Under the pieces are notes generated by a model. That model had not been told where the DNA came from, ran no database searches, and was given only the letters and a program-made list of their open reading frames with translations. Shown here piece by piece: positions 1-64,000 of a DNA stretch of 64,000 bases. The DNA comes from an uncultured Candidatus Saccharibacteria bacterium (lineage in GTDB: Bacteria; Patescibacteriota; Saccharimonadia; Saccharimonadales; JAGQNJ01). Within the stretch, counting starts at the first letter, position 1, and every line of letters starts with the position of its first letter. The stretch is taken from assembly GCA_964584895.1 (NCBI GenBank), contig CAZPAW010000001.1:270183-334182 (forward strand), given 5' to 3'. Made by a program: the position numbers and the translations under genes.

Positions 1-644
1 GTTGGGCATTGGTTGAGGGGGAGTGGGTAGCGACCGATAGGGTGACGCCTGATGAGCCAAATCTAGGACCTACGCAATTATTTATCGACAGCGGAGGCAA
101 AGGGGCAGTTACGCCGTGCCCTCCAGGAAAGTTTCGAAATCCTGAAACTAATCGTTGTAAGAATATTGTTACAGCCTCTAGTTTAGTGCCCTGTAATTCT
201 AACCAATATCGTAGCCCTGAAACGAATAGATGTCGTCTAAAAAGTACTGCAACTAGCACTCTGCAAGCTTGTAATAGTGACCAATATAGAAATCCTGAAA
301 CTAACAGATGCAAGAAAATCGCGGTATTATCCTCTTCGCTCAAGCCTTGTAATAGTGACCAATACCGTAATCCCGAGACTAACAGGTGTAAAAAGATCGA
401 TTCAGTAAATAGCTTAAAACCATGTGATAAAGGTCAAATACGTAATCCAAATACAAACAGATGTAGGAAGGTGGCTGGTGTCAATACGGCTGGGGGGCTG
501 AGCAGCGTCGCTACAGCAACCGCAAACCCAGTTAGTTATGGGGCTGTGGCTATAATTGGACTTGGTTTAGTCGGTTACGGTGTTTATGAATATAGATCAG
601 AAATAAAAAAATATTTAAACAGATTTTCGAAAAAATCTAAGTGA
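1..644 (+). CDS. Cys-repeat cell-surface protein, C-terminal fragment (5' end outside window)
   Basis: Reading frame is open to the window edge. Five repeats of C-x4-[FYI]-R-[NS]-P-[EN]-T-N-R-C spaced about 25 aa apart. C-terminal hydrophobic anchor VAIIGLGLVGYGV followed by a Lys-rich tail. Confidence 0.6.
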   Translation, partial: WALVEGEWVATDRVTPDEPNLGPTQLFIDSGGKGAVTPCPPGKFRNPETNRCKNIVTASSLVPCNSNQYRSPETNRCRLKSTATSTLQACNSDQYRNPETNRCKKIAVLSSSLKPCNSDQYRNPETNRCKKIDSVNSLKPCDKGQIRNPNTNRCRKVAGVNTAGGLSSVATATANPVSYGAVAIIGLGLVGYGVYEYRSEIKKYLNRFSKKSK

Positions 645-685
645 AAACAAGCTTAGAGTAATTAGTTTTGTTATTATCTAGATAG

Positions 686-1156
686 ATGAGAATATTAGGG
701 ATTGATCCAGGGACGGGAATTTTGGGATTTGGGGTTATTGATGTTGCAAAAAACTCTATGACGCTAGTTGACGCTGGGGTTATTAAAACGCCAGTCCATC
801 AAGCAGATTCGGATCGGCTAGAAACGATATTTAATGAACTGAGCGAGATTATTGCTGAATGCAAACCAACTGTTATGGCCGTCGAAAAGCTGTTTTTTGC
901 ACAGAACGTTACAACAGCTATGTCGGTATCGCAAGCTCGAGGGGTTGTACTACTACTAGGCAAGCAGCACAAGATGGAGCTACACGAGTATACCCCACAG
1001 CAAATTAAACAAGCATTGACAGGTTACGGTAAGGCCGAAAAAGCTCAGATCCAAGAAATGGTTCGGACAATTTTAAAATTGAAATCCATCCCTAAACCAG
1101 ATGATGCGGCAGATGCCCTAGCAGCAGCTATATGTTGCAGCATGAATATGCGATAA
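686..1156 (+). CDS. ruvC: Crossover junction endodeoxyribonuclease RuvC
   Basis: N-terminus MRILGIDPGTGILGFGVID and C-terminal DAADALAAAIC are typical of RuvC. Lies immediately upstream of ruvA and ruvB. Confidence 0.9.
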   Translation: MRILGIDPGTGILGFGVIDVAKNSMTLVDAGVIKTPVHQADSDRLETIFNELSEIIAECKPTVMAVEKLFFAQNVTTAMSVSQARGVVLLLGKQHKMELHEYTPQQIKQALTGYGKAEKAQIQEMVRTILKLKSIPKPDDAADALAAAICCSMNMR

Positions 1157-1167
1157 TAGTCTTACGT

Positions 1168-1749
1168 ATGATATCTACACTGAGTGGAATAGTGAGTGAA
1201 AAGTTTACAGATTCTATTGTGGTTGATGTGAACGGAGTTGGATATGGACTGTTTGTGACTGTAGATGATTACGCAAAACTGGCTTTAAATGAAAAGGCAA
1301 AATTGTATATTTACGAGCATATCCGAGAAGCATCACACGACCTTTTTGGATTTAGCAGGATTGAGACAAAACAACTTTTTGAGCAGTTACTGAGTGTTAA
1401 AAACGTTGGTCCAAAGGTTGCGCTGGCAGTTCTGGATATAGGATCTGGTGATTATGTGCGTTCAGCAATTGCATCGGGTGAAGTAAAGACACTTCAGACC
1501 GCCAAAGGCGTAGGCAAGCGCGCTGCCGAGCAAATAGTTGTTGAACTGCGTGATAAAGTAGGTATTGTTGCAGGGGCTGGGGCCGACGATATCATAAACC
1601 GAGGCAGTATAAATCAAAGCGACGAGGCAGTGCAGGCGCTGGTGGCACTGGGTTATCAAGAAGTAGATGCCCAACTAGCCCTGCAAAATATCGATAAAGA
1701 CTTATCGATTGAAGAACGCGTTAAACAAGCATTGAAGGGTAGTAGATGA
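1168..1749 (+). CDS. ruvA: Holliday junction DNA helicase subunit RuvA
   Basis: MISTLSGIV...VDVNGVGYGLFV N-terminal pattern and HhH-like GVGKRAAEQIV. Start moved to ATG 1168, just after the ruvC stop; the track ORF start at 1132 lies inside ruvC. Confidence 0.85.
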   Translation: MISTLSGIVSEKFTDSIVVDVNGVGYGLFVTVDDYAKLALNEKAKLYIYEHIREASHDLFGFSRIETKQLFEQLLSVKNVGPKVALAVLDIGSGDYVRSAIASGEVKTLQTAKGVGKRAAEQIVVELRDKVGIVAGAGADDIINRGSINQSDEAVQALVALGYQEVDAQLALQNIDKDLSIEERVKQALKGSR

Positions 1750-2303
1750 AAATTGATGGACTAAGTAGCAGCGTAGCAGACTACGAAGTTGCATTTAATA
1801 GTTTTGTGAACCAGTTTGATCTCCCGCAAAGTTTTTTTTCTAGTCCTGATCATGTTGCGATAAAATGCTCTGACGAGTTGGATTATTTAGATACTTGTGA
1901 AGAATTGCGTGAAATTGTGGATGATAATGGAATTTGGGAAATTGCGATGGATAGTAGGTTGTTGGCCTCAGCATGTTTACGAGACGGATTTTTATTACAG
2001 CTTGACAGTAGAGACACACTATTCCCTCGGGTTGAGATTATGCAACCTCGACCCGGTAAAGAACTCGATGCTGGTTTTGTTGAACATGTTGAGTTTACTG
2101 TTTTGGATATGTTCGCTGTTGCGCAGACACTTGATCGACAGGGTGTAGTATTTGAAGAACAAAAGAATCCTGGGCATAGTTGGCTGAATATAGTAATTGA
2201 TAATGGTGGAAGAGAAATTAAATTTAACGATAAATCTCTTGAAGCAATCGCAGATGAAGAGCGGTCTAAAGGATTACTCTACAAAATTAAAGGAGATAAA
2301 TAG
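1746..2303 (+). CDS. YecM-like VOC-fold protein embedded in the ruv operon
   Basis: Blocks PDHVAIKC, VEIMQPRPGKE..GFVEHVEF and EIKFNDKSLEAI resemble E. coli YecM as recalled from memory. ATGA overlap with the ruvA stop; ends 3 nt before ruvB. Confidence 0.55.
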   Translation: MKIDGLSSSVADYEVAFNSFVNQFDLPQSFFSSPDHVAIKCSDELDYLDTCEELREIVDDNGIWEIAMDSRLLASACLRDGFLLQLDSRDTLFPRVEIMQPRPGKELDAGFVEHVEFTVLDMFAVAQTLDRQGVVFEEQKNPGHSWLNIVIDNGGREIKFNDKSLEAIADEERSKGLLYKIKGDK

Positions 2304-2306
2304 TTA

Positions 2307-3338
2307 ATGGCGATTGAGAGAATAACACAACCAGACGAACCGGATGGTAAGGACGAGCAAGATCTAGAGGTAACTCTTCGGCCGAAAGATTTTGCTAATT
2401 ATATTGGTCAGGAGAGAATCAAGAAGAACCTACAATTATCTATTGATGCAGCCAAAAAACGCGGCGAGCCTGTTGACCATGTTTTGCTGTATGGGCCTCC
2501 AGGGCTTGGTAAAACAACCCTCGCTAGCGTGATTGCTAATGAGATGGGTGCGCAGATTAGAATCACTAGCGGTCCAGCAATTGAGCGGGCAGGGGATTTG
2601 GCTAGCCTACTCACCAATCTACAAGACGGTGACATATTATTTATTGACGAAATTCATCGACTGCATCGATCTGTAGAAGAAGTGCTGTACAGCGCAATGG
2701 AAGACTTTAAACTAGACATAATGCTAGGCAAGGGGCCAAGCGCCAAGAGTCTAAGACTGGACTTACCAAAGTTTACAATTATAGGCGCTACAACCAGAAC
2801 TGGTGCGCTGGCTGCGCCACTGCGCGATAGGTTCGGTATGATTCACCGCTTAGAATTCTACACACCTGAAGAAATCGCGCAGATTATAAAACGTTCGGCA
2901 GGGATACTAGGGGTGAAAATAGATCAGTCGGCGGCAATAGAGCTTGCCAAAAGGGCGCGATTAACACCAAGAATAGCCAACCGATTATTGAAGCGTGTTA
3001 GAGATTATGCTGATGTGAACGGTGATGGAACTATTGATAATCCTATTAGCTTGAAGGCACTGAAGTTATTAGAGATTGACGAGCTTGGTCTTGATCCATC
3101 GGACAGAAGATTGTTAATGGCGGTTATCGAGAATTACAATGGCGGGCCTGTTGGTCTAGAGACGCTAGCTGCCCTTACTAGCGAAGAAAGAACAACGATT
3201 GAAGATTTTCATGAACCGTATTTATTGCAGATTGGACTACTAGAGCGAACCCCGCGGGGAAGAAAAACAACACCAAAAACACACAAGCACCTAGGGGTCC
3301 ATATTAACGAAGTAGATGATCAGCAGAAACTGGTATAA
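2307..3338 (+). CDS. ruvB: Holliday junction DNA helicase RuvB
   Basis: [13 protein letters not shown], Walker [10 protein letters not shown], Walker B FIDEIHRL, and a winged-helix C-terminus. Confidence 0.95.
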
Positions 3339-3350
3339 TTATCTATATAG

Positions 3351-3947
3351 ATGGATAAAAAGATCGAACCACATAAACAGGGACTGAATCACCTGTCAAA
3401 TTTTGGAAAAAAATATTTTGATTTAATCGAATTTGACCCCGACGAACAATTATTAATAGAAATTAGAAAACATCCAATTGGCCTTACTTTTCTTTATATG
3501 ATTGGAGGCTTTATTGCGATAACAATATTTGCTGTCGTAACGGCACTAGCCACTAGTGGAGTTGTTGCAGGTTTTGGTTTAGACGGTTTTGAGCCATTCT
3601 TTGTCTTCTTTGGCTTTTTATTATCAATTTTCGTACTTATTGTTACATATATTAACGGCTATCTGTATAAGCATAATGTGATTTTTGTAACCAATGAAAA
3701 AATTGCACAGATTGTTAATATATCTATTTTTCATCGCAAAGTATCACAACTAAGCATAGGCGACACGCAAGATGTTTCTGTTGCCCAAAAGACATTCTTT
3801 GCCCGATCTTTTAATTACGGCACGCTAATAATTGAGACGGCAGGCGAACAACAAAACTACACATTTAACTATGTGCCAAACCCTTATAAAGCATCAAAAG
3901 TAATTATTAATGCACACGAAGAGAACCTGAAAAAATACGGAAATTAG
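3351..3947 (+). CDS. Membrane protein with bacterial PH (bPH_2/YdbT-like) domain
   Basis: Two central TM helices followed by FVTNEKIAQIV....GTLIIETAG, as in DUF304/bPH_2 proteins (family assignment from memory). Confidence 0.55.
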   Translation: MDKKIEPHKQGLNHLSNFGKKYFDLIEFDPDEQLLIEIRKHPIGLTFLYMIGGFIAITIFAVVTALATSGVVAGFGLDGFEPFFVFFGFLLSIFVLIVTYINGYLYKHNVIFVTNEKIAQIVNISIFHRKVSQLSIGDTQDVSVAQKTFFARSFNYGTLIIETAGEQQNYTFNYVPNPYKASKVIINAHEENLKKYGN

Positions 3948-3950
3948 CCC

Positions 3951-4250
3951 TTACTCTGTAAATGGGTTTTGGCGTGCCTCTTCAAATAGCGCCTTAACTT
4001 GCACGCTATTATCTTCTAATTCGCTGATACGTTGGATTGCTTCTTCATCTACTTTTGGGATGTTAATGGTTTTTAATTGTTCAGCAACTTTTGTTTCAGA
4101 AGGATTTTCGGTTACGAATACTTTAATTTGCCAAATCAAGAACCCGTAACTTACGAGAATTGCTAGCACCAAAAAGAATCCAATATAGGATTTTACGATA
4201 TCTTTGAGTTTATTGAGTTGAGCTGGTATTTTGTTTAAATCTAAATTCAT
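3951..4250 (-). CDS. Small single-TM protein, last gene of the pilMNO cluster
   Basis: 99 aa with one TM (FFLVLAILVSYGFLIW). 4-nt overlap with the upstream pilO-like gene. Confidence 0.4.
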   Translation of the reverse strand: MNLDLNKIPAQLNKLKDIVKSYIGFFLVLAILVSYGFLIWQIKVFVTENPSETKVAEQLKTINIPKVDEEAIQRISELEDNSVQVKALFEEARQNPFTE

Positions 4251-4909
4251 GATGGCTTTACGAATATATTAATTGTTAACGAAAATTTTAAATATGGAGT
4301 CCCTGCTATTGGGTCGATTCTAAGTTGAGTAACTTGGGCGGTTCGTCGATTATTTTCAAGTGATTTTAAGAAATTAAGTAGTTGCGGATAAGTAACGCTC
4401 GACGAATCTTCGGAGGTATCTTGTACTATGTTCATTTCTAGTGAATATACTCCAGTGACTCCTTTAACAGGGACGGCTTGGGTTATTGGAGATTTTTTAG
4501 TTTGCGAGTCTGAGCTGGATTTAGATTTTGGAGCATCGGGATTTTGATTGGTTGATGTAGAAGCCGAGCTACCTCCGAGCTCAGAACTAGGAAATCCTAT
4601 ACTCTCCACTGTTATGCCATTTTTTGTGGCGATATTAATAATTTCTCTAACAGCCTTTGCCTGATCTTTGTCTTGAGGGACAACGGCTTTTGCTATTTGC
4701 TCAAAGTTTTGATATTTTTCGATGTCTCTTTTTGCTTTGGTTAAAGCAGCTTGTTGTTCATTTAGTAGTCGATTTTTTAGTTTTAGATCGAGCAGTGAGT
4801 TAGCACTATTTTTTAGTATTGAATTTCCGAATACAACTAAACCAAAAAATACCAATATGCTAAATGAAAATAGTCCTAGCATCGACCAATATATCTTTTT
4901 GCTATTCAT
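4247..4909 (-). CDS. PilO-like type IV pilus assembly protein
   Basis: N-terminal TM plus a coiled-coil segment (LKLKNRLLNEQQAALTKAKRDIEKYQ). Position directly after pilN, with a 4-nt overlap. Confidence 0.5.
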   Translation of the reverse strand: MNSKKIYWSMLGLFSFSILVFFGLVVFGNSILKNSANSLLDLKLKNRLLNEQQAALTKAKRDIEKYQNFEQIAKAVVPQDKDQAKAVREIINIATKNGITVESIGFPSSELGGSSASTSTNQNPDAPKSKSSSDSQTKKSPITQAVPVKGVTGVYSLEMNIVQDTSEDSSSVTYPQLLNFLKSLENNRRTAQVTQLRIDPIAGTPYLKFSLTINIFVKPS

Positions 4910-5508
4910 GATTCTGTCTCAGTCCTATCTGTATCGCTAATGAATAAATATGGGCTATTATCACCAAATAGAGCTCGTAGGGTGACCGTGCATGGGTATC
5001 CATCATCCGTTAGTTTATTACAATTAATTGAGAGGATGTCGACTTTTTCAAACACTTTATTTGCCGGATCCTGGAGATTGACTTGTACCTGAGTTGCTGA
5101 TTTATAGTCTTTTGCTTTTGCCGACAGATCAATTCCACCTTCAACTTTAGAAATTTCTAAATTCGACAATACGGTTTCTGGCGGCATGACTGCACCAGCT
5201 TGTTTTAGTAGCTTAGAAAATAATATTGAGTTTTGTAAGACTTTTTCTATTAAGGATACATTATTTGAGAGGTCAGTGATTTTCTTTTGGGTGTCTGATA
5301 GTTTTTCTGATTTTAACGTTTGTTCTGTTGATGCAATTTGTTTGGCGTAACTGTTGGAGGTTGATTTTATGTAGAGTTGACCAGCAAATATTATGGCAAC
5401 AGCGACTAGGCTAGCTAAAAACATTAAAAAACACCATTTTAGTAGCTGGGTATTTTTTCGAGCATAGATTATTTCATTTTTTTGGTTTGGAGGTAAAAGA
5501 TTAATCAT
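4906..5508 (-). CDS. pilN: PilN-like type IV pilus assembly protein
   Basis: N-terminal MINLLPP motif (the PilM-binding INLLP signature) followed by a single TM. 4-nt overlap with pilM. Confidence 0.65.
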   Translation of the reverse strand: MINLLPPNQKNEIIYARKNTQLLKWCFLMFLASLVAVAIIFAGQLYIKSTSNSYAKQIASTEQTLKSEKLSDTQKKITDLSNNVSLIEKVLQNSILFSKLLKQAGAVMPPETVLSNLEISKVEGGIDLSAKAKDYKSATQVQVNLQDPANKVFEKVDILSINCNKLTDDGYPCTVTLRALFGDNSPYLFISDTDRTETES

Positions 5509-6566
5509 GCGAATATATCCTGTGGGTTAATTAGTCCTAGGCTAGCAGCCGTAATATACATAGATCTTTCAGCTCCATTCGGCTCTTTAATGTGTTTAAA
5601 CAGTATATGATTCCATGGATCACAGGCTCTTACAGGTATTCTAAGAGCGTTGATTAAGTATTCGCTCAAACCCGGCACGTTTGCGCCTCCACCGAAAGTA
5701 ACGACTTGTTCAATCTTTTTATGAGGTTCACTTCGTTCTTCATAATACCTAATCATTCGTTTTATCTCTTTAAGGGTTTGCTGGAGTATAGGAGCCACGG
5801 CTTCTACGATTTCAGCTTGTTTTTTACTTGCGCCTAAGCCGTATTTAACTTTTATTAAGTGGCCTTCTTCTTTCGTAACGCCTAATTTTGATGCAATCAG
5901 TTGAGTAAAGTCATCTCCTCCGCCAGGAACAGTACCAGTCACAGCCATAGATTTATCATATACGGTTATATCCGCAGAGACGGACCCAAAGTCTATCAAA
6001 ACCGAAGGCACGTCGTGTTGATCTGTATTGCGAAATAGTCTGTCGGTCGATCCCGTGGTCGTCTCCATGACTACGGTTTCTAGGCCAAGCATTCTTGCCA
6101 GCTGTAGATATGAATTAACAATCTTTTTAGGCACAGCTACTGCAAGAACATCAATATTATTGGCTGTTTGTTTGATGATAGTAAAGTCTAAATAAAGATC
6201 CGCAATCGGTACAGGTATGTATTGTTCTGCCTCTAGTTTCACAGCCTCAATTAAATCTTTTTTGTCTAACTTTGGGAGATGTAGGATCCTGCTGAACGTT
6301 CTAGCAGCTGGCACAGAGAAAGCGACTCTTTTTGTATTAATTTCTCCAACCAAGTCATTATTAAATAGATGTTGTACTGCCTTAGCTACGGCTTCATGGT
6401 CGACAATCATTCCCTTGTCGATAGCTTTTTCGTTGAAATTCGCTACTCCGTATCCAACAACATGATGAACTTTGTCGTGTTGTTCTAGTTGCATAACTTT
6501 TATGCTGTTAAACCCAATGTCGAATCCAAAAATTGGTTTGTCTTTATAAAAATATGAATTTTGCAT
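5505..6566 (-). CDS. pilM: Type IV pilus assembly ATPase-fold protein PilM
   Basis: Actin/FtsA-like fold pattern: FGFDIGFNSIKVMQL, IDFGSVSADITV, FGGGANVPGL. Confidence 0.85.
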   Translation of the reverse strand: MQNSYFYKDKPIFGFDIGFNSIKVMQLEQHDKVHHVVGYGVANFNEKAIDKGMIVDHEAVAKAVQHLFNNDLVGEINTKRVAFSVPAARTFSRILHLPKLDKKDLIEAVKLEAEQYIPVPIADLYLDFTIIKQTANNIDVLAVAVPKKIVNSYLQLARMLGLETVVMETTTGSTDRLFRNTDQHDVPSVLIDFGSVSADITVYDKSMAVTGTVPGGGDDFTQLIASKLGVTKEEGHLIKVKYGLGASKKQAEIVEAVAPILQQTLKEIKRMIRYYEERSEPHKKIEQVVTFGGGANVPGLSEYLINALRIPVRACDPWNHILFKHIKEPNGAERSMYITAASLGLINPQDIFA

Positions 6567-6664
6567 AATTGTTTTTTAATAAAAGCATAAGTACTTACAA
6601 TTATTATAACAAATAGAAGTGTTTTTACAGATTTATTAGCAATTTATATACAGCAGACTACATA

Positions 6665-8029
6665 CTAATTAAAAATTCGATTTACTCTATCGATGACCCA
6701 ATAACTTGTGCTTTCGCCAGCCGAAGTTCCAAAAGTAATGGTTGCGCTATTTGTTAATTGGACAGTTTGCCCGACCAAGGCACCAATTTGACCGCTATTA
6801 GATACACTAACCCTCGACCATTTTGCATATAGAATTGATTGGGCTGCATTGGCAGAGTTATTCATTTGTATAGTGGAAACATCACGTGAATTGCTAAGAT
6901 CTACCCCCGATACATCTGCGCAGTCAGGTGAGCAGCTAGCACTACTCCAATAAGTAATAAATCTGAAGCCAGTGTTATTAGTGTTGGCGACGATCTCAGA
7001 TGCATTATTGAAAGAAATAGATGTGCCTGATCCATCGACCATAATAGTTGGCCTTGTAGTCCCTAGACTGTTGCTAACAATAATCTGAGCCTGATTGCTT
7101 AAAGTGAGTCTTCCTGTTATCCATACATTACCAGATACAGTCACCTTACAGTTATTACTAATATTTACATTTCCAGTAATTTTTAGGTTAGCTGGCCAAG
7201 TTTTAACAGTGTTAGATGAACATGATGCAGTTGAACCAGTTTGATTATTAGCAATAGCTGCTTTTTGTGCATCTCGATCATAGCTCGGTAGCGGTTGTGG
7301 GTCTACTCCAGATGAAGCCGTTAATCCAGGACTAGTCATACCTGCGCCATTTGTTTGGTTATTGGCTTTTACATCGCCGTAAATACGAGCACTGTTACTT
7401 ATCGATATTGGTTGACCGTTTTCTCCTTGGTTGCATAATCTAGGGAATTCAGTAGTTGCCGGGTTCGGACAATTTTGGTGGGCAACATTTAGTATGACAG
7501 GCGAAGTACTTAGACCGATTTGGGCCGTATTTGATAGCTGAATTTCTCCGTTTACTTGAACATTGCCTCCAAGAATTTTAGAACTATTCGACATATAAAG
7601 ACCACCGACTCCCGTAACAACACTGAACCCTCCCGAATCAACTTTTCTCATATTAGCCGATAATTTTATTGATGATTTTGGTGTCGTGCTATTAATCGGC
7701 TTGTATGTTTTGCCCTCGGAGACAATAGTTTTGTCTTCGCCATTAGTTGTCACAGTTAATGAATAGGTAGTTTTTATGTTGCCATCGTTATGTAGTTCTA
7801 TCTCACCATCGGTGCCGTCCCAATCTTCTTCTTGATTTATGAGATACGACCCCATATCTAGGCCTGCATCTGCGGCAAATTGTGAGTGAGAGTGAAACTG
7901 ATCCTTTTGCGCGATTCTTAGACTATTTGTAGATAAGCCCAAATATGCGGCGGTTACGAATAATATAACCGGGAGTATTATTAATAATCCGATCAATACT
8001 GAGCCTCTTTGGTTGTTTGTTATTTTCAT
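6665..8029 (-). CDS. Large pilus-associated protein with PilX_N-like N-terminus and repetitive beta-rich body
   Basis: N-terminus NNQRGSVLIGLLIILPVILFV resembles the PilX N-terminal domain. Remaining ~400 aa are Asn/Ser/Gly/Thr-rich. 4-nt overlap with the upstream minor pilin gene. Confidence 0.5.
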   Translation of the reverse strand: MKITNNQRGSVLIGLLIILPVILFVTAAYLGLSTNSLRIAQKDQFHSHSQFAADAGLDMGSYLINQEEDWDGTDGEIELHNDGNIKTTYSLTVTTNGEDKTIVSEGKTYKPINSTTPKSSIKLSANMRKVDSGGFSVVTGVGGLYMSNSSKILGGNVQVNGEIQLSNTAQIGLSTSPVILNVAHQNCPNPATTEFPRLCNQGENGQPISISNSARIYGDVKANNQTNGAGMTSPGLTASSGVDPQPLPSYDRDAQKAAIANNQTGSTASCSSNTVKTWPANLKITGNVNISNNCKVTVSGNVWITGRLTLSNQAQIIVSNSLGTTRPTIMVDGSGTSISFNNASEIVANTNNTGFRFITYWSSASCSPDCADVSGVDLSNSRDVSTIQMNNSANAAQSILYAKWSRVSVSNSGQIGALVGQTVQLTNSATITFGTSAGESTSYWVIDRVNRIFN

Positions 8030-8718
8030 TCGTAATTATTCCTTAATGTAACTCTAATAGAATTATCTAAACTCTGTGGTTGTCCGTAAGTATCGCGCTC
8101 CATCTTGAGTGTAATATTTATTGAACGGGCAAGTAATGGATTGGTTGTCGGGATGTTATCTTGATCAAATAAACTAAAAACCATATCTTTAACGCTTTCA
8201 GCCAACAGCCGATCAGCTGGGCAAGTAGTGCTGGCTATATTAGTCGGGCAACTTGTGGATGCACTATTATTTTCTGCACTCGGGTTAGCCAACGTTCTTT
8301 TGAAAAGATTTCCACCGTCTTTGAAATACACCAATTCATTATTGTAGGGTTGTCCGGTGACTGGGTCGATAATAAATTCATTATCAGAATTTTTTGCTGG
8401 CACCGCAATAACAATTACAAACTCATCATTATTAGTGTTCCATCCCTCGGACGGAGCGTTTGGATCGTTAATTGTATTACTTTGTCTGACGCCTGCACCG
8501 TATCTTAATTCTTCGACTGTACTTCGGAGTAGATTTTGAGATTCTATTGTCATATTGATGAATACGTTATTTCTGGTCATATTAGCTAAATAAAATACCA
8601 TTGCTCCAACTAAGCCTGTTAATGCGATACCTATAACTGTAATGCTAATCAGTAGCTCGACAACAGTAAAGCCTCTATTATTATCGATGGGGGATAGTGG
8701 TTTAGTATTGGCCAACAC
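8026..8718 (-). CDS. Minor (pseudo)pilin with prepilin N-terminal methylation motif
   Basis: NNRG-FTVVELLISITVIGIAL is a class III signal with Glu5. Confidence 0.7.
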   Translation of the reverse strand: MLANTKPLSPIDNNRGFTVVELLISITVIGIALTGLVGAMVFYLANMTRNNVFINMTIESQNLLRSTVEELRYGAGVRQSNTINDPNAPSEGWNTNNDEFVIVIAVPAKNSDNEFIIDPVTGQPYNNELVYFKDGGNLFKRTLANPSAENNSASTSCPTNIASTTCPADRLLAESVKDMVFSLFDQDNIPTTNPLLARSINITLKMERDTYGQPQSLDNSIRVTLRNNYE

Positions 8719-9133
8719 CTAATTCTCCTATATATGATGTGTAACTAATGTTTTGGTCCTGTCCTTGCTGAGTATAATAAACATTAATCACAATTTTTTT
8801 TGTGGCCGAATTAACTTCGCTAATATTTAAGGATGCAGATCTAGGGGTTCCTAATTCTGAAGGCAGTTCGTTACTAATATCCGTCCCTCCATTGCTTAAA
8901 CCCAAGAAACCTTTACTGCGCAAGGATTCAATTTTAGTTTCAACAAATGAATTTACTACCGATGTATCTCTACCTCTTTGATTTATGTATATTTGGGTTG
9001 TGTATATAGTATTAAAAGCAAAGATAAACAGAGCAACTGCCATAATTGAAATTATGACCTCTACTAGGGTAAAACCTAATTCATCATTTTTATCTTCAGT
9101 CATTATACTCATGCTTACTCTATACTTTATCAT
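8702..9133 (-). CDS. Minor (pseudo)pilin with prepilin N-terminal methylation motif
   Basis: DELG-FTLVEVIISIMAVALFI. Start uncertain (ATG at 9133, 9112 or 9103). Confidence 0.6.
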   Translation of the reverse strand: MIKYRVSMSIMTEDKNDELGFTLVEVIISIMAVALFIFAFNTIYTTQIYINQRGRDTSVVNSFVETKIESLRSKGFLGLSNGGTDISNELPSELGTPRSASLNISEVNSATKKIVINVYYTQQGQDQNISYTSYIGELGVGQY

Positions 9134-9147
9134 CTTTGGCGATTGAT

Positions 9148-9178
9148 AAAAAAATAGACCCCGGATTATGGGGTCTAT
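9148..9178 (-). terminator. Intrinsic terminator downstream of pilA
   Basis: On the minus strand, a 9-bp stem ATAGACCCC/GGGGTCTAT with a 7-nt loop, followed by T7. Confidence 0.65.
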
Positions 9179-9201
9179 TTCTAGCTGTTAACTATATTTT
9201 A

Positions 9202-9663
9202 TTAGTTTAAGCTACTTTTTACGTAGGTGCCTGTTCCTTCGTATGTTGCTGTTAGTGTGTATTTTGTACAAGCAGTTGCAGTTGCAGCGTTATCACAAGC
9301 ATCACCGTCTTCGGTTGTTACGGCGTAAGCGTAAGAACCGGCAACTGGTGCAGCAACAAGTGTCTGAACGTCTGGGTTAGATGGGTCTGAAAGTGCCCCA
9401 GCATCTAATCCTTGCAAGTTATCTGAACGGAAGGTAGCATCGTTCATGTTAGCAAGAGTAGGATACTCGTCGTTTTGACCATAGTAGTATTCAACTTGAC
9501 CTTGAATTGCATTGATATCAGCTTCTCTTGCTCTATTTCGAGCATTTCTTTGTATACCGCTGAAAGTTGTTATTACTAGTGTCGCTAGTATTCCAATTAC
9601 GATAATGACAATCAATAATTCAATGATTGTGAAACCGCTTTGTTTACGTTTAAGTGAAGTCAT
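9202..9663 (-). CDS. pilA: Major type IV pilin
   Basis: KRKQSG-FTIIELLIVIIVIGILA prepilin motif. 153 aa with a C-terminal Cys pair (GDACDNAATATAC). SD AAGGAGGGTGG upstream and its own terminator. Looks GC-richer than its neighbours. Confidence 0.85.
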   Translation of the reverse strand: MTSLKRKQSGFTIIELLIVIIVIGILATLVITTFSGIQRNARNRAREADINAIQGQVEYYYGQNDEYPTLANMNDATFRSDNLQGLDAGALSDPSNPDVQTLVAAPVAGSYAYAVTTEDGDACDNAATATACTKYTLTATYEGTGTYVKSSLN

Positions 9664-9806
9664 CTGGACCCACCCTCCTTATGATTATTTTTTTATTGTT
9701 GATAAGCGTAGGTTATATTGGGTAACAACCAATAACAGGCCTAACTAACCATAATTATAAACATAAGCGAGTACACGTCAAGTAGTTTTATGAGAGTTAT
9801 CCACTA

Positions 9807-11039
9807 TCATTGTCCTTGCCCGCCGACGGTTTTACTAAGTCCAGCAATCGGTCCCATTACACTTGCTGCAATTATTCCAACAACTGACCCAAGTAGTATG
9901 ATCATTATTGGTTCGATCACTGACGCTAAACCGTCAATCGCAGTTTCAACATCTTCTTCGTAAAAATCAGCAACTTTAATTAAAATTGTGTCAATTTTAC
10001 CTGATTCTTCTCCGACCGCTAACATTTGTGCGACTATTGGCGGAAAGTGCTTACTTTTAGATAGTGGTTCTGATAACTGTTTACCATTTTTAACTTCTTT
10101 AGCTGCCTCTCTAAGTTCGTCTTGAATAACTACATTTCCCATCGCCCCTCCGGTTACTTCAAGAGCATCCAAAACTCCTACTCCAGACGACATTAATGAA
10201 GCAAAAGTTCGGGCAAATCTAGCCACGGAGATTTTTACGATTACATTACTTACGATTGGCATTTTAAGAAGTATTCCGTGAAACTGTCTTTTGCCTTTCG
10301 GCGACCGCGACCATCTTTTAAATACAAAAACAGCAATAATTCCAAAAATGATTAGAAAAATTGCATTGTGTTGCATAAAATCGCTAACTGATAGCATTGC
10401 TTTTGTATAGACGGGCAGAGAATCTTCGCCTCCACCTAGGTCTTTAATGATTTCTCCTATTTTTGGGATGATAAAGATCATAATCCCAAAAAAAGCAAAA
10501 ATAGTGACTACGAGAATCACGATTGGGTATGCCATGGCAGATTTTATTCGTTTTCTCATACTTGAATCACTTTCAATCTGTATAGCCAGTCTTTTAAGAA
10601 TTTCGTCAAGGATACCGCCAGCCTCCCCAGCTCTTACCATATTTACGTAAACATCATTAAATACTCTAGGATATTTCGCGAATGCGTCTGCCAATGGTGA
10701 TCCACCAGATACATCCTTAGATACTCCAGCTATTACTTCTTTGAAATATTTGTTCTTGGTCTGGTCTTTGAGTGTATCAAGGGCGCGGTTTAACGGGACT
10801 CCAGCTGACACCATTGTAGATAGTTGTCTATTAAATATTGCTAAATCTTTAATTTTTACTTTTTTAGATTTACCGATATTTTCAAGAAAATTTGATTTTT
10901 GACTTTGTTCTTTAATCACAAAAGGAGTGAGCTCCTTTTTTCTTAGATTAGAGACCAGGGCTTCTTTGTCGGTAGATTCTGCACTACCACTGACAGTCTT
11001 TCCATCTTTTGTTGTTGCGGTGTACTTAAATTGTTTCAT
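9807..11039 (-). CDS. pilC: Type IV pilus platform protein PilC (GspF family)
   Basis: 410 aa with duplicated T2SSF domain pattern and 3 TM segments. Adjacent to pilB. Confidence 0.9.
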   Translation of the reverse strand: MKQFKYTATTKDGKTVSGSAESTDKEALVSNLRKKELTPFVIKEQSQKSNFLENIGKSKKVKIKDLAIFNRQLSTMVSAGVPLNRALDTLKDQTKNKYFKEVIAGVSKDVSGGSPLADAFAKYPRVFNDVYVNMVRAGEAGGILDEILKRLAIQIESDSSMRKRIKSAMAYPIVILVVTIFAFFGIMIFIIPKIGEIIKDLGGGEDSLPVYTKAMLSVSDFMQHNAIFLIIFGIIAVFVFKRWSRSPKGKRQFHGILLKMPIVSNVIVKISVARFARTFASLMSSGVGVLDALEVTGGAMGNVVIQDELREAAKEVKNGKQLSEPLSKSKHFPPIVAQMLAVGEESGKIDTILIKVADFYEEDVETAIDGLASVIEPIMIILLGSVVGIIAASVMGPIAGLSKTVGGQGQ

Positions 11040-11042
11040 TTT

Positions 11043-12869
11043 TTAGGTTTCAGTGGTTACTCGGAGCAGTTCCTCTATGGAAGTCTGTGCCCGTAATGAT
11101 TTAATTAATCCATCTAATTGCATTGTAACCATACCATCTTTTATTGCTTGTTGTTGGAGTGCATCGCTAGTTGCATTACTGACTACTTGTTTTTGTATTT
11201 CGTTAGTTATATCTAGTACTTCGTAAATACCTATTCGACCTTTATAGCCGGTATGATTACAGCTGTCGCATCCACCATCATGTGCTTTCCATAATTTGAC
11301 TATCTTTGTATCAGTTGTCCCAAGTTGAGAAGTGTCTTCTTTGCTTTTTTTGCTGGTATTGGTTTTTCCAATACCAGCTTCAAGGGCTTGTTTTTCTAGT
11401 TCGCAAATTCGTTTCATGACAGCACTGTCATCTGTATGAAAAATTGAAGCCAACTGTTTTTGAGCTGCTTCATCCGGAGCATAAACTTCACGACAATCAA
11501 CACATAGTCGTCTGACTAATCTTTGCCCGATAACTGCTCTAATTGTCGAGGCAATCAAAAACGGCTCAACATCCATATCTAGTAACCTTGGAAGACATGT
11601 CGCGGCATTATTTGTGTGAAGTGTCGAAAATACGAGATGGCCAGTTAACGCTGCTTGAATTGCAAGATTTGCTGTCTCGGTGTCGCGAATTTCTCCTACC
11701 ATTATTACGTTAGGATCTTGCCTTAGCAGTGCCCTAAGCCCGTTCACGAAAGTCATACCAGCAACAGGGTTGACCTGAGTTTGGTTAGCTCCGCCAATCC
11801 GATACTCTACTGGGTCTTCTACAGTTGAAATATTTACTGATGGATTACTTATCTTGTTGAGTACGCTAAACAAACTAGTTGACTTGCCCGATCCTGTTGG
11901 GCCCGTTACTAATATCATGCCGTATGGTTGCGTCATGGCTCTGTTAATGCAGTCAAGTGAATGACCCCAATAACCTAAGTCTTCTAGGGTTAAGGCTTCG
12001 TTTGATTCGTTTAGAATTCTCATTACAACTTTCTCGCCGTCCATAATCGGCAATGTGGATACTCTAAGAGCGTATACCTGACTGGATACGGCAATTTTGA
12101 AACGTCCGTCTTGTGGGGCACGGTGCTCGTCGATTTTTAGGTTGGCAAGTATTTTTATTCTAGAAATTAGGGCAGCCATTACTTTTTTTGGCAGTTTGTT
12201 TGCTTCACGCAACACCCCGTCAACTCTATACCTAACTAATACGTGGTTTTCTCTTGGTTCTATATGGATGTCGCTGGCTCCTGCCTTGATAGCATATTCG
12301 ATTAATAAATTGACGGTTTGCGCAACAGGAGAATCTTCGGCTAGCTCTTCCTCGCTGACATTATCGTTTGTCTGTTCATCATCTTCATCTTTTGTGCTGT
12401 CAGATATCACTTTTGTTAGTTCGCTACCAATATTATTACCTTTGTATTGGTCTATTGCCCCTTGGATAGCAGCTGTAGTTGCAACATAGACGGTAAGATT
12501 TGTCCCAAGTTGTTTTTGCAAGAAGTTAACTGCCTGGATATCATCAGGGTCTTCCATCGCCAGTAACTTACTGCCTTTTTCATTAACGTCAAAAACAACT
12601 GCATTGTATTGTTTTGCAATCCTCTCTGGTATTAAACGTAAAACTTCTCTTTTTATTTCTTTAGGGTTCAAATCCACAAAGGGGATATCGGCTTCTTTCG
12701 AATATAGTTTAACTAAATCTTTTTCATCTAACAGATTATTTTTTATGACAGATTGTTGCAGGCTGAATTTTTCAGCCACGGCTTCTTCTCGTAGTTTATT
12801 GAGTTTTTCTTTAGTTGTGATTTTTGCGTCGAGTATTAATTTTTCAACTAATGCATCTGATATTTTCAT
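11043..12869 (-). CDS. pilB: Type IV pilus assembly ATPase PilB (GspE family)
   Basis: Walker A GPTGSGKST, Asp/His boxes, tetracysteine motif CVDC...CDSCNHTGYKGR, and a T2SSE_N-like N-terminus. Confidence 0.9.
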   Translation of the reverse strand: MKISDALVEKLILDAKITTKEKLNKLREEAVAEKFSLQQSVIKNNLLDEKDLVKLYSKEADIPFVDLNPKEIKREVLRLIPERIAKQYNAVVFDVNEKGSKLLAMEDPDDIQAVNFLQKQLGTNLTVYVATTAAIQGAIDQYKGNNIGSELTKVISDSTKDEDDEQTNDNVSEEELAEDSPVAQTVNLLIEYAIKAGASDIHIEPRENHVLVRYRVDGVLREANKLPKKVMAALISRIKILANLKIDEHRAPQDGRFKIAVSSQVYALRVSTLPIMDGEKVVMRILNESNEALTLEDLGYWGHSLDCINRAMTQPYGMILVTGPTGSGKSTSLFSVLNKISNPSVNISTVEDPVEYRIGGANQTQVNPVAGMTFVNGLRALLRQDPNVIMVGEIRDTETANLAIQAALTGHLVFSTLHTNNAATCLPRLLDMDVEPFLIASTIRAVIGQRLVRRLCVDCREVYAPDEAAQKQLASIFHTDDSAVMKRICELEKQALEAGIGKTNTSKKSKEDTSQLGTTDTKIVKLWKAHDGGCDSCNHTGYKGRIGIYEVLDITNEIQKQVVSNATSDALQQQAIKDGMVTMQLDGLIKSLRAQTSIEELLRVTTET

Positions 12870-13065
12870 AGTTTGTTCTAACCCTATTATATAAAATCGC
12901 CTTAAGCATAACTATCTTAGTTTTTTCGCATATATGTTACTAGTGTACCACCGCTTGTGCTTATGATGGTAGTTTGTTATCAAAAAACTCTGTCTAGATT
13001 GCTTTAATCGTTTGCTATACTAGGATTACGATAAAATTACAAAATTCTGGAGGGGTAAGAATAAT

Positions 13066-14094
13066 ATGGCGAGTAAGTCTGATACGAAAAAAACAGAAAC
13101 GAAAGATAGTGAAAAATCTGGCAAAGATAAGGCACTTGGTCTAGCGCTAGATCATATAGAAAAGCAATTCGGCAAAGGGTCTATCATGAAACTAGGGGAG
13201 GGGACAAATGCCGATGTTGAATGTATCCCTACTGGAAGCATATCTCTTGATATGGCCCTGGGCGGCGGAATCCCAAAAGGAAGAATTATTGAGATTTATG
13301 GGCCAGAAAGCTCTGGTAAGACAACTCTTGCCCTTCATGTAATTGCGGAAGCTCAAAAGACTGGTGGACGAGCGGCGTTTATTGATGCTGAACATGCACT
13401 AGATCCGGCATACGCCAAACGGCTAGGGGTAAAAACCGAGAATTTACTAGTTTCTCAACCAGATAACGGTGAACAAGCCTTAGAAATTGCTGAGACTTTA
13501 GTCCGTTCAAACGCCGTTGACGTAATCGTGGTGGACTCTGTAGCTGCCCTAGTACCAAGGGCTGAAATCGAGGGGGATATGGGTGATAGTCATATGGGTC
13601 TTCAAGCCCGACTGATGAGTCAAGCTCTCCGGAAGTTAACAGGAGTAATTAATCGTTCTAACGCTACAGTTATTTTTATCAATCAGATTAGAATGAAGAT
13701 TGGAGTAATGTTTGGAAATCCAGAGACTACAACTGGCGGTAATGCTCTTAAGTTTTATGCCAGTGTACGAATGGACATTAGACGAATTGGACAGATAAAA
13801 AAAGGCGAAGAGATTATTGGCAACCGAACAAAAGTAAAAGTTGTGAAGAACAAGATTGCGCCACCGTTTAGGATTGCAGAATTTGACATAATGTACAACC
13901 AAGGCATTAGCCGATCTGGCGATATTTTGGATATAGCAACAGAAAAAGAAATTGTCGAGAAATCTGGCGCGTGGTTTAGCTATAACGGAGAAAAAATATC
14001 GCAAGGTCGCGAAGCAGCTAAAAAATACCTAGAAGATAATCCAAAAATCATGGAAGAAATTGCTAAAAAAGTTCGTACCGCAAAAACTGATTAA
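13066..14094 (+). CDS. recA: Recombinase RecA
   Basis: [23 protein letters not shown] and [36 protein letters not shown] upstream. Confidence 0.97.
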
Positions 14095-14095
14095 A

Positions 14096-14608
14096 ATGTC
14101 GCAGGAAAAGTTAGTCCAAATTGTTGATAGCAATGATCGTGTAATAAGTACCGATGATCAGCATCAGGCGAGATTGCATGGTTGGACGGTGCGTATTGCT
14201 CGCATTATGGTAGAGGACGAGTCGGGTAAAAAGGTTCTACTGCAAAAAAGATCGCTGAACAATCCGCTCTATCCAGGTAGGTGGGATAATTCTGCGGCTG
14301 GTCACGTTGACGAAGGTGAAGATTACCTAACGGCAGCAAAGAGAGAATTGTATGAAGAAATTGGCATCAAGACTGATGATTTGGTTGAAATTGGAGAGTA
14401 CTATAATTCTACAAAAGCCGATGACTATACGTTAAGCCAATTTAATAAAGTATATAAATATATTACAAAAAACACTCCAAACAAACTGCAAAAGAAAGAA
14501 GTGTCAGAAGTTAAGTGGTTCAAAATAGAAGAATTAAAACGGCTAGTTCAAGAGAGCCCAGAGCTGTGTACTAACGGTGTTATTGAGGTAGTCGAACGCT
14601 ACTACTAG
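14096..14608 (+). CDS. NUDIX hydrolase
   Basis: Nudix box GHVDEGEDYLTAAKRELYEEIG. ATG at 14096 lies 1 nt after the recA stop; the track start at 14060 lies inside recA. Confidence 0.8.
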   Translation: MSQEKLVQIVDSNDRVISTDDQHQARLHGWTVRIARIMVEDESGKKVLLQKRSLNNPLYPGRWDNSAAGHVDEGEDYLTAAKRELYEEIGIKTDDLVEIGEYYNSTKADDYTLSQFNKVYKYITKNTPNKLQKKEVSEVKWFKIEELKRLVQESPELCTNGVIEVVERYY

Positions 14609-14695
14609 CCTACTCCCCTACCTTGTCGTTGCTATAAACACAACATTAGCTATAGCCTTTTATCTGCACGGTTATTATCATGGTTAACAAAATTA

Positions 14696-14717
14696 GCTAC
14701 TGAATTAATTCAGTAGC
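14696..14717. promoter_or_regulatory. Perfect 22-bp palindrome upstream of the AbrB-like gene
   Basis: GCTACTGAATTAATTCAGTAGC, with no U-run after it. Lies 85 nt upstream of ATG 14803. Either an operator or a hairpin. Confidence 0.3.
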
Positions 14718-14802
14718 AAGATATGGGTGATTAGTGTAAAATATTTGTAACCAATTAATTAATGTATTAGTAGTAGGCTTATACTGTAAGAAAGGATTAT
14801 AT

Positions 14803-14985
14803 ATGGCAAGAAATCAGGTAGAAGATGAAAACGTTCGCTCCCTCACCCTCATGGGCGACGGCCGAAGTTTGGGGCTAACTATTCCAATTAGATACGTACG
14901 TAAATTTGCATTAGCGCCAAAACAGAAAGTACGGCTAGTACGCCGTGGTCAAAACTTGATTATTCAGTTAGATGTCAAAGTATAA
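14803..14985 (+). CDS. AbrB/SpoVT-type DNA-binding domain protein
   Basis: 60 aa. LGLTIPIRYVRKFALAPKQKVRLVRRGQNLII matches the swapped-hairpin AbrB/MazE pattern. No adjacent toxin-like ORF. Confidence 0.5.
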   Translation: MARNQVEDENVRSLTLMGDGRSLGLTIPIRYVRKFALAPKQKVRLVRRGQNLIIQLDVKV

Positions 14986-15000
14986 GATATAATCAATAAA

Positions 15001-15561
15001 ATGAAGAAAGCGATAATATTTCATGGCACATTGGGGTCGCCTGAGGGCAACTGGTTTAGGTGGTTAGAGAAACAGCTGATTAAGCGTCGTATGGATGTCT
15101 GGTTGCCGATACTACCTAATGCTGACAAACCGAGCCTAAAAGAATGGTTAAAGTTTGTTGAGGACAATTGCCCGTTTGATATCGATAAAGAAACTGTCGT
15201 TATTGGGCATTCTAGCGGAGCAATCCTAGCGATGCTGATGTTGCAGTCTGGCTACAATGTTGGGGCACTAATTGCCGTGTCAATCTTCATTGACAACTCT
15301 CTTGGTTGGGAGCCAAATGACAGACTATTTGACGTTGAATTTAATTATGAAAAACTGAGATCTAACCGATCAAAGAGACTGATCATTAATTCTGATACAG
15401 ACCCGTATGTGCCGCTGGAAAAGGCAGAAGAAATAGCCGGAAAAAGCCGAACAGAGATATTGGTTATCAAAAACCAAGGTCATTTTAACTTAGAGCAGAG
15501 CGAAGACTATAAGGAGTTCCCGCAGTTAATCCAAATCTTGCAACAAAGAAATCTTTTATAA
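15001..15561 (+). CDS. Serine hydrolase, YdeN/RBBP9-like alpha/beta fold
   Basis: Nucleophile elbow GHSSG, later D and H (NQGHF), ~186 aa as in the Ser_hydrolase family. Confidence 0.6.
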   Translation: MKKAIIFHGTLGSPEGNWFRWLEKQLIKRRMDVWLPILPNADKPSLKEWLKFVEDNCPFDIDKETVVIGHSSGAILAMLMLQSGYNVGALIAVSIFIDNSLGWEPNDRLFDVEFNYEKLRSNRSKRLIINSDTDPYVPLEKAEEIAGKSRTEILVIKNQGHFNLEQSEDYKEFPQLIQILQQRNLL

Positions 15562-15628
15562 TCAAACTTGTACCGCTCGAAAGCTGAGTTCTTAGAATAT
15601 GGTGACCGGGGTTTATTGGTAAATATCT

Positions 15629-16816
15629 TTAAAGAATGTGAGACGAAGATGTTCTGTCGGCGTATGGATTTGATGTATCACCGTAAGGGCCAGTTTTTAT
15701 TGGGCTCTCTGATTTTTCCCAGCCTGATTTAACTGCTTCTTCGAAATACGTGGCTGGGAACATGTTTTTGCCGCAGGTAGATAATTTTTTGAACCTAGTT
15801 GTCACAATCTTTTTGACTTCTGTCCCGTTGCTTGAATACTTAAGTCTAAACTTTACGATGGGGTCTGTTGAACCGCCGTTGGCGGCTTTGTTATAACCTT
15901 CAATCTTGTTATAGAAATACAAAGTCTCTGTTAAATTTTTTGGATCTCTGCTACCTGTGTACCAGCTAACTCCACTATTAGATCTGATTCTTTGAATCGA
16001 GGCAACTTTACTACGCCCATCCCAGACCTTTCTTGATTTGCCAGAATTAAGCTGTAAGTGACCGACGAATGACTCGTATGTTTCGGTAGATGTATTTCTG
16101 CTTGGATTCGAGTAATTGTAGAGTTCGTTTTGAGCGCGTGCAATGTCATTGCCTGTTATCGTTCCATTAGACCTGTTTCGAGCTACTTGTTTAGCCTTTG
16201 TGTAGATATCATATACCGCGAACCTTATGGGTTTTGCTGGGTTTGTTGAGTCTCTACAGGCCTTTAATTTTACGCCTTTGTTATCTGTGTATATTGTTTT
16301 CATACCCTTCATGTATTTAGGGAGAGTTTTGTTTAGATAAGCCGTCCGACAAGTTCTTACCTTTACATCATCGCCCCAGTTAGATGTACTTGGGTCCCCG
16401 CATTGCTGCTCACTTTTGCATATTTCATCCCATGTTGCGCCTCCAGCCGTACCGCCAAAACCAAACATGCTAGACATCTCTGATCTTTGTAATAATCTTA
16501 AGTCATGATTTTTCAACATCCGATTCTGGGAATTATTTATATCCTTAACTCTTTCTGAGCTACCGCCAATTTTTAATACCCACATATAGTTAGAACCCTG
16601 GTCTCTTTTCCAAACTTCTTTGTTTACCTTCCAATGTTTTGCTCTACCTTTCATCATCTGAGAAGTCACAGGACATCCTTCGGCATTAGCTAGCTTAAAC
16701 TTGTTATCAGAAGACCGTTTGTAAACACTAAAGCCAACAGCGCTAATAACTACAACTACCAGCAGGACCAAAAATGTCTCTATATGAGAAAAGCCATTGT
16801 TGTTTTGTTTTGTCAT
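15629..16816 (-). CDS. Large pilin-like protein (prepilin-type N-terminus plus ~370-aa Cys-containing domain), paralog 2
   Basis: MTKQNNNG-FSHIETFLVLLVVVVISAVGF has Glu5. Collinear with the upstream paralog (GCP, KIGGS, KACRDS, KPIRFAVYD, LYNYS, CGKNMFPATYFE). Confidence 0.6.
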   Translation of the reverse strand: MTKQNNNGFSHIETFLVLLVVVVISAVGFSVYKRSSDNKFKLANAEGCPVTSQMMKGRAKHWKVNKEVWKRDQGSNYMWVLKIGGSSERVKDINNSQNRMLKNHDLRLLQRSEMSSMFGFGGTAGGATWDEICKSEQQCGDPSTSNWGDDVKVRTCRTAYLNKTLPKYMKGMKTIYTDNKGVKLKACRDSTNPAKPIRFAVYDIYTKAKQVARNRSNGTITGNDIARAQNELYNYSNPSRNTSTETYESFVGHLQLNSGKSRKVWDGRSKVASIQRIRSNSGVSWYTGSRDPKNLTETLYFYNKIEGYNKAANGGSTDPIVKFRLKYSSNGTEVKKIVTTRFKKLSTCGKNMFPATYFEEAVKSGWEKSESPIKTGPYGDTSNPYADRTSSSHIL

Positions 16817-18067
16817 TTAAGAGTCCCAGCCTTCTCGTTTAGCCATCTCGTAATAGGTAGCAGGGAACATTTTTTTGCCACATACGGACAAGTTATTGAA
16901 ACGGGTTTTTACAGTTCTTGTGACATATCTTACGCTACTCTCATCGTTTTGATTAGGGTTTATGATAGGGTGTGTTCCTGTCCAGTTAGTTTCGTGAGAT
17001 AGAGGCACTTTTCGTGTTTGGTATCTAAGTCTAAACATTACGATTGGGTTATTGCTGTTTCCGTTGTTTTTCTTAAAGTATTTTTCAATTTTGTTATAGA
17101 AGATGATTGTTGAATCAGTGCCCACAGGCATTCTTTTTGCATCAACTACGTTCTCCATACCATTTATTCTTTGGTGCGAGGCAATGTTTGTTTTTCCTGA
17201 CCAAATCTCCCTTGATCTCCCTGGATTAAGAAGTAGTTGGCCTGTCCAGGTTGATTTATTATTACCCTCTGAACTATACGAATAATTGTATAGAACTTTT
17301 TGAACTTCTGATATTGCACGGTTTCTATCGCTTCCACTATTGTAGTAACCGTTGTCATAGACAGTGATTTTTTTCCATCTTTCAGGGGTAAATCCTTCAG
17401 GCCTTGGAGCCGCTTTAAACTTAATGTTATGTTTCTTTTCGTATGCAGATACGATTTGTTTTGCTTGTACATATGTGTCGAAGACGGCAAATCGTATAGG
17501 TTTTCCTGGATTTGTCTTTGAATCTCGGCAGGCTTTGACGGTAACTCCCTTTCCATCGGAGTAGATTTTTTTCATACCTGGCAAATTTTTTGATAACCGT
17601 TTTTGTCTTTGCTCAGCCTCACAGTACTTTACTTTAAAACTGTCTCCCCAGTCGCTTGTTGGTTGACTCTTACAAATTTTTTCAATATCACACATCTCTT
17701 TTAATGTAGCTTCATCTCTATAGGGATGATTTGATTCAAGTGCTAGGAGTCTTAGGTCCATATCTTTTAGTTTTTTGTTATTGTTTATATCATCAGGTTT
17801 TTCAGTGGAGCCACCTAGTTTCCAGACCCAAAATAAGCCTGCGCCGTTTTCCTTTAGGAAAACTTCTTTGTTTTTTTCATAATGTTTTTGTCTTTGTATG
17901 GCGTATTGTGACGCGTATGGACATCCTGCCGCTTCTGCCTTACTAAAATAACTGTCTTTTGTAGAACGTTTGTAAACAGTGAACCCAATACCAGCTATTA
18001 ATGCAGTTACCAATACCACTACTAAAAGTTCTATGTGAGAAAAACCTTTATTATCTTGCCGATTCAT
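16817..18067 (-). CDS. Large pilin-like protein, paralog 1
   Basis: MNRQDNKG-FSHIELLVVVLVTALIAGIGF. Shares blocks with paralog 2. Its stop abuts the next start (TAAATG). Confidence 0.6.
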   Translation of the reverse strand: MNRQDNKGFSHIELLVVVLVTALIAGIGFTVYKRSTKDSYFSKAEAAGCPYASQYAIQRQKHYEKNKEVFLKENGAGLFWVWKLGGSTEKPDDINNNKKLKDMDLRLLALESNHPYRDEATLKEMCDIEKICKSQPTSDWGDSFKVKYCEAEQRQKRLSKNLPGMKKIYSDGKGVTVKACRDSKTNPGKPIRFAVFDTYVQAKQIVSAYEKKHNIKFKAAPRPEGFTPERWKKITVYDNGYYNSGSDRNRAISEVQKVLYNYSYSSEGNNKSTWTGQLLLNPGRSREIWSGKTNIASHQRINGMENVVDAKRMPVGTDSTIIFYNKIEKYFKKNNGNSNNPIVMFRLRYQTRKVPLSHETNWTGTHPIINPNQNDESSVRYVTRTVKTRFNNLSVCGKKMFPATYYEMAKREGWDS

Positions 18068-18164
18068 TTTTATACCTTTTTTATTTTTATGCTTATGTTA
18101 TGAATGTACACTTAAATATATATTTGTGTCAAGCTGTTGGTAAGATATCGATTATGACTTATCT

Positions 18165-18173
18165 TGATAGTAT
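18165..18173 (+). promoter_or_regulatory. Extended -10 box (TGaTAGTAT), 6 nt before the recX ATG
   Basis: TGnTAnnnT motif; the gap to ATG 18180 is 6 nt, implying a leaderless transcript. Confidence 0.45.
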
Positions 18174-18179
18174 TAAATC

Positions 18180-18779
18180 ATGCTAAAAATTACGAATATA
18201 AAACAGCAAGTAAAACGACAGGATAGATATTCTATTTTTATTGACGGAAAGTACTGTTTTTCGTTATCCGAAAACGAGCTAATGCAATCTGGGATTCGAC
18301 TTAATAAAGAATATACCAGTCTGGAGTTAGGACATTTAAAGCAGACAGCTGTAATGGATAAAGCATATATGCGCAGTCTGGATATGTTATCGCGAAGGGC
18401 GAGAAGCGAATGGGAATTACGGGATTATTTAAAGCGAAAAGAATATGAGCCCGAGATTATTAATCAAATAATAAGTAGATTAAAAAATATGAAATATATT
18501 GATGATTATAACTTTGCCAAATCGTGGGTTGATAATCGAAGATTGCTAAAAGCGACGAGTAAACGCAAGTTGTCGCAAGAATTAAAGCAAAAACGGGTAG
18601 AACAGTCTGTTATAGATAAAGTATTAGCCGAGGATGAGACAGACGAAAAGTCTGTAATAAAAGACTTAATTGCTAAAAAACGAACACAGAGCCGATATAA
18701 GGATGACCAAAAACTGATCGCCTATTTATTACGTCAAGGTTTTAGCTATAGCGATGTTAAAGACGCTATCAGTAGCTAG
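18180..18779 (+). CDS. recX: Recombination regulator RecX
   Basis: ~200 aa with a three-repeat helical pattern: RYSIFIDGKYCFSLSE, SEWELRDYLKRKEY, YIDDYNFAKSWV. Confidence 0.8.
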   Translation: MLKITNIKQQVKRQDRYSIFIDGKYCFSLSENELMQSGIRLNKEYTSLELGHLKQTAVMDKAYMRSLDMLSRRARSEWELRDYLKRKEYEPEIINQIISRLKNMKYIDDYNFAKSWVDNRRLLKATSKRKLSQELKQKRVEQSVIDKVLAEDETDEKSVIKDLIAKKRTQSRYKDDQKLIAYLLRQGFSYSDVKDAISS

Positions 18780-18795
18780 ACTACTTTACTTTACT

Positions 18796-18804
18796 TGTTA
18801 TAAT
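18796..18804 (+). promoter_or_regulatory. Extended -10 box (TGtTATAAT), 7 nt before ATG 18812
   Basis: Consensus TGnTATAAT; the gap to the start codon is 7 nt. Confidence 0.5.
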
Positions 18805-18811
18805 TTATAGG

Positions 18812-19420
18812 ATGATCAAGAACAAAAAAATTAAACCAAGCATAGAACGTCTAATTGAGTTTCAGAGTTTTTTGTTGAAGTTTCAGGCGATTGATAGGGT
18901 GCTGCATGTCAAAAAGGACGATGAACAAAAACATGAAAATGATGTAGAGCATAGTTATAGTTTGGCGATGATGGGGTGGTTTTTAGCGGATTATTTCCCT
19001 GAACTCGATAAAGATAAAGTAATCAGGTTTGCTCTTGTACATGATTTAGTCGAAGTTTATGCCGGCGATACGTATATTTTTGCCGATAAAGAATATCTAC
19101 AGAGTAAGAAAAAACGAGAGCATGAAGCCCTAAAAAAGATTCAGGCAGAATGGCCAGATTTTTTGGATATGCACAATACAATTCAAGATTACGAAGAAAT
19201 GGTTTCTGATGAAGCTAAGTTTGTCTATTCACTAGATAAGATATTGCCAGTAATGTTAAATCTTCTTAACGATGGATACACCTGGAAAACCGAAGGTATA
19301 ACGTTAGATCAACTCCATGAACAGAAAAAGAGTAAAGCAACTTTTTCTAAAGATATTGCGCCTTATTATGAAGCCCTATACCAGCTAATGACTGAAAATA
19401 AACATTTGTTTGGTAAATAA
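18812..19420 (+). CDS. HD-domain phosphohydrolase (YfbR-like 5'-nucleotidase family)
   Basis: H..HD..D metal ligands: ENDVEHSYSLAMM and LVHDLVEVYAGD. Confidence 0.65.
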   Translation: MIKNKKIKPSIERLIEFQSFLLKFQAIDRVLHVKKDDEQKHENDVEHSYSLAMMGWFLADYFPELDKDKVIRFALVHDLVEVYAGDTYIFADKEYLQSKKKREHEALKKIQAEWPDFLDMHNTIQDYEEMVSDEAKFVYSLDKILPVMLNLLNDGYTWKTEGITLDQLHEQKKSKATFSKDIAPYYEALYQLMTENKHLFGK

Positions 19421-19499
19421 TATCTAGGCAGGGGCGGCTTCCTAAAGCTACGGCTTGATTTGAGACAGTTACTTTACCAGGCACGGTAGCTTCTTTGAC
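19421..19499. repeat. Direct repeat copy 1: decayed duplicate of the 3' end of the PRC-barrel gene
   Basis: 79 nt matching 20053..20130 except for a central 5-6 nt patch with a 1-nt indel. On the minus strand it encodes VKEATVPGKVTVSNQAVA and then frameshifts. Confidence 0.85.
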
Positions 19500-19541
19500 A
19501 AGAGGGCAAAAAGGGTTAATGAATACTGTCAAGCACTGAAA

Positions 19542-19550
19542 TGCTATAAT
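19542..19550 (+). promoter_or_regulatory. Extended -10 box (TGcTATAAT) for the NUDIX gene
   Basis: Consensus TGnTATAAT, 11 nt before ATG 19562. Confidence 0.45.
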
Positions 19551-19561
19551 TGACATTAATA

Positions 19562-20059
19562 ATGAGTGATTCATATCAGATCGTAGACGAACAAGACAAC
19601 CTGATTGGCCATAAGAAGCGAGAAGACATAGATCCAAAAAACGATATCTATAGAATCGGGGCATTGTGGTTGACCAATTCATCGGGGCAAATATTGATTG
19701 CTCAGAGAGTTTTGACTAAGGATAAAGACCCGGGGAAATGGGGTCCAGCTGCAGCGGGTACTATGGAAGAGGGGGAGACGTATGAATCTAATATTTATAA
19801 AGAAGCCGAGGAAGAAATCGGACTGAAGGATATCGAACTTAATATCGGACCAAGGCAAAGATTTAGAGAACCGCGACAAGCATTTTGTCAGTGGTATACC
19901 GCGGTATGTGATTGGCCAGAGAAAAACTTCGTCTTACAAGCTAATGAAGTTGCAAGAGTTAAATGGATTGACCCTAAAGAGCTAAGAGAAGATGTTGAGA
20001 ATCACCCAGAAAAATATGTGCCAGGGATGAAATCAGAAATAGACTTATTTAATATCTAG
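19562..20059 (+). CDS. NUDIX hydrolase
   Basis: Nudix box GTMEEGETYESNIYKEAEEEIG. ATG 19562 is preferred over the TTG at 19550 used by the track. Confidence 0.8.
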   Translation: MSDSYQIVDEQDNLIGHKKREDIDPKNDIYRIGALWLTNSSGQILIAQRVLTKDKDPGKWGPAAAGTMEEGETYESNIYKEAEEEIGLKDIELNIGPRQRFREPRQAFCQWYTAVCDWPEKNFVLQANEVARVKWIDPKELREDVENHPEKYVPGMKSEIDLFNI

Positions 20060-20130
20060 GCAGGGGCGGCTTCTTGGGCTACGGCTTGATTTGAGACAGT
20101 TACTTTACCAGGCACGGTAGCTTCTTTGAC
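20053..20130. repeat. Direct repeat copy 2 (authentic 3' end of the PRC-barrel gene; contains both convergent stop codons)
   Basis: 78 nt matching 19421..19499. A CTAG at 20056-20059 serves as the stop for both convergent genes. Confidence 0.85.
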
Positions 20131-20604
20131 TATGATTCTTTTATGAGTTATCTCAATGATTTGGCTTCGGTCAACAATCAGACTACCACCACTAAAGCTT
20201 TTTACGATTGATTGCCCTACGTAGAGCTTTTGTATGAAAAATCCCATCTTTTCAAAGGCGTAATCAGTTACTTTACCCAAACGTTTTTTATCTTCTGTAT
20301 AGACTGTCTTGCCAATTAGCTCGAAATTGAGATCAAGAATTGGTTTTAATCGTATTAGATCGTCAGGATTGCTGATGGCATCATGATCATTAACTGCGAA
20401 TCCCTGAGGTATGATGTCTCGTACGTCTTGAGAAAGTAGTATACCATCAGTTTTTCGATTAATATCACTAGCATGCCAGCCTTCGATCTTGAGATTATTG
20501 GGGTTTACGATAATTGAAGTCACAGTTGCAACAGGTGCACTAGTCCGAAGACTCAATACGGGTTTATTTAGTAGTTGTTGTCCCAGAATCATTATCATAA
20601 TCAT
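20056..20604 (-). CDS. PRC-barrel domain protein
   Basis: LLNKPVLSLRTSAPVATVTSIIVNPNNLKIEGW and a second barrel-like half. Start uncertain: ATGs at 20604, 20598 and 20592 follow a TATAAT box, and the track start at 20655 leaves no promoter space. Confidence 0.55.
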   Translation of the reverse strand: MIMIMILGQQLLNKPVLSLRTSAPVATVTSIIVNPNNLKIEGWHASDINRKTDGILLSQDVRDIIPQGFAVNDHDAISNPDDLIRLKPILDLNFELIGKTVYTEDKKRLGKVTDYAFEKMGFFIQKLYVGQSIVKSFSGGSLIVDRSQIIEITHKRIIVKEATVPGKVTVSNQAVAQEAAPA

Positions 20605-20663
20605 TATACAGCTTCGGGGAATAGTTTTGAAACGTTGCAAATAATAAGGTAACATCTTTGCAG

Positions 20664-21128
20664 ATGAAGACTAGAGCAAAACGCCAAATTACATCCGTTA
20701 GCCCTGATCAAACTGAAAAAATCGCCGAAAAAATCGGAAATAGTTTAAAGGGCGGCGAAGTGATTGAATTAAGCAGTGATTTAGGTGGCGGAAAGACGAC
20801 ATTTGTACGAGGATTAGCACGTGGCGCGGGGTCAGTGGACAATGTTTCTAGCCCGTCTTTTACGATAAAGAATGTATACAATGCTACAAAATTTGAGATT
20901 TGGCATTTTGATTTTTATAGATTAGATAATTCTGGCATGACCGGTCTAGAACTATCTGATGCAATTGGCGATCAAAATATTGTCACGGTCATTGAATGGG
21001 CCAAAGATACGGGCGATATTTTGCCGGACTCTAGATTAAAGATTGATTTTTTTCCTACTGATGATGATTCTAGAAAATTAATAATTGATTATCCAAGTGA
21101 GTTAGAATATCTATTAGAGCTATTATGA
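20664..21128 (+). CDS. tsaE: tRNA t6A37 biosynthesis ATPase TsaE
   Basis: Walker A-like GDLGGGKTTFVRGLARG and the SPSFT motif. Confidence 0.85.
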   Translation: MKTRAKRQITSVSPDQTEKIAEKIGNSLKGGEVIELSSDLGGGKTTFVRGLARGAGSVDNVSSPSFTIKNVYNATKFEIWHFDFYRLDNSGMTGLELSDAIGDQNIVTVIEWAKDTGDILPDSRLKIDFFPTDDDSRKLIIDYPSELEYLLELL

Positions 21129-21514
21129 TTATATCTTTTAGGACAGACAAACCAGAGGCAGAAATTGCGTTATTCGATAACGAAAAAAAGATTGATGAAA
21201 TAATTTGGCAAGCACATAGAGAATTAGGCAACACAATTCATAAAAAAATCGATGAATTGCTAACACGTAACAATCTAGAATTGAATAATTTAACCGGGAT
21301 AGTCTGTTTTAAGGGTCCGGGTAGTTTTACTGGTCTGCGAATTGGGTTGACGGTGGCAAACACGATGGCCATGGAGCTATCTATACCAATAGTCGGAGCA
21401 ATGGGCGCCGACTGGCAAGCAGAAGCTATTAAAAAAATAAATTCTGGCGAGAATCAAGAATTAATATTGCCAGAATATGGTCAAGACCCGCAAATCACGA
21501 AGCAGAAAAAATAA
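21125..21514 (+). CDS. tsaB: TsaB-like protein (short, N-terminal domain only)
   Basis: GPGSFTGLRIGLTVANTMA. Only 129 aa, versus about 230 in model bacteria. ATGA overlap with tsaE. Confidence 0.75.
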   Translation: MIISFRTDKPEAEIALFDNEKKIDEIIWQAHRELGNTIHKKIDELLTRNNLELNNLTGIVCFKGPGSFTGLRIGLTVANTMAMELSIPIVGAMGADWQAEAIKKINSGENQELILPEYGQDPQITKQKK

Positions 21515-21695
21515 TTAGCATTGTCGTTTTGACGTGCTTGGATTATCATTATATATAGGAATACAGACGACGTTTTGGACGTGTAATCCGAAAGTGAATT
21601 TTAGTAATAATTGATAAATCCGAGATATATTTGCCAACTAAAGAAGTGATAGTGATTGTTAGCTGATATGCCGGAGCAACAGGGAAGGACGGGAT

Positions 21696-23210
21696 ATGGA
21701 ACCAATTAGCCTAATTTTGGCAGTAGTTGGTATTGGCGCCGGTTTTGGCGTTAGTACATATGTACAAAAACAAAAATCAGGAGCAGTTGAAGAAAAGGCA
21801 AAAAAAGAACTAGATAAAGCGAAGAAAGAGGCAGATAGCTTAATTTCTAAAGCAAAAACAGAGGCTCACGAAATCGCTGATGCCGCAAGAAAAGAAGAGC
21901 AATCCCGTCGTCGTGAGACAAAGGATGTTGAAAAACGATTGCTTGACCGTGAAGAATCGCTAGATAAAAAGCTAGACGAGATTGATAAGCGAACAGAGAA
22001 AGTCCGAAAATCTGAAGAGGAAATCGAGTCTCTAAAAGAAGAGATTAGAGTTATCCGCAAAAAACAACAAGAGAAATTAGAGAAGGTTGCCAAGCTGACT
22101 AAAGCCGATGCCGCCGACAAACTAATGAAAATGACAGAGCGTGATATCAAAAACGATCTGTTAAGTTTAATTGCAAAAATGCAAAACGAAGCAAAAGATA
22201 CAGCCGAGGACAAGGCTGCCTTTATTATTACTAGCGCGATGGAGCGCATGGCTAGCGAGGTAACGGCAGAGCGCACAATTACTTCAATAAAGCTAGAAGA
22301 TGAAGAAATGAAGGGTCGAATCATTGGTAAAGAAGGTCGAAATATTCAGGCTTTGCAACGCGCAACTGGCGTGGACATTATGGTAGATGATACCCCTGGA
22401 TATGTTGTATTATCCAGTTTTGATCCTGTACGACGAGAGGTGGCTCGACAAACATTAGAAGCACTATTAAAAGATGGGCGATTTCATCCTGGAAGAATTG
22501 AAGAAGCTGTTGAAAAAGCCCAAAAGAACGTTCAAAAAGACGTTATGCGGGCAGGTGAAGATGCGGCGCGAGACGTGGGTATTGTTGGAATACCAAAAGA
22601 AGTTTTGCAGTTAATCGGCGAGCTAAAATACAGAACGTCGTATGGTCAGAATGTACTAAAGCATAGTACTGAGATGGCGCATATTGCTGGTGTAATTGCA
22701 GAAGAGGTGGGGGCGGATGTAAAAACCGCCAAATATGCTGCACTTATTCATGATATGGGCAAGGCTTTAACGCACAAGATAGAGGGCAAGCATCATCATA
22801 TTAGTGGTGAGATGGCTAGAAAATATGGTGTTCCAGAAGCTGTAGCTCATGCAGCAGAGGCACATCATGACGATGTCGAAGCTACAACAACTGAGGCATT
22901 AATCGTACGTGTAGTTGATGCGATTAGCGCGTCTCGTCCGGGAGCCCGAAATATTAGCGCCGAGAACTTTGTAGAGAGAATGAAAGATCTAGAGAATGTG
23001 GCTACAGGCTTCCCTGGAATCGAAAAAGCCTACGCAATTAGTGCGGGCCGAGAAATCCGAGTGTTTGTTCGACCAAAAGACGTTGACGATCTGAACGCTA
23101 TAAAGCTAGCGCGAGATATTGCGAATAAGGTTGAGTCTACAATGCAGTATCCAGGGACTATAAAGGTTAATGTTATTCGTGAGACCCGCGCCGTAGAGTT
23201 CGCTAAATAA
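21696..23210 (+). CDS. rny: Ribonuclease Y
   Basis: N-terminal TM, Lys/Glu-rich coiled coil, KH (GRIIGKEGRNIQAL) and HD domain (ALIHDMGK). Confidence 0.9.
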   Translation: MEPISLILAVVGIGAGFGVSTYVQKQKSGAVEEKAKKELDKAKKEADSLISKAKTEAHEIADAARKEEQSRRRETKDVEKRLLDREESLDKKLDEIDKRTEKVRKSEEEIESLKEEIRVIRKKQQEKLEKVAKLTKADAADKLMKMTERDIKNDLLSLIAKMQNEAKDTAEDKAAFIITSAMERMASEVTAERTITSIKLEDEEMKGRIIGKEGRNIQALQRATGVDIMVDDTPGYVVLSSFDPVRREVARQTLEALLKDGRFHPGRIEEAVEKAQKNVQKDVMRAGEDAARDVGIVGIPKEVLQLIGELKYRTSYGQNVLKHSTEMAHIAGVIAEEVGADVKTAKYAALIHDMGKALTHKIEGKHHHISGEMARKYGVPEAVAHAAEAHHDDVEATTTEALIVRVVDAISASRPGARNISAENFVERMKDLENVATGFPGIEKAYAISAGREIRVFVRPKDVDDLNAIKLARDIANKVESTMQYPGTIKVNVIRETRAVEFAK

Positions 23211-23231
23211 CTTATAATATCAGAGGAAATT

Positions 23232-23642
23232 ATGACTACAACGGAAAATCCTATAGCCAAAACTTTCATTGTTTGTGGAGTTGTAATTCAAAAAGACGGT
23301 AAGTATTTACTTGTACAAGAAAAACAGCCCAAAGCCTATAAACTATGGAATTTACCGGCAGGTCGTGTTGATGAAGGCGAAACATTAGAACAGGCAGCTG
23401 TTCGTGAAGCCGAGGAAGAGTGTGGGTTAAAAGTTGAACTTGGGGAACATTTGCTAACATTGCACAAAACTGTCGAGACGCCAGTACTGCATTCATTTAG
23501 AGCAAAGAGTTTTACTGGAGAAGTTAAATATCCTGACGATGAGATTCTTGATGCGCAGTGGTTTACTCTTGAGGAGATTGAATCAATGAAAGACAAACTT
23601 CGAAATCAAGAATATATTCTAGGCTCAATCAGACTAGCGTAA
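23232..23642 (+). CDS. NUDIX hydrolase
   Basis: Nudix box GRVDEGETLEQAAVREAEEECG. Confidence 0.8.
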   Translation: MTTTENPIAKTFIVCGVVIQKDGKYLLVQEKQPKAYKLWNLPAGRVDEGETLEQAAVREAEEECGLKVELGEHLLTLHKTVETPVLHSFRAKSFTGEVKYPDDEILDAQWFTLEEIESMKDKLRNQEYILGSIRLA

Positions 23643-23647
23643 TAACA

Positions 23648-24184
23648 ATGAAAAAAATATATTTTGTTCGGCATGGGGAAACTGAGGCGAATGTTGCTAA
23701 AATTCTTGCCGGCGGTGAGTACGAATCGCCTCTAACAGAAAATGGAAAATCTCAGGCCCAAAAAGCCGGTAAAAAACTAAAGCATAAGGATATCGATGTA
23801 ATCGTGTGCTCGCCAATGGAACGGACTATCGATACCGCAACTATTATTGCAAAAGAGATTGGAATAAATCCAAAAGATATAATTATCGATAAAGCGTTTA
23901 TCGAAGTTTACAATCAATACTATTCAGGCAAATCGTACGAAACCCTTCAACAACATATCGAACAAGGCAAGCTTGTAGATGACATTGAAAAACCTGATAG
24001 CGTAAAGGCGCGAGTGCAAGAAGGGATTGATAGAATCAAAAAATTTCCAGGAAAGAATATAGTCCTTGTTAGTCATGGTGGTACGGGGCGGATGGTTAGG
24101 GCAGTGATTGATAATATTCCTCACCACGATTTTATGGATCATGAAAAGTTTGAAAACGCCGAAATCTACGAATTCTATCTTTAA
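23648..24184 (+). CDS. Histidine phosphatase family protein (phosphoglycerate mutase-like)
   Basis: N-terminal RHGETEAN catalytic motif and a later SHGG. Confidence 0.8.
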   Translation: MKKIYFVRHGETEANVAKILAGGEYESPLTENGKSQAQKAGKKLKHKDIDVIVCSPMERTIDTATIIAKEIGINPKDIIIDKAFIEVYNQYYSGKSYETLQQHIEQGKLVDDIEKPDSVKARVQEGIDRIKKFPGKNIVLVSHGGTGRMVRAVIDNIPHHDFMDHEKFENAEIYEFYL

Positions 24185-24220
24185 GCGTTAAAAATTAGGT
24201 TTTTATAATTAGACCTATTG

Positions 24221-25027
24221 TTATTTTGGTCTCTTTTTTGCGTATTCTATCGGGAATCTAACAGGCATAATCTCTTTGCGTATCGCGCGAAATGGCATAA
24301 ATAGAATCCTGTTAGATGGATCGTATTCGTCTATGCTTCCTTCTGTATCGAAACCGCTTGCTTGAAGTGTATCGGTGACTGCCTTTGTATCGATAGGGCC
24401 TGAATATGCAGAGAGTCGGTCTTCTGATCTGGTTCTCATAATGTTATTTATTCCAATGACACCATCTGCAGCTAGTCGATTAGTAGCTTGTTCTAGGGCG
24501 GAAATTGGATCAGCAAAATGAGCAAATGCCCATCTACTGAAAATCAAATCAAAATCGTTTTTCAGATCTGTAACTTGATCTAGATTATTTGCATCGCCTA
24601 AAAGGTATGCTCCATGCGGCAATTTGTCTATAGTCCTAGATTTGCAACTCGGTATTTTCCTGTAGTCGTGTAAAGACAGTCCTTGGGCGTCATGACCTTT
24701 TTTAATACACTTTAATACAAATGTTGCTTCCCCGGCGCCTATATCTAAAATCCGTAGTGGCCTGCCGCGTTCTGCAGACATCTGTTTTACGAACTGAGAC
24801 ATCCAAGATACGCCAGTATATAAGCCATCTAGCCCGACACTACTTGCTTCATAATCCGTACTTTCGCCATTATATCTATAGCTCGGCGGAAAGCCTTCCT
24901 GTGCGTGGGCTTCATCTAGAGAGATCACCTCTTTTAGCCATTCTGGACGACGTTCGTGCATAGGCAAAGACATCGGATCGACATCTGACGGAGCTACTGT
25001 TACTTCTTTGCTATTAACAGATCCCAT
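24221..25027 (-). CDS. Class I SAM-dependent methyltransferase
   Basis: Motif I ILDIGAGEATF, with acidic residues after beta-2 and beta-4. Confidence 0.6.
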   Translation of the reverse strand: MGSVNSKEVTVAPSDVDPMSLPMHERRPEWLKEVISLDEAHAQEGFPPSYRYNGESTDYEASSVGLDGLYTGVSWMSQFVKQMSAERGRPLRILDIGAGEATFVLKCIKKGHDAQGLSLHDYRKIPSCKSRTIDKLPHGAYLLGDANNLDQVTDLKNDFDLIFSRWAFAHFADPISALEQATNRLAADGVIGINNIMRTRSEDRLSAYSGPIDTKAVTDTLQASGFDTEGSIDEYDPSNRILFMPFRAIRKEIMPVRFPIEYAKKRPK

Positions 25028-25177
25028 AAGATATATATTATAGCATCAACTATATCAAGTGTCAATCTATTTTGATATGTACTATTTTGCCTGGGTACAG
25101 TTTTTTAGTAATCCATAGATTTAAGAATCAAAATACTTTCTGGTACTGCTATTTTTTATCTGTTAAAATAGTTGAGT

Positions 25178-25193
25178 TCGGGGTATGGCGCAG
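25178..25193 (+). repeat. 16-nt duplicate of the tRNA-Pro 5' end
   Basis: TCGGGGTATGGCGCAG is identical to 25284..25299. It lies 106 nt upstream of the real gene and is followed by a 12-bp hairpin ATGAGACAAACC/GGTTTTTCTCAT. Confidence 0.8.
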
Positions 25194-25284
25194 CTCTAAT
25201 GAGACAAACCTAAGGTTTTTCTCATCGCGCCGGCAAAATGGAATACATTTTAGTCGGGCTGCTCTTTTCCGAACAGCCTTTAAT

Positions 25285-25361
25285 CGGGGTATGGCGCAGT
25301 TGGCTAGCGCGCGCGGTTTGGGACCGCGAGGTCGCAGGTTCGAGTCCTGCTACCCCGACCA
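25285..25361 (+). tRNA. tRNA-Pro (UGG)
   Basis: Manual cloverleaf: acceptor CGGGGTA/TACCCCG, D stem GCGC/GCGC, anticodon stem CGCGG/CCGCG, loop TTTGGGA, T arm GCAGG-TTCGAGT-CCTGC, encoded CCA. Confidence 0.9.
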
Positions 25362-25521
25362 ACTAAAATCGATCGTCTTTAGACGGTCGTTTTTAGTTTA
25401 TTGAGCAACAGACTCGGTTCTGCGACTCAGATTTTCTTTAGAAAATATGAAAAGTCACAGGTTCGGTCGACAAGCCCACTCGCAGAAATTTATTCCGAGC
25501 ATGGGTGCAGTCGTGCGTTGC

Positions 25522-25534
25522 CCTGCTACCCCGA
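25522..25534 (+). repeat. 13-nt duplicate of the tRNA-Pro 3' end
   Basis: CCTGCTACCCCGA is identical to 25346..25358, at an offset of 176 nt. Confidence 0.7.
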
Positions 25535-25547
25535 TCACAAATCGAAA

Positions 25548-25973
25548 TTATTTTTTTTGACGAATTAACTCCTTAACTTTTGCTTCAATCTCTCGCTTTG
25601 CCTTACGAGTTGCACTAATTCCGCGATCCATTGGGTCACTCACTTCCCAATAAACATAGCGGGGATGCTTACTTAGCCATTCAGGTGTATATTCGGGCTG
25701 AGCCATACTAATGATTTTGTCGTATTCATCTAGCATGTCTTCGTCAATTTGGGTACGAGTGTTCTTTGAAACATCAATTCCCTCATCTTCTTTCATAACA
25801 TCTATGATGTAGGTGCCGCCTCGACGACTACGCCTTTCGGATAATGTTTTACCGGGGTGCATTACTTCCGTTCCAGCTGACTTAGCATCTTTAGTTCCAG
25901 TCAGCTTATTGTATAATTCGGCAGCTATTTGGCTTCTGCCTACGTTTGCCCAACATACAAACAGGATTTTCAT
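25548..25973 (-). CDS. Low-molecular-weight phosphotyrosine phosphatase / ArsC-like protein
   Basis: N-terminal CX5R(S) P-loop: ILFVCWANVGRSQIA. Confidence 0.75.
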   Translation of the reverse strand: MKILFVCWANVGRSQIAAELYNKLTGTKDAKSAGTEVMHPGKTLSERRSRRGGTYIIDVMKEDEGIDVSKNTRTQIDEDMLDEYDKIISMAQPEYTPEWLSKHPRYVYWEVSDPMDRGISATRKAKREIEAKVKELIRQKK

Positions 25974-26068
25974 ATTTTTAGTTTAACAGATATGTTATTA
26001 GTTCGAGCTGCGTCCGTTCGGCGCGAGCATATTCTGAATGTGATAAGCGATTGAAAACAGTGTTCTTT

Positions 26069-26077
26069 TGTTATAGT
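26069..26077 (+). promoter_or_regulatory. Extended -10 box (TGtTATAGT), 6 nt before ATG 26084
   Basis: TGn plus a -10-like hexamer; the gap to the start codon is 6 nt. Confidence 0.45.
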
Positions 26078-26083
26078 GAAAGC

Positions 26084-26335
26084 ATGAAAAAGCCACTAAT
26101 TTTTATTTTGCTGGGTCTTGCTTTCTTTGTTTTGCCTGTAAGTGTTGTTATTTATGGGCATGTTGTTTATAACACGGCACAGTGTATTAGTACTTTTGAA
26201 GGCCAATACTCGTTAGTGTGTAGGACGGGCGGATCACCACGCTTAAGCATTATATTTTTGACCCTATCATTCATAGGGCTGATACTTATAGTTATTGGAA
26301 TACTAACGTATTTAAGAAAAACACAACGTCACTAG
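26084..26335 (+). CDS. Small two-TM membrane protein
   Basis: MKKPLIFILLGLAFFVLPV and a C-terminal TM. Start set by the -10 box position. Confidence 0.4.
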   Translation: MKKPLIFILLGLAFFVLPVSVVIYGHVVYNTAQCISTFEGQYSLVCRTGGSPRLSIIFLTLSFIGLILIVIGILTYLRKTQRH

Positions 26336-26400
26336 AGTCTAATGTCTTCAAGTATTTCTAGTTATACCGGTTCGGTGTTTTTTTAGATATAATTTTATAT

Positions 26401-26550
26401 ATGGCGATAAATCCAAAATGCGACTATTGTAAAAATGAACTAACAGAGTTTGGCGCAATATTACTGAGCCCACCTGACGAGAATAACAAAGTGGTGAAGT
26501 ACCACGTTTGTGTGAAATGTTTTGAAAAAACCAAGCCAAACGAAGATTGA
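26401..26550 (+). CDS. Small zinc-ribbon protein (49 aa), absent from the ORF track
   Basis: MAINPKCDYCKNELTEFGAILLSPPDENNKVVKYHVCVKCFEKTKPNED has two CxxC pairs. It conflicts with the track ORF 26348..26614(-), which looks non-coding. Confidence 0.4.
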   Translation: MAINPKCDYCKNELTEFGAILLSPPDENNKVVKYHVCVKCFEKTKPNED

Positions 26551-26688
26551 CATCTGTAATATATCGTGCTATTGTTAAATTAAGTTGTTTTATATGAATC
26601 CGGGTTAGTGACATGTTTTACTCGATTTCGTCTATAGCAATACAGACTAAAGAGTCGAGAATAAACTAACCAAAGGATTTTTTCTTTT

Positions 26689-27897
26689 ATGTATACAAAA
26701 CATGCGCGCCCAAATCAACGGCGTAACTACAGAAATAATAATTTTAGGAGTGTTGGTAACCGTAATCGGTCGTCAAATCGAGGTCCCCGCAAGCAATATA
26801 TTGACCCTGCAAAATATGTGAAGTCAGCTAAGCCGGTGAATCAGGTTGAGGTAGAACCAGAACATAAGTTTGCGGATTTTGATTTGGATCAGGCTATCAA
26901 AACTAATATCGAGCGTAAAAACTTTGTTAAACCATCACCTATCCAAGACCAGACAATAAAACACGCATTGCTTGGAAGAGATATTATTGGTATTGCTGAT
27001 ACAGGTACAGGTAAGACTGCGGCCTTTGCATTACCGATTATCCAAAAACTAATAAAAGATAGAAATGCTTCAGCGATAGTAATCGCACCAACACGTGAAC
27101 TCGCACAACAAATTGAGGTAGAATTTCATGATTTTGCCATTGGGCTTAATGTCCGTTCTGCCGTGCTAATTGGTGGACAGCCAATGTACAAGCAAATAAG
27201 GCAATTGTCAGCTCGCCCTCGGCTAATAATCGGTACGCCAGGACGAATTAAAGACCACATCGAACGACGAAATATTAATCTTGCCACTATTAACATTCTA
27301 GTATTAGATGAAGTTGATCGTATGCTAGATATGGGGTTTTTGCCTGATATTAGCGAGATTTTGGCCGGTTTACCAAAGCAACGTCAGTCGTTCTTTTTCT
27401 CAGCCACTATAGATCGTAAAATTGATGGGCTGATTAACGGATTTTTGATTGATCCAGTTAGAGTATCTGTAAAAACGGGTAGTACTAGTGATAACGTTGC
27501 TCAAGACGTTATGCGGTACTCTAGCGACAAGGATAAAATCGATAAACTCCATGATACTTTAATACATGATTCGACCAAAAAGACTCTAATCTTTGAAGAA
27601 ACACGTCGAAGCGTCGATCGATTAAGTAAAGAATTAGTTATCCGAGGATTTAAAGCAGATATAATTCATGGTGGAAAAACGCAAGGACAACGTCAACGAG
27701 CTCTACGTAAATTTAAACAAAACGAAACGGACATTTTAGTTGCAACTGATGTTGCGGCACGCGGTATTGATATTGCAGATATCACGCATGTAATTAATTA
27801 TTCTTTGCCACAGTCGTATGACGACTATATTCATAGAATAGGAAGGGCTGGCCGAGCAGGTCAGACAGGACAGGCTCTAACATTCGTAAAAAAATGA
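26689..27897 (+). CDS. DEAD-box ATP-dependent RNA helicase
   Basis: Q motif, AxTGTGKT, PTRELA, DEVD (DEAD variant), SAT, HRIGRAGRAG. Arg/Asn-rich N-terminal tail. Confidence 0.9.
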   Translation: MYTKHARPNQRRNYRNNNFRSVGNRNRSSNRGPRKQYIDPAKYVKSAKPVNQVEVEPEHKFADFDLDQAIKTNIERKNFVKPSPIQDQTIKHALLGRDIIGIADTGTGKTAAFALPIIQKLIKDRNASAIVIAPTRELAQQIEVEFHDFAIGLNVRSAVLIGGQPMYKQIRQLSARPRLIIGTPGRIKDHIERRNINLATINILVLDEVDRMLDMGFLPDISEILAGLPKQRQSFFFSATIDRKIDGLINGFLIDPVRVSVKTGSTSDNVAQDVMRYSSDKDKIDKLHDTLIHDSTKKTLIFEETRRSVDRLSKELVIRGFKADIIHGGKTQGQRQRALRKFKQNETDILVATDVAARGIDIADITHVINYSLPQSYDDYIHRIGRAGRAGQTGQALTFVKK

Positions 27898-28133
27898 GCG
27901 ATATAAAAGCTGAAAATCGTCTTAGCGAGGAAGAGATGCGCGAAATTCTGCACAGGATGGAGCAGAATAAAGATATGGTGACGGTATCGGCATTTCGGGC
28001 CAATAGCGAACTATGGCCTGATAATCGGATTTCTTTTACCGATGCGCATCTTGCCTATATCAAATCACATCCAGATCTTGACCCTAAACATTATTTGTCT
28101 AACTTGCGTCTTCGTTTAACAAAACGCTCTTAG
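27894..28133 (+). CDS. Hypothetical protein translationally coupled to the helicase
   Basis: 79 aa. ATGA overlap with the helicase stop. No motif recognised. Confidence 0.4.
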   Translation: MSDIKAENRLSEEEMREILHRMEQNKDMVTVSAFRANSELWPDNRISFTDAHLAYIKSHPDLDPKHYLSNLRLRLTKRS

Positions 28134-28145
28134 ATTATCTTGTAG

Positions 28146-28154
28146 TGCTACAAT
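28146..28154 (+). promoter_or_regulatory. Extended -10 box (TGcTACAAT), 7 nt before ATG 28162
   Basis: TGnTACAAT. Supports ATG 28162 rather than the GTG at 28156. Confidence 0.45.
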
Positions 28155-28161
28155 AGTGGCT

Positions 28162-28803
28162 ATGATTATTGGTCTTGCCTCGCTTGTTGTAGTTTTTTTT
28201 CTGATAAAATTTGCTGAAAAACTTCGACGAGATCATCACCTTCGACCAGAAGTGACGCGAAAATTTGTCCATATGACAGTCGGTTCATTTGTGGCATTTT
28301 GGCCGTTTTTTATGCCTAGTTGGATGATTTATATTTTGTCTTTTGCATTTTTGGCTGTTGTACTGGCATCTCGGTATTTGGGATGGTTTCACTCTATCCA
28401 TGCCGTACATCGGCAAACTTGGGGCGATATTCTGTTTCCGATTGGTATAATAACCACGCTTTACCTTGCAAATTCTGATTGGATATTCGTAGTTGCAATG
28501 TTGCATCTCGGACTTGCCGACGGGGTTGCGGCTTTAGCTGGAGTAAAATGGGGCGAAAAAACTAGCTATAAGATTCATGGCTTTAGAAAATCAGTTGTTG
28601 GAAACTTTGCGTTTTTTTGCACATCAATAGCAATACTCTGTGTTCTAACATTTGGTTTTGACGTTGGGTTTAGTCAGTTAGGTATTTTTAGTATTACTGT
28701 TATTGCTATGCTGGCTACATTTTTTGAGACTGTATCAGTAAGAGGATCTGATAATATAATTGTGCCGATACTAATTACAATTATTTTAAATAATATTCTG
28801 TAG
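28162..28803 (+). CDS. Polytopic membrane protein, CdsA/dolichol(phytol)-kinase-like CTP-transferase superfamily
   Basis: About 6 TM segments. LGLADGVAALAGVKWG resembles the cytidylyltransferase/polyprenol kinase signature. Family-level call only. Confidence 0.45.
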   Translation: MIIGLASLVVVFFLIKFAEKLRRDHHLRPEVTRKFVHMTVGSFVAFWPFFMPSWMIYILSFAFLAVVLASRYLGWFHSIHAVHRQTWGDILFPIGIITTLYLANSDWIFVVAMLHLGLADGVAALAGVKWGEKTSYKIHGFRKSVVGNFAFFCTSIAILCVLTFGFDVGFSQLGIFSITVIAMLATFFETVSVRGSDNIIVPILITIILNNIL

Positions 28804-28827
28804 ATTAGATAGGATATAATTAATAGT

Positions 28828-29370
28828 ATGAGAAATAAACTAAAACAACATCTAGAAGATTATTTAAGCGAGTTTGTGTATGGGGGGATTGATGGTGCCG
28901 TAACAACATTTGCAGTTGTTGCTGGGGCTACAGGAGCAGGGTTTGATACAAAAATTTTGTTAGTACTTGGCTTTTCTAATTTGATTGCAGATGGTTTTTC
29001 GATGAGCGTGGGATCATATTTGTCATCAAAATCATCAATTGAGTTGATGGAGAAAAAAGGTCAGTCAACTAAAGATGAAGCCTCGCCTGTTATAAATGGC
29101 TTGATGACTTACTCGGCATTTATTCTTGTTGGACTAGTCCCGTTGTTATCTTATACTTTTGATTTAATATTCAATATGGAAAGCAATAGTTTGTTTGCAA
29201 TATCTATTGGTCTTACAGGCCTTGCATTCGTATTAATTGGCTTGCTAAAGAGTAAAGTCGCTCATACGCCTGTTTTAAGAGCTGTAGTAGAGACGGGCAT
29301 TTTAGGTGCCATTGCTGCAAGTCTTGCATATGTTCTAGGGGACTTGCTCGAGCAAATTATTACTAAATAG
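28828..29370 (+). CDS. VIT1/CCC1-family iron/manganese transporter
   Basis: VYGGIDGAVTTFAVVAGATGA N-terminal signature and 4-5 TM segments. Confidence 0.7.
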   Translation: MRNKLKQHLEDYLSEFVYGGIDGAVTTFAVVAGATGAGFDTKILLVLGFSNLIADGFSMSVGSYLSSKSSIELMEKKGQSTKDEASPVINGLMTYSAFILVGLVPLLSYTFDLIFNMESNSLFAISIGLTGLAFVLIGLLKSKVAHTPVLRAVVETGILGAIAASLAYVLGDLLEQIITK

Positions 29371-29407
29371 TATATTTCTGTTTAGTAATGCTTAACTGAT
29401 ACGGCTC

Positions 29408-29416
29408 TGTTATAAT
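29408..29416 (+). promoter_or_regulatory. Extended -10 box (TGtTATAAT), 6 nt before ATG 29423
   Basis: Consensus TGnTATAAT; the gap to the start codon is 6 nt. Confidence 0.5.
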
Positions 29417-29422
29417 ACGCTT

Positions 29423-29800
29423 ATGTTTTTATTGCTAGGTTTTAAGTGGTGGTACTCTTTGGGATGGCAATGGGCTTGGGAACGGACAGTCAAATCGAGA
29501 ATAAAATGGTGTTTTGAGATGTTTTCGGTTAAGGATTTAACACTTTCATTATTTGCACCATTTAAGCAAACATATGCAGGCGGAGTAAGAGGATCACTAA
29601 GCGATCATTTTAGGGCATTTATTGATCGTAGTGTGTCGCGGGTGATTGGTTTTCTTGTTAGATCGATACTAATTATTACTGGGTTGTTGTGTGCGTTATT
29701 TTCACTGGTGAGTGGAGTCTTGCTATTAGTAGTTTGGGCTCTGATTCCGATCGCTCCTGTCTTTGCGCTAGTTTTAATTTTGTTAGGGGTTGGAAAATGA
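29423..29800 (+). CDS. Small membrane protein coupled to the Clp-type ATPase
   Basis: 125 aa with C-terminal TM helices. ATGA overlap with the next gene. Confidence 0.45.
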   Translation: MFLLLGFKWWYSLGWQWAWERTVKSRIKWCFEMFSVKDLTLSLFAPFKQTYAGGVRGSLSDHFRAFIDRSVSRVIGFLVRSILIITGLLCALFSLVSGVLLLVVWALIPIAPVFALVLILLGVGK

Positions 29801-32223
29801 AACCAGCAGTCATAAACCCTAATAGTGATAGAGCAAAAAAAGCCCGAATTGCATTAAAGTTTGACAGTAGTTTTTTTCGCTCGATTCTTTTGTTGATAGT
29901 TGTATCGTCAATCGTATGTTGGGCTGTGTTTGTATTTGCTCAGCATATTGTTATCGCTCACTTGTTGCTTGGTGTGGCTGGAAGTATCTTGTTTGTTTTG
30001 CTGTGGTACTATGGCGAGCTGGCTGATTTGCGTCCACAAGCATCAATTGTTGATGCGGATGACATATCGTTAATTTTAGATCGAAAAATTTTGGCATATA
30101 TTAAGTCAGACAAATTATCCCCAAAACAGCTTGCCCAACTAGTTTCTACTCGTACTGGCGGACAGTTCTTTGCGGCTAGATATGGAATCGGACCTGAATT
30201 TTTAGTCACCTTATCTAGTGATGATCCTGCGACCATGCCGATTATTTGGCAGATGGCAAGGCAAATGTCTAGCAGACTCGGCAGTGATCAAATTAATTCT
30301 GTTTCTATCGCGGCGGCGCTGATATTTGCTATACCAGGTCACGATACCTTTTTGGCAGAATTAAATGTAAAGGCCGATGATGTTGCGCAGGGTGTAGCCT
30401 GGTATGCTCAGATTCAGAAAGTAATCAAACATCATACAGAAAATAAATATGCAGGCGGCTTAGGACGTGATATAGGTTTTGGCTGGACGCCTTTGCTCAA
30501 TCAAATAGGAACCAATGTTACGGATAGCATATCAAGAGGTGGATTGTTGCGTCGCGATGTTGAAGGACATAAAGAATCTATTGATCAGCTTATGCATGTG
30601 TTGAGTCAGCCAGGCAAGCCAAACGCTGTATTAGTCGGTGAGCCAGGAGTTGGCAAAACTACCATTGCTTATGCTTTGGCACAAAAGCTTGTCGAAGAAC
30701 AGGATGATGTGCCGCAAGAGCTTAAATATCATCAAATGATTGCTCTTGATGCCGCTAATTTGATTGCCAATGCGAAAGGTAGAGGCGAGATTGAACAACT
30801 TTTGATTCAGGTTTTCAATGAAGCCATATCGGCAAAAAACATTATTATCTTTTTAGATGAGGCTCAGTTATTCTTGCGCGATGGTACTGGCACAGTTAAT
30901 TTGTCTAGTATTTTATTAAAGGTATTAGAGGGTGGCGGAATAACGATGGTATTGTCTTTAAGCGAGCAGGAATGGCTAAAATTATCGCAAGAAAATGCTG
31001 GATTAGCGCAGTTAATGAATAGGGTTGAAGTAACGCCACTGCCTCAGCCGGATGTACTAAGGGTGATGGAAGATCAAACTTTGTTGCTTGAGGCAGAGCA
31101 TAAGGTTGTTTATATGTATCAATCGTTGCTAGAAGCATACAGGTTAGCAGATAGATTTATTAGCGAACAAGCCTTTCCTGGAAAAGCAATTAAATTACTC
31201 GAAGCGGCGGCAGGATTTAGTGAGCAAAAAATATTTGTCACTGCAAAGTCTGTCCAGCAAGCGGTAGAAAAATCATTTAATGTTAAGGTTCAGACGGCCG
31301 ATACTGCACAGGAAAAAGATGTATTACTTAATCTTGAGGAAAAAATTCATGAACGGATGATTAATCAGACTAGGGCTGTACAATCTGTTAGCGATGCATT
31401 ACGTCGAGCAAGGGCAGGGGTAAGAAACGAGAATAAACCAATAGGAACCTTTTTGTTTTTAGGTCCCACTGGTGTCGGAAAGACAGAGTTATCGAAGTCG
31501 TTAGCATCCGTCTATTTTGGTGGTGACGACAAGATGGTTAGGATTGATTTAAACGAATATTCTCGTCCGAATGACACATCGCGTCTATTAGCGATTGGCG
31601 CACAGGATCCATATAGTTTATGCGCTCAGATTTCTAAACAACCTTTTAGCGTGGTGCTTCTTGATGAAATTGAAAAGGCTCATCCAAATGTATTGAATTT
31701 ACTTCTTCAGATGCTGGATGAAGGAATTTTACGTGACGCACAAAACAAACCAGTTAGTTTTAAGGATGCGATTATTATTGCGACGAGTAATGCTGGCGCA
31801 GACAAGATAAGAGCGCATATTGAAGCCGGGCAAGAGCTGGAAGATTTTGAAGAACAGTTTATTAACGAACTTATTACGTCAAATATTTTTAGACCAGAGT
31901 TTTTGAATCGTTTTGATGAAACAGTTCTATTTAGACCATTAAAACAAGAAGAGCTAATGCAGGTTGTCGATTTGTTGATGGTTGGACTTAATAAAACTTT
32001 AGCGTCGAAGCAAGTTAGTGTATCGCTTAGCCAAGACGCCAAGGTGATACTGACAAAGACTGGTTATGATCCAAGGCTTGGCGCCAGACCATTGCGGCGT
32101 GTCGTACAACGGGCAGTGGAGAATCTTGTAGCCCAAGGCATGCTATCTGGCCAATTAACGGCTGGTCAAACTATGCAGATAAATGGTGAACAAATAAAAC
32201 AAGCGCTAGACAAGCGCTCGTAA
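29797..32223 (+). CDS. Clp/Hsp100-family double AAA+ ATPase with N-terminal TM segments
   Basis: Start at MKPAVINP (ATG 29797). Two hydrophobic helices at residues ~30-85. D1 has GEPGVGKTT and IIFLDEAQ. D2 has GPTGVGKTE and VVLLDEIEKAH. Has the sensor-2 GARPLRR motif. No long M-domain. Confidence 0.8.
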   Translation: MKPAVINPNSDRAKKARIALKFDSSFFRSILLLIVVSSIVCWAVFVFAQHIVIAHLLLGVAGSILFVLLWYYGELADLRPQASIVDADDISLILDRKILAYIKSDKLSPKQLAQLVSTRTGGQFFAARYGIGPEFLVTLSSDDPATMPIIWQMARQMSSRLGSDQINSVSIAAALIFAIPGHDTFLAELNVKADDVAQGVAWYAQIQKVIKHHTENKYAGGLGRDIGFGWTPLLNQIGTNVTDSISRGGLLRRDVEGHKESIDQLMHVLSQPGKPNAVLVGEPGVGKTTIAYALAQKLVEEQDDVPQELKYHQMIALDAANLIANAKGRGEIEQLLIQVFNEAISAKNIIIFLDEAQLFLRDGTGTVNLSSILLKVLEGGGITMVLSLSEQEWLKLSQENAGLAQLMNRVEVTPLPQPDVLRVMEDQTLLLEAEHKVVYMYQSLLEAYRLADRFISEQAFPGKAIKLLEAAAGFSEQKIFVTAKSVQQAVEKSFNVKVQTADTAQEKDVLLNLEEKIHERMINQTRAVQSVSDALRRARAGVRNENKPIGTFLFLGPTGVGKTELSKSLASVYFGGDDKMVRIDLNEYSRPNDTSRLLAIGAQDPYSLCAQISKQPFSVVLLDEIEKAHPNVLNLLLQMLDEGILRDAQNKPVSFKDAIIIATSNAGADKIRAHIEAGQELEDFEEQFINELITSNIFRPEFLNRFDETVLFRPLKQEELMQVVDLLMVGLNKTLASKQVSVSLSQDAKVILTKTGYDPRLGARPLRRVVQRAVENLVAQGMLSGQLTAGQTMQINGEQIKQALDKRS

Positions 32224-32319
32224 AGTTTTATCCTTGTCCTTAACGACTAAACAAATCTTAGTTTTTTGACTGTTAAAAGTAGTAAGTGTACAAGTATAAG
32301 ATTGCATTAGATTTCGACG

Positions 32320-32394
32320 TGGTGCGGGATACCGGAGTCGAACCGGTGTCCTAAGTTTGGAAAACTTATATATTAACCGCTATACGAATCCCGC
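32320..32394 (-). tRNA. tRNA-Gly (UCC)
   Basis: Reverse complement GCGGGAT..TAAGT-TTTCCAA-ACTTA..ACCGG-TTCGACT-CCGGT-ATCCCGC-A-CCA. Confidence 0.9.
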
Positions 32395-32450
32395 ATGAAC
32401 AGAGGGATTATAGCAAACTACTACCTATAACGCACTATTTAAAAGTTTGT

Positions 32451-33932
32451 TTATTGTGTTGCAACGCCGATGATTATTGTATTGTTGTCTCCAGCGAATA
32501 TCTCGACTGTTTTTTTAGTCGCTACATCATAGTTTGTTAGCAAGTAGTCAGAAGTATCGTCACCTGATCCGGTTATTGCAGAATCTGACCCAATGAAAGG
32601 CGCATACAAGATGTTTTTGTTAGCCGAGAACATCAGTGATGGTTGCGAACTATCGTCGGATGTATAGATGCTCTCGTCGTCTGTGTAATATATTGATGTG
32701 TTACTGCCAGCGACAAATCCAACAAGGACTTCTCGATATTTTGGTGTGCCATTTGGATTTTTTTCATTTGCGCTACCAACTGTGGCGACTTTTGTTTTTT
32801 CTAAAGTTTTTAGGTCGAATTTATTTATTGTAAAAGGTCCAGTTAGAGCAATGCCAACGCCCCCATCTACCGAGTTATCAATCGTCCCTTGGGCTGCTAC
32901 TAAAGTTGAAAAATCGTCAGAAATAGCAAATGAACGAGAGCCATAAACTGTGTTCTTAAAGTTTGCTTCTATGGTAGTGATTTTGTCTGTTTCTAGGTCA
33001 CGAATTTTTAGGTCAACAAAATTACCGTCGCAGTTATAACAACCTTCCCAATAGACCATTTTGTTGGCTTGTTCGCTATAGGCTTCGATAAAAACACCAG
33101 GTTTTTTAGAAGTGAAAAGTACTTTTTTGTCGCTTCCGTCCAGATTTATGGATGTGACTTCGTTCCCGCTAGTTGTGTTAGCTTTTAAGAAACCATAGAC
33201 GATAGTCGTGCCTTCTTTAGAGATTTGCAGGCTGGTTAATTGATCGCCAAGTGTATTGCCGTTGTCTGCTTTATCAAATTGAATAACCTCGTTGAACGTT
33301 CTACCTCCGTCGGTGCTGACATTGATTCCAGCATCGGTGTTGTAGGCAACCACATTTTGTTGTACATCAAATTGGTTTATTACTTCGTTTTTTGATAGTT
33401 TTGTAATTTCTGTTCTGTCGCCACCGGTAGCCGGACGCCAGTAAATTGTATAGGGGTCGGTGTCTTTTTCGTGATAGGCGTAGACTACCGTGTCTGGGGT
33501 GTTAGTATTTTCTGGTGTGACTGCCTGCTGGGCTGGTTGTTGAATTGTCGAGTTAGTAGCAGAATCTTTATTCTTTACTAAAAAGTACCAGGCTGCAAAT
33601 CCAATGCCTGCTAGCAAAATTAAAACTAACAATATCTTAATTATTTTTTTACCGTTGTTTTGCTTGCTACTAGATTTTGGTGTATTAGTAATTTGCAATT
33701 CTTCTGGCGAATCATCAGCTAAGACATCCTCGTCAATCTCTGTTTCTGCCGAAAGCATTTCTTTGGTATCTGTATCAGGTTCTTTGGTTGATTGTTCGTC
33801 TTCGTTCATTACTTCTTCAATTGTCTTTGTTTTGTCTATATCGTGTTCGGTTGTTTTGTCGCTAGAATTATCAGTAATTTTAATATTACCCGAGGATTTA
33901 TCTTCGGATTGATCGCTGTTATCTTTTGCCAT
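32451..33932 (-). CDS. Membrane-anchored surface protein with acidic disordered N-terminus and beta-propeller-like body
   Basis: Start at MAKDNSDQ, 5 nt after SD GGGAGGG. Asp/Glu/Thr-rich first 100 aa, one TM (ILLVLILLAGIGFAAWYF), then a repetitive beta-rich region. Fold assignment is tentative. Confidence 0.45.
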   Translation of the reverse strand: MAKDNSDQSEDKSSGNIKITDNSSDKTTEHDIDKTKTIEEVMNEDEQSTKEPDTDTKEMLSAETEIDEDVLADDSPEELQITNTPKSSSKQNNGKKIIKILLVLILLAGIGFAAWYFLVKNKDSATNSTIQQPAQQAVTPENTNTPDTVVYAYHEKDTDPYTIYWRPATGGDRTEITKLSKNEVINQFDVQQNVVAYNTDAGINVSTDGGRTFNEVIQFDKADNGNTLGDQLTSLQISKEGTTIVYGFLKANTTSGNEVTSINLDGSDKKVLFTSKKPGVFIEAYSEQANKMVYWEGCYNCDGNFVDLKIRDLETDKITTIEANFKNTVYGSRSFAISDDFSTLVAAQGTIDNSVDGGVGIALTGPFTINKFDLKTLEKTKVATVGSANEKNPNGTPKYREVLVGFVAGSNTSIYYTDDESIYTSDDSSQPSLMFSANKNILYAPFIGSDSAITGSGDDTSDYLLTNYDVATKKTVEIFAGDNNTIIIGVATQ

Positions 33933-34005
33933 GTTGCCCTCCCTAACGAGCATATGCTTATTTATTGATTTCAGTATATTCGCTAAGTAGTGTATTTTGC
34001 AACTT

Positions 34006-34362
34006 CTAATCTGTTGGTTTTGGCCGATCTTTCTTCAACAATTGTCTTTTGTATGACCTCTCACGATGACAATTTGAGCATACAACTTCACATTTTGCTA
34101 TCTCTATATCTAGTTCTTTGAGGTTATATCTCAATACAAAATCGTTGATTAACCCCCGCTTGTCAGATAGGTGATCAAAATCCATGACATAGTGCGGATA
34201 TTGTTTCCCGCAATCTTTACAAGGAGTGGACGACTTAATGTCTGAAACATATTTGCGCAGTTTTGCACGGTTGGCTCTGTTTCTGTCTAGATACCTTTTT
34301 TTATTGTCATGATAGTGCTGTTTTTGGTAAGCGAGTTGCTTATTGCGGTCTCTGTAGGGCAT
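34006..34362 (-). CDS. Free-standing HNH endonuclease
   Basis: CKDCGK...MDFDHL...N...CSNCH is an HNH/zinc-finger arrangement. Basic N-terminal region. Confidence 0.7.
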   Translation of the reverse strand: MPYRDRNKQLAYQKQHYHDNKKRYLDRNRANRAKLRKYVSDIKSSTPCKDCGKQYPHYVMDFDHLSDKRGLINDFVLRYNLKELDIEIAKCEVVCSNCHRERSYKRQLLKKDRPKPTD

Positions 34363-34449
34363 AATAGGATTCTAACATGCTTATGTCGTTAGAACCATAC
34401 TAATATCTGTAATTATATTTTTACCTAATTGATATATAATTGTTAATGT

Positions 34450-34525
34450 GCCCGAGTAGCTCAGGGGATAGAGCAGGAGTGTTCTAAACTCAAGGTCGTA
34501 GGTTCGAATCCTACCTCGGGTACCA
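34450..34525 (+). tRNA. tRNA-Arg (UCU)
   Basis: Acceptor GCCCGAG/CTCGGGT (G1-U72), anticodon loop GTTCTAA, T arm GTAGG-TTCGAAT-CCTAC, encoded CCA. There is one G-A mismatch at the top of the anticodon stem. Confidence 0.8.
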
Positions 34526-34539
34526 TCAAGAATAATTTT

Positions 34540-34971
34540 ATGAAAGATACTGAAAAATTATCTAATTTTGGACAAGAGCAAGCGTTGGTCAGTTTTATGA
34601 AATCAATGACAGTCAAAGAAGGGGTTGAGTGTGATGTGTATAGTTTTGATGCTGACTCTTCTAAAGACCTAGCTGTTGTTAGTGTTAGCAAGGGCGCTAA
34701 AACACCTTTACAACGAGTACTGTCAGGCGTAACAACGACCGAAGGTTTTTTATCAGGTAAAGGAACCTTATCGGTTGAGTCGCCAGACGGCACAGTAGAG
34801 ACGTTTGAATTCGATGAACAAAATCAGGGCGAGGCTGTCCAAGTCGAGATTGGCCAAATCATGCAGTGGACGGCAGATCCTGAAAGCGAACTAGTTTTTT
34901 ATGAAATATGCGATCCGCCTTATGAAGATGGGCGATACGAAAATCTTCCAGAGCCAGAACGACAAGCTTGA
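34540..34971 (+). CDS. Hypothetical protein (possibly small beta-barrel/cupin-like)
   Basis: 143 aa. Starts 14 nt after the tRNA-Arg CCA with no SD. No diagnostic motif. Confidence 0.4.
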   Translation: MKDTEKLSNFGQEQALVSFMKSMTVKEGVECDVYSFDADSSKDLAVVSVSKGAKTPLQRVLSGVTTTEGFLSGKGTLSVESPDGTVETFEFDEQNQGEAVQVEIGQIMQWTADPESELVFYEICDPPYEDGRYENLPEPERQA

Positions 34972-35015
34972 ATTCGTGTATGTACTAAATTATATAAAAG
35001 TGATATAATATAATT

Positions 35016-35120
35016 ATGTCTGAAAAGAATCCTTCTCAAAAACAAGAGAAGAGTAAGTTTTGGAAATATTTAGCGTTAGGCTTTATAGCCCTTATCGGCG
35101 CCGACATATTACTTGATTGA
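35016..35120 (+). CDS. Possible 34-aa single-TM micro-protein
   Basis: MSEKNPSQKQEKSKFWKYLALGFIALIGADILLD. TATAAT box about 7 nt upstream. Below the track length cutoff. Confidence 0.3.
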   Translation: MSEKNPSQKQEKSKFWKYLALGFIALIGADILLD

Positions 35121-35177
35121 CCTAGATTTAAGAAGTAAAAAATGGTATGTTAACAGATGACTTTATTAGTCAGATTT

Positions 35178-35255
35178 GGTGGCTGTAGCTCAGTTGGTTA
35201 GAGCGTCGGTTTGTGGTACCGAAGGTCGTGGGTTCGAGACCCATCAGCCACCCCA
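35178..35255 (+). tRNA. tRNA-His (GUG) with encoded G-1
   Basis: Extra 5' G pairs with C73. Acceptor GTGGCTG/CAGCCAC, anticodon loop TTGTGGT, encoded CCA. Confidence 0.9.
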
Positions 35256-35293
35256 AAAAAATAGCCACTTTACGGTGGTTTTTTTATTTGGAT

Positions 35294-36814
35294 TTATAAT
35301 TCGTGAACAACGGAGATTTTGGCGCCGAGTGAGTTCAAGCGTTCGGCGATATCCTCGTATCCCCGGTTAATGGTGTAGACATTACGAAGCATTGACGTAC
35401 CCTCTGCTGCTAGCATTCCGATTAGGAGTAAACTTGCGGGCCTAAGTGCGGGTGGCGACACAACATCAGCATGCGTAAATTCTGTTGGGCCATTAATATA
35501 GACACGATAAGGGTCGGCTAGTTCTATGTTTGCACCGATTTTGCTCATCTCTGTGTAATATATCGCACGATTCTCGAACATCCAGTCATGGATCAATGTT
35601 CTTCCTTTGCAAACTGAGGCTATCGGTACAAAGTACGGGATGCAATCAGGATTAACACCGGGCCACAAGTTGGGGTGGAGTTTGTCTTTTAGTGCATGAA
35701 GTGACCCGTCGTGTTTATCGATTGTAATATCTGCTAGGTCTATAACGCCGTTATCGGCCTTGTACGATTTTGATAATCTATAAATTAGGCCCATTTTCTT
35801 CAGCTTTAATAACTCTAGACCAATCCATCGATAAGGAACTCTTTTAATAGTTAATTTTGAATTGGTTGTAATGGCTGTCGAAATAAAGAACATTGCCTCT
35901 ATAGGGTCTTCGGTTGGCGCAAAAGTAATGTTCTTTTTTATGTTTTTTACGCCGTGAATTTTAAGAGTTGTTGTGCCAAACCCTGATATTTTAACACCTA
36001 GTTTTTGTAAAAATAATGTTAAATCCTGAACCATGTAATCTGCGCTGGCTGCAGAAATTGTAGTTTCGCTTGTTGTGCCAGCAGCCGCTAATAGTGCATT
36101 ATTAGTAACCGTATTGCCTTGTTCGTAAAGCACGAAATCACCAGCCGGTTTTTTATTAACGGTTACGTCATATTTGCCTGTTGTTGCTTTTATTGTAACG
36201 CCAAAATTTTCTAGTGCGTATAAGTGTGGCGCAACCGATCTACGTCCCAGTTTGCACCCACCGGCGTAGGGGATTTTGAAGTGACTGTATTCATGCATCA
36301 AAACTCCGAGTAGCATTAATATGCTCCTAGTTTTTACAGCGCTTTTTTTATTAATTTTTTCGAGCTCTAGCTTCGCGGGACGACGAATCTCCAGATCATT
36401 ATTATTGCCCCATTTAATTTTTACCCCTATGCTTTCTAGCACTTCAATGATTCTGTAGACTTCTTCTATTCGAGGGAATGATTTGAATCGTGTTACACCG
36501 TTATTGAGTAAACTAGCGCAAAGCAGGGCAACTGCAGCATTTTTGCTTTGTTTTAAAGTTATTGATCCGCTCAGTTTTCGGCCACCTTCTACGCGCAAAT
36601 TAATAGATTTGTCACTAATGTTAATTAGTGATTTATTCAATACTTCACTAATCCTGCCAAGCATGTCGAGGCTCATATTTTGTCGACCGTGTTCTATACG
36701 ATTTACGGCTGATTGACTAGTTTTTAGTTGTTTTGCAAACTCTGCTTGAGTTAATCCCTTATCTAGTCGTATCTGATAAATTAAGTGCCCAATTTTTTCA
36801 TTTGTGCTTTTCAT
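35294..36814 (-). CDS. murA: XRE-family HTH domain fused to UDP-N-acetylglucosamine 1-carboxyvinyltransferase (MurA)
   Basis: Residues 1-65 are a Cro/C1 HTH (GLTQAEFAKQLKTSQSAVNRIEHG). The remainder is MurA: LSGSITLKQSKNAAVALLCASLL, and the active-site Cys is retained in AGGCKLGRRSV. Confidence 0.85.
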   Translation of the reverse strand: MKSTNEKIGHLIYQIRLDKGLTQAEFAKQLKTSQSAVNRIEHGRQNMSLDMLGRISEVLNKSLINISDKSINLRVEGGRKLSGSITLKQSKNAAVALLCASLLNNGVTRFKSFPRIEEVYRIIEVLESIGVKIKWGNNNDLEIRRPAKLELEKINKKSAVKTRSILMLLGVLMHEYSHFKIPYAGGCKLGRRSVAPHLYALENFGVTIKATTGKYDVTVNKKPAGDFVLYEQGNTVTNNALLAAAGTTSETTISAASADYMVQDLTLFLQKLGVKISGFGTTTLKIHGVKNIKKNITFAPTEDPIEAMFFISTAITTNSKLTIKRVPYRWIGLELLKLKKMGLIYRLSKSYKADNGVIDLADITIDKHDGSLHALKDKLHPNLWPGVNPDCIPYFVPIASVCKGRTLIHDWMFENRAIYYTEMSKIGANIELADPYRVYINGPTEFTHADVVSPPALRPASLLLIGMLAAEGTSMLRNVYTINRGYEDIAERLNSLGAKISVVHEL

Positions 36815-36905
36815 GTATCAAAAAGTATATCACAAGAAGGATAACAATTATTTCCTTTGTTGCACTGCTTGCAATGGTTTACAATAGACTTTCAGAAGTA
36901 TTGGT

Positions 36906-37937
36906 ATGTTACCTTCAGAATTATTTATACAACAAACAACTTATGTAATTGGCTTATCGCTGTTCTCTTTTTTTGTTGCAGTCGTTCTGACGCCATTCTA
37001 TTCGCATTTCGCTTATAAGCATAAGTGGTGGAAGCGTTCTAGAACTCATTCTGTGACCGGAGAAGAATTAAAAATAATAAAAAAACTAGACATCAAACGC
37101 CAGGTACCTATGATGGCTGGTTTGGTGTTCGTGTTAGCGATATCAATAACCACACTGGCTTTTAATCTTGATCGTGGGCAAACTTGGCTACCGTTAGCGG
37201 CGTTAGTTGGCGGAGGGTTGGTTGGATTGATTGATGATGCAATAAATTTAAGAGGTAGTGGTGGAAATGTGGCTGGCCTAAGACCGATAGTTAAATTTAC
37301 CTTAATAACTGCAGTGGCTGTAGTGGCAGCCTTGTTTTTCTACTATAAGCTTGGATACGACACGGTACATATTCCGTTCTCCGGTGATTTCTTTGTTGGC
37401 TGGTTATTGATTCCATTGTTTGTTCTTGTGGTTGTCAGCACTGGTAATGCAGTCAACATTACAGATGGTATGGATGGTTTGGCTGGTGGCGTATTGATTA
37501 GCTCCTATGGTGCATTTGGAATTATCGCGGCTCTACAAGGTCTATTTGGAATAGCGGGCTTTTGTTTTACGGTAATCGGAGCATTGTTGTCTTATCTGTG
37601 GTTCAATATACCACCTGCTCGGTTTTTTATGGGGGATGTTGGTTCTTTTGCTTTAGGTACTTCTTTAGGTGTAATTGCTATGCTAACTGACGCACTATTT
37701 CTGCTACCGATTATTGCATTAATATTTGTAGCAGAAGCTGGTTCGGTTGTATTGCAAACGTTTTCAAAAAAGTTATTCAAACGGAAAATCTTTATTGCCT
37801 CTCCGATTCATCATCATTTCGAAGCTTTAGGTTGGCCAAAGACAAAAGTTACCATGAGGTTTTGGGTGATTGCGCAGGTATGCGCAGCTTTAGGAATTGC
37901 CTTGGCTCTAACTGGTGGATTTATTTATCTGAATTAG
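36906..37937 (+). CDS. mraY: Phospho-N-acetylmuramoyl-pentapeptide transferase MraY
   Basis: Polytopic membrane protein with NAVNITDGMDGLA, MGDVGS and PIHHHFE motifs. Confidence 0.9.
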   Translation: MLPSELFIQQTTYVIGLSLFSFFVAVVLTPFYSHFAYKHKWWKRSRTHSVTGEELKIIKKLDIKRQVPMMAGLVFVLAISITTLAFNLDRGQTWLPLAALVGGGLVGLIDDAINLRGSGGNVAGLRPIVKFTLITAVAVVAALFFYYKLGYDTVHIPFSGDFFVGWLLIPLFVLVVVSTGNAVNITDGMDGLAGGVLISSYGAFGIIAALQGLFGIAGFCFTVIGALLSYLWFNIPPARFFMGDVGSFALGTSLGVIAMLTDALFLLPIIALIFVAEAGSVVLQTFSKKLFKRKIFIASPIHHHFEALGWPKTKVTMRFWVIAQVCAALGIALALTGGFIYLN

Positions 37938-38043
37938 GATTACTCTGAAAATTATTAGTTTATGCTGTAGTACAATATAGCTATGATTTGATACTTCACG
38001 AGTACTTAGAAATATTTCTGTTGATGTAAACAAAGGAAAACTT

Positions 38044-39321
38044 ATGATAGACGATGAAGTAAAAAAACTAATACAAAAAGAAGAAAAAAGACAGCGCGAG
38101 GGCCTAGAGCTCATTCCGTCAGAAAACTATGTTAGCCGTCCTGTTTTGGATGCAATGGGCAGCGTCTTTAACAATAAATACTCTGAAGGTTATCCTGGAA
38201 AGCGATACTATGGCGGGCAAGAAAATACTGACAAGGTTGAGCAATTAGCAATTGATCGGGCTAAAAAAATGTTCGGGGCAGATCATGCTAATGTGCAGCC
38301 GCATGCTGGTGCTCCAGCAAATGTGGCTGTTTATTTTGCATGGCTAGAACCAGGCGATACAGTGCTCGGAATGGACTTGAGTCACGGCGGGCACTTAACC
38401 CACGGACACCCGGTTACTACTATGGCTCAACTTTACAATTTCGTTCGATACAAAATGAAAAACGTCGAAACAGGTGAAATTGATTATAACGAAATGTTAG
38501 CAGTTGCTAAAAAACATAAACCTAAAATTATTCTTGCAGGATTCTCTGCTTACCCAAGAGAGCTTGATTATGCGAAATTTAAGTCAATAGCAGATGAAGT
38601 TGGCGCAGTATTGATGGCCGATGTGGCTCACATTGCCGGGTTGATTGTTGGCGGTGTTTTAAAAAACCCCTTTGACTTTGGTTTTCATATCGTGACCTCT
38701 ACAACACATAAATCATTACGTGGCCCTAGAGGGGGCATGATTTTATCAAAGGGAAAAGTTAGCAACCCGCTTAAAAAACCAGAAAAAATAGTCGATAATA
38801 TACCTACTATAATCGACCGAGAAGTTTTTCCTGGATTTCAAGGCGGACCAATTATGAATATGATAGCCGCAAAGGCTGTGGCTTTTGGTGAAGCGTTACA
38901 ACCTGAATTTAAAATATACTCCGAGCAAGTCGTAAAAAATGCCAAACGTCTAGCTGACGAAATGATGAAACGTGGATTTAAATTAATTACCAATGGTACG
39001 GATAATCATCTAATATTGTCTGACATCAATACATCCTTTGGAGTTGATGGCGCAGTAGCGGAACATGTTTTAGATGAGATTGGCTTGACGGCAAACAAGA
39101 ATGCTATCGCTGACGATCCTTTGCCTCCATTTCGACCTAGCGGATTGCGGTTAGGTACGCCAGCAATTACTACGCGCGGAATGAAAGAAGATGATATGGA
39201 ACTTGTGGCTGAGTGGATGCTTAAAGCAATAAATCGTCGTAATGACAAAAAAGCCCTCAATAAATTACATAGCGAAGTAATTGAATTTTCTAAAAAATTT
39301 CCACTACCAAGCGATAACTAG
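38044..39321 (+). CDS. glyA: Serine hydroxymethyltransferase
   Basis: LELIPSENY, GYPGKRYYGG and TSTTHKSLRGPRGG (PLP lysine). Confidence 0.95.
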   Translation: MIDDEVKKLIQKEEKRQREGLELIPSENYVSRPVLDAMGSVFNNKYSEGYPGKRYYGGQENTDKVEQLAIDRAKKMFGADHANVQPHAGAPANVAVYFAWLEPGDTVLGMDLSHGGHLTHGHPVTTMAQLYNFVRYKMKNVETGEIDYNEMLAVAKKHKPKIILAGFSAYPRELDYAKFKSIADEVGAVLMADVAHIAGLIVGGVLKNPFDFGFHIVTSTTHKSLRGPRGGMILSKGKVSNPLKKPEKIVDNIPTIIDREVFPGFQGGPIMNMIAAKAVAFGEALQPEFKIYSEQVVKNAKRLADEMMKRGFKLITNGTDNHLILSDINTSFGVDGAVAEHVLDEIGLTANKNAIADDPLPPFRPSGLRLGTPAITTRGMKEDDMELVAEWMLKAINRRNDKKALNKLHSEVIEFSKKFPLPSDN

Positions 39322-40343
39322 ATAAGTTCGGGTTCTTGTTCTAGGGTGATTCCGTATTTTTGCTCGACGGCATCAACTATTTTATTCTTAAAATTTATAA
39401 CGTCATTAGTGCTATGAGCATTTTCATTGATTATTACGAGGGCTTGCTTTGACCATGTTGCCATTCCAGTATCGTGATCGTGAAAATCTTTGTAACCAGC
39501 TTTTTCTATTAGCCAGCCTGCCGAAAGTTTTACCTTGTTGTCGTCTATTGGCCACGAAACCATATCAGGAAATTTAGATTTTAGTGCCTCGAATTTTGGG
39601 TTGTCTATGATTGGGTTCGCAAAAAATGATCCGTTATTGGCAACAATATCAGGATCAGGAAGTTTTTTTGATCGTATTGCTATTACACCACGACGGATAT
39701 TCTCGGGGGTATATTCAGTTATTTTATTTTCGTCAAGATAACTTTGTAGCGATGCGTAGAATGGTGGCGTTGCGTACTTTTTACTAAGTTTTAGAGTGAT
39801 TGCAGAAATTATGAATCTTCCTTTATCGGATGTTTTAAACCGACTGGTTCTGTAGCCAAATTTGCACTCTGACTTAGGTATATCGACAAAGCCCTTTTTT
39901 TGTATATCATAGGCTCGAATCGATACAAGTGTATCGGCAATCTCCTTGCCGTAAGCCCCAACATTCTGGACAGGTGTCGCCCCTACTCGTCCAGGAATCC
40001 ATGACAGTTGTTCAATCCCGCTAAGTTTATTTTCAACGCTCCACTGGACCATCTCGTCCCAATCTTCTCCGCTAGCAAGCTTCACGATGACATCGTCATT
40101 ATCTACGGAGGCTATTTCATGACCCATGATTCTATTGAGTATCACTAGTCCGTCAAAGCCTTGATCTCGCCAAATAATGTTACTGCCGCCGCCAATTGCA
40201 ATAATATTTTGTTTGTTCCTTGTTGCCCATTCAATTAGTTCGACAAGTTCGGTCTCGGAGTTGGCTTCATCAAAATATTTGGCATTACCGCCAACACGCA
40301 TAGTTGAATAATCTTTGAGTGATACATTTTCTTTTGGGCGCAT
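39318..40343 (-). CDS. murB: UDP-N-acetylenolpyruvoylglucosamine reductase MurB
   Basis: FAD-binding GGGSN motif, C-terminal SAGWLIE and FANP patterns. 4-nt 3'-end overlap with glyA. Confidence 0.85.
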   Translation of the reverse strand: MRPKENVSLKDYSTMRVGGNAKYFDEANSETELVELIEWATRNKQNIIAIGGGSNIIWRDQGFDGLVILNRIMGHEIASVDNDDVIVKLASGEDWDEMVQWSVENKLSGIEQLSWIPGRVGATPVQNVGAYGKEIADTLVSIRAYDIQKKGFVDIPKSECKFGYRTSRFKTSDKGRFIISAITLKLSKKYATPPFYASLQSYLDENKITEYTPENIRRGVIAIRSKKLPDPDIVANNGSFFANPIIDNPKFEALKSKFPDMVSWPIDDNKVKLSAGWLIEKAGYKDFHDHDTGMATWSKQALVIINENAHSTNDVINFKNKIVDAVEQKYGITLEQEPELI

Positions 40344-40393
40344 ACAACTATTATACTTGTTTTTGTCTCAACTATTTTTTAAAATAATAACAG

Positions 40394-40921
40394 ATGAGAG
40401 GCAATAAATTTCCTTATAAGAATTTTGGACAACAATTAAAGCAACTTCGAGAGCGTCAACATGAGAGTATAGCGGAAGTTTCTGGTGCCGTAGAGATTGA
40501 CGAAAAAACACTACAGAGTATTGAGCGTGGCGAGAAATTACCGAGCGAAGATATACTAATGCTACTCGTAAGTCATCTGGGAGTCGACGATAGAGAAGCA
40601 AAAAAATTGTTTGAGATGGCAGAGGTTGGTCGTCAAAGCTCTGAATCGTTTAATCTTGACGAGCAATTTATAAAACAAATGTTGATGATTATTCCTGTTG
40701 ATAACCGTATTCTCTATAGCGATGGAACCAAGATTAATGTTAACAAAAATGGGGTTGTGATTAATTTTCAGCAATCAGGCGATAAGCAAACTTTCCCGAT
40801 TGCACGCATTGGAATGAGTAAAGAACATGCTCGGAGATTTGCCAAAGTCCTAACGGAGACGATTGATAAATCCGAAATGCCACCAAAGCCAAAATTGCTA
40901 TCTGCTCCAAAAAACAAATAA
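40394..40921 (+). CDS. XRE-family HTH protein with unknown C-terminal domain
   Basis: FGQQLKQLRERQHESIAEVSGAVEIDEKTLQSIERGEKLPS is an HTH_3 pattern. Confidence 0.6.
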   Translation: MRGNKFPYKNFGQQLKQLRERQHESIAEVSGAVEIDEKTLQSIERGEKLPSEDILMLLVSHLGVDDREAKKLFEMAEVGRQSSESFNLDEQFIKQMLMIIPVDNRILYSDGTKINVNKNGVVINFQQSGDKQTFPIARIGMSKEHARRFAKVLTETIDKSEMPPKPKLLSAPKNK

Positions 40922-40973
40922 CCAATCTCTAATCTGTTATAATGTGCTAGTTCATTTATTCGTTAAGTGTTAA

Positions 40974-41023
40974 CTAGTTTTTCAAACCAAGAAGTCGATT
41001 CATTCGAATCTTCTGTTTGAAAA
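40974..41023 (+). repeat. Long imperfect hairpin element, copy A (upstream of tRNA-Arg-UCG)
   Basis: CTAGTTTTTCAAACCAAGAAGTC-GATTC-ATTCGAATCTTCTGTTTGAAAA. The arms are shared with copy B at 45233..45296. Confidence 0.75.
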
Positions 41024-41102
41024 ACAAAAAGGAAGAAGCGACCAGAAGATGGAAGAAAATCAAAACTTTGTTTTTCTAAAAGCTGACCGTCGATTCTGAC
41101 GC

Positions 41103-41179
41103 GCGCCCGTAGCTCAGTGGATTAGAGCGCTTGTCTTCGGAACAAGAGGTCGTAGGTTCGAATCCTACCGGGCGTACCA
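41103..41179 (+). tRNA. tRNA-Arg (UCG)
   Basis: Acceptor GCGCCCG/CGGGCGT, anticodon stem CTTGT/ACAAG, loop CTTCGGA, T arm GTAGG-TTCGAAT-CCTAC, encoded CCA. Confidence 0.9.
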
Positions 41180-41187
41180 TTTAGCTT

Positions 41188-41670
41188 ATGCAGAAATACG
41201 TTTTAGTCCACACCTTACAGCCGATTGCTAATAACACTCAATTCTCGATGTCGGATTGGCCGTTACATGTAACACTTTCACCGCGTTTCGCTGTCGATAT
41301 AAAACAACCGAATCTCGTCACTGACCTGAAAAACTTACTCGCTAAGAAAAAGCCGATTAAGACTATTGTTAAGAAAGATGAAAAATTTGGACAAGATCAT
41401 CATATTCTAGTCTCTCTTTTAGAGCTGACGAGCAAACTTTTAGAGCTTCATAATGAAGTGCTAGACTTACTTGAATCATACGGTGCGATATTTGATGAGC
41501 CGAATTTCAGCCGTTCTGGGTATCGACCACACATTACAGTTCAAAAATCTGGCAGGGTAAATAGAGGCGATACAATTATGATTAATAATTTAACGCTTGT
41601 TGATATGTACCCTGAACAAAATATTAAACAACGTAAAATCCTAGAAACCTATTCACTCAAAAATATTTAG
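41188..41670 (+). CDS. 2H phosphoesterase superfamily protein (LigT-like)
   Basis: Two H-x-T/S motifs (PLHVTLSP and RPHITVQK) at the expected spacing. Starts 8 nt after the tRNA CCA. Confidence 0.5.
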   Translation: MQKYVLVHTLQPIANNTQFSMSDWPLHVTLSPRFAVDIKQPNLVTDLKNLLAKKKPIKTIVKKDEKFGQDHHILVSLLELTSKLLELHNEVLDLLESYGAIFDEPNFSRSGYRPHITVQKSGRVNRGDTIMINNLTLVDMYPEQNIKQRKILETYSLKNI

Positions 41671-41718
41671 CATAGTACTTGTTGTGATATAGTTAGAGAA
41701 TTATCAATCAGGAAGCAT

Positions 41719-42495
41719 ATGGCAAAGAAAAAACAAAGTAAAAATAAAGATTATTTAAAACTAGCGTCTATTGTCGTCGCTATTATTACGCTATCTGTAA
41801 CTATTTTTGCGTGGTGGAATCAGTATGATCTACTAAATACTCTTGGTTCTGTGTTTGTTGTTATTGGAGTATCGCTTATTCCGGCATTGTTATTGATGTT
41901 AATTACTTTCTGGATACAAATGCTATTGGACTCCGCTAGACAAAAACGTTGGATATGGTTTGTGGCGATTCTTCTAGGTGATATTTTCTTTGCATACATT
42001 TACTTGCTCTTAAAAAAGCCTCGACTCAATTGGGGGGTATTTAGGGCTGTTACCTGGATTGCACTCGTGTTATTTGTTGTCATGTGGATAGTTCAGTTAT
42101 ATGCAGGGATTTTTAGTCGGATAAATCCAGTAGACTTGAGTAATCTCGAACCAACAGGGCGCCAATATGTGGCAAAAGTTGTGACTAAAGATCTGAAGGG
42201 TTATCAGTATGAAGGTCAAACAGTCTGTAGTGAAATGAAGTCGGATGATAATAAATATTTTTTAGAAGTTAATGGCGGTACAGTGAGTGCTTCTAGCGAA
42301 GAGCAATCAAGGCTGAATTTCAGATTTACGGCGGTAAGCGATATGAATTCGGAGATTTCAGCTGGTTGGCAAAATGTTCAAGAGTCGGAACCAATTAAAA
42401 CTCAATATATTAGCGTGGCAGATTTGGTAGGTGGTCCATCAGAAATTAACGCTGGGCTAACGGGTTGCGAATTAGAGCTCTGGTCAAGCAAATAA
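41719..42495 (+). CDS. Membrane protein (about 5 TM) with C-terminal extracytoplasmic domain
   Basis: Hydrophobic N-terminal half followed by a ~120-aa soluble tail. SD AGGAAG upstream. Confidence 0.45.
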   Translation: MAKKKQSKNKDYLKLASIVVAIITLSVTIFAWWNQYDLLNTLGSVFVVIGVSLIPALLLMLITFWIQMLLDSARQKRWIWFVAILLGDIFFAYIYLLLKKPRLNWGVFRAVTWIALVLFVVMWIVQLYAGIFSRINPVDLSNLEPTGRQYVAKVVTKDLKGYQYEGQTVCSEMKSDDNKYFLEVNGGTVSASSEEQSRLNFRFTAVSDMNSEISAGWQNVQESEPIKTQYISVADLVGGPSEINAGLTGCELELWSSK

Positions 42496-42570
42496 TACAA
42501 AAACTGTAGGTTAATAGCAGTCAATTATTTTTTACGTAATTATTTATTCTAATTGTGAGTTTTCTATTTT

Positions 42571-43170
42571 TTATCGTTTTTTTGGGAATACTTTACTCGG
42601 GTCATAGATTCTCCTTGCTAGTCGCATTAAAAAGCCGCCCCTTCGCTTGCTTGTACCCGCAGATTGTGCGGCTATTTTGTCTAGTTTTTCTTGACTCGTT
42701 ACTTTTTCTGGATGAAGGGCGCCTTCGATAACGTTTCCATACTCATCCAATACTTCTTTTGTCGTTATTGGATTGCATTCGCTAAGTCGATCTTTCTCCA
42801 AAATCGATTGTGTCGTTCCAGTAATTTGAAACAATGCTCCTCCTCTAGGGTCTATCCAGTATTCTGTAGTTCTTTTTTTGTCTCCCGCACCAATGGTATG
42901 AGTAAAAAAAGCACCAATAGCGTCTGGTTTGCCAGATAAACCTCTATAAGTGACTTCAAGCTCGCCTACTGTCCCTCCACTAACTTCGTGGTTGATTGGG
43001 GTTTTCCAACTCGGGTGGCCAAATTTGCCGTAAGCATCCATAGTAGTGCTATTTGGTTTACTCAGTGCATCACGGGCTAGTGTTTCAACGCGCGTAACTG
43101 CGAGTTTTGCTAGATCTTCATGTGTTGGTTGTTGCTCTTGTGTAGGTAATGATTCTTCTGTTTCGTTCAT
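42571..43170 (-). CDS. Hypothetical protein
   Basis: 199-aa ORF with normal composition and a basic C-terminus. No motif recognised. Confidence 0.4.
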   Translation of the reverse strand: MNETEESLPTQEQQPTHEDLAKLAVTRVETLARDALSKPNSTTMDAYGKFGHPSWKTPINHEVSGGTVGELEVTYRGLSGKPDAIGAFFTHTIGAGDKKRTTEYWIDPRGGALFQITGTTQSILEKDRLSECNPITTKEVLDEYGNVIEGALHPEKVTSQEKLDKIAAQSAGTSKRRGGFLMRLARRIYDPSKVFPKKR

Positions 43171-43298
43171 TTTTTTTACGGCTTTCCTTATTTGTTTAAT
43201 TTATTAAATATGTAACTAATCTATACCATGCTTATGCTAAGTCTGTCAATCAACTGTGCGATATTAATCTATTTTTAATAATGATATATTATCGGTGT

Positions 43299-43754
43299 AT
43301 GAAAGTTGAAAGCTTGATTAGAAAATATTTATCACAGTGTCATATGATGAGTCTTGCGACCGTTGATGGTAGCAAACCTTGGGTTGCGACAGTCTATTAT
43401 GCGGTTGACGACGATTTGAATTTGTACTGGGCTAGTCCAGAAGACACTAATCATAGCCAGCACATCAGAAACAATCAAAAAGTTGCGGTCGCTATACCAG
43501 TTGTGCACAAAAAGTCAGAACCAGTCGTTGGTATTCAGATTGAGGGAATTGCAAATCAGGTGAAGGGAAGTGCGAATATTAGACCTATCGCTGATCAGTA
43601 TGCGGTTGAATATGGTTTTAATAAAAAATGGGTAGAAAAATTCTCTAATGATCAGACAAAACACAAACTATACAAATTTTCGCCGAAAAAGTTTGTTCTG
43701 TTTGACGATATTAATTTTCCAAATACCCCACGCCAAGAGTGGATTTTGTCTTAA
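43299..43754 (+). CDS. Pyridoxamine 5'-phosphate oxidase-like FMN-binding split-barrel protein
   Basis: MSLATVDGSKPWVATVYYAVDDDLNLYWAS is typical of the PNPOx-like family. TGaTATATT box 8 nt upstream of the ATG. Confidence 0.6.
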   Translation: MKVESLIRKYLSQCHMMSLATVDGSKPWVATVYYAVDDDLNLYWASPEDTNHSQHIRNNQKVAVAIPVVHKKSEPVVGIQIEGIANQVKGSANIRPIADQYAVEYGFNKKWVEKFSNDQTKHKLYKFSPKKFVLFDDINFPNTPRQEWILS

Positions 43755-44161
43755 TGAATTTATTTGTTTATGGTACTTTATCTTTTCCTGAAGTTGTTTT
43801 TGCATTAACTGGTCAAAAATTTGCTAGCAAAAGAGCGGAACTTATAGGATACCGAGTTGCAAAATTAAAAGGTAAAAAATTTCCTGGTCTAATCAAGAAT
43901 GAGGATAGTATTGCAAAGGGTTTATTGTTTATGGATTTGGACGCGGAATCATTTGAAATAATTTCAAAGTGGGAAGATCCAAAATTCAGCTTAATAAATG
44001 TTGATGTTTTATGTAGTGGAGATACTAAAAAAGTGAAAACTTTTATTTGGAAAGGTGATGACGTAGCTCGGGAAGACTGGGATAGGGAAGAATTCAAAAA
44101 GAATTATCTTTCAGAATATGTTAATTATGACATACCCAGCTTTTTACAGACCATTAAGTAA
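43754..44161 (+). CDS. Gamma-glutamylcyclotransferase (AIG2/GGACT-like) family protein
   Basis: N-terminal LFVYGTL motif. TAATG overlap with the upstream gene. Confidence 0.6.
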   Translation: MNLFVYGTLSFPEVVFALTGQKFASKRAELIGYRVAKLKGKKFPGLIKNEDSIAKGLLFMDLDAESFEIISKWEDPKFSLINVDVLCSGDTKKVKTFIWKGDDVAREDWDREEFKKNYLSEYVNYDIPSFLQTIK

Positions 44162-44223
44162 TTAATTTTAGTAATAGCATGAGCAATTTTCTTTTATGAA
44201 TCAATATTAGATAATTAAACATT

Positions 44224-45165
44224 ATGATGCGATATCTAGACCCGGGGCCACAAGCCACTTTAGACAATTATGGCGAAGTATTAGAATTTTGCGGCAGAGA
44301 ACCTAGTCGGATCGTGACAACGCTCGGGCATTTTGTCGTAAGTCAACAATATAAACCGATCGTTACATTTGAGGAAGGTGCTGAAGACCGCATCGGCAAT
44401 TTACTCGCCGAAGGCCAACAAGCTGATATGCTAGCTAATCATGTATATGGTGCAGATGTAAGGCATTTGCCAGCACTTCTTTGGAGGGAGCCTGTATTTA
44501 AACCTATGATTGGCAAAACGTATATTTTTGGTAAATCAGAACTGACACAAGGCGACGAACTGAGCGATAAACTACAAAGATGGATTTATTATCGTCTTGG
44601 CATGATTCCGTTAATTCGAGGCAAGGATGTTAACGAAGTTATATGGTCAGACAGTACAAAAGCAGCATTTGACAGTGCAAAAGAAGCGGCCATAGATCTA
44701 GGAGCAACTAAATTTGATCAGGGTTTTCACGAGACTATTTTTCCGGAGGGCGAAAGGGACGAATCGCTAGATAAAGGACAGCGCAATCCTAATGTTGTCA
44801 GACCTTTTAAACACGGGTTTGCCGAGATGATTCTACGATCACATGACCCAGCGAATATTTTTATAATTACGCCAGGTTTAAGTTATCCAGAGCTGCCACA
44901 TCAAGATCCTGAAACAAAAAAAGAAAAGCGGGCGAATAAAAGTGCAAAACTTCATCCTGATATTTATATACCACATCCTATTGAAGTTGCTGAAGGACAT
45001 ACAGTAGAAGATCTAGTTGAATTAGCACATTGTTCTTTGGAGACTGCAGTTAAGAAAGCACGTCGAGTCCGTGCATTACGTGAATATGCAGAAGGCTGTA
45101 ATGACGGAACGGTACAAAATGAAATCTATGGCGCAATGGACAATGATCCCGATTTTGAAGTATAA
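44224..45165 (+). CDS. Lysophospholipid acyltransferase (PlsC/LPLAT)-like protein
   Basis: HX4D motif NHVYGAD and an FPEGERD block. Confidence 0.55.
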   Translation: MMRYLDPGPQATLDNYGEVLEFCGREPSRIVTTLGHFVVSQQYKPIVTFEEGAEDRIGNLLAEGQQADMLANHVYGADVRHLPALLWREPVFKPMIGKTYIFGKSELTQGDELSDKLQRWIYYRLGMIPLIRGKDVNEVIWSDSTKAAFDSAKEAAIDLGATKFDQGFHETIFPEGERDESLDKGQRNPNVVRPFKHGFAEMILRSHDPANIFIITPGLSYPELPHQDPETKKEKRANKSAKLHPDIYIPHPIEVAEGHTVEDLVELAHCSLETAVKKARRVRALREYAEGCNDGTVQNEIYGAMDNDPDFEV

Positions 45166-45232
45166 GATATTTTACAATTTCATTCACCTCTGTTAAAATT
45201 ACCTTTGTTGCTAAGTATTTTGTTTATATTTT

Positions 45233-45296
45233 CTAGTTTTTCAAACCAAGAAGTCTTCGCTGTCTAGCGAATTATTCGAATCTTCTGTTTTGAAAA
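45233..45296 (+). repeat. Long imperfect hairpin element, copy B (upstream of tRNA-Lys)
   Basis: Same arms as copy A, with an 18-nt insert (TTCGCTGTCTAGCGAATT) that forms its own mini-hairpin at the tip. Confidence 0.75.
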
Positions 45297-45323
45297 CGAT
45301 TTACCTTTACAATACATCTCAAT

Positions 45324-45400
45324 GGGCCAGTAGCTCAGCTGGTTAGAGCACCTGCCTCTTAAGCAGGGTGTCGAGGGTTCAAGTCCCTCCTGGCCCTCCA
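45324..45400 (+). tRNA. tRNA-Lys (CUU)
   Basis: Acceptor GGGCCAG/CTGGCCC, anticodon stem CCTGC/GCAGG, loop CTCTTAA, T arm GAGGG-TTCAAGT-CCCTC, encoded CCA. Confidence 0.9.
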
Positions 45401-45562
45401 ATGAAAAAGTCTCAGACTTTTGGCTGGGGCTTTTTCATTTGTGCCATGACGGTGTTTGAACCCGAGACTGTCGAGGTGAGAATTGCCTGTGGCAATTTGC
45501 AAGGAAATCTTCCGATGAAAACTTGTTTTCAATAGTGAAGTCTCGGGCTCGCCATAGGTGAG

Positions 45563-45586
45563 TCAAGTCCCTCCTGGCCCTCCAAT
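45563..45586 (+). repeat. 24-nt exact duplicate of the tRNA-Lys 3' end
   Basis: TCAAGTCCCTCCTGGCCCTCCAAT is identical to 45379..45402, at an offset of 184 nt. Confidence 0.9.
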
Positions 45587-45624
45587 ACGCTTATGCTTAA
45601 AACAGAGTTAGCGTGCCGATATTT

Positions 45625-45633
45625 TGCTATAAT
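45625..45633 (+). promoter_or_regulatory. Extended -10 box (TGcTATAAT), 6 nt before ATG 45640
   Basis: Consensus TGnTATAAT; the gap to the start codon is 6 nt. Confidence 0.5.
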
Positions 45634-45639
45634 GCTTGC

Positions 45640-46269
45640 ATGAAAGTTCCGGAAATTAGAATAAACCTTGCTTGGCTTCTGTATTACAGTGAGTCGACGG
45701 CACTCGCCGAAAAATATAATTACAAGCTTGAGTCATACGAATATTATTACAAAAAAACAATTGAATATAGAAAAGCTTGGGAAAAATACGAAAAAAAGAT
45801 CATTGATGGTTTGCAATCGGCACTTGGTGTAGAGTTTTATCAACCTGTCATTGACGTTAGCTGTACACCGTACTTTATCCCTAAATCTGACCCATTGATT
45901 ATGAACTTCAACGAAGAGCCAGATCAATTTGTTGACGTTTTAATGCATGAACTTTGTCACGTATTACTTACAGATAATAACAAGCACCAAAGCAAAAGTG
46001 ATGCCCCAACACTTGACCTTATTAATGTTTGGGGTGGGTTTTTTGGATCCAAAAAAGATATGAACATCCTTGTACATATTCCTGTACACGTTCTTTCAAA
46101 GTATGTGTATATTGATATTCTTGGCCAACCATCAAGACTTGAGCGCGACAAAAAAGCTGTAGAAAAATGGGATCATAGTGGAGCGTACACGGCTTCTTGG
46201 GAATATGTTGAGAACCACGATTACAAAGAAATAATTAGACGATTGAAAAAGTCGTACGAAGCAGTTTAG
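45640..46269 (+). CDS. Hypothetical protein with HExxH motif (putative metallopeptidase-like)
   Basis: MHELCHVLL. Tyr/Lys/Glu-rich N-terminus. Start chosen from the promoter position; the track start is 45613. Confidence 0.45.
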   Translation: MKVPEIRINLAWLLYYSESTALAEKYNYKLESYEYYYKKTIEYRKAWEKYEKKIIDGLQSALGVEFYQPVIDVSCTPYFIPKSDPLIMNFNEEPDQFVDVLMHELCHVLLTDNNKHQSKSDAPTLDLINVWGGFFGSKKDMNILVHIPVHVLSKYVYIDILGQPSRLERDKKAVEKWDHSGAYTASWEYVENHDYKEIIRRLKKSYEAV

Positions 46270-46579
46270 AAAAATTAATGAATTTGTGGATCTTTTTCAT
46301 AAGTATAATTTTTAACTAAGATAAAATTAGACTTACTGCTTGGTTAAAAAATAGTTACAGCGTCATCCATGTGGCCCTACATCAAAATGACCTTAGCTAG
46401 TCCGGGGTATTTTCTATGGAAGGCAGTAAGCAAGTCAACTGCTTGGTTTGCGTGGGACTCTAACGGGAGGAGCGTTGTAGAGTAACTTAGCGAGACCGCG
46501 AGCTGAGTTCACAAGTCCGCTGTTTCGTCATAACCACAAGCGTCTTGTTGGGCACTTTTTGTTATGCAATACTATATTC

Positions 46580-47095
46580 ATGAAGAAGAACCAACGAGGT
46601 TTCAGTCTGGTTGAACTTCTTGTTTTGTTGCTTTGTCTGGGGTTGATCTTGCTAGTTGGTTGGTATGCCTGGAATAGATTAAGCCCTTCGACCGATGTTG
46701 ATAAGCCGTCAAACTCCAATACAAGTAATCAAGATACATCATTTTCGATAAAAATTGATCCGATGGTAGGGGGTGGCTTCGAAGGCGCAGTTAATAGTTA
46801 TGAAATTACAGCCACAGGTGAGGTTTTTAACCTAAGAGCACCAAATCAAAGAACTGATGTAAAGAAATCATTACTAAAGAAGATTACGCTGGAAGAAGTC
46901 AAAGAAATTCGCCAGTCTTTTATTGAATCGGGTGTTTTGGATTTAGCTTCGGGATATGGTCCACAGTATGGAGGTTCTGTCTGGACGGTCACTATTAATG
47001 GCAAAGAACAATTTTTTTATGATCAAACATCCTCTAAATTTGACGCCGTTAAAATCAAATTGAAAAAGATACTTGGTGAAGATGTGAGTATATGA
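46580..47095 (+). CDS. Pilin-like protein with prepilin N-terminal motif
   Basis: MKKNQRG-FSLVELLVLLLCLGLILLVGWY has Glu5. Followed by a 140-aa globular part. Confidence 0.55.
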   Translation: MKKNQRGFSLVELLVLLLCLGLILLVGWYAWNRLSPSTDVDKPSNSNTSNQDTSFSIKIDPMVGGGFEGAVNSYEITATGEVFNLRAPNQRTDVKKSLLKKITLEEVKEIRQSFIESGVLDLASGYGPQYGGSVWTVTINGKEQFFYDQTSSKFDAVKIKLKKILGEDVSI

Positions 47096-47144
47096 GCTTG
47101 GTCGCAATCATAATGCATGCAACCTATCAAACCCGGTTATATTT

Positions 47145-47173
47145 AAAACAGAGGTGAAATGCCTCTGTTTTTT
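47145..47173 (+). terminator. Intrinsic terminator
   Basis: Stem ACAGAGG/CCTCTGT, loop TGAAATG, followed by T6. Confidence 0.65.
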
Positions 47174-47189
47174 GATATATAGTTAATTC

Positions 47190-47567
47190 ATGAAGAAAAT
47201 CTTTTTAATTATTGCATTCCTGATTACTGGTGGGCTGTTTTCTTTCTTTTCATTCTTGTATGGATCAGTAGAACCAGAGTACGGACCACCCACGGGAAGT
47301 GATATTACTTGCCAAAGCCTTGCACTAAGACCAAATGACCTGAGAGAAATAACTTACTCACGCGGATTTCCAATACAAAAGTCCGACACCATCCAATTTG
47401 ATATCGTGTGTGGTTATGCGAGTAAATATGTACCTTCGCCTGGTGAGATTGCTAGAAGTTGGCAATTATATGCAAACTGGGTTATCTACGCATTTCTGTT
47501 TACTAGCGTAGCTTTTGGGCTTAATAAAATTAAGAAGCACAATAGCTCTCCATATCATAAACGCTGA
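47190..47567 (+). CDS. Small membrane protein
   Basis: N-terminal and C-terminal TM helices. 125 aa. Confidence 0.4.
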   Translation: MKKIFLIIAFLITGGLFSFFSFLYGSVEPEYGPPTGSDITCQSLALRPNDLREITYSRGFPIQKSDTIQFDIVCGYASKYVPSPGEIARSWQLYANWVIYAFLFTSVAFGLNKIKKHNSSPYHKR

Positions 47568-47593
47568 AACACATCCTTAGGTCTTTGGATTTT

Positions 47594-47602
47594 TGTTATA
47601 GT
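47594..47602 (+). promoter_or_regulatory. Extended -10 box (TGtTATAGT), 6 nt before ATG 47609
   Basis: TGn plus hexamer; the gap to the start codon is 6 nt. Confidence 0.45.
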
Positions 47603-47608
47603 TTAAAT

Positions 47609-48127
47609 ATGAAAGAAGTCGTTTGGATCTTTGGCAATAGTGCAGCGGGTAAGGAAACTTTTATTAAGTACGCGATCGAGAGCGGTGACAAAGAGTTATT
47701 CACTAGGTTAGGCTGGGAAAATAAAAAAGTAAAAGCAATTTCTGCAAGTATTGATAATATTGGACAGTATGAAAATGATCCAGTTACATTAAAACGTGAT
47801 GACATTCTCACTGAGACTCCACGAATACTAGAGGAGGTAGACGTAGCGCTTATAAAGTGGCAGACGGTAGACACCCAAAAAGGTAGAATAGAAAAACTTA
47901 TGAACTTGTTGCCTAATACTTGGCATAGGATAATTTTACTATCAACACCTGCAAGGGAACTCGAGAAAAGACTGCCTAATAAAAGTTGGTGGGATGATGA
48001 TGACGTCAATGCTTTTATTGAAGAAGAGACAAAAAATCTTGAAGAGTTAATAAGCAGTCTGAAAGATAAGTTGCCTGTTACTAAAATCTCTGGCAATCCG
48101 AAAGATTACTACCAGACTTCAGATTAA
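47609..48127 (+). CDS. P-loop NTPase/kinase-like protein
   Basis: VWIFGNSAAGKETF is a deviant Walker A (GxxxxGKE-T). About 170 aa, the size of a small-molecule kinase. Confidence 0.4.
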   Translation: MKEVVWIFGNSAAGKETFIKYAIESGDKELFTRLGWENKKVKAISASIDNIGQYENDPVTLKRDDILTETPRILEEVDVALIKWQTVDTQKGRIEKLMNLLPNTWHRIILLSTPARELEKRLPNKSWWDDDDVNAFIEEETKNLEELISSLKDKLPVTKISGNPKDYYQTSD

Positions 48128-48203
48128 TTACCACAAGAATCGCAATAGTTCACTAAGCATATGTATTTTGACTGTAGGTTGCTTATTGCTTATACTCTGA
48201 TAC

Positions 48204-48956
48204 ATGAAACAAGACCAGAAAGGTTTTGCCCACATTGCTGTCATTATAGTGCTTATTGTGATAGTTGCTTTGGCGGGAATTGGCTACTATGTTTTAACAA
48301 ATAAAACGTCAATAACATCAAAATCAGCAAGTTGCCCAGACCCACTACTGCAATCACCGGTAGACATAAAAAAAGTTTCGGGCATTTTGTACCCTGGGCA
48401 AACGCGTGGCGGGAATTACAAACCACATGGTGGATTTCGGTTAGACGATTCTAATAATAATGATGCCGAGGTGCGAGCACCAATGGACGCAAAGCTTGTA
48501 GCTGGATCACGATATATTGAACAAGGGGAAGAACAAATATTGCTCGATTTTGAATCCGATTGCGGTGTTAACTTCCGCTTTGACCATTTATTAACTGTGT
48601 CTCCGGTAATCCAAAAAGAGGTTGACAAGTTGCCGGCCGCAAAACCAGACGATTCGCGCACTACAAGCCTTGACGATCAAATTAGCGTCCAGGCCGGGGA
48701 CGTTATCGCCACTGCAGTTGGCGTTGAGAAAGCTAAAAATGTATTTTTTGACTTTGGTGTCTATGACACAAGGCAGCCAAACGCTGCTTCCAAAGATCCT
48801 GCATATAAGGCAGCACATCCGGATTTGGAAAATAATGAGCAATTGAAATATGCAGTCTGTTGGCTTGATCTTTTTGCCGAACCAGAAAACAAAATGTTAC
48901 GAGCATTACCCCCAGCAGACCAAGAAGCGGGTAGTGATAGTGATTATTGCGATTAA
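48204..48956 (+). CDS. Secreted/anchored protein with pilin-like N-terminus lacking Glu5
   Basis: MKQDQKG-FAHIAVIIVLIVIVALAGIGYYV shares the GF[SA]HI signature with the tandem large pilin-like genes but has Ala at +5. Confidence 0.45.
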   Translation: MKQDQKGFAHIAVIIVLIVIVALAGIGYYVLTNKTSITSKSASCPDPLLQSPVDIKKVSGILYPGQTRGGNYKPHGGFRLDDSNNNDAEVRAPMDAKLVAGSRYIEQGEEQILLDFESDCGVNFRFDHLLTVSPVIQKEVDKLPAAKPDDSRTTSLDDQISVQAGDVIATAVGVEKAKNVFFDFGVYDTRQPNAASKDPAYKAAHPDLENNEQLKYAVCWLDLFAEPENKMLRALPPADQEAGSDSDYCD

Positions 48957-49050
48957 ATCTACCTGCTTGCAATGAATGATAGTTGCAATAGTATTGAACA
49001 TTGCTCTCTAAGATTGATTGCACCTAAATAGTCCTGGCAGGGTGCATTTT

Positions 49051-49059
49051 TGCTACAAT
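49051..49059 (+). promoter_or_regulatory. Extended -10 box (TGcTACAAT), 7 nt before ATG 49067
   Basis: TGnTACAAT; the gap to the start codon is 7 nt. Confidence 0.45.
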
Positions 49060-49066
49060 TATTTTA

Positions 49067-49480
49067 ATGACCCATAAATTATCTAATTCTAAATTGTTGC
49101 GACCGATATTGGCAATAACTACGGCAACACTATGGATAAGTGCATCTGAGTTTATGCGTAATCAAATATTGTTTAAGTCATTTTGGGCAGAACACTATGA
49201 AAACTTAGGTTTGGTGTTTCCTGAAACCATGCTTAATGGGGCGTTATGGGGAGTTTGGTCGCTCGGATTTGCCATATTGATTTATATTCTCACAACTAGG
49301 TTTTCGTTAGGGCAAACAGTTGCAATTTCTTGGTTCAGTGGGTTTGTGCTGATGTGGCTAGTTATTGGCAATCTTAGCGTATTGCCCATAAAGCTTTTAT
49401 TGCCAGCAATACCGCTTAGCATTCTTGAGGCTTTTGTGGCTACTTTGATTGTGAAAAAAATTCAGAACCCAACTACTTAA
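49067..49480 (+). CDS. Four-TM membrane protein
   Basis: 137 aa, hydrophobic throughout. Confidence 0.4.
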   Translation: MTHKLSNSKLLRPILAITTATLWISASEFMRNQILFKSFWAEHYENLGLVFPETMLNGALWGVWSLGFAILIYILTTRFSLGQTVAISWFSGFVLMWLVIGNLSVLPIKLLLPAIPLSILEAFVATLIVKKIQNPTT

Positions 49481-49566
49481 AAAGTAATTGCTGTAGCTTG
49501 CAGGTTGGTTCTGCAAATAGTTTAAGCATAAAAAAGAAGCACATCGTATCTGTTATTGAAATAAAA

Positions 49567-49591
49567 TAACCCGGTCTCGCAAGCCGGGTTA
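49567..49591. terminator. Hairpin between convergent genes (probable bidirectional terminator)
   Basis: Stem TAACCCGG/CCGGGTTA with a 9-nt loop. A/T-rich runs on both sides. Confidence 0.5.
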
Positions 49592-49615
49592 TTGATTTTT
49601 ATTATTTGTTTTTTA

Positions 49616-50188
49616 TTAACTAGGTAATAGTACCCCGTCGATTGTGTGTACTACACCATTTTTTGCATCGATGTCTGCCTGTTGCACCATAACTTTATTG
49701 CCTGTTGCATCAGTTAAATATACTTTACCGTCTTCGATAGAAACGGTTATCTTACTACCCTCTACAGTAGTAATCTCTTGACCATCTTTCAGATCAGATG
49801 ACATAACTTCCCCTGCTACTACATGGTAGGTTAGTATTGATTTCAACTTGTCCTGATTTTCAGGTTTTAGAAGTGTGGCGAGCGTACCTTTTGGTAATGC
49901 TTCAAAGGCCTCATTAGTTGGCGCAAAGACTGTGTATGGTCCGTTATCTTGAAGCGTGTCAACTAAATTAGCTGCCTTAACTGCAGAAACTAATGTCGAT
50001 AGGCTTGGCGTGTCAGACGCTACTACTACAATCGTTTTGGATGATTGTGTCATCTGATCGGTCTGTTGTGGCTGACTTGATTGTTGGCTGTCGTCATTAC
50101 GATTCATTGCCCAGATTATACCCCCGCCTATTAGCAACACGGCTATTACGCCTAGGATTATTCCTGTTGTTTTGTTCTTATTTTCCAT
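49616..50188 (-). CDS. Membrane-anchored fasciclin (FAS1) domain protein
   Basis: TVFAPTNEAF and YHVV motifs. N-terminal TM. Start set at MENKNK. Confidence 0.7.
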   Translation of the reverse strand: MENKNKTTGIILGVIAVLLIGGGIIWAMNRNDDSQQSSQPQQTDQMTQSSKTIVVVASDTPSLSTLVSAVKAANLVDTLQDNGPYTVFAPTNEAFEALPKGTLATLLKPENQDKLKSILTYHVVAGEVMSSDLKDGQEITTVEGSKITVSIEDGKVYLTDATGNKVMVQQADIDAKNGVVHTIDGVLLPS

Positions 50189-50233
50189 ATATACCCCTTT
50201 TCTATTGTTATTTAATATGTGCACACCCTCCTG

Positions 50234-50818
50234 CTACATTTTTACCTCCTTATTTGTTAAACTACGCATTAAAAACAGATGGATCGAACTGGTTAATTCT
50301 TCTAGTTCGGCTTTTTTAGGGGGATTTGGGTAGTATTCAAGTAAAAAACCATTTATTGCGTGAGCTATTACTTTGGATTCCTTGTTAATTTCAGACGACT
50401 TTATATTAAATTCTCCATTCATAACACCTACTTTGAGTACTTCCTCTATGTGTAAATAAGCTTTTGATGGCAAATATCCAGAGCTCAGTTTTAAAAAATC
50501 AGGACGAAAGTGAAGATAGTATTTAAGTACAAAAACAACATCTTCTATATGTCTAAATTGAAACTTTATTCTATCTAGTAGCATTACTTCGGCAGAATTG
50601 GACTTGGGTAGTTTTGCTCTGGCGACTCCCAGCTCCTTGCTTGTAGTTGTAAAAATTTCATTCAAAATTTCATCTTTATCATTAAAAAAATGATAAATGC
50701 TAGACAAACCCACTCCTGATGCTTTGGCTAGCGTGCGCATAGAAAAACCTTCGTAGCCATTTTTAGCAAATAGGCTTTTTGCTGTTCTTGTTATGTGATG
50801 TTTAGTTGTTACTGTCAT
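50234..50818 (-). CDS. TetR/AcrR-family transcriptional regulator
   Basis: N-terminal HTH AKSLFAKNGYEGFSMRTLAKASGVGLSSIYHFF. Confidence 0.85.
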   Translation of the reverse strand: MTVTTKHHITRTAKSLFAKNGYEGFSMRTLAKASGVGLSSIYHFFNDKDEILNEIFTTTSKELGVARAKLPKSNSAEVMLLDRIKFQFRHIEDVVFVLKYYLHFRPDFLKLSSGYLPSKAYLHIEEVLKVGVMNGEFNIKSSEINKESKVIAHAINGFLLEYYPNPPKKAELEELTSSIHLFLMRSLTNKEVKM

Positions 50819-50824
50819 AATAAA

Positions 50825-50864
50825 TGTAACATACGTTACAATAATTAGTGTAACACTCGTTCTA
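50825..50864. promoter_or_regulatory. Two TetR-type operator-like inverted repeats
   Basis: TGTAAC-ATAC-GTTACA (50825-50840) and TGTAAC-ACTC-GTTCTA (50849-50864), in the divergent tetR/ABC intergenic region. Confidence 0.4.
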
Positions 50865-50993
50865 ATATTTATGCAAGTCTTTTATATTTTTTAAATATAA
50901 TTCTTTAAGGGGTAAATGGATTTTACGGTTTGTGTCGATTACAAATAACCTATTCCTTAATTTAATTTGATAATAACGTTATAATGATGGAGT

Positions 50994-51872
50994 ATGGTTA
51001 ACAATGCTATTCAGGTCCAAAAATTAACCAAAAGATTTGGGTCTAAGCTCGCATTGAATGGAGTATCATTTACTGTTCCGAAAGGACAAATTGTTGGTTT
51101 TTTAGGACCTAACGGTGCCGGAAAAACTACAACCATCAGATGCATGATGGATTTTATCCGCCCTTCTTCTGGAATAATAAAAATCGATGGCAAAAACGCT
51201 CAAGAAAAAAGTACAGAGTTAAAGCAAATTATTGGTTTTTTATCGTCTGATTCGCAAATTAATGGGTCATGGACGGTTGCTGATCATTTAGAAATTGTAA
51301 AAAAAATGAGAGGTCAATACGCAAAAACTAACGAATTAGTCCAGTTGTTAGACCTAGATACGAAAGCTAAAGTCAAAAATCTATCTTCTGGCAATAAACA
51401 AAAACTATCTATAGTCCTGGCTTTTGCGGGCCAGCCAAAGATACTGATAATGGATGAGCCTACGAGAGGCCTCGATCCAGTGTTGCAAAATAATATTTAT
51501 GAGATGCTAGAAGATTATGCAAAACAAGGTAATACTGTATTCTTTTCTTCTCATAATCTGGCTGAAGTACAACGGGTTTGCGATACGGTGATTATTATCA
51601 AAGACGGCAAAATTATTACTGAACAAGGCATGAAAGAAATTAGAGGTATAAATACCCACATTGTTCATGTGAACACTAGTAATAAACTAGATCGCCAGCA
51701 ACTCGATAAGTTAGATGTCGAGCTTATATCAATAACTGACTACAGTGCCCAGATTAAATTAAAAGGCAAGCTAAACCCTCTACTTGAATATCTGACAAAA
51801 CAAGCTATTTTGGATTTAAGTATAGGCCATGCTAGTCTAGAAGATTTATTCTTGGAAATGTATAAGGATTAG
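50994..51872 (+). CDS. ABC transporter ATP-binding protein
   Basis: Walker A GPNGAGKTT, signature LSSGNKQKL, Walker B ILIMDEPT. Confidence 0.9.
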   Translation: MVNNAIQVQKLTKRFGSKLALNGVSFTVPKGQIVGFLGPNGAGKTTTIRCMMDFIRPSSGIIKIDGKNAQEKSTELKQIIGFLSSDSQINGSWTVADHLEIVKKMRGQYAKTNELVQLLDLDTKAKVKNLSSGNKQKLSIVLAFAGQPKILIMDEPTRGLDPVLQNNIYEMLEDYAKQGNTVFFSSHNLAEVQRVCDTVIIIKDGKIITEQGMKEIRGINTHIVHVNTSNKLDRQQLDKLDVELISITDYSAQIKLKGKLNPLLEYLTKQAILDLSIGHASLEDLFLEMYKD

Positions 51873-51876
51873 AATA

Positions 51877-52680
51877 ATGAAAAATATTATTTATCGAGAA
51901 ATTAGAGATCGCCGATATACATTGATTGCTTATTGTGGAATCGTTGTACTATTACTGGTTTTATACATAGCACTTTTCCCGTCGATTCAGGATTCGCTTA
52001 ATCAGTTTCAAAAAATATACGAGACATATCCAGAGGGTCTATACAAAGCTATGGGTATAGAGAACCTGTCGATAAATAGCCTAGAAAATTATCTATCTAT
52101 TGAAATGTATAATTTGATGTGGCAGATTTTAGCACTACTTTTAACATCGTCTTTAGCAGGCTATGCAATTGCTGGTCAGATAGAGAAGGGAACAATTGGT
52201 TTTTACCTTTCACTCCCGATAGGGCGGACGAAACTTTTCTTTTCTAAATATTTGGCCGGTCTTAGCTCGATAATGTTGTTTGTGGTTGTATCGGTCGGGG
52301 GCTCTATACCTATAGCGGCATTATTTAATATGAGTATGTCGAAAGTTGGCGTAGCAAAACTCGGCATATTGTCATTATTGTTTGCATGGGCAATATATAG
52401 TGTGGCTTTGTTATGGTCGGCGATATTTAGTGAGCGTAGCCGAGTCTATATGGTTATGGGTGCATTACTTATAGGGATGTATGCTATGAATGTTATTTCT
52501 AGTCTAAAGTCTAGCTTAGCTTGGCTAGATAATTATTCAATTTTTTATTATTACAATTCACAAAAAATATTGTCGGGGGGCAATATTAGATTATCGTCGG
52601 CTATAGTCTATAGCTCGATAATCGTTTTAACTACAATTCTTAGTCTTTATATCTTCAAAAAACGTGATATCTCGGTATGA
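51877..52680 (+). CDS. ABC-2 type transporter permease
   Basis: About 6 TM segments. Follows the ATPase gene after 4 nt. Confidence 0.65.
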   Translation: MKNIIYREIRDRRYTLIAYCGIVVLLLVLYIALFPSIQDSLNQFQKIYETYPEGLYKAMGIENLSINSLENYLSIEMYNLMWQILALLLTSSLAGYAIAGQIEKGTIGFYLSLPIGRTKLFFSKYLAGLSSIMLFVVVSVGGSIPIAALFNMSMSKVGVAKLGILSLLFAWAIYSVALLWSAIFSERSRVYMVMGALLIGMYAMNVISSLKSSLAWLDNYSIFYYYNSQKILSGGNIRLSSAIVYSSIIVLTTILSLYIFKKRDISV

Positions 52681-52689
52681 GTTGTTTGA

Positions 52690-52983
52690 TTATATATTAA
52701 AAAAATTAGAGGCAATTAGTACCCCCAAAACGTCAAATATTATATCTGACGCAGAATTAACCACTGACTCGTATCCAAAATAAATCTTTCTTTTAGCAAG
52801 CAACGGCGAGATAACAAAGATCTCAATCGGTTCCCACGCTATTAATAAAATAATTGCAGTAGTAGGACTAAAAATTAGTCCAAAAATAATACCAGATAAA
52901 AGATGGATTAAGCTCCAGATATCGATTATTTGGCCGTTTCGGCTAGGTAGTTTTATAGTGTGTTTTGATTTAGTTTTGCGCAT
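52690..52983 (-). CDS. Small membrane protein
   Basis: 97 aa with 3 hydrophobic segments. Confidence 0.35.
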   Translation of the reverse strand: MRKTKSKHTIKLPSRNGQIIDIWSLIHLLSGIIFGLIFSPTTAIILLIAWEPIEIFVISPLLAKRKIYFGYESVVNSASDIIFDVLGVLIASNFFNI

Positions 52984-53113
52984 TATCTACCACACCAACA
53001 TATCCTATAGACACGATAAAATAAAGAGACTAAGCATAATAACTTTAAATGCTTGTCATTCACCCTGCTGGGAGTCTATAATGATAATCAAGAATTAATC
53101 AAAGGAGGCAAAA

Positions 53114-53602
53114 GTGTTAAATCAATTAGCTCAAGTTACATATGAGTACACAACTACAACCACTAATGTGGATGAAGGTGTAATAGCCGGAATCTTAGGA
53201 ATGATGGCAGCAATGATGATTGTCATAATACCTATCGCGATTTTCGGTATTATTTGCATGTGGAAGGTCTTTGAAAAGGCTGGAGTAGAAGGATGGAAGT
53301 CAATAATCCCTGTATATAACATGTGGTGTTTGGCTGAAATCTCTGGCAAGCCGGGATGGTGGGCATTAATCTACCTGCTTTGCTTTATTCCTATCATTAA
53401 CATCTTTGCTTCTATCGCAGCACTTGTACTTTATGTGATAGTTGCAATCGAATTATCAAAATCATTTGGTAAGGATCCTGTATTCTCGCTACTATTGATA
53501 TTTTTGAACATCATTGGTCTCGCTATACTTGCTTTTGGCGATGCAAAATACGTTGGTCCAGGCGGCAAAAAAGGTGGTTCTGCAAAACCAGCAGCCGCTT
53601 AG
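53114..53602 (+). CDS. DUF5684-like membrane protein
   Basis: MWKVFEKAGVEGWKSIIPVYNMWCLAEISGKPGWWALIYL matches the DUF5684 core recalled from memory. SD AAAGGAGG precedes the GTG start. Confidence 0.6.
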   Translation: MLNQLAQVTYEYTTTTTNVDEGVIAGILGMMAAMMIVIIPIAIFGIICMWKVFEKAGVEGWKSIIPVYNMWCLAEISGKPGWWALIYLLCFIPIINIFASIAALVLYVIVAIELSKSFGKDPVFSLLLIFLNIIGLAILAFGDAKYVGPGGKKGGSAKPAAA

Positions 53603-53621
53603 TAACCTCTTGATTTACAAT

Positions 53622-53652
53622 AAAGAGGAGGCATTTTGTGTCTCCTCTTTTT
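53622..53652 (+). terminator. Intrinsic terminator
   Basis: Stem AAAGAGGAG/CTCCTCTTT with an 11-nt loop, followed by a T-run. Confidence 0.65.
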
Positions 53653-53680
53653 ATTTAAGCTGTTATACAATACACACCTG

Positions 53681-54478
53681 ATGAAGTTATTGAATGGATC
53701 AGAACTAGCTGGTTATATTAAAGCTCGACAAGCGAAGCAGGTGCGAGCACTTGTTCAAGCCCATCACATACAGCCAAAGCTTGCAATTATTCAGGTAAAA
53801 GATGATCCGGTGATTAATGTCTACGTTAGATTAAAAGAGCAATACGGTCGGGATATAAATGTAGCAGTCGATGTATTTAGGCTAAAACAATCAGAAGTGA
53901 CAGATAAAATAATCGAACTCAACAATGATGATTCTGTCCACGGCATTATTGTACAGCTTCCCCTTAGCGATGTTAGCGAAACCGAAGAAGTAGTCAATCT
54001 TGTTTCTTCTAAAAAAGATGTAGATGCATTAGGTAAAAATGCAAAATTTGATCCAGCTACTCCGATGGCAATTATGTGGCTACTTAGTGGATATAATGTT
54101 GAATTGAAAGACAAAAAGATTTTATTGGTTGGACGAGGTCGACTTGTCGGCGCTCCACTGGAAAAGTCTTTGAAAAAATCTGGTCATAATATTGAGGTAG
54201 TTGAACGTAATGTAGAGGATTTGGGAGAAAAAGCAAAACAAGCCGATATCATAATTACGGCAACAGGTAGTCCAGCGATATTAAGTGCAGATATGATAAA
54301 ACAAAACGCTGTAGTAGTAGATGCTGGTGTAGCTAGTGAATCAGGCAAAAAAGTAGGTGACCTTCATGATGATGTTTACGAGCGCGACGATCTGATTATC
54401 ACCCCGAAGAAAGGTGGAGTCGGACCCCTAACCGTCTGCGCCTTATTTGAGAATGTCATAAGGGCTGCAAATAAGTGA
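53681..54478 (+). CDS. folD: Bifunctional methylenetetrahydrofolate dehydrogenase/cyclohydrolase FolD
   Basis: MKLLNGSELAGYIKARQ, VQLPL, GRGRLVGAPL, PKKGGVGPLTVCALFEN. Start at ATG 53681. Confidence 0.9.
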   Translation: MKLLNGSELAGYIKARQAKQVRALVQAHHIQPKLAIIQVKDDPVINVYVRLKEQYGRDINVAVDVFRLKQSEVTDKIIELNNDDSVHGIIVQLPLSDVSETEEVVNLVSSKKDVDALGKNAKFDPATPMAIMWLLSGYNVELKDKKILLVGRGRLVGAPLEKSLKKSGHNIEVVERNVEDLGEKAKQADIIITATGSPAILSADMIKQNAVVVDAGVASESGKKVGDLHDDVYERDDLIITPKKGGVGPLTVCALFENVIRAANK

Positions 54479-55128
54479 AACATCCAAGAATAGGGGTATT
54501 TGATTCTGGTGTTGGTGGCCAAGTTTTTGTTAATGCCATTAAAAAAGCCATTCCTGATGCTCAAGTTACCTACTTAACGGATACAAAAAATATTCCATAT
54601 GGTAGCAAGACTAAAACTGAACTATTAAAAATAACTAAACCATTAATAAAACAGTTAGCTAAAGAAACTGATTTGATAGTAATTGCTTGTAATACTGTCA
54701 GTACCCTGTTAATTGAAGATTTAAGAAAATTAGTAGATATACCTCTTGTTGCAGTTGAACCGATGGTAAAAACCGCTTCAAGCAAAACAAAAAGCAAGAT
54801 TATCGCTGTTTGTGCCACCCCCGCAACACTATCAAGTCCTAGATACAAACATCTGAAAAATGAATATGCAACAGGTATAGAGGTAATTGAACCTGACTGT
54901 TCGGAATGGTCGGCAATGATTCAAGCGAATGAACTTAATATGGATAAGATTGAGTCAACGATTAAAGATGTATGCAACAAAGGTGCTGATGTAATAGTGC
55001 TAGGCTGTACTCATTATCACTGGATAGAGAAAGAAATTGATGAAATTTCAGCTGATAAAGCGACAGTCTTACAGCCTGAGCAAGCGGTTATTTTGCAGGT
55101 TTTGCGAGTGCTTGAACAACTTGCTTAA
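54475..55128 (+). CDS. murI: Glutamate racemase (short form)
   Basis: IGVFDSGVGG plus both catalytic Cys motifs, ACNTVS and GCTHY. Only 217 aa. Confidence 0.8.
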   Translation: MKHPRIGVFDSGVGGQVFVNAIKKAIPDAQVTYLTDTKNIPYGSKTKTELLKITKPLIKQLAKETDLIVIACNTVSTLLIEDLRKLVDIPLVAVEPMVKTASSKTKSKIIAVCATPATLSSPRYKHLKNEYATGIEVIEPDCSEWSAMIQANELNMDKIESTIKDVCNKGADVIVLGCTHYHWIEKEIDEISADKATVLQPEQAVILQVLRVLEQLA

Positions 55129-56446
55129 ATTGCACGCCTCTCTCGATATAATTTTCAAACATATCAAAACTAGCGCATGCTGGAGATAACAAGACGACAT
55201 CTCCTTTGACGGCAAGTTTATTAGCCTGTTCGATTATCTCTGGCATTTTTACGCTTGCATCAAGGAGGGTTGTCCCGATTTTTTTCTCTGCATCGTATGC
55301 CTTTATTGTATTTATTATTTTTGGACCCATGACACCTATTCCGATTACATATTTTACGTTGCCATTTATTATTGTTTGCGCTAATTCGCTAAATTCGGCA
55401 CCTTTATCAGATCCACCTAATATCATAATTTTTGGTTGATTGAATGATTTTATTGCGACGATTGCAGTCTCGGGGGTTGTTCCGAACGAGTCATTAACAT
55501 AAGTAACTCCGTTAATATTTGCTACCATTTCCAATCGATGTTCTAGGCCTGTAAAGGCCTGCAAAACTTTCTTATATATTTTTGGTTGATAGCCGACAAT
55601 TGTCCAAGTTGCAGCTATTGATGCGCAGACATTCTCTAAATTATGTCGGCCAAGCAATTTTACATCGTGCACTTTGCAGATTTTGTGACCTTGCATATAT
55701 ATATGAGAATCTTGTATGTAGGCTCCGTTGGTTTCTATCGGCTCCTGACCGATAGCTGGCACTTCATAGCTCAACTTACGAGCTTGACTGCTATCTGCGA
55801 TTTCTTCGGAATAGGTATTAAGTGAATTGTAGACAGCGATGTTTTGTGGTGTCTGATGTGCAAATAGTTGCTCCTTAGCTTTTACGTATTCATAAAAATC
55901 ATTATGCCAGTCTAGATGTTCGGCGGTTACCATGAGGCACACTGCGATATGGGGTGAGTACTTTAGATCGATAGTCTGAAAATTAGCTAATTCAAGGACC
56001 ACCCAATCAGTGTTTTGTATATTATTTTTTAGAAGTTCGAGTGGTGGGGTGCCGATATTTCCGCCTAAATGAACATGATGACCAGCCGATTCTAAAATCT
56101 TTGCAATCAGGCTACTAGTCGTGCCTTTTCCCTTGGTGCCGGTTACGGCGATGATCGGGGCAGGGCAAACTCGAAAGAATTCATTAGTGACTGTTGTTAC
56201 CTTTTCTATGACCTCTGGATGATCAGTATTGTTATCGATGATGTTTTGAGGATGAAGTCCAGGCGAACGAACAATCAAGTCATATTCGTGTAAATTATTT
56301 AAATAATCACTACCAAAGACAGATTTGATTCCCTCTGGCACAGCTATTTGGTTGGCATCGCAAATAGTTATTTCATTGCCAGCTTGACCCCAGTATTCTA
56401 GAGCAGCTTTGCCTTGAAGACCATACCCTAAAATTGTAATTTTCAT
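55088..56446 (-). CDS. murD: UDP-N-acetylmuramoylalanine--D-glutamate ligase MurD
   Basis: GTKGKGTT P-loop and Mur ligase middle/C-terminal patterns. Its 3' end overlaps the murI 3' end by 41 nt. Confidence 0.9.
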   Translation of the reverse strand: MKITILGYGLQGKAALEYWGQAGNEITICDANQIAVPEGIKSVFGSDYLNNLHEYDLIVRSPGLHPQNIIDNNTDHPEVIEKVTTVTNEFFRVCPAPIIAVTGTKGKGTTSSLIAKILESAGHHVHLGGNIGTPPLELLKNNIQNTDWVVLELANFQTIDLKYSPHIAVCLMVTAEHLDWHNDFYEYVKAKEQLFAHQTPQNIAVYNSLNTYSEEIADSSQARKLSYEVPAIGQEPIETNGAYIQDSHIYMQGHKICKVHDVKLLGRHNLENVCASIAATWTIVGYQPKIYKKVLQAFTGLEHRLEMVANINGVTYVNDSFGTTPETAIVAIKSFNQPKIMILGGSDKGAEFSELAQTIINGNVKYVIGIGVMGPKIINTIKAYDAEKKIGTTLLDASVKMPEIIEQANKLAVKGDVVLLSPACASFDMFENYIERGVQFKQVVQALAKPAK

Positions 56447-56471
56447 ATTTTATATTGTATCAGCTTAAGGG

Positions 56472-56840
56472 TTAATTTAGTTGTGCTTTCACGACTTCGG
56501 CGACTTGTTTTGGAGTCATGTCTGCCTTTAATATAACTGCAGCAACACCCAGTTTTTTGACGTCTTCGGGGATTTCTTGTTCACCCATGTTGGTTAGGAT
56601 GATGACTTTTATTTTACTACCCCAGTTTGTCTTACGCATCTTTGCCAGCATTTCATCACCATTCATCTCTGGCATCATTAAATCCAACAATATGACGTCT
56701 GGTTTCATTTTTTCAGCCAGCTCTAATCCTAATTTGCCGTTTTCAGCAGTTTCGACTTCGTAACCTTCGGCTTCAAACTTAAAGCGATACATCTGTGAGA
56801 TTGCTTGGTCGTCTTCGATGATTGCAACTTTAGCCACCAT
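56472..56840 (-). CDS. Stand-alone response-regulator receiver domain protein (REC-1)
   Basis: EDD, phospho-acceptor D in ILLDLMMP, and the LTN and KA(D) signature residues. No output domain. Confidence 0.85.
   Translation of the reverse strand: MVAKVAIIEDDQAISQMYRFKFEAEGYEVETAENGKLGLELAEKMKPDVILLDLMMPEMNGDEMLAKMRKTNWGSKIKVIILTNMGEQEIPEDVKKLGVAAVILKADMTPKQVAEVVKAQLN
56626..56758 (-). repeat. 133-bp tract identical to 57034..57166
   Basis: Base-by-base comparison shows 133/133 identity inside otherwise diverged paralogs. The tract encodes ...VETAENGKLGLELAEKMKPDVILLDLMMPEMNGDEMLAKMRKT. Confidence 0.95.
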
Positions 56841-56879
56841 AATACATGTATCGTACCATGTTTTTTCGGGATTGTGTTT

Positions 56880-57248
56880 TTACGAAAGTGTTTTTTTAAT
56901 GATATCAATCACTTGAGTTGGCGTATATTGTGCTTTAACGATTATATCGAGAACGCCTAATTTGCTTACTGACTCTGGGATCTCTTCTTCTCCGAGATTA
57001 GTCAGGACCACAACCTTTATATTTTGACCCCACTTTGTCTTACGCATCTTTGCCAGCATTTCATCACCATTCATCTCTGGCATCATTAAATCCAACAATA
57101 TGACGTCTGGTTTCATTTTTTCAGCCAGCTCTAATCCTAATTTGCCGTTTTCAGCAGTTTCGACTTTATAGCCTTCTGCGCGAAACTTAAAACTGTACAT
57201 CTGGGATATAGCGTCGTCGTCTTCGATGATTGCAATTTTTTTTGACAT
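56880..57248 (-). CDS. Stand-alone receiver domain protein (REC-2)
   Basis: Starts at MSKKIAIIEDDD (ATG 57248, SD GAGGA upstream). Has the same REC signature residues. Confidence 0.85.
   Translation of the reverse strand: MSKKIAIIEDDDAISQMYSFKFRAEGYKVETAENGKLGLELAEKMKPDVILLDLMMPEMNGDEMLAKMRKTKWGQNIKVVVLTNLGEEEIPESVSKLGVLDIIVKAQYTPTQVIDIIKKTLS
57034..57166 (-). repeat. 133-bp tract identical to 56626..56758
   Basis: See the paired feature at 56626..56758. Confidence 0.95.
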
Positions 57249-57323
57249 AAGTTTTATCGTCCTCTTTATCGTATTTGTTATATTCCTCTGATTAGCAATT
57301 GTCAATCTTAGCTTTCAACAATC

Positions 57324-57701
57324 TTATTCTAGTAATTTTTTAACCTCCTTTATTACTTGTGAAGGGGTGAGGTCAGCCTTGACTATATATTTATCAAATT
57401 TAAGCTCCTTTAATTTTTTTGGTGCTTCGCTATAGCTGATGTTAGTAAGTACCATGACTTTCATTTTTTCGGCCCATTTAAAGCGTTGTAGTTTTTGCAA
57501 TACAACTTCGCCATCTATGATTGGTATTTTTAGATCAAGTAGCAATAGGTCTGGCTTGATGCGAATGGCTTTAATTAGCGCCTCTTTCCCATCTTCTGCC
57601 AGGCTTACCCTGATTCCGCTGGATTCAAATTTGATGCGATACATCTCCCTTATTGCATCATCGTCCTCTATTAAAAGTATCTTTTTATTTTTTGACACCA
57701 A
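57324..57701 (-). CDS. Stand-alone receiver domain protein (REC-3)
   Basis: LLIEDDD, LLLDLKIP, VLTN, VKAD. Confidence 0.85.
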   Translation of the reverse strand: MVSKNKKILLIEDDDAIREMYRIKFESSGIRVSLAEDGKEALIKAIRIKPDLLLLDLKIPIIDGEVVLQKLQRFKWAEKMKVMVLTNISYSEAPKKLKELKFDKYIVKADLTPSQVIKEVKKLLE

Positions 57702-57761
57702 AAGATGATAACCATAAACGAGTTGGTTGCCAAATTATTATCTACAACAAAGTATAAAACG

Positions 57762-58136
57762 CTAGTTTAGGATTGTTTTTATTTCTTCAATGACTTGTGA
57801 CGGTGTGTAGTGAGCTTTTACGATGTATTTTTTTACGTTTAATAGTCGTAGATTGTGGGGTGCCTCGTCACGGCTAATATTTGTTAAGATTATTACTGGT
57901 ATATCAGAGCCCCAATCCGTTTCGCGGAGTTTTTGTAGCATTTCGTCACCACTCATTACGGGCATTTTTATATCTAGTAGTATCAGATCTGGTTTGCGTT
58001 TTTTTATAATCTTTAACCCCTCTTCGCCATTGGATGCTGTAGTAACACTAAAACCCGAAAGCTCAAGTTTTAACTTGTACATTTCTTGAATAAAAGGCTC
58101 GTCTTCTATTACTGCAATCAAATTTTGATTTGGCAT
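57762..58136 (-). CDS. Stand-alone receiver domain protein (REC-4)
   Basis: AVIEDE, ILLDIKMP, ILTN, VKAH. Confidence 0.85.
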   Translation of the reverse strand: MPNQNLIAVIEDEPFIQEMYKLKLELSGFSVTTASNGEEGLKIIKKRKPDLILLDIKMPVMSGDEMLQKLRETDWGSDIPVIILTNISRDEAPHNLRLLNVKKYIVKAHYTPSQVIEEIKTILN

Positions 58137-58234
58137 GTATTATTTGTAGCACAATCTTTACTATCACAATAATTGGTTGTACAAAAACTTCAGAATTAAG
58201 AAGAAACACATGGCTTGCATAGTAATACGATAAA

Positions 58235-58243
58235 TGCTATAAT
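58235..58243 (+). promoter_or_regulatory. Extended -10 box (TGcTATAAT), 7 nt before ATG 58251
   Basis: Consensus TGnTATAAT; the gap to the start codon is 7 nt. Confidence 0.5.
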
Positions 58244-58250
58244 AATATTT

Positions 58251-58703
58251 ATGAAACATTCGGGTTTAATTAGTAGTCCTTCTGGTCGAGCAAATGAAAG
58301 ATTAATTAGAGAAGTAGAGATGTCAAGGCTTCGTGGCAAGCCATTAGATCCAGAGGCCATCGGCGTTCTTCAATCGAAGCTATATGAGTTAGCAGAAGCA
58401 GAAATAGCATGGGAAGAAGCTAGTGGTGAATTTTTTTCATCTGGTCAACAAAATAGAGCGCCAGAACCAAGCGTTCTTGTGGATATGATTAAACTAGGTA
58501 AAGTAGATGCCGTAGAAGCAGTCGATGCGCTTACTCAGCACCCTGAGCCTAGAGTTTTGATTGAACTGTCACGAACAGCCATGATAACACCAGAACAAAG
58601 AAGTAATTTGATGATAAACGTTAGCCATATTGCTCCAGATTTGGTGGGTCCAATTCAAAATGCTTGGGCAATTCAACGAGGTCTGAACTCTCAACATAAC
58701 TAG
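58251..58703 (+). CDS. Hypothetical soluble protein
   Basis: 150 aa starting at MKHSGLISS. No motif recognised. Composition looks GC-richer than the surrounding genes. Confidence 0.4.
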   Translation: MKHSGLISSPSGRANERLIREVEMSRLRGKPLDPEAIGVLQSKLYELAEAEIAWEEASGEFFSSGQQNRAPEPSVLVDMIKLGKVDAVEAVDALTQHPEPRVLIELSRTAMITPEQRSNLMINVSHIAPDLVGPIQNAWAIQRGLNSQHN

Positions 58704-58782
58704 TCCAGGAATAATCTCAGCGGGCTAATGATTCGGGATTACTCATTTTTGGTCTAGAAATATATCAGATGAAAATAAATAA

Positions 58783-58811
58783 TTGACAATTCATAAATAT
58801 TGTTATAGAAT
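58783..58811 (+). promoter_or_regulatory. Near-consensus sigma70-type promoter
   Basis: TTGACA, 17 nt, TAGAAT. Confidence 0.5.
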
Positions 58812-58833
58812 GGAATTAGTACATTTTTAGACT

Positions 58834-58886
58834 AGTCGTTCGTTTAACTTTCTTTTTTGATAAAGGAGGTCGACGAACGATTTTTT
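58834..58886 (+). promoter_or_regulatory. Terminator-like hairpin plus U-run inside the 5' leader of the 58907 gene
   Basis: Stem AGTCGTTCGTT/GACGAACGATT encloses a 27-nt loop carrying AAAGGAGG, followed by T6. The real SD TAAGGAGG and the ATG follow. Confidence 0.35.
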
Positions 58887-58906
58887 AATAAGGAGGCTTA
58901 AAAAAG

Positions 58907-59491
58907 ATGCATTTAAAAAGACACGGTGAAATTAACGATTTTAACCCATCAAGACAAAAAATATCAAAAGGCGGTAGGGTGGCCTTAGCTGGTGTAGCTT
59001 TATTAGGTGTAGGCGCAATAGGATTTGGCGTTAGCTCTATGACTAAACAAGAAGGTTTTTCAAACAATGTCAGTGATATGCAAGACTTAGCAGCGTTTAC
59101 TAGTCCAGCACATCAAGAGGATCGTCAAAATACCCAAGATGCGGTTGATGCTCAAGAAACAATGAGGCAGTTCTTTGCAGATCAAGGTGGAATAACTGAT
59201 GAACAATTAGCGCTCTTTGCGCCAAATACTGGTCTTACCGAAGAACAATTAGAAGGTTTAACTTCAACTCAACTCTATCCTTTTGACTATGATGGTCATG
59301 AGCCTGAGGCTAGTACTTCATTGATGACAAAAGGATTAATTGCCGGTGGACTTGGGCTAGGTTTACTTGCTGGCGCTGGGGTTGTTGCCGCACCATGGGC
59401 GTATGATGCTAGACGACGAAGGATGGATGAAGCTGTGCAAGCATCGGTGGATACTGCCGTTATTAGTGCATTTAGTGAACCACAGAGCTAG
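58907..59491 (+). CDS. Hypothetical two-TM membrane protein
   Basis: TM segments VALAGVALLGVGAIGFGV and GLIAGGLGLGLLAGAGVVAAPW. Strong SD. Confidence 0.45.
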   Translation: MHLKRHGEINDFNPSRQKISKGGRVALAGVALLGVGAIGFGVSSMTKQEGFSNNVSDMQDLAAFTSPAHQEDRQNTQDAVDAQETMRQFFADQGGITDEQLALFAPNTGLTEEQLEGLTSTQLYPFDYDGHEPEASTSLMTKGLIAGGLGLGLLAGAGVVAAPWAYDARRRRMDEAVQASVDTAVISAFSEPQS

Positions 59492-59568
59492 TTTTTAAGG
59501 GAATAGATATGAAATTGACAAATACGCTTATGTTTGATAATAATAAAACCAGAACCTTAGAAAATAAG

Positions 59569-59620
59569 AACAAGATGCGTTCGATTGTATTTCAGTCGAT
59601 TAACCGCATCTTGTTTTTTT
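59569..59620 (+). terminator. Intrinsic terminator (large-loop hairpin plus T7)
   Basis: 11-bp stem AACAAGATGCG/CGCATCTTGTT with a 25-nt loop, followed by TTTTTTT. Confidence 0.5.
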
Positions 59621-59636
59621 ATGAAAGGAAAAAGAT

Positions 59637-61118
59637 ATGACACTTGTTCATCCAGCACCAGCAGAGACTTTACCCCACCTATCCTTTGCTAATAGGGGCG
59701 AGTTACATGAGGGTATACATATAGATGATAACGAGTTAGTTGCTGAAATGGCTCGTCGCGGTCTACCTGACGCTAATCCTAGGCAATATTGGGTCCCAGA
59801 TGCAGAAGTGGGTAAGGGCGAGGGTTACGATCAGCAGTATTTTACGATAAAGTTCGAATCTACTGTTGCGCTTTTAGAACAAAAAGGGATTGATGTTGAC
59901 CCAAGGGATGTAGAAGATACAAGGGCATTCATTGATGAAATGTTCGGTGTCTATACTGGTAAAAATGAACCATATCGAAGGAGTGAGAAAGCGGCATTTG
60001 TCGCAGCAACTCGTTTACAGCGCAATCCGCCCGGTGGTCATACGGTATGGGATTACAGGGCTGAAACTCTTGGACCGTTGCCGATTTTGAGATATTTGGA
60101 TGAGCAATCGGCTCAAACGATGTTAGTTGGTATGGCACCATTTGTCTTGGATTACTACGGAGGAATAGATCGGAAGGACGGTAATGTGATGATCTTTTCA
60201 CCACTCTTTCTTGATCTACCAGAAGACACCGGAGATATGTTCCCTGTTATCGGTACGAATATTGCAAAAGATACTTCTTATTTTGCACGTGATCGTATGG
60301 GGGTTTACCTAGGCGGTTTGGCAGCCGGGTTGCCAAGAGTAACCGGTTGGGGTGAATTGTATAGAATACCCGGCTTTAGGACTACGACTGGCCACGGCGG
60401 TACAGCACATCTTATGATCGAGACAGGACATAGTGCTATAGAAAAAGGTTTGGTTGACCCAAAGCTTGTTGATACTCTTGGAGTTGTTGGTGTTGGTGGA
60501 ATGGGACAGGTTACGGCAGAATTAATTCTCAAAAAATATTCTGATGCTCGTGTTGCAATTAACGATTTTCGACCACCTCGTATGAGAGAAATTGCTGATA
60601 GGTTGCGCGAAACTTATGGTTCTAATCGCGTAGTTGAACTTTCTACTCCAGCTGATGTCTTAGCTGTTTCGGGTGTGACTTATTCCGCCGTGACAAGAGC
60701 TATTAATCTCGACCAAACTCATCTTGGACCAGAATCGTTATTAGATCATGTAATTGTTGATGATTCCGAGCCTAAAGCTGTGAGCGTAGAGCAAGTAGAG
60801 GCTCGGGGCGGTTATCATCTTGGAGTAATAGGTACAGATAATAGTCCTGATGGTTTTGCGACAAGCACAAGGTGGTTTTATGGTGGAGATGGCAAAAATG
60901 GGAGTAATGGACCGATGCTTCCACATCACGTGTACGGTTGTACTGCTGAAGTGGTAAGTGTTGAAAAATTGGGAACTCCTGATGACGATATCATCGCAGA
61001 AGCCACTGTTCAGGATGCAGTTAGAATGGGCGAATTACTCGAACAGGCTGGAATCACAGTTGGACCACTTCAAACCATGCGTCAAGGGATCGGCGCATCA
61101 TTAGTAGAAAAACGTTAA
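59637..61118 (+). CDS. NAD(P)-binding oxidoreductase resembling the acyl-ACP reductase / COG5322 family, with a ~190-aa extra N-terminal region
   Basis: Ordered blocks TTTGHGGTAH, Rossmann GVVGVGGMGQV, VIVDDSEPKAV and VYGCTAEVV parallel FTTGNTHTAY, VVGATGDIGS, VLIDGGYPKNL and MFACFAEAM of cyanobacterial AAR, as recalled from memory. Confidence 0.4.
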   Translation: MTLVHPAPAETLPHLSFANRGELHEGIHIDDNELVAEMARRGLPDANPRQYWVPDAEVGKGEGYDQQYFTIKFESTVALLEQKGIDVDPRDVEDTRAFIDEMFGVYTGKNEPYRRSEKAAFVAATRLQRNPPGGHTVWDYRAETLGPLPILRYLDEQSAQTMLVGMAPFVLDYYGGIDRKDGNVMIFSPLFLDLPEDTGDMFPVIGTNIAKDTSYFARDRMGVYLGGLAAGLPRVTGWGELYRIPGFRTTTGHGGTAHLMIETGHSAIEKGLVDPKLVDTLGVVGVGGMGQVTAELILKKYSDARVAINDFRPPRMREIADRLRETYGSNRVVELSTPADVLAVSGVTYSAVTRAINLDQTHLGPESLLDHVIVDDSEPKAVSVEQVEARGGYHLGVIGTDNSPDGFATSTRWFYGGDGKNGSNGPMLPHHVYGCTAEVVSVEKLGTPDDDIIAEATVQDAVRMGELLEQAGITVGPLQTMRQGIGASLVEKR

Positions 61119-61166
61119 TAAATACAATATTTCGTTAAAAGATAGACCACTATCTGACGTATGAGA

Positions 61167-61175
61167 TGGTACTAT
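61167..61175 (+). promoter_or_regulatory. Extended -10 box (TGgTACTAT), 7 nt before ATG 61183
   Basis: TGn plus hexamer; the gap to the start codon is 7 nt. Confidence 0.45.
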
Positions 61176-61182
61176 ATAGATA

Positions 61183-63396
61183 ATGGTTGCGTTTATTTTT
61201 ATGCTACTCGCGTTGGCGACAATCGTTGAGCTAATCTATTGTGTAATTTTCTTACAATTGACTTTACAGCGTCGCGAAGCGATATACCTATACTTTAGTA
61301 TTTTTACTGGTATTGCTTTGTTTTGGAATCTTGGGACAGTTTTAATGCTTTTCGGAGAGAAAACCTCGACAGTATATTTAGGCTATTGGTTTTGGCTAAT
61401 TGCACCGATGTTTTCAACACTGTTTATTTTATTTTTCTGCCAACAGTTTATAAAAAATAAAATTCAGCCCATATATTTTTTAGGGCTTGTGTTCATCGTG
61501 ATTTATGCGCTTTTTTTAGCAATCAACAACAATCTGATTGATATAGAATTTTCTACTCAAGGTATAAATTCTATTATTCCCAACAAGTTATTTTATATTT
61601 TTTATGGATTATTTTTTGCAATTTATTTCGATATCAGTATATTCACTTTACGACAACATTCTATTCAGAAGGATAGGGCTAAATATTTACAAGCAAAAAG
61701 TATCGTTTATGCAACAGGTTTTACAGGGACATTAGCTGTATTTACGAATATCGTATTACCGGCACTTGGTATCACTAAATATGTTTGGATGGGTCCGATA
61801 TTTTCTCTAGTATTTTTAAGTTTTTCAACCGTTGCAATTACAAAATACAAACTATTAGATATAAGAGGTGCAATACTGCGCTCAACTAGCTATGTGTTTA
61901 CGGTTGTGTCTTTGGCCTTTGTCTTATCTGTAGTGCTATTTGGTGTGCTTGGCCGTACCACATTATTTAGTAATTTTACTTTTGCTCAGTGGACGGTAAT
62001 TTCACTAATTATGGCTATCTTTTCGGGTATATATGCTCCTTTACAAAAATTTTTCGACAAAATTAGTAGCAGATATTTTTATCGAGATGCGTACGATCCA
62101 GCAGACCTATTAAATGAACTTAATACTTTTTTGGTCTCTTCTATTGATTTAGATAAGATAATTCATGATTCCTCGGAAATTATTGAGAAGTACCTAAAGC
62201 CCAGATTTGTTATTTTCAATGTCTATGAAAGTGAAAATACCAAGAAACGGTCTGTCGTAACAGCAGATTCTGTGACTTCGAATTCTATATCACTCGACCC
62301 AATCTATAAAATCGCAAACAAACTTAGTTCCGATATCACTACTTTTTCTGGTAATGATAGTCTTGAGGGTGAAGTAAAAAAATTAGCTATAAAGCAGGAT
62401 ATTGAGCTTGTATCAAAAATCGCATCTACGAGTTCAAAAAATGAAATAATCGGGTCGATTGTACTGGGTTCTAAGAAAAATGGCGGTTTATTTAATCGTC
62501 AGGATCTGCGTGTAATCAAAATAATCTCTGATGAGTTAGCTATAGCAATCCAGAATGCTTTGAGATTTGAGGAGATTCAGCAATTTAACATTACTTTGCA
62601 GAAAAAAGTTGATGATGCAACCAAAGAACTGAGAAAGGCTAACGAGAAGTTAATCGCGCTAGATCAGACAAAAGACGACTTTATTAGTATGGCATCACAC
62701 CAACTTCGAACCCCTTTGACCTCTGTTAAGGGGTACATAAGTATGGTTATCGAAGGTGATGTCGGTAAAATCACCAAACAACAGCATAAATTGCTTGATC
62801 AAGCGTTTCTTAGCTCTCAGCGGATGGTTTATTTGATAGCAGATTTGCTAAATGTCTCGAGATTAAAAACAGGTAAGTTTATTATTGAGCCTAAACCAAC
62901 TAATCTAGCAGATCTGATCGAGGGTGAGTTAAGTCAATTAACAGAGACGGCAAAATCACGAAATTTAACTTTAAATTATAAAAAACCTGATAATTTTCCT
63001 CTGTTTATGTTAGACGATACAAAGATAAGGCAGGTGGTTATGAATTTTGCCGATAATGCGATCTACTATACTCCGATGGGTGGAAAAATTGATGTTAACA
63101 TTGCGGATACTGGCAAGACGATTGAATTTACTGTTACAGATAACGGTATAGGGGTGCCAAAGAACGAAAGACATAATCTATTTAGCAAGTTCTATCGTGC
63201 AAATAATGCTAAAAAAGCTCGTCCTGACGGTACTGGATTAGGCTTATTTATGGCCAAGAAAGTAATTATCGCTCAAGGAGGAGCAATAATCTTTAAGTCT
63301 GAAGAAGGTAAGGGCAGTACATTTGGCTTTAGTTTTGACAAAGAAAAAATAAAAGTTCCAGAGCATATCAAGCAACAAATTCCTAAAAAAGCATAA
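61183..63396 (+). CDS. Sensor histidine kinase with ~8-TM N-terminal domain and GAF-like linker
   Basis: H-box SHQLRTPLT, N box NFADNAIYYT, G boxes DNGIGVP and GTGLGLFMAKK. The N-terminal 290 aa are polytopic. Confidence 0.85.
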   Translation: MVAFIFMLLALATIVELIYCVIFLQLTLQRREAIYLYFSIFTGIALFWNLGTVLMLFGEKTSTVYLGYWFWLIAPMFSTLFILFFCQQFIKNKIQPIYFLGLVFIVIYALFLAINNNLIDIEFSTQGINSIIPNKLFYIFYGLFFAIYFDISIFTLRQHSIQKDRAKYLQAKSIVYATGFTGTLAVFTNIVLPALGITKYVWMGPIFSLVFLSFSTVAITKYKLLDIRGAILRSTSYVFTVVSLAFVLSVVLFGVLGRTTLFSNFTFAQWTVISLIMAIFSGIYAPLQKFFDKISSRYFYRDAYDPADLLNELNTFLVSSIDLDKIIHDSSEIIEKYLKPRFVIFNVYESENTKKRSVVTADSVTSNSISLDPIYKIANKLSSDITTFSGNDSLEGEVKKLAIKQDIELVSKIASTSSKNEIIGSIVLGSKKNGGLFNRQDLRVIKIISDELAIAIQNALRFEEIQQFNITLQKKVDDATKELRKANEKLIALDQTKDDFISMASHQLRTPLTSVKGYISMVIEGDVGKITKQQHKLLDQAFLSSQRMVYLIADLLNVSRLKTGKFIIEPKPTNLADLIEGELSQLTETAKSRNLTLNYKKPDNFPLFMLDDTKIRQVVMNFADNAIYYTPMGGKIDVNIADTGKTIEFTVTDNGIGVPKNERHNLFSKFYRANNAKKARPDGTGLGLFMAKKVIIAQGGAIIFKSEEGKGSTFGFSFDKEKIKVPEHIKQQIPKKA

Positions 63397-63431
63397 GCTT
63401 GATTATCGGATAACAAAGTTATAAAAAACTC

Positions 63432-63460
63432 TTGACAAAATCAAATAAAAGGTGTAGTAT
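63432..63460 (+). promoter_or_regulatory. Sigma70-type promoter candidate
   Basis: TTGACA, 17 nt, TAGTAT. Confidence 0.4.
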
Positions 63461-63527
63461 TATTGATGTTAACTAATAACACCTCTAGTGTGGATGTGAG
63501 AACCACGACGAGGATGGGAGGAATTAG

Positions 63528-64000
63528 GTGAAAACAATTATTAAAGAACTATATAAGCTAAAGCTGTTCAGAGTTTTTGTGATTGCAATTTTTGCAATGA
63601 CGTCTTTACTTGCAACAGCTACAACTATTTATACTGCAACCGATAATGGTAGGGATGCCAGTGCTGTCGGTGTAGCAGAATGTAATGTGTCGATTAATTC
63701 TGGGATTAAATTAACAGAGAAAGAACGATACGTTATCGCAAATCTGACTGTAACCGGAAGTAATGCTAACTGTAATAAGTACGCAACTCTAGCTGTCTGG
63801 AAATCTAATACTGCTAGTGGTCAGCCACTAAGTCAACAGACTTTATATGGCTCAGATACTAAGAAAATGTCAGTAGGTAATCACAAATTAGTGGTCGCTG
63901 TACCTGAGTGTAGCTACTGGCAAGCCGATTTACTTGGTCAGGCTAATCCAAAGTCAATCAACGGTGATGCTAACTATGTATACCCTCATGATAAACTTGC
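63528..64000 (+). CDS. Secreted/anchored hypothetical protein, N-terminal fragment (runs off window)
   Basis: GTG start 5 nt after SD GGGAGGA. Signal/anchor FRVFVIAIFAMTSLLATA. No stop codon before the window end. Absent from the ORF track. Confidence 0.5.
   Translation, partial: MKTIIKELYKLKLFRVFVIAIFAMTSLLATATTIYTATDNGRDASAVGVAECNVSINSGIKLTEKERYVIANLTVTGSNANCNKYATLAVWKSNTASGQPLSQQTLYGSDTKKMSVGNHKLVVAVPECSYWQADLLGQANPKSINGDANYVYPHDKL

Follow-up and report, generated by a model that had tools for sequence, protein, structure and literature searches.

An XRE-type DNA-binding domain fused to MurA in Saccharibacteria: a probable repressor of its own gene

MurA is the target of fosfomycin and catalyses the entry step of peptidoglycan synthesis, and its known controls act on the protein, through feedback inhibition by UDP-MurNAc and, in Firmicutes, through ClpCP proteolysis via ReoM and ReoY. 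Why does the only MurA of a Saccharibacteria genome begin with a DNA-binding domain? We analyzed this question in a window of 64,000 nucleotides, the whole stretch under study, from an uncultured Candidatus Saccharibacteria bacterium (contig CAZPAW010000001.1 of assembly GCA_964584895.1); all coordinates are positions in this window. The HTH-MurA gene occupies 35294..36814 on the reverse strand and codes, from an ATG start, for 506 aa followed by a stop codon. The ORF coordinates, Pfam and NCBIfam bear out an earlier note that had read it as a helix-turn-helix domain joined to a full-length enolpyruvyl transferase. All its parts lie on the reverse strand. The XRE/Cro-C1 type HTH_3 domain covers 36626..36781 (aa 12-63; PF01381, E 8.2e-13, 48.6 bits versus the Pfam cut-off of 23) and includes a recognition helix predicted from conservation among fused sequences, S33-E41 (SQSAVNRIE, 36692..36718), which we take from the XRE family pattern to be helix 3. 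A poorly conserved linker of 11 aa (aa 64-74, 36593..36625) leads into the MurA (UDP-GlcNAc 1-carboxyvinyltransferase) domain at 35306..36592 (aa 75-503).

We propose that the window's protein is a catalytically competent MurA. The EPSP_synthase domain (PF00275) was found at aa 75-493 (E 1.5e-36), covering model positions 1-417 of 417, and it is the sole match to this fold in the 903-kb, 98.93%-complete genome. Among the NCBIfam models, the protein passes the MurA subfamily NF006873 at aa 72-503 (302.9 bits versus a cut-off of 297) and scores below the cut-offs of the equivalog TIGR01072 (291.5 versus 392.7 bits) and of NF009470 (206.6 versus 552). MurA chains from the PDB, e.g., 1uae and 5ujs, match aa 68-503 with E-values from 4e-51 to 4e-40, and their KNA, GGC..G.R, D and R motifs align with those of the window's protein; the full-length fold is thus common to both, and the window's protein differs from canonical MurA by about 70 extra N-terminal residues, the HTH domain and linker. 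The peptides quoted earlier were all located in the ORF, and the catalytic residues are intact. Seven key residues do not vary in any of the 41 fused sequences, namely K91, N92, C187 (the fosfomycin-target cysteine, codon 36254..36256, reverse strand), R192, D390, R416 and R458; the catalytic and substrate-binding residues of E. coli MurA are Lys22, Asn23, Cys115, Arg120, Asp305, Arg371 and Arg397. The subsequent steps of the pathway are also present, with murB and mraY no more than 3.5 kb from murA.

The fusion is a large family found in Patescibacteria and Actinomycetota. We defined it by an HTH_3 domain, a short linker and MurA within an ORF of about 500-510 aa, together with a helix of the form TSQSA[VI].R[IM]E.G.QN; the window's protein agrees with both this architecture and this helix. 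Among the best 120 database matches listed (73-88% identity), all 120 carry PF00275 and PF01381, and the fused architecture was found at 44 listed places of a phylum survey as well as in named isolates of Nonomuraea and Streptomyces. The possibility raised earlier that an assembly error or frameshift had joined two separate genes is refuted by this conservation and by the gene being the only one with an EPSP-synthase fold in a near-complete genome, and its probability is negligible. For comparative analysis, we examined 63 fused loci from Patescibacteria genomes, 79 metagenome relatives (one of 80 was dropped for having too little upstream DNA) and 80 loci from Actinomycetota. One search for relatives gave matches in 40 of 41 genomes, with loci taken from 20 of those 40. 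Six non-fused close relatives (G071, G158, G018, G223, G347 and G192) and a truncated fused one (G303) were left out. An apparent stand-alone HTH in G433 was rejected because a contig end cuts the match. G404, which enters only the tally of 40 of 41, has a full-length match at 70% identity.

Among the Actinomycetota, the family is represented by MurA2 of Streptomyces (SCO5998; sven5810 / vnz_28735 in S. venezuelae) and its orthologues, which have the same PF01381 and PF00275 architecture in 509 aa. The Nonomuraea member is 52% identical to the window's protein over the full length, and the MurA2-type proteins have the recognition helix TSQSAVNRIE.G (TSQSAVNRIERG) and the catalytic residues in common with it. 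The fused gene of S. venezuelae, which has a divergent aconitase gene upstream, is taken to be murA2, an equation that rests on synteny: an aconitase gene stands beside murA2 at SCO5998/SCO5999 in the accessible text of PMC12161575. According to the same text, MurA2 is one of two such transferases in S. coelicolor, whereas the window's MurA is the only one in its genome. In the accessible portions of four papers (PMC4125116, PMC11005364, PMC8346170, PMC12161575), murA2 is treated as a target of BldM-WhiI or SigB, or a predicted target of DmdR1, and is called a UDP-GlcNAc transferase; the HTH domain goes unmentioned in these portions. The earlier note had allowed that the fusion might already be well described. 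This holds for the architecture, which is abundant in databases, and not for its role, as we found no paper describing a role of the HTH on MurA in the literature searched.

The conservation pattern of the HTH domain is suggestive of DNA binding. By sequence, the nearest solved structures are dimeric DNA-binding XRE proteins, namely controller proteins of restriction-modification systems, ClgR, HipB, SinR and CylR2. Identity over all pairs of fused sequences is 51% in the HTH domain, 57% in MurA, 67% in the recognition helix and 30% in the linker, so that the HTH matches the enzyme in conservation. Within the helix and just after it, S33, Q34, S35 and R39 are kept in at least 90% of the 41 fused sequences, and E41 and G43 are invariant.

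Upstream of the fused murA genes of relatives, we identified an 18-bp palindrome, TATAYCA-N4-TGRTATA, located roughly 29 nt upstream of the start codon, where it overlaps the -10 box of a predicted leaderless promoter. Calling a palindrome at no fewer than 12 of 14 matching positions within -200 to +90 of the start, we found it in 39 of 63 fused loci versus 1 of 18 non-fused close relatives, and at 13 or more positions in 24 of 63 versus 0 of 18, Fisher tests on these counts ignoring relatedness. Elsewhere in the fused loci, only five such palindromes occur in 231,590 positions. In 65 of the 79 metagenome relatives, the first base of the site lies 29 or 30 nt ahead of the ATG, and 43 of these have at least 12 matches; the -10 box lies 7-11 nt before the ATG in most fused relatives, and in several loci the palindrome fills the 17-nt spacer separating a TTGACA box from the -10 box. 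In five genomes searched throughout, the murA site was the best or joint best of its genome, and a perfect palindrome was found only at murA in G396 and G263 and as one of two in G383. Independent support comes from the Actinomycetota, where all 80 loci carry the variant ATCTCA-N4-TGAGAT, at -28 to -30 in 79 and at -36 in one, within DNA of 70% G+C whose flanking sequence is unrelated.

The association has exceptions. The remaining 24 of the 63 fused loci score below 12 matches. In favour of the link, all four fused loci with strongly diverged helices (L033, L035, L041 and L043) score below this threshold. In a phylogenetically independent but underpowered test on six pairs, the palindrome followed the fusion in 4.5, went against it in 0.6 and was unchanged in 1.0 (median p 0.22), and the link between HTH and palindrome should be regarded as correlative. 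It should be noted that the right half-site coincides with the -10 box, which confounds its conservation. The left half-site could in principle be a -10 box of the divergent glyA gene. This explanation was rejected, since a separate TACAAT box for glyA stands 60-90 nt away, 6-7 nt ahead of the glyA start codon, and loci where an upstream terminator replaces glyA carry the palindrome too. A general promoter feature was also rejected: sites with up to two mismatches number only 3 to 14 per genome in the five genomes, and the murB promoters, likewise leaderless, are without a palindrome in 16 of 17 genomes.

In the window itself, the putative operator is half decayed. A predicted extended -10 element, TGaTATACT (36824..36832, reverse strand), ends 9 nt before the ATG, implying a leaderless or near-leaderless mRNA. 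It overlaps a remnant of the palindrome, TATCCTT-cttg-TGATATA (36826..36843, reverse strand), which matches at 10 of 14 positions (9.6 bits by PWM); its position and right half are intact, and its left half is degenerate (4 of 7). Random sequence reaches this score about 30 times per genome. Both congeners are likewise degenerate (TATCCAC-ttta-TGATATA in G402 and TACCCAT-ccta-TGATATT in G401), so the left half is degenerate in three of three genomes of the genus. The inverted repeat that had been proposed for the 91-bp intergenic region between murA and the divergent mraY (36815..36905) was not found there with seeds of at least 6, nor in a search of 36760..36960; only the 10/14 remnant is present. 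Genome-wide, we saw no enrichment of operator-like sites that would define a regulon, as 25 PWM hits of at least 10 bits compare with about 30 in permutations. With 19.1 bits, the highest-scoring site lies inside a ROK-kinase-like coding ORF and is not exceptional, being equalled or beaten in 17.5% of permutations. Given the decayed left half-site, autorepression in this genome and genus is probably weak or mediated by a half-site.

The best reading of these observations, to which we assign a probability of about 0.65, is that HTH-MurA is both an active enzyme and the repressor of its own promoter, i.e., a trigger enzyme that probably switches off its own gene. Two HTH domains would bind the 18-bp palindrome, whose half-site centres are 11 bp apart; its right half falls on the extended -10 box of the gene's putative leaderless promoter, its left half within the promoter spacer. 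Bound HTH-MurA would thereby occlude RNA polymerase, and more of the protein would mean less murA transcription, a negative autoregulation. From the conservation of the candidate operator, we infer that HTH-MurA controls transcription; the palindrome would be bound by the HTH of this protein, acting as a dimer, and binding would repress. The usual description of MurA is that of a monomer, which counts against the dimer model. BirA, PutA and NadR are trigger enzymes with a DNA-binding domain of their own. As is proposed for HTH-MurA, one polypeptide unites the enzyme with this domain and acts at the promoter of its gene or pathway; these proteins differ in the enzyme and in the fold, which are not MurA and an XRE HTH_3 domain, and in that ligand control of DNA binding is demonstrated for them but conjectural for HTH-MurA. 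The presence of a catalytic and a DNA-binding domain in a single polypeptide agrees with the definition of trigger enzymes after Commichau and Stulke 2008, as given in the accessible text of PMC6524683.

An extension of autorepression, possible but doubtful, is that HTH-MurA acts as a metabolite-sensing switch that adjusts transcription of its own gene without needing a further regulator. MurA makes a large open-to-closed movement on ligand binding. In such a switch, binding of UDP-GlcNAc, PEP or the feedback inhibitor UDP-MurNAc would shift the MurA domain from open to closed and alter the pairing of the HTH domains on the operator; more speculatively than for DNA binding itself, substrate or product could in this way modulate it. 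Two observations fit this idea. The first is a side clade of fused homologues (P0129, P0131, P0139, P0140, P0143, P0170 and P0180) that have lost the catalytic residues and kept the recognition helix, thus looking like pure sensors. BzdR of Azoarcus sp. CIB, which combines an XRE HTH with a non-catalytic, shikimate-kinase-like sensor domain, is an analogue of this clade more than of the window's protein: the order of N-terminal HTH_3, linker and enzyme-fold domain is the same, and the window's HTH has a weak hit (E 1.2e-4) to the NCBIfam model PRK08154 ('anaerobic benzoate catabolism transcriptional regulator'), but the enzyme-like domain of BzdR is inactive, whereas the window's protein keeps all seven key residues. 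The second is an apparent transfer of the gene between Saccharibacteria and Actinomycetota, to which the known hosts of Saccharibacteria belong. In the best MurA tree, which took in 26 of 41 fused sequences, the Actinomycetota are nested inside the Patescibacteria (SH-aLRT 99), although the AU test did not reject the alternative (p 0.10).

Among the explanations that dispense with autorepression, an unlikely one is that the palindrome serves a different, unlinked regulator and that the HTH is used for protein-protein contact, nucleoid tethering, or as a degradation or localisation tag. The window's genome, which keeps a selected HTH with no good palindrome anywhere, fits a role that needs no such operator. 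However, the palindrome tracks the fused form, and in both phyla it is retained alongside the same recognition helix; this helix is the best-conserved part of the HTH domain, and every one of the nearest solved structures is a DNA-binding dimer. The protein-interaction module that the earlier note had offered as its alternative could conceivably apply in this genome but leaves the operator in relatives unexplained.

A broader control of cell-wall genes (mraY, murB and others), with autoregulation as a secondary function, is very unlikely. The divergence of murA from mraY across 91 bp was confirmed: mraY occupies 36906..37937 on the forward strand (TIGR00445, 203.3 bits versus a cut-off of 192), and is the genome's only Glycos_transf_4 gene. 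In this genome it shares the 91-bp control region with murA. Yet this arrangement is confined to the window's genome and one congener (G402) and occurs in none of the 79 metagenome relatives, 69 of which have murA facing glyA; mraY is a lineage-specific insertion between murA and glyA. A palindrome upstream of murB, with 13 of 14 matches at 11 nt before the gene, was found in G263, the only one of 17 genomes looked at; none was found upstream of the window's murB, and a regulon of murA and murB was rejected as a general feature. Palindrome pattern counts exceed the control in three of five genomes (12 versus 4, 8 versus 1, and 14 versus 3) but equal it in G396 and G218, and the window's own genome lacks site enrichment. 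Of the proposal that a DNA-binding domain on MurA couples the enzyme to transcription of the cell-wall genes, the link between enzyme and transcription is retained by the comparative data on the palindrome, which support putative repression of its own promoter, and the control of cell-wall genes is not.

Finally, the HTH in this genus may have lost its operator and be heading for loss, as happened repeatedly in relatives, or may act through the weak half-site, a reading we consider highly improbable. The degenerate left half in all three genomes of the genus speaks for it, as does the history of the family: the fused or non-fused state requires at least 10 changes on the MurA tree, non-fused forms are sister to fused ones (L024/L044, L029/L047, and L049 with L025/L035), and HTH remnants bearing stop codons were found in G129, G167 and G021. 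Against it, all conserved HTH residues are present, and the HTH is under purifying selection, with pN/pS within the window's genus of 0.07/0.72 in the HTH and 0.057/0.70 in MurA, i.e., about 0.1 and alike in the two domains, synonymous sites being saturated.

This genome is an exception in which the DNA-binding domain is selected despite a half-decayed operator, which suggests either that weak sites are tolerated or that the domain has a second role. If the main reading is true, a MurA with a repressor domain of its own would offer a distinct and highly economical way to control this enzyme, suited to genomes of less than 1 Mb with few regulators. If the metabolite-sensing extension also held, the enzyme of the first committed step in wall synthesis would gauge its substrate supply and adjust transcription of its own gene accordingly. 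As the same protein occurs as MurA2 in the tractable Streptomyces, the idea is directly testable there, and the result would be transferable to the uncultivated Saccharibacteria.

The HTH-MurA gene is an open reading frame on the minus strand (35294..36814) that codes for 506 amino acids. As the earlier note had described, it opens with an XRE-type helix-turn-helix and runs unbroken into a MurA carrying the SKNAA and AGGCKLGRR motifs. A Pfam search of the protein placed HTH_3 at residues 12–63 (E-value 8.2e-13) and EPSP_synthase at residues 75–493 (E-value 1.5e-36), and residues 68–503 are alignable to MurA chains in the PDB with E-values down to 4e-51. Among the NCBIfam models, the protein narrowly cleared the MurA subfamily model NF006873 (302.9 versus a cut-off of 297 bits) and did not reach the TIGR01072 equivalog (291.5 versus 392.7 bits), thus representing a divergent MurA. 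It is the sole match to the EPSP-synthase fold in its genome (903,040 bases in 20 contigs, 98.93% complete). Residues K91, N92, C187, R192, D390, R416 and R458 are invariant across 41 aligned fused proteins (MurA with HTH); we take them to be the equivalents of Lys22, Asn23, Cys115, Arg120, Asp305, Arg371 and Arg397 in E. coli. The enzyme half therefore looks active, and the presence of C187 predicts fosfomycin sensitivity.

A long-branched clade of fused homologues (proteins P0129, P0131, P0139, P0140, P0143, P0170 and P0180) keeps the canonical recognition helix and has lost the equivalents of the MurA catalytic Cys and Arg, together with that of Lys in some members. These proteins are probably regulators in which a dead MurA fold serves as a sensor. 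Another, far larger MurA fusion is the 1204-aa protein P0205, with its MurA domain at residues 753–1198.

HTH-MurA is a real, widespread MurA variant. The fusion is no joining artefact, a concern disposed of by the presence of both Pfam domains in all 120 of the best matches listed (73–88% identity), which include several proteins named as MurA of Candidatus Saccharibacteria or Saccharimonadales. Among 41 nearer relatives (a tally that takes in the unpublished genome G404), 40 have a match, almost always full-length. A survey of 401 genomes of the phylum gave a MurA match in 369, with 150 places listed. Fused forms account for 44 of these listed places, the window's genome included (match from query residue 9 or earlier, 41–74% identity). 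In 24 close relatives the match begins only at residues 29–73 (41–56% identity), four of them having stop codons in the upstream stretch, and the rest are distant MurAs without the HTH (30–37% identity). The names of further matches include Candidatus Colwellbacteria, Taylorbacteria, Liptonbacteria and Parcubacteria. The top match of a profile search against 1.84 billion representative proteins is a Nonomuraea protein with 52% identity over all 506 residues, HTH included. All 120 best matches of the latter contain both domains and belong to Nonomuraea, Thermoactinospora, Streptomyces, Actinacidiphila, Streptacidiphilus, Peterkaempfera and Marinactinospora. Atlas clusters combining HTH_3 with EPSP_synthase, queried with homologue P0008, are commonest in Saccharimonadota and Actinomycetota.

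In a quick maximum-likelihood phylogeny of the MurA domain, forms without the HTH are scattered among fused ones (for example loci L024/L044, L029/L047, and L049 with L025/L035), and the fused state requires at least 10 changes. Remnants of the HTH with stop codons persist upstream in genomes G129, G167 and G021. The HTH has thus been lost repeatedly and is dispensable for MurA function. On this tree the Actinomycetota come out as a single compact clade inside Patescibacteria (SH-aLRT 99); a tree with Patescibacteria kept together was not rejected by the AU test (p 0.10).

In Streptomyces venezuelae ATCC 10712, the aconitase gene lies divergently upstream of the fused gene. Passages in four Streptomyces papers (PMC4125116, PMC11005364, PMC8346170, PMC12161575) treat murA2 (SCO5998) as a UDP-GlcNAc transferase gene, and one of them places it next to the aconitase gene SCO5999 (PMC12161575); based on this shared layout, we regard the actinomycete member as MurA2. 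According to the same passages, murA2 is footprinted by BldM-WhiI (PMC4125116), is SigB-dependent (PMC8346170), adjoins a predicted DmdR1 site (PMC12161575) and leaves exploration unaffected when overexpressed (PMC11005364); the HTH of its product goes unmentioned in these portions of the four papers. In the full-text literature, which most subscription journals lie outside, neither an HTH on MurA nor MurA as a regulator was found described, and the variant is apparently undescribed.

Sequence conservation indicates selection on the HTH half. Compared in all pairs, the 41 fused proteins are 51% identical in the HTH, 67% in its recognition-helix stretch, 30% in the linker and 57% in MurA. In the window's genus, synonymous sites have reached saturation (pS 0.70–0.85), and pN is low in both halves (0.07–0.11 for HTH, 0.06–0.08 for MurA). 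Among solved structures, those closest in sequence belong to dimeric XRE proteins that bind DNA, namely restriction-modification controller proteins, ClgR, HipB, SinR and CylR2.

Direct reading of the DNA upstream of murA in fused relatives revealed the palindrome TATAYCA-N4-TGRTATA. Within -200 to +90 of the start, a match of at least 12/14 specified bases occurs in 39 of 63 fused loci versus 1 of 18 non-fused close relatives, and one of at least 13/14 in 24 of 63 versus none of 18 (Fisher p 2e-5 and 9e-4, both overstated by the relatedness of the genomes). Elsewhere in the fused loci, such sites number 5 in 231,590 positions. Among metagenome relatives at 69–75% identity, 43 of 79 reach at least 12/14, and the site is at -29 or -30 in 65 of the 79. 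The strongest independent support comes from the Actinomycetota, where ATCTCA-N4-TGAGAT is present in 80 of 80 loci at about 70% G+C, at -28 to -30 in 79 of them and at -36 in one, in unrelated surrounding sequence; 43 of the 80 carry CATCTCATATCTGAGATA. Sites with at most two mismatches number 3, 5, 8, 12 and 14 in five whole genomes versus 3, 5, 1, 4 and 3 for a reversed-pattern control. A perfect palindrome stands at murA alone in G396 and G263, and at murA and one other place in G383. Six phylogenetically independent pairs, an underpowered comparison, lean in the expected direction, with 4.5 for the palindrome going with the fusion, 0.6 against and 1.0 unchanged (median p 0.22).

The right half of the palindrome coincides with an extended -10 box (TGnTATAAT-like) that in most loci stops 7–11 nt short of the ATG, so that a leaderless murA mRNA is expected. 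The left half lies within the promoter spacer, in several loci precisely between the TTGACA and -10 boxes. The palindrome is no general feature of promoters, since it is absent from the equally leaderless murB promoters in 16 of 17 genomes. Nor does it represent the divergent glyA promoter, as glyA carries a TACAAT box of its own 60–90 nt off, right ahead of its start codon, and loci with a terminator upstream also carry the palindrome. With 11 bp between their centres, the half-sites would have the usual geometry for a dimeric HTH protein. Most likely, HTH-MurA represses its own promoter; an enzyme that doubles as a gene regulator in this way would be a trigger enzyme as defined in PMC6524683.

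A second perfect copy in G383 (locus L082, G383:C1:990248) is intergenic, at the centre of a perfect inverted repeat of about 42 bp. In G263 (locus L084, G263:C1:452217), the TGGTATAAT leaderless promoter of murB carries a 13/14 palindrome 11 nt ahead of the gene, apparently a lineage-specific addition to the presumed regulon. In this clade, murA, murB and glyA all lack a Shine-Dalgarno sequence and have a -10 box 6–11 nt ahead of the start codon (36824..36832 and 40344..40372 in the window; loci L002–L109 in relatives), so leaderless mRNAs are seemingly the rule. Roughly ten relatives' genomes (L097–L109) have a TTGCAAGC or GCAAGC box about 8–12 nt before the murB -10 box, too near it for a normal -35 box; another regulator may bind there. 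The intergenic region between murA and mraY in the window contains ATTGCAAGCA as well (36866..36875).

In the window's genome the operator is half decayed. Upstream of murA, TATCCTT-cttg-TGATATA (36826..36843) matches 10/14 bases and scores 9.6 bits, a score reached about 30 times per genome in random sequence, and no inverted repeat of the kind proposed for the intergenic region was found in 36760..36960. Operator-like sites are not enriched in this genome (25 matches of at least 10 bits versus about 30 in permutations); the best, at 19.1 bits, falls inside a coding sequence, and 17.5% of permutations reach that score. The two congeners have similar sites (TATCCAC-ttta-TGATATA in G402, TACCCAT-ccta-TGATATT in G401).

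The divergent neighbour at 91 bp is a true mraY, as had been noted (36906..37937, plus strand; TIGR00445 above cut-off), and the genome has no other Glycos_transf_4 gene. Gene mraY stands alone between murA and glyA, outside any division or cell-wall cluster, with murB following glyA. Its closest -10-like box, TACAAT, precedes the annotated start by 20 nt and looks like the former glyA promoter. This placement is common only to the window's genome and G402; glyA takes the place of mraY in G401 and in 69 of 79 metagenome relatives, and none of the 79 has mraY there. Since the G401 site is decayed too, the left half-site decayed independently of the mraY insertion. The mraY neighbourhood of murA is incidental in the window's genome, and the HTH may be kept there despite the poor operator because a half-site reinforced by promoter context is tolerated, or because the domain has a second role.

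Follow-up and report, generated by a model that had tools for sequence, protein, structure and literature searches.

A portable structured RNA element at the 5' ends of tRNA genes in Saccharibacteria and other Patescibacteria

The two long hairpins located ahead of tRNA-Arg(UCG) and tRNA-Lys(CUU) in the window (the whole 64,000-nt stretch of Saccharibacteria DNA analysed here) are probably the P1 stems of an uncatalogued Saccharibacteria/Patescibacteria family of leader RNAs that is transcribed, released by RNase P and portable, the second hairpin belonging to a decayed copy and the genes between the two forming no mobile cassette. The family is a real one that seems not to have been described before, and its members move between genes; this patescibacterial structured leader family is defined here by the covariance models R1 and R2. 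The hairpins noticed earlier are only a third of the whole feature. An element of 50-65 nt, as proposed in the sequence-only reading, was not borne out, the true unit being a two-domain RNA of ∼130 nt that adjoins the tRNA; the conserved part of copy A runs 77 nt beyond the hairpin, to the base before the tRNA.

A literature search did not find a description of the leader family. Rfam 15 covariance models matched only tRNAs in 38000-48000 at E values up to 5, and the best Rfam 15 match of the element alone (E 0.51, 18.9 bits) lies below the gathering score of 37.

Copies A and B in the window

The two arms that copies A and B had been reported to share occur exactly twice each in the window, the 23-nt arm at 40974-40996 and 45233-45255 and the 17-nt arm at 41002-41018 and 45274-45290, as compared to 0.00 and 0.01 chance matches expected from shuffles, respectively. 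The proposed long-hairpin fold is supported for copy A (−20.1 kcal mol−1, z −4.81, equalled by none of 200 shuffles), while copy B folds more weakly than A (−14.0 kcal mol−1, z −2.03, 7 of 200 shuffles being as good). P1 is an irregular duplex of ∼20 bp with bulges, its conserved lower stem is present in both copies, and the 18-nt insert at the tip of copy B forms its own mini-hairpin of 6 bp, as predicted. Since tRNA-Arg(UCG) starts at 41103 and tRNA-Lys(CUU) at 45324, the gaps between hairpin and tRNA are 79 nt for A and 27 nt for B, in agreement with the distances given earlier. The claim that the hairpins are not terminators also stands, as consensus scans of 40850-41250 and 45100-45650 recorded no terminator-like site, and a G+C-rich hairpin followed by a U run, the mark of an intrinsic (Rho-independent) terminator, was found at neither the A nor the B region.

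Copy A is a complete structured leader, located by the covariance models on the plus strand at 40970..41102 (∼133 nt), with its last base directly before tRNA-Arg; it scores 146.5 bits with R1 and 135.1 bits with R2, and all 134 model positions are matched. Folds and covariation delimit P1, the long hairpin, at 40977..41025 (+), and domain 2, an irregular hairpin (P2-P5) whose internal loops are near-invariant, at 41034..41097 (+). Between the two lies an unpaired purine-rich linker with a Shine-Dalgarno (SD)-like core (41026..41033, +), recognised from the count of AGGAGG matches, and alignment places the 5-nt single-stranded tail (GACGN), which would adjoin the RNase P site, at 41098..41102 (+). 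The tRNA-Arg(UCG) gene itself (41103..41179, +; ARAGORN, Rfam tRNA 73.3 bits) sits among protein-coding genes with no terminator. Upstream of copy A, an extended −10-like promoter word of the TGnTATAAT type is read in the sequence at 40935..40943 (+), and the same word is found 5' of tRNA-Arg(UCG) in G001 and G002, two species of the same genus as the genome under study (G000). As the two-hexamer scan of this region gave no full sigma-70 match, the promoter of copy A is a putative one.

Copy B (45233..45297, +) consists of P1 only, with the tip insert at 45256-45273, and its model scores are just 23.7 bits (R1) and 21.7 bits (R2). The linker, domain 2 and the GACGN tail ending at tRNA +1, all present in copy A, are missing; copy B is therefore a truncated derivative and not a full member of the family, i.e. 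a decayed or truncated remnant and not a second equal copy. The same truncated layout is found in G001, where the residual unstructured leader that joins copy B to the tRNA (45298..45323, +) is almost identical. The tRNA-Lys(CUU) gene follows at 45324..45400 (+; ARAGORN and Rfam). A promoter-like site, with TTTACA, a 17-nt spacer and TAAAAT preceded by TG (10 of 12 matches), lies upstream of copy B at 45171..45199 (+), and its −10 region is kept in G001 and G002.

Conserved architecture and position relative to genes

A complete member of the family (∼130 nt) comprises the P1 long hairpin, the unpaired SD-like linker, the irregular hairpin domain 2 and the GACGN tail of 5 nt. More than 140 copies were examined, 92 in the order and 51 outside it. 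In alignments fitted to the model, which inflates all the pairing counts given here, 91.4% of cells pair over the 92 copies of the order, as compared to 32.7-45.8% when the alignment is slid; the 13 pairs of the P1 lower helix are 97.3% paired, with two-sided changes at all 13, and helices 5-8 of domain 2 are 90-99% paired, with two-sided changes at every pair. The compensatory changes that the sequence-only reading had proposed to look for are abundant, as they occur in 41 of 42 pairs over the 92 copies, a value reached by 0 of 500 shuffles. At least 4 nt of AGGAGG are present in the linker region of 84 of the 92 copies in the order and of 50 of the 51 outside it. The tail is 5 nt long in all the aligned copies (92/92 and 51/51), its GACG core is more than 90% conserved, and the core of the element is near-invariant across classes.

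A P0 helix between the U/G-rich 5' flank and the GACGN tail was rejected on inspection; it has no covariation support because the tail is invariant and the flank only loosely conserved. An alternative CGUC/GACG hairpin that would sequester the tail is lost in the variant copies L032, L035 and L037, and a conserved small ORF in domain 2 was also set aside, its reading frame differing between copy A and copy C.

Further copies were found in the genome and in its relatives, and they are linked to tRNAs. In G000 there are five copies, four of them complete and one truncated, and all terminate at a tRNA 5' end or close to it; apart from copy A, the complete ones precede tRNA-Lys(UUU), tRNA-Thr(UGU) and tRNA-Phe, two of these three being located a short way beyond the window and the third on a different contig. 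Covariance-model matches are present in 50 of 101 related genomes of the order, and the family reaches other classes of the phylum, with matches in 13 'same phylum' genomes.

Sixty-six of the 92 copies adjoin the 5' end of a tRNA, 59 of these with zero gap, and 27 anticodon types are represented; tmRNA is adjoined by 3 copies, and the other downstream genes encode Hsp20, MraZ, L3, L23 and L32. These non-tRNA targets suggest that a general 5' module fits better than a tRNA-specific one. A link to Hsp20 within G000 was rejected, the orthologue there being without the leader. A same-strand tRNA lies upstream within 190 nt of 8 of the 92 copies (within 25 nt for 5 of these), and a tRNA stub of only 8-21 nt is found 3' of at least 7 copies. 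The element also occurs antisense at tRNA 3' ends (13 of the 51 copies outside the order, 1 of the 92 within it), and these antisense copies carry 24 G-U as compared to 4 A-C pairs on the element's own strand. Both orientations occur at tRNA ends, the gene always being faced by the same end of the element. The possibility that the antisense copies are 5' UTRs of genes past the tRNA was discarded, a plausible ORF being present in just 1 of 10 examined.

The intervening genes and turnover between species

The six genes between the two tRNAs (41188..45165) are, from Pfam and synteny, context and not a bounded cassette. Pfam matches agree with the functions assigned earlier to four of them (2H/2'-5' RNA ligase superfamily, PNPOx, GGACT and acyltransferase), and the other two gave no Pfam match. 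The two hairpins had been taken as the bounds of this 4.2-kb block, and synteny in G001 and G002 does confirm that its content varies, but the variable segment is not bounded by the hairpins: both species keep 41098-43721, the first ∼2.6 kb, and lack only ∼43721-45186, which holds the GGACT and acyltransferase genes. These breakpoints differ from the hairpin pair, contrary to the suggested role as recombination sites, and a cassette present or absent as a unit, as bounded by sites of the attC or att type, was not found in G001 or G002. The leader at tRNA-Arg varies independently of the block. It is absent in G001, where the same promoter is followed by 9 nt and then tRNA-Arg, and it is reduced to an internally deleted remnant in G002.

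It is therefore very unlikely that the hairpin alone is a putative RNase III processing site, or that the hairpin pair represents recombination sites bracketing an accessory cassette, since the conserved unit far exceeds the hairpin, the leader has been gained or lost independently, the breakpoints (∼43721 and ∼45186) lie off the hairpin pair, and copies at other loci occur singly and not as bracketing pairs; the irregular ∼20-bp duplex of P1, the embedding of tRNA-Arg between protein-coding genes with no terminator and the differing block content would agree with such a role. The earlier REP/MITE interpretation is also a poor fit, as the genome contains five copies, all at tRNA 5' ends, and gave no match to a Y1/RAYT transposase; the many copies, transposase, and inverted repeats or duplications of REP/REPIN or MITE elements were not found in G000.

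The module is portable, in that the tRNAs preceded by it differ between closely related species, and no single tRNA requires it. In the three species of one genus the leader is found on largely different tRNAs. Copy A displays 87% identity (118/135) to a G002 copy that precedes a different tRNA, as compared to only 61 and 50% in the flanks, and the nearest neighbour of 67 of the 92 copies shares neither genome nor target. The tRNA-Thr copy is identical in G000 and G001 (134/134), as compared to 85 and 89% identity in its flanks, an observation that speaks for constraint.

The element may instead be selfish, or mobile at the least, and place copies of itself at the boundaries of tRNA and other genes with no gain to the host, its structure being retained because spread requires it. 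Its patchy occurrence in half of the genomes of the order (50/101), the largely different tRNAs in the three species, the precise absence in G001, the nearest relative of copy A at a non-orthologous G002 locus, the 67 copies with a nearest neighbour of another genome and another target, the tRNA 5' stubs 3' of some copies, and the occurrence in both orientations with the same end always toward the gene are consistent with this reading. It is nevertheless considered unlikely: G000 gave no match to a Y1/RAYT transposase or TnpB, reverse transcriptase shows no association (found in 13 of 50 genomes with and 12 of 51 without the element), viral contigs gave zero matches to the strict pattern, and both terminal inverted repeats and a fixed target duplication are absent. 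There is no sign of a recent burst, because copies within a genome have diverged, and between species the tRNA-Thr copy has kept 100% identity despite its diverged flanks.

Among the specific vehicles considered, a TnpB/omega-RNA-like or IS200/605-type element was rejected (no TnpB and no Y1 transposase match in G000), as were retro-mobility, on the reverse transcriptase counts, and phage carriage, on the basis of the strict two-block pattern with 0 matches in viral contigs. A 17-mer scan of genome contigs gave mostly chance matches, the true matches lying in Saccharibacteria records.

Possible roles of the leader

The element is most likely a portable transcribed 5' module that is removed by RNase P. 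On its 5' side would be a promoter (or a further tRNA) and on its 3' side the first tRNA base, a position from which we infer that it is transcribed as part of the pre-tRNA, forming its 5' leader, and is released by the RNase P cut at tRNA +1. G000 encodes both RNase P RNA (254 bits) and RnpA, and the element as an RNase P replacement was rejected on this ground; an RNA that directly adjoins its substrate in a host with RNase P is the arrangement of an upstream RNA matured by this enzyme. RNase J is also present (478 bits as compared to a cut-off of 400 bits), so that, as in STAB-SD-type systems, an SD-like sequence not used for initiation occurs together with a host 5'-3' exonuclease. As for function, we tentatively propose that the module acts in cis at the 5' end to protect or organise the primary transcript; its stable 5' structure and putative SD-like binding site for the 30S subunit would keep the 5'-to-3' exonuclease RNase J away until the downstream RNA has been matured.

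Several observations speak against such a role. Antisense copies at tRNA 3' ends cannot be the leader of that tRNA, the 8 of 92 copies with an upstream same-strand tRNA within 190 nt are not at the 5' end of a transcript, and at least 7 copies precede a mere 8-21-nt tRNA stub. The conservation, with invariant loops and tail, is also richer than a simple protective hairpin needs.

A doubtful, though possible, alternative is a small RNA acting in trans, for which the adjacent tRNA-shaped structures only make the ends: a cut by RNase P at whichever neighbour is present (tRNA, tmRNA or, in antisense, a 'mirror' tRNA) would generate a defined ...GACGN 3' end, and the freed ∼130-nt RNA would bind, for example, a protein or the 30S subunit. 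The zero gap between tail and tRNA +1 in 59 of 92 copies, the 3 copies adjoining tmRNA, the 14 antisense cases, in which it is again this end that faces the tRNA and G-U exceed A-C pairs (24 vs 4) on the element strand, the near-invariant core and the loss of the leader from a tRNA locus while the tRNA stays all point to it, and copies between two tRNAs would be cut out at both ends. However, where a copy adjoins the start codon or SD sequence of an mRNA, a tRNA-like structure that could guide RNase P is lacking, head-to-head pairs leave no space for a promoter of the antisense copy, and half of the related genomes have no copy. The search for a partner gave no CsrA match, and a CsrA sponge was rejected accordingly; genome-wide complements of the conserved single-stranded motifs are scattered, with none at the mapped tRNA, tmRNA or RNase P RNA coordinates, and pairing with these stable RNAs was likewise set aside.

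The cis-acting reading is best compared with the STAB-SD, in which, as described in the source cited, an untranslated SD blocks RNase J1 (PMC4113751), and with the 5'-terminal stabilisers of Gram-positive transcripts such as the cry3A leader, in which a ribosome blocks RNase J1 and which act on any downstream RNA (PMC4113751; PMC5737220). Like the STAB-SD so described, the leader family has an SD-like sequence in a structured 5' leader and a host with RNase J. It differs from that description in being a 130-nt two-domain RNA with invariant loops, placed mainly on tRNAs and tmRNA and presumably cut by RNase P, and in occurring also inside tRNA operons and antisense at tRNA 3' ends.

In the split ribosome-binding sites of phage T4 genes 38 and 25, a hairpin brings the SD near the start codon; similarly, before MraZ, L3, L23 and L32, domain 2 and 3-5 nt separate the SD-like linker from the start codon, but the intervening hairpin is conserved and ∼65 nt long, and the module also precedes untranslated RNAs. 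For MALAT1 (at mascRNA) and MEN-beta, RNase P generates the 3' end by cutting at a tRNA-like structure that follows, which resembles the present arrangement of an upstream non-coding RNA directly adjoining a tRNA-shaped RNase P substrate; here, however, the partner is a real tRNA or tmRNA, the host is bacterial, and part of the copies lie before mRNAs. The E. coli 3'ETS-leuZ sponge is a functional spacer of a tRNA operon, a single-locus 3' element that binds Hfq-dependent sRNAs. The leader, too, is probably a transcribed spacer of a tRNA unit and may have its own role after processing, but it lies on the 5' side, is present in multiple copies, has a conserved fold and occurs phylum-wide. With REP/REPIN, MITE and attC-type repeats the leader shares hairpin formation, intergenic position, patchiness and turnover between loci; it differs in its few copies, in the one particular end that touches the functional start (or 3' end) of a gene, in strong conservation and covariation across classes, and in lacking both a RAYT/Y1 match in G000 and a cassette.

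A wider and improbable reading is that of an autonomous 'start-marking' RNA module common to the translation apparatus of Patescibacteria (tRNAs, tmRNA, L3, L23, L32, MraZ and Hsp20), with the invariant core as its active or sensing site. Such a module could be a self-cleaving or nuclease-guiding RNA that sets the 5' end of whatever lies downstream, or it could be a 30S- or ligand-sensing platform that couples the maturation of tRNAs and the translation of ribosomal proteins to the availability of ribosomes, in which case it would be a bacterial counterpart of the 5'TOP regulon. On such a view it would spread between gene boundaries, including antisense at tRNA 3' ends.

To our knowledge, no class of conserved structured 5' leaders has been established for bacterial tRNA precursors. 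The leader always touches the functional start of the downstream RNA, be it a tRNA, a tmRNA or a start codon, and it relocates rapidly between loci; these properties suggest either that the translation apparatus is under an additional, new level of control in these organisms, whose regulatory repertoires are minimal, or that the leader is a new kind of module that seeks gene boundaries. For annotation, the family accounts for the long 'empty' spacers found 5' of tRNAs in these genomes.

The two hairpins of the window and the complete element

Both hairpins that the sequence-only reading had placed before tRNA-Arg(UCG) and tRNA-Lys are real. They belong to a widespread structured RNA family, of which one is a complete and the second a truncated representative. 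Within the window, the first shared arm is found at 40974 and 45233 and the second at 41002 and 45274, with no further occurrence of either, and shuffles predict none at all. The claimed long hairpin was recovered on folding of copy A (−20.1 kcal/mol, z −4.81), upstream of tRNA-Arg(UCG) at 41103; copy B, upstream of tRNA-Lys(CUU) at 45324, also folds, though more weakly (−14.0 kcal/mol, z −2.03), and its 18-nt tip insert forms the small hairpin predicted for it. The view that this is not a canonical terminator also held, no terminator-like site being detected in the region of either copy. The hairpin is, however, not the full extent of the feature, as had been assumed, since the conserved unit runs on to the tRNA in copy A (40970-41102) and in the other full copies. 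Copy B can be aligned over P1 only, and its 26 nt from P1 to the tRNA are unrelated to the other copies.

A pattern search of the 903-kb genome (G000) for the further copies whose existence had been left to be checked revealed a third one, which precedes tRNA-Lys(UUU) and lies 3.3 kb ahead of the window. Inspection of the sequence preceding each of the 39 tRNAs added a fourth, more divergent copy, before tRNA-Thr(UGU) on another contig. Alignment of copy A with the Lys(UUU) and Thr(UGU) copies shows that the common sequence comprises the hairpin plus everything up to the tRNA: P1 leads into a linker rich in purines, which is followed by another, irregular hairpin (P2-P5), and a GACGN tail of 5 nt closes the unit on the base just before the tRNA; RNAalifold recorded compensatory changes at 10 pairs of these three copies. 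With the covariance model R1, built from the same three, the source copies score 132-147 bits; the score of copy B is 23.7 bits. A second model, R2, detected an extra full copy in G000 (61.4 bits) that ends at 483, with tRNA-Phe starting directly at 484, which brings the total to four complete copies and one truncated. At copy A, an HTH-domain gene ends 49 nt upstream of the leader and the ORF of a 2H phosphoesterase (2'-5' RNA ligase superfamily) begins 8 nt past tRNA-Arg(UCG) (window 41180-41190), so that the tRNA is embedded in an mRNA context.

Spread of the family and its position in the genome

Matches to R1 were obtained in 50 of 101 related genomes (G000 counted among them), with up to 12 per genome, a count that takes in reverse-strand echoes of P1. 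Covariation was followed in 92 full-length matches from 40 genomes, the best 92 of ~150 listed. In alignments of these, fitted to the covariance model, standard pairs fill 91.4% of cells, a share that drops to 32.7-45.8% on sliding of the 3' partners; compensatory change, proposed earlier as a check, is evident from the alteration of both sides in 41 of 42 pairs, and not one of 500 shuffles attains the observed values. A smaller set of 36 rows gave similar values. Rfam 15 holds no matching family: positions 38000-48000 of the window returned tRNAs only at E up to 5, and the best match of the element alone had an E of 0.51. No description was found in full-text literature outside paywalls either. 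The element represents a widespread, structured and apparently undescribed family.

Among the best 92 of ~150 copies, 66 adjoin the 5' end of a tRNA in sense, with a gap of zero in 59, and serve 27 anticodon types; one lies antisense at a tRNA 3' end, five are 37-122 nt from a tRNA, and the remaining 20 are more than 400 nt from any tRNA. In the same best 92 of ~150, a same-strand tRNA lies within 190 nt upstream of eight copies (within 25 nt in five), indicating that the element is present inside tRNA operons too, and the promoter-associated word CYCYTGT occurs within 100 nt upstream of 17, compared with 26 of 2000 random windows. In this lineage, the element would form the 5' leader of many pre-tRNAs. 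The 25 exceptions, distant or tRNA-free, were read one by one. Contig ends cut five of them, tmRNA is adjoined by three, and in two the element directly precedes an Hsp20 gene, whose Shine-Dalgarno (SD) sequence and start codon come next; the Hsp20 orthologue of G000 is without a leader. In at least seven, the element is followed by a duplicate of the tRNA 5' end, 8-21 nt long, and the intact tRNA comes only after a further 80-190 nt of different sequence; a few fit none of these contexts.

To look beyond the order, 151 genomes sampled evenly across the phylum were scanned; 15 gave matches, of which 13 bear no label other than 'same phylum'. Of 51 copies from those genomes, 27 adjoin a tRNA 5' end in sense, 13 lie antisense at a tRNA 3' end, two are distant from a tRNA and nine have none nearby. 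The complement of CCA follows the tail in most antisense copies, and a plausible ORF beyond the tRNA is present for only one of the ten examined. G-U exceeds A-C on the element's own strand by 24 to 4 in antisense copies (36 to 9 in sense copies), which argues that selection acts on that strand, with the proviso that hit selection biases the count. Four of the nine tRNA-free copies contact the start codon of MraZ, L3, L23 or L32 (Pfam support), with a codon-tail overlap of 0-2 nt; two precede other ORFs by 6-11 nt, one adjoins tmRNA, one runs into a tRNA stub, and sequence downstream of the last (locus L258) matched nothing recognisable. At loci L239 (G163), L242 (G136) and L263 (G109), which belong to other classes of the phylum, inverted copies of the element stand on either side of tRNAs, and some inter-tRNA spacers are made up wholly of two head-to-head copies.

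Portability and turnover between species

The targets detected by R1 largely differ among three congeneric species. They are Arg-UCG, Lys-UUU and Thr-UGU in G000 (with Phe added by R2); Thr-UGU, Glu-UUC and a half-tRNA stub in G001; and, one further R1 match left aside, Gly-GCC (where the contig ends inside the tRNA), Tyr, Ser-GGA, Met, the stub locus shared with G001 and a Lys-CUU stub in G002. Copy A is identical at 118 of 135 positions to the G002 copy before tRNA-Gly, with flanks of 61% and 50%, and the Thr copies of G000 and G001 are identical at 134 of 134, with flanks of 85% and 89%; at the shared stub locus, identity is 74% for the element and complete over the 100 nt downstream. Within the best 92 of ~150, the nearest neighbour is in the same genome for 12 copies (shuffle mean 2.3, maximum 10), has the same target for 13 (mean 3.3, maximum 12), and shares neither for the other 67.

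No TnpB or Y1 transposase match was obtained when a mobilising enzyme was sought in G000, reverse transcriptase is unassociated with the element (13 of 50 genomes with it, 12 of 51 without), and viral contigs gave no match to a strict pattern. That the element is a selfish module seeking out boundaries is considered quite improbable. A reverse-transcriptase gene, in two adjacent matched pieces, lies upstream of tRNA-Ser(UGA) at G000:C1:103604-104369.

The 4.2-kb block between the two hairpins had been described as six accessory genes bracketed by them, a recombination site being one option for the hairpin. Pfam agrees for four (2H/2'-5' ligase superfamily, PNPOx, GGACT and acyltransferase) and matches neither of the other two. 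Synteny does not bear out a cassette: the stretch from tRNA-Arg to ~43721 is conserved in G001 and G002, where only ~43721-45186 (GGACT and acyltransferase genes) is absent and copy B with tRNA-Lys comes next. The cassette or recombination-site reading was rejected, as this variable segment is not hairpin-bounded and the leader itself varies between species. The segment 43721-45186 appears as a small strain-specific insertion in G000, just upstream of the tRNA-Lys promoter. At the tRNA-Arg locus, G001 has the same -10 word, 9 nt and the tRNA, the leader being absent, and in G002 the start of P1 runs directly into the final 14 nt of the element. Copy B carries the same truncation in G001 as in G000; at the G002 tRNA-Lys locus, a degenerate full element ends at a tRNA-Lys stub of 11 nt, and the real tRNA begins 190 nt further on.

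Partial tRNA copies also occur elsewhere in G000. At 25159-25299 of the window, the promoter-like word TCTGTTAAAAT precedes a 15-nt duplicate of the tRNA-Pro 5' end (25178-25192), after which come a hairpin-rich spacer of ~92 nt and intact tRNA-Pro at 25285. Some leader copies are followed by this 'stub, spacer, tRNA' arrangement too, but no leader is present here. Within 45401-45590, a ~100-nt element lies 3' of tRNA-Lys(CUU), followed by a duplicate of the last ~25 nt of the tRNA (~45560-45586); the same ~100-nt element is found upstream of tRNAs Ser-GGA, Glu-CUC, Met, Arg-GCG and two Gln. At the tRNA-Met locus, outside the window (G000:C1:222560-222730; L230 1330-1500), a promoter and a small hairpin come first, then the tail word of the leader with a tRNA-Met stub of 13-15 nt, and finally the ~100-nt repeat and the intact tRNA; G001 and G002 have a full leader plus a 36-nt half-tRNA there.

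Possible mode of action

The linker contains at least 4 nt of AGGAGG in 84 of the best 92 of ~150 copies (5-6 nt in 18 of the 84) and in 50 of the 51 outside the order (5-6 nt in 36 of the 50), and every one of these 143 copies has a tail of 5 nt, the order being represented by its best 92 of ~150. According to PMC4113751 and PMC5737220, an untranslated SD bound by 30S subunits, blocking RNase J1, is a known stabiliser. G000 encodes RNase P RNA, RnpA and RNase J. Its RNase P RNA (type A, 254 bits; G000:C4:7769-8102, L042) has a deletion of the segment aligning to the L15 CCA-binding region, in agreement with the pattern reported in PMC8172020, where this motif is missing from many CPR RNase P RNAs.

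A functional RNA released from the transcript is an unlikely identity for the element, and no single reading accounts for the antisense copies together with the tRNA stubs and with the contacts to start codons. The reading favoured, by inference, is that of a portable cis-acting 5' module, which RNase P would remove from the downstream tRNA. In the mRNA-linked copies of such a module, folding of domain 2 (P2-P5) would put the SD-like linker ~4-6 nt from the start codon.

Follow-up and report, generated by a model that had tools for sequence, protein, structure and literature searches.

Introduction

Receivers (REC domains) that stand alone, with no output domain attached, are known from several bacterial systems, and these differ from one another in the kinase that feeds the receiver and in what the receiver does once phosphorylated. 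In Thermotoga maritima the REC-only regulator RR468 is encoded by one gene, which shares an operon with the gene for its kinase, HK853, and to our knowledge no output of RR468 has been described. The HK853-RR468 pair (PDB 3dge, 4ja2) joins a class I HisKA kinase to a REC-only regulator of 122 aa, which is also the composition of the locus that we describe here, and RR468 is the best solved-structure match to one of our receivers, REC1, over its full length (E 8e-19 to 2e-18). Unlike the Thermotoga operon, our locus holds four receiver paralogs, and these are transcribed divergently from a kinase with a sensor of about eight transmembrane (TM) segments. In chemotaxis systems with several CheY proteins, such as CheY1/CheY2 of Sinorhizobium or CheY1-6 of Rhodobacter, several REC-only acceptors compete for one kinase, a situation treated by phosphate-sink theory (PMC4214558), and the copies differ in kinetics and output, much as our receivers differ in sequence at tuning positions. 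Those systems use CheA, CheW, chemoreceptors and a flagellar motor target, whereas the kinase encoded here is a membrane HisKA kinase.

Other REC-only proteins resemble ours in part. PilG and PilH of the Pil-Chp system (PMC7029496) are REC-only proteins of an organism relying on type IV pili (T4P), but they are encoded with ChpA, PilI and PilJ, whereas our locus has no chemosensory gene, a pilus cluster 44 kb off and murD as its conserved neighbour. The DivK and MrrA hubs of Alphaproteobacteria are REC-only, signal solely by protein contact and have roles in growth and the cell cycle (PMC5964349), whereas the DivK partners DivL, DivJ, and PleC belong to a different phylum. EpsW of Myxococcus xanthus, a REC-only protein that activates the glycosyl-phosphate transferase EpsZ (PMC12802240), is the best precedent for a link between a receiver and murD, although EpsW receives its signal from a CheA-type kinase and has a phosphoglycosyl transferase as its target, unlike the putative REC1-MurD pair. 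Spo0F of Bacillus is likewise REC-only, but requires Spo0B and Spo0A.

Very little has been learned so far about how Patescibacteria control their growth and their life on host cells. In the literature on response regulators or two-component systems of Saccharibacteria and Patescibacteria we found nothing on the module described below, and the main text of PMC10633639 and of PMC11665869 makes no mention of response regulators, two-component systems or histidine kinases. Fitness defects are listed for REC-only genes and for a short kinase in the Tn-seq tables for Southlakia epibionticum ML1, which we take as a lead only (PMC10633639 supplement). Here we analyse a tandem array of four receiver genes in a 64 kb stretch of a genome (hereafter the window) from the Saccharibacteria, a group of very small episymbionts. 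We propose, with a probability that we put at roughly 0.55, that REC1 to REC4 are the paralogous, phosphorylatable REC-only output side of a Saccharibacteria-specific two-component module, in which one kinase would feed several receivers that act by protein contact.

Results

Four tandem genes encode complete stand-alone receivers

An initial sequence-only reading of the window had described four consecutive minus-strand genes at 56472-58136, each a complete REC domain, and the open reading frames (ORFs) and their PF00072 matches agree with that description. REC1 (56472-56840, 122 aa) is the receiver closest to murD and forms the array's conserved core (type A). REC2 (56880-57245, 121 aa from an ATG) has its own alpha4-beta5-alpha5 sequence and is an older duplicate of REC1, REC3 (57324-57701, 125 aa, with a TTG start) is a divergent paralog, and REC4 (57762-58136, 124 aa) is the distal paralog, representing a widespread second type (type B). 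The mechanical ORF list gives REC2 141 aa by way of a TTG at 57305; the ATG is the start of the REC2 orthologs in the related loci L093 and L097. Along the array the spacers measure 60, 78 (18 with the REC2 TTG start), 39 and 25 nt, a slightly broader range than the 25-60 nt given at first.

PF00072 was the sole significant Pfam match of each protein, with E-values of 1.8e-22, 5.9e-22, 3.7e-16 and 1.8e-22 for REC1 to REC4 and scores of 59.7-80.1 bits against a gathering cutoff of 30.2. With lengths of 121-125 aa and no second significant domain, all four are stand-alone (single-domain) response regulators, and the Pfam scan detected no output domain in any of them, as had been claimed. REC4 also gave a match to OKR_DC_1_N below threshold (E 0.0064, 17.2 bits vs a cutoff of 29.3). 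None of the four reached an NCBIfam equivalog cutoff or could be assigned at family level, and the DivK-like model NF045717 scored 59.2, 63.1, 42.1 and 56.9 bits for REC1 to REC4 against a curated cutoff of 160.

The alignment and its per-position table place a complete catalytic set in all four proteins: the acidic pocket E9-D10-D11 (EDE in REC4), the phospho-acceptor D53 within LLDL or LLDI, T83 within LTN and K105 within LKA or VKA, the same residues that the sequence-only reading had named. This DD/D/T/K set is also kept, with rare exceptions, in 59 related RECs, and the proteins are thus not pseudo-receivers. Comparison of REC1 to REC4 with their orthologs in two related species gave dN values of 0.018-0.14 with dS saturated, which indicates that all four genes are under purifying selection and not decaying.

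After RR468, the second-best group of PDB matches to REC1 is Spo0F (E 5e-14), which favours a phosphorelay in which one or more of the receivers would pass the phosphoryl group, via a protein of the Hpt or Spo0B kind, to a DNA-binding regulator that ends the chain and is encoded elsewhere. Regulators of the OmpR type are possible in Saccharibacteria, as two are annotated in Southlakia ML1, but each of these has its own adjacent kinase, and the string 'Hpt' is absent from the annotation tables of that genome. Neither the 69 ORFs of the window nor the precomputed Pfam matches of neighbours in related loci include an Hpt or Spo0B-like protein. We consider such a relay highly improbable.

The four paralogs are not equivalent

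REC1 orthologs are 64-87% identical in 33 Saccharibacteria species, with dN of 0.018-0.036, and the median identity of REC1 (76%) is higher than that of MurD (53%), FolD (63%) or the kinase (47%). By these measures REC1 is the slowest-evolving and most conserved gene of the neighbourhood, a degree of conservation that would fit several interaction surfaces, as in the DivK and MrrA hubs. REC2 is 75% identical to REC1 and 82-84% identical to the middle copies of L097 and L093, with which it forms a trio at 100% bootstrap whose place in the tree is consistently on the side of REC1. REC3 is 77% identical to the first copy of L097 and at most 51% identical to anything else, while REC4 is 83% identical to the first copy of L093 and 61-68% identical to distal copies in other species; receivers of the REC4 type (type B) carry an invariant Y at K-3 and H at K+2. 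Only the split of REC1/REC2 from the rest and the REC2 trio are robust in the tree, the deeper order of the non-REC1 paralogs being unsupported: clean 'B' and 'C' clades among these paralogs were rejected at bootstrap values of 1.5% and 32%.

REC1 and REC2 share a 133-bp block that is 100% identical, at 56626-56758 in REC1 and at 57034-57166 in REC2 (both on the minus strand), spanning aa 28-71 of REC1 with D53 included, in flanks that are about 70% identical. Over this tract the REC2 orthologs of L093 and L097 differ from REC1, and the independent assemblies L001-L003 break at its borders. We read REC2 as an older duplicate of REC1 that was recently homogenised by 133 bp of gene conversion. 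The repeat analysis found this REC1/REC2 repeat, with a period of 408 nt, and no others. Taken together, the array combines a deeply conserved core receiver, REC1, with REC2, its duplicate altered by gene conversion, and with REC3 and REC4, which have diverged further.

The array adjoins murD in most Saccharibacteria sampled

The murD gene (55088..56446, minus strand; Mur_ligase_M, Mur_ligase_C and MurD-like_N in Pfam) follows REC1 on the same strand after a gap of 25 nt. Convergent with it are DUF5684, folD and murI (53114..55128, plus strand), the remainder of a conserved synteny block: phmmer found their orthologs in the same order in related loci, and the precomputed Pfam matches of relatives at this locus comprise Asp_Glu_race, THF_DHG_CYH and DUF5684. 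In a sample of 30 species-level Saccharibacteria genomes, murD follows the REC1 ortholog within 250 nt in 21 species and within 2.4 kb in 25, mostly across a gap of 2-45 nt, and the conserved synteny is REC-murD-murI-folD. The number of receivers per array varies, with one copy in 14 of the 30 species, two in 14 and three in two, and four copies were seen in this window only. An array conserved in no relative had been named beforehand as the finding that would speak against the sequence-only reading; arrays of two or three receivers at the same position turned out to be common.

Between 58136 and 55088 we found no minus-strand terminator-like site, which suggests that murD is probably co-transcribed with the REC array. 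Promoter and terminator scans returned counts at or below shuffle expectation, including the promoter-like matches in the divergent intergenic region that separates REC4 from the o150/o162 gene (58137..58250 by ORF coordinates), and because these matches are at chance level the operon structure is a prediction only. Rfam reported six tRNAs only and no RNA element near the array.

The position of REC1 ahead of murD, with murI next, raises the question of whether REC1, once phosphorylated, binds to MurD or to some other enzyme of peptidoglycan synthesis or division and adjusts that enzyme's activity, so as to couple the kinase signal to growth. This would accord with the detachment of murD from the other Mur ligases in this clade, since in the more distant relative L114 murD lies among other Mur ligases and has no REC. 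That REC1 is so extremely conserved also points to a partner that is itself a conserved housekeeping protein. EpsW provides the precedent of a REC-only protein that activates an envelope-glycan enzyme post-translationally (PMC12802240). However, REC1 stays beside folD in the loci from which murD has moved away (L016, L039-L041 and L119), and the gene that precedes murD in Southlakia epibionticum ML1 encodes a hypothetical protein rather than a receiver (PMC10633639 supplement). In small genomes with conserved gene order, the fact that two genes are neighbours says little about interaction, and REC and murD may have inherited their positions without any functional consequence. When metagenomes were scanned with the window MurD, L101 (REC-REC-murD-murI) was the only close relative recovered; the other MurDs were distant and lacked a REC, a return too sparse for an unbiased frequency of REC-murD adjacency. 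On balance we think it unlikely that REC1 acts on MurD or a related enzyme. The same doubt applies to the wider version of this idea, by which phosphorylated REC1 would be a core, Saccharibacteria-wide post-translational switch on MurD or another cell-wall or division enzyme. It would relay a host or envelope signal, sensed by the fast-evolving multi-TM kinase together with an acyl-ACP-reductase-like partner (o493, see below), directly to peptidoglycan precursor supply and to the growth of the episymbiont, and the extra receivers would act as phosphate sinks that set the threshold. Were it true, growth in a phylum where regulators are very few would be controlled by a circuit that bypasses transcription.

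A divergently transcribed membrane kinase is linked to the array

The proposed shared phosphodonor is a sensor histidine kinase (61183..63396, plus strand) with about eight TM segments, a weak GAF-like region, HisKA and HATPase_c. Its Pfam matches (HisKA 3.5e-14, HATPase_c 1.4e-24 and a weak match to GAF) and its H-box identify it as a class I HisKA histidine kinase, and the H-box, SHQLRTP, is invariant in 21 orthologs. Hydropathy analysis placed the roughly eight hydrophobic segments within residues 1-285; the window kinase has no match to PF16927 (HisKA_7TM), for which the orthologs in L093, L097, L117, L119 and L121 have precomputed matches, some of them weak. Among the 69 ORFs of the window, Pfam identified no other histidine kinase, no Hpt, no CheA, CheW or chemoreceptor (MCP) of the kind that accompanies a chemotaxis CheY, and no REC-HTH regulator, and when every ORF of the window with 70 aa or more was searched with a REC HMM, REC1 to REC4 were the only matches. 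The statements that this is the only nearby kinase and that HTH-type response regulators, chemotaxis genes and Hpt genes are missing are thereby confirmed for the 64 kb in view, outside which further kinases may exist.

With orthology set at a phmmer score above 300, a divergent kinase ortholog is located 1.9-5 kb upstream of REC1 in 19 of the 30 species, that is, in 19 of the 25 loci with enough flank. None was seen within 8 kb in the remaining 6/25 assessable species, nor in L007 and L010. The kinase is still linked to the receivers in loci where murD is absent (L016, L039, L041 and L119), and the genes between kinase and receivers vary from genome to genome.

In the window these intervening genes include two lineage-specific ORFs (58251..59491, plus strand; one of 150/162 aa, the other, o194, of 194 aa with one TM segment), followed by o493 (59637..61118, plus strand), which encodes a putative acyl-ACP-reductase-like NAD(P)-binding protein directly upstream of the kinase. 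Neither o150/o162 nor o194 has a Pfam or NCBIfam match, and a homolog of o194 occurs among the related loci in L019 only; these ORFs are not conserved parts of the module. The o493 protein matched no NCBIfam family and is rare, with only 12 homologs among 5.8e9 proteins. Its AF2 model (pLDDT 81) is closest in fold to AAR (6jzy) and the carmabin TAD (9e4s), at E 1e-11, and in L016, L117, L119/L120 and L121 its gene directly precedes that of the kinase in the same orientation. From the model and this gene order we predict that o493 is acyl-ACP-reductase-like and a dedicated upstream neighbour of the kinase. The suggestion that the cassette at 58251-61118 might co-occur with the REC array was not borne out: it is no general companion of the array, and its 493-aa protein specifically accompanies the kinase.

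Signalling to the pilus machinery had also been suggested, by analogy with PilG and PilH, which are REC-only antagonists (PMC7029496). The receivers would then bind T4P motor or platform proteins and set extension and retraction, and with them twitching. A T4P cluster (PilM, PilC, PilB and pilins) is present at 4247-12869, two T4P systems serve host binding and twitching in Saccharibacteria, and their regulation has been called an open question (PMC12206443). Yet this cluster lies 44 kb from the array and holds no REC, no kinase and no Chp gene; of about 40 related loci examined, not one has T4P genes beside the REC array, and CheA-like kinases, CheW and MCPs are missing from the window. The pilus proposal thus found no backing in gene order, and we rate it as quite unlikely.

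The docking residues are shared and the tuning positions differ

The helix-1 contact positions 13/14/17/18/21/22 read A-I-M-Y-K-F in REC1, REC2 and REC3 and F-I-M-Y-K-L in REC4, and I14, M17, Y18 and K21 are invariant or dominant in all REC types; another CPR stand-alone REC family has M-I-V at positions 14/17/18. As the same docking residues are found in all four, the receivers would not be insulated from one another, although the common residues may simply reflect the shared descent of the paralogs. In the 21 kinase orthologs, the DHp helices, which are normally the best-conserved part of any kinase family, are 0.85-0.90 identical, against 0.11-0.28 for the sensor, or 0.11-0.36 for the TM and GAF-like sensor; the docking helices are near-invariant and the sensor is hypervariable.

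The receivers differ at D+2, T+2, K-3 and K+2, positions that tune phosphoryl kinetics and allostery (PMC8510515). D+2/T+2 is M/M in REC1, M/L in REC2 and K/I in both REC3 and REC4; K-3 is V in REC1, I in REC2 and Y in REC3 and REC4; and K+2 is D, Q, D and H from REC1 to REC4. A further difference from RR468 is that all members of this REC family carry Ala at K+1 and Asn at T+1. The paralogs also differ at the output face.

These differences at kinetic positions and output face would suit ordinary orphan paralogs, whose partner kinases are encoded elsewhere, whose tandem arrangement records duplication history only and beside which the nearby kinase serves another purpose. Kinase and receivers are on opposite strands with about 3 kb of unrelated genes between them, some species have no kinase ortholog within 8 kb, and Saccharibacteria encode other kinases, four of them annotated in Southlakia ML1. 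On the other hand, the same kinase family stays within 5 kb of the receivers in 19/25 assessable species despite the turnover of the intervening genes, all four receivers share their helix-1 docking residues, and the window contains no other kinase. We therefore doubt that the receivers are orphans. The linkage, the near-invariant DHp helices and the helix-1 residues common to the four are consistent with the one-kinase, four-REC arrangement put forward in the sequence-only reading and make the multi-TM kinase a plausible shared partner.

Discussion

If one kinase does feed several receivers at this locus, as we propose, the kinase would sense a membrane or envelope signal through its fast-evolving sensor region, and the acyl-ACP-reductase-like o493 protein may take part in this sensing. 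The kinase would autophosphorylate at His506 and then transfer the phosphoryl group to Asp53 of the receivers; we infer both its role as donor and the phosphorylation of all four receivers by it. REC1 would be the core output, conserved group-wide and made from the same transcript as murD. Because it has no DNA-binding or enzymatic domain, REC1 would have to act by binding a protein, presumably in a phosphorylation-dependent manner, and any target of it is at this stage a candidate. REC2, REC3 and REC4 would be extra acceptors on the same kinase, with predicted differences in kinetics and output surface, and may serve as phosphate sinks or threshold setters, or as outputs to other targets.

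The locus offers a concrete candidate circuit that is conserved across these bacteria. It is made up of a kinase with a hypervariable sensor, one receiver that evolves more slowly than the neighbouring housekeeping genes, accessory receivers in varying number and physical linkage to murD. With the genetic tools that now exist for Saccharibacteria, the circuit is directly testable. Should their targets lie in cell-wall synthesis or in the pili, the receivers would provide a control point for episymbiotic growth that does not depend on transcription.

Four Stand-Alone Receiver Genes Precede murD

Four consecutive minus-strand genes each encode a complete receiver domain without an output domain: REC1 (56472-56840, 122 aa), REC2 (56880-57245, 121 aa from the ATG used by orthologs; a mechanical ORF call extends to a TTG at 57305), REC3 (57324-57701, 125 aa, TTG start), and REC4 (57762-58136, 124 aa). 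PF00072 is the sole Pfam domain match in each (E 3.7e-16 to 1.8e-22, with scores of 60-80 bits where the cutoff is 30.2 bits), and alignment revealed that the acidic pair, the acceptor Asp53, Thr83, and Lys105 are kept in all four, bearing out the array proposed in the sequence-only reading. Each gene has a short spacer, as that reading had it, although the real range (60, 78, 39, and 25 nt) is slightly wider than the 25-60 nt proposed. No NCBIfam family cutoff was reached by any of the four, and the closest solved structures are RR468 of Thermotoga (E ~1e-18), a stand-alone regulator like these receivers and the best match, and Spo0F. A REC profile run against all window ORFs of at least 70 aa matched only REC1-REC4. 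Pfam annotation of 69 window ORFs found one histidine kinase, a multi-TM protein (61183-63396, plus strand), and no Hpt, CheA/CheW/MCP, or REC-HTH regulator, which upholds the earlier claims of a single nearby kinase and of the absence of HTH-type regulators, chemotaxis genes, and Hpt genes.

Overlooked at first was the placement of murD (55088-56446, minus strand): it shares the strand of REC1 and starts 25 nt after that gene ends. Past murD lie murI, folD, and a DUF5684 gene, convergent with murD. On the other flank, a 114-nt divergent region is followed by the plus-strand genes o150/o162 (one gene with two length readings), o194, o493, and the kinase. A terminator scan found no minus-strand terminator-like site from REC4 through murD. 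Because promoter-like matches around the array occur at chance level, we infer, rather than demonstrate, that the array and murD are co-transcribed.

Peptidoglycan genes are dispersed in the window without a dcw-type cluster, those for an MraY-like GT4 (36906-37937), MurB (39318-40343), MurI (54475-55128), and MurD following in that order; in a more distant relative (L114), murD is still grouped with other Mur ligases. A minus-strand gene (35294-36814) encodes a 506-aa protein in which an XRE-type HTH_3 domain (residues 12-63, E 8e-13) is joined to a MurA/EPSP-synthase-type enolpyruvyl transferase (residues 75-493, E 1.5e-36), an unusual union of a DNA-binding domain and the first committed peptidoglycan enzyme. 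The window also holds three NUDIX hydrolases, a low-molecular-weight phosphotyrosine phosphatase, and a histidine-phosphatase-family gene (jointly 14060-14608, 19550-20059, 23232-23642, 25548-25973, and 23648-24184).

The Kinase, Receiver, and murD Arrangement Recurs across Saccharibacteria

Nearly all relatives of these proteins belong to genomes of Saccharibacteria (Saccharimonadia, Patescibacteria/CPR). We retrieved 30 species-level Saccharibacteria loci from a genome collection with a REC1-ortholog profile and annotated them with the window proteins as queries in phmmer and hmmsearch. The REC1 ortholog is followed by murD on the same strand within 250 nt in 21 of the 30 species and within 2.4 kb in 25, while in 19 species a kinase ortholog (score >300) is encoded on the other strand, at a distance of 1.9-5 kb upstream of the REC1 ortholog (25 loci have adequate flank). 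The kinase remains near the receivers even where murD has relocated (L016, L039, L041, and L119), and the gene content between them varies by genome. Upstream of murD, 14 species carry one tandem REC copy, 14 carry two, and two carry three; further long contigs have one (L007), two (L005), or three copies (L010 and L117), and the two closest relatives, L097 and L093, three each. Four copies were found in the window only, and no REC-murD linkage was seen outside this clade, among the loci examined. Since the REC/murD/kinase arrangement recurs across related loci, with one to three tandem copies at the same site, the notion that the array is conserved in no relative fails; the array is real and conserved beyond what had been assumed.

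The kinase-to-REC interval is a hotspot of variable genes (L005 4860-7568; L007 6806-7987; L097 4758-8521; L093 2566-7115; L010 554-6839). These include arginine-related genes (an Orn/DAP/Arg decarboxylase, a pyruvoyl arginine decarboxylase, ArgRS-N-domain proteins, and a guanidinoacetate-methyltransferase-like gene) and an aldehyde dehydrogenase.

The cassette at 58251-61118, whose co-occurrence with the array the sequence-only reading put forward as a check, does not accompany the array in general. The products of o150/o162 and o194 (within 58251-59491, plus strand) have no Pfam or NCBIfam family match and are not conserved in related loci. By contrast, o493 (59637-61118, plus strand) does recur, but with the kinase rather than the receivers: in every other context seen, four in all when L119/L120 are taken as one, it lies directly upstream of and co-oriented with the kinase family (L016 3612-4994; L117 9001-10443; L119 7001-8431; L121 9001-10500), one homolog being only 29% identical. 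It is thus a companion of the kinase and not of the array. The protein is rare, with 12 homologs among 5.8 billion proteins and an invariant Cys435, and the nearest folds to its AF2 model (pLDDT 81) are a cyanobacterial acyl-ACP reductase and a carmabin-pathway reductase domain (E 1e-11).

The Four Receivers Have Distinct Histories

The four receivers are not equivalent. REC1, the core receiver of the module, is unusually constrained: mean column identity over thirty orthologs is 85%, and the window protein has a median of 76% identity to its counterparts in 33 species, compared with 63% for FolD, 53% for MurD, and 47% for the kinase. Measured against two related species (dS being saturated), dN is 0.018-0.036 for REC1, 0.10-0.11 for REC2, 0.14 for REC3 and REC4, 0.13-0.14 for MurD, and 0.40 for the kinase.

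REC2 was placed with REC1-type sequences in 300/300 bootstrap replicates and forms a trio with its L093 and L097 orthologs at 100% support, and is thus an established REC1 duplicate in this sub-lineage. Only in the window do REC1 (56626-56758) and REC2 (57034-57166, aa 28-71, Asp53 included) share an identical 133-bp block; the flanks are ~70% identical. Because the L093 and L097 REC2 orthologs diverge from REC1 across this stretch, the block reflects recent gene conversion. The same strain was assembled independently from short reads of three samples (L001-L003), and the contigs all end at window positions 57034 and 57137, where the identical block has its borders; this speaks for a genuine repeat. 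Since assemblies break here, public contigs of the lineage will tend to under-report the array. REC4 shares 61-68% identity with the distal copies of many species and represents the common second paralog. REC3 has a single clear ortholog (L097, 77%) and at most 51% identity to all else. Deeper groups among the non-REC1 copies lack bootstrap support.

One Kinase May Feed Several Receivers

The kinase DHp helices (FISMASHQLRTPLTSVKGY... and SSQRMVYLIADLLNVSRLKTGKF) show identities of 0.85-0.90 across 21 orthologs, whereas the ~8-segment membrane region and a weak GAF-like region show 0.11-0.36, so that the input varies while the transmitter is fixed; some species have a shorter form (~480 aa) whose DHp is the same. 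In the receivers, docking helix-1 positions 13/14/17/18/21/22 read A-I-M-Y-K-F in REC1, REC2, and REC3 and F-I-M-Y-K-L in REC4. In every REC type, I14, M17, Y18, and K21 are either invariant or the dominant residue, while another CPR stand-alone REC family has M-I-V at 14/17/18. With helix-1 docking residues common to all, REC1-REC4 are not mutually insulated. This pattern fits one kinase feeding all four but falls short of proof, since the DHp helices are usually the best-conserved section of any kinase and the shared residues possibly reflect common descent. We put the probability of a branched system, in which one kinase feeds several REC-only acceptors, at roughly 0.55.

Receiver residues at D+2 and T+2 (offsets from Asp53 and Thr83) influence phosphorylation and dephosphorylation rates, those at K+1/K+2/K+4 (from Lys105) the conformational equilibrium, and K-3 the coupling to the alpha4-beta5-alpha5 face (PMC8510515). 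T+1 is Asn and K+1 is Ala throughout the REC family. D+2/T+2 are M/M in REC1, M/L in REC2, and K/I in REC3 and REC4; K-3 is V, I, Y, and Y, and K+2 is D, Q, D, and H in REC1 to REC4, respectively. The alpha4-alpha5 region of REC2 stays REC2-specific, the conversion tract notwithstanding. These residues suggest that the paralogs differ in phosphoryl lifetime, output partner, or both, which would be compatible with a sink/threshold role or with parallel outputs.

Possible Targets of the Receivers

Lacking output domains, the receivers would have to act via protein contact or onward phosphotransfer. An onward relay is the least likely option, since neither the window nor the related loci searched yielded an Hpt-like gene, and "Hpt" is absent from the annotation tables of Southlakia epibionticum ML1.

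Protein-protein signalling to the pilus machinery, as proposed in the sequence-only reading, is possible in principle: the window contains a minus-strand T4P cluster (4247-12869), and PMC12206443 names T4P regulation in Saccharibacteria as an open question. The cluster encodes PilM (5505-6566), two N-methyl pilin-like proteins (8026-8718 and 9202-9663), PilC/T2SSF (9807-11039), and PilB/T2SSE with an MshEN domain (11043-12869), and an additional pilin-like gene lies outside it (46559-47095, plus strand). However, it contains no regulator, and gene order gives the pilus link no support.

Direct control of cell-wall precursor synthesis has in its favour that murD is the sole recurrent functional neighbour of the array, and a precedent exists in EpsW-EpsZ, where the REC-only protein EpsW activates an envelope-glycan enzyme post-translationally (PMC12802240). 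Two observations speak against such control, which we rate as improbable: REC1 is retained in some genomes without murD at the locus, and in Southlakia ML1, unlike in the window, murD has no REC upstream. The Southlakia Tn-seq tables include REC-only genes, and murD and three signalling genes lie inside 15 kb (SEML1_0230 to SEML1_0247): a 129-aa REC (SEML1_0238), a 235-aa kinase (SEML1_0246), and then a 121-aa REC (SEML1_0247), of which the latter two score at later time points as growth-defective or essential (PMC10633639 supplement). These genes may be a rearranged form of the window's module.

The literature on Saccharibacteria/Patescibacteria response regulators and two-component systems was not found to describe this module. 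A single kinase serving several REC-only acceptors is a system of a known kind; what is new, and previously undescribed, is the membership, the context, and the pattern of conservation. We conclude that the window carries a lineage-specific growth to four receivers of a Saccharibacteria-wide module composed of a kinase, one or more receivers, and murD.
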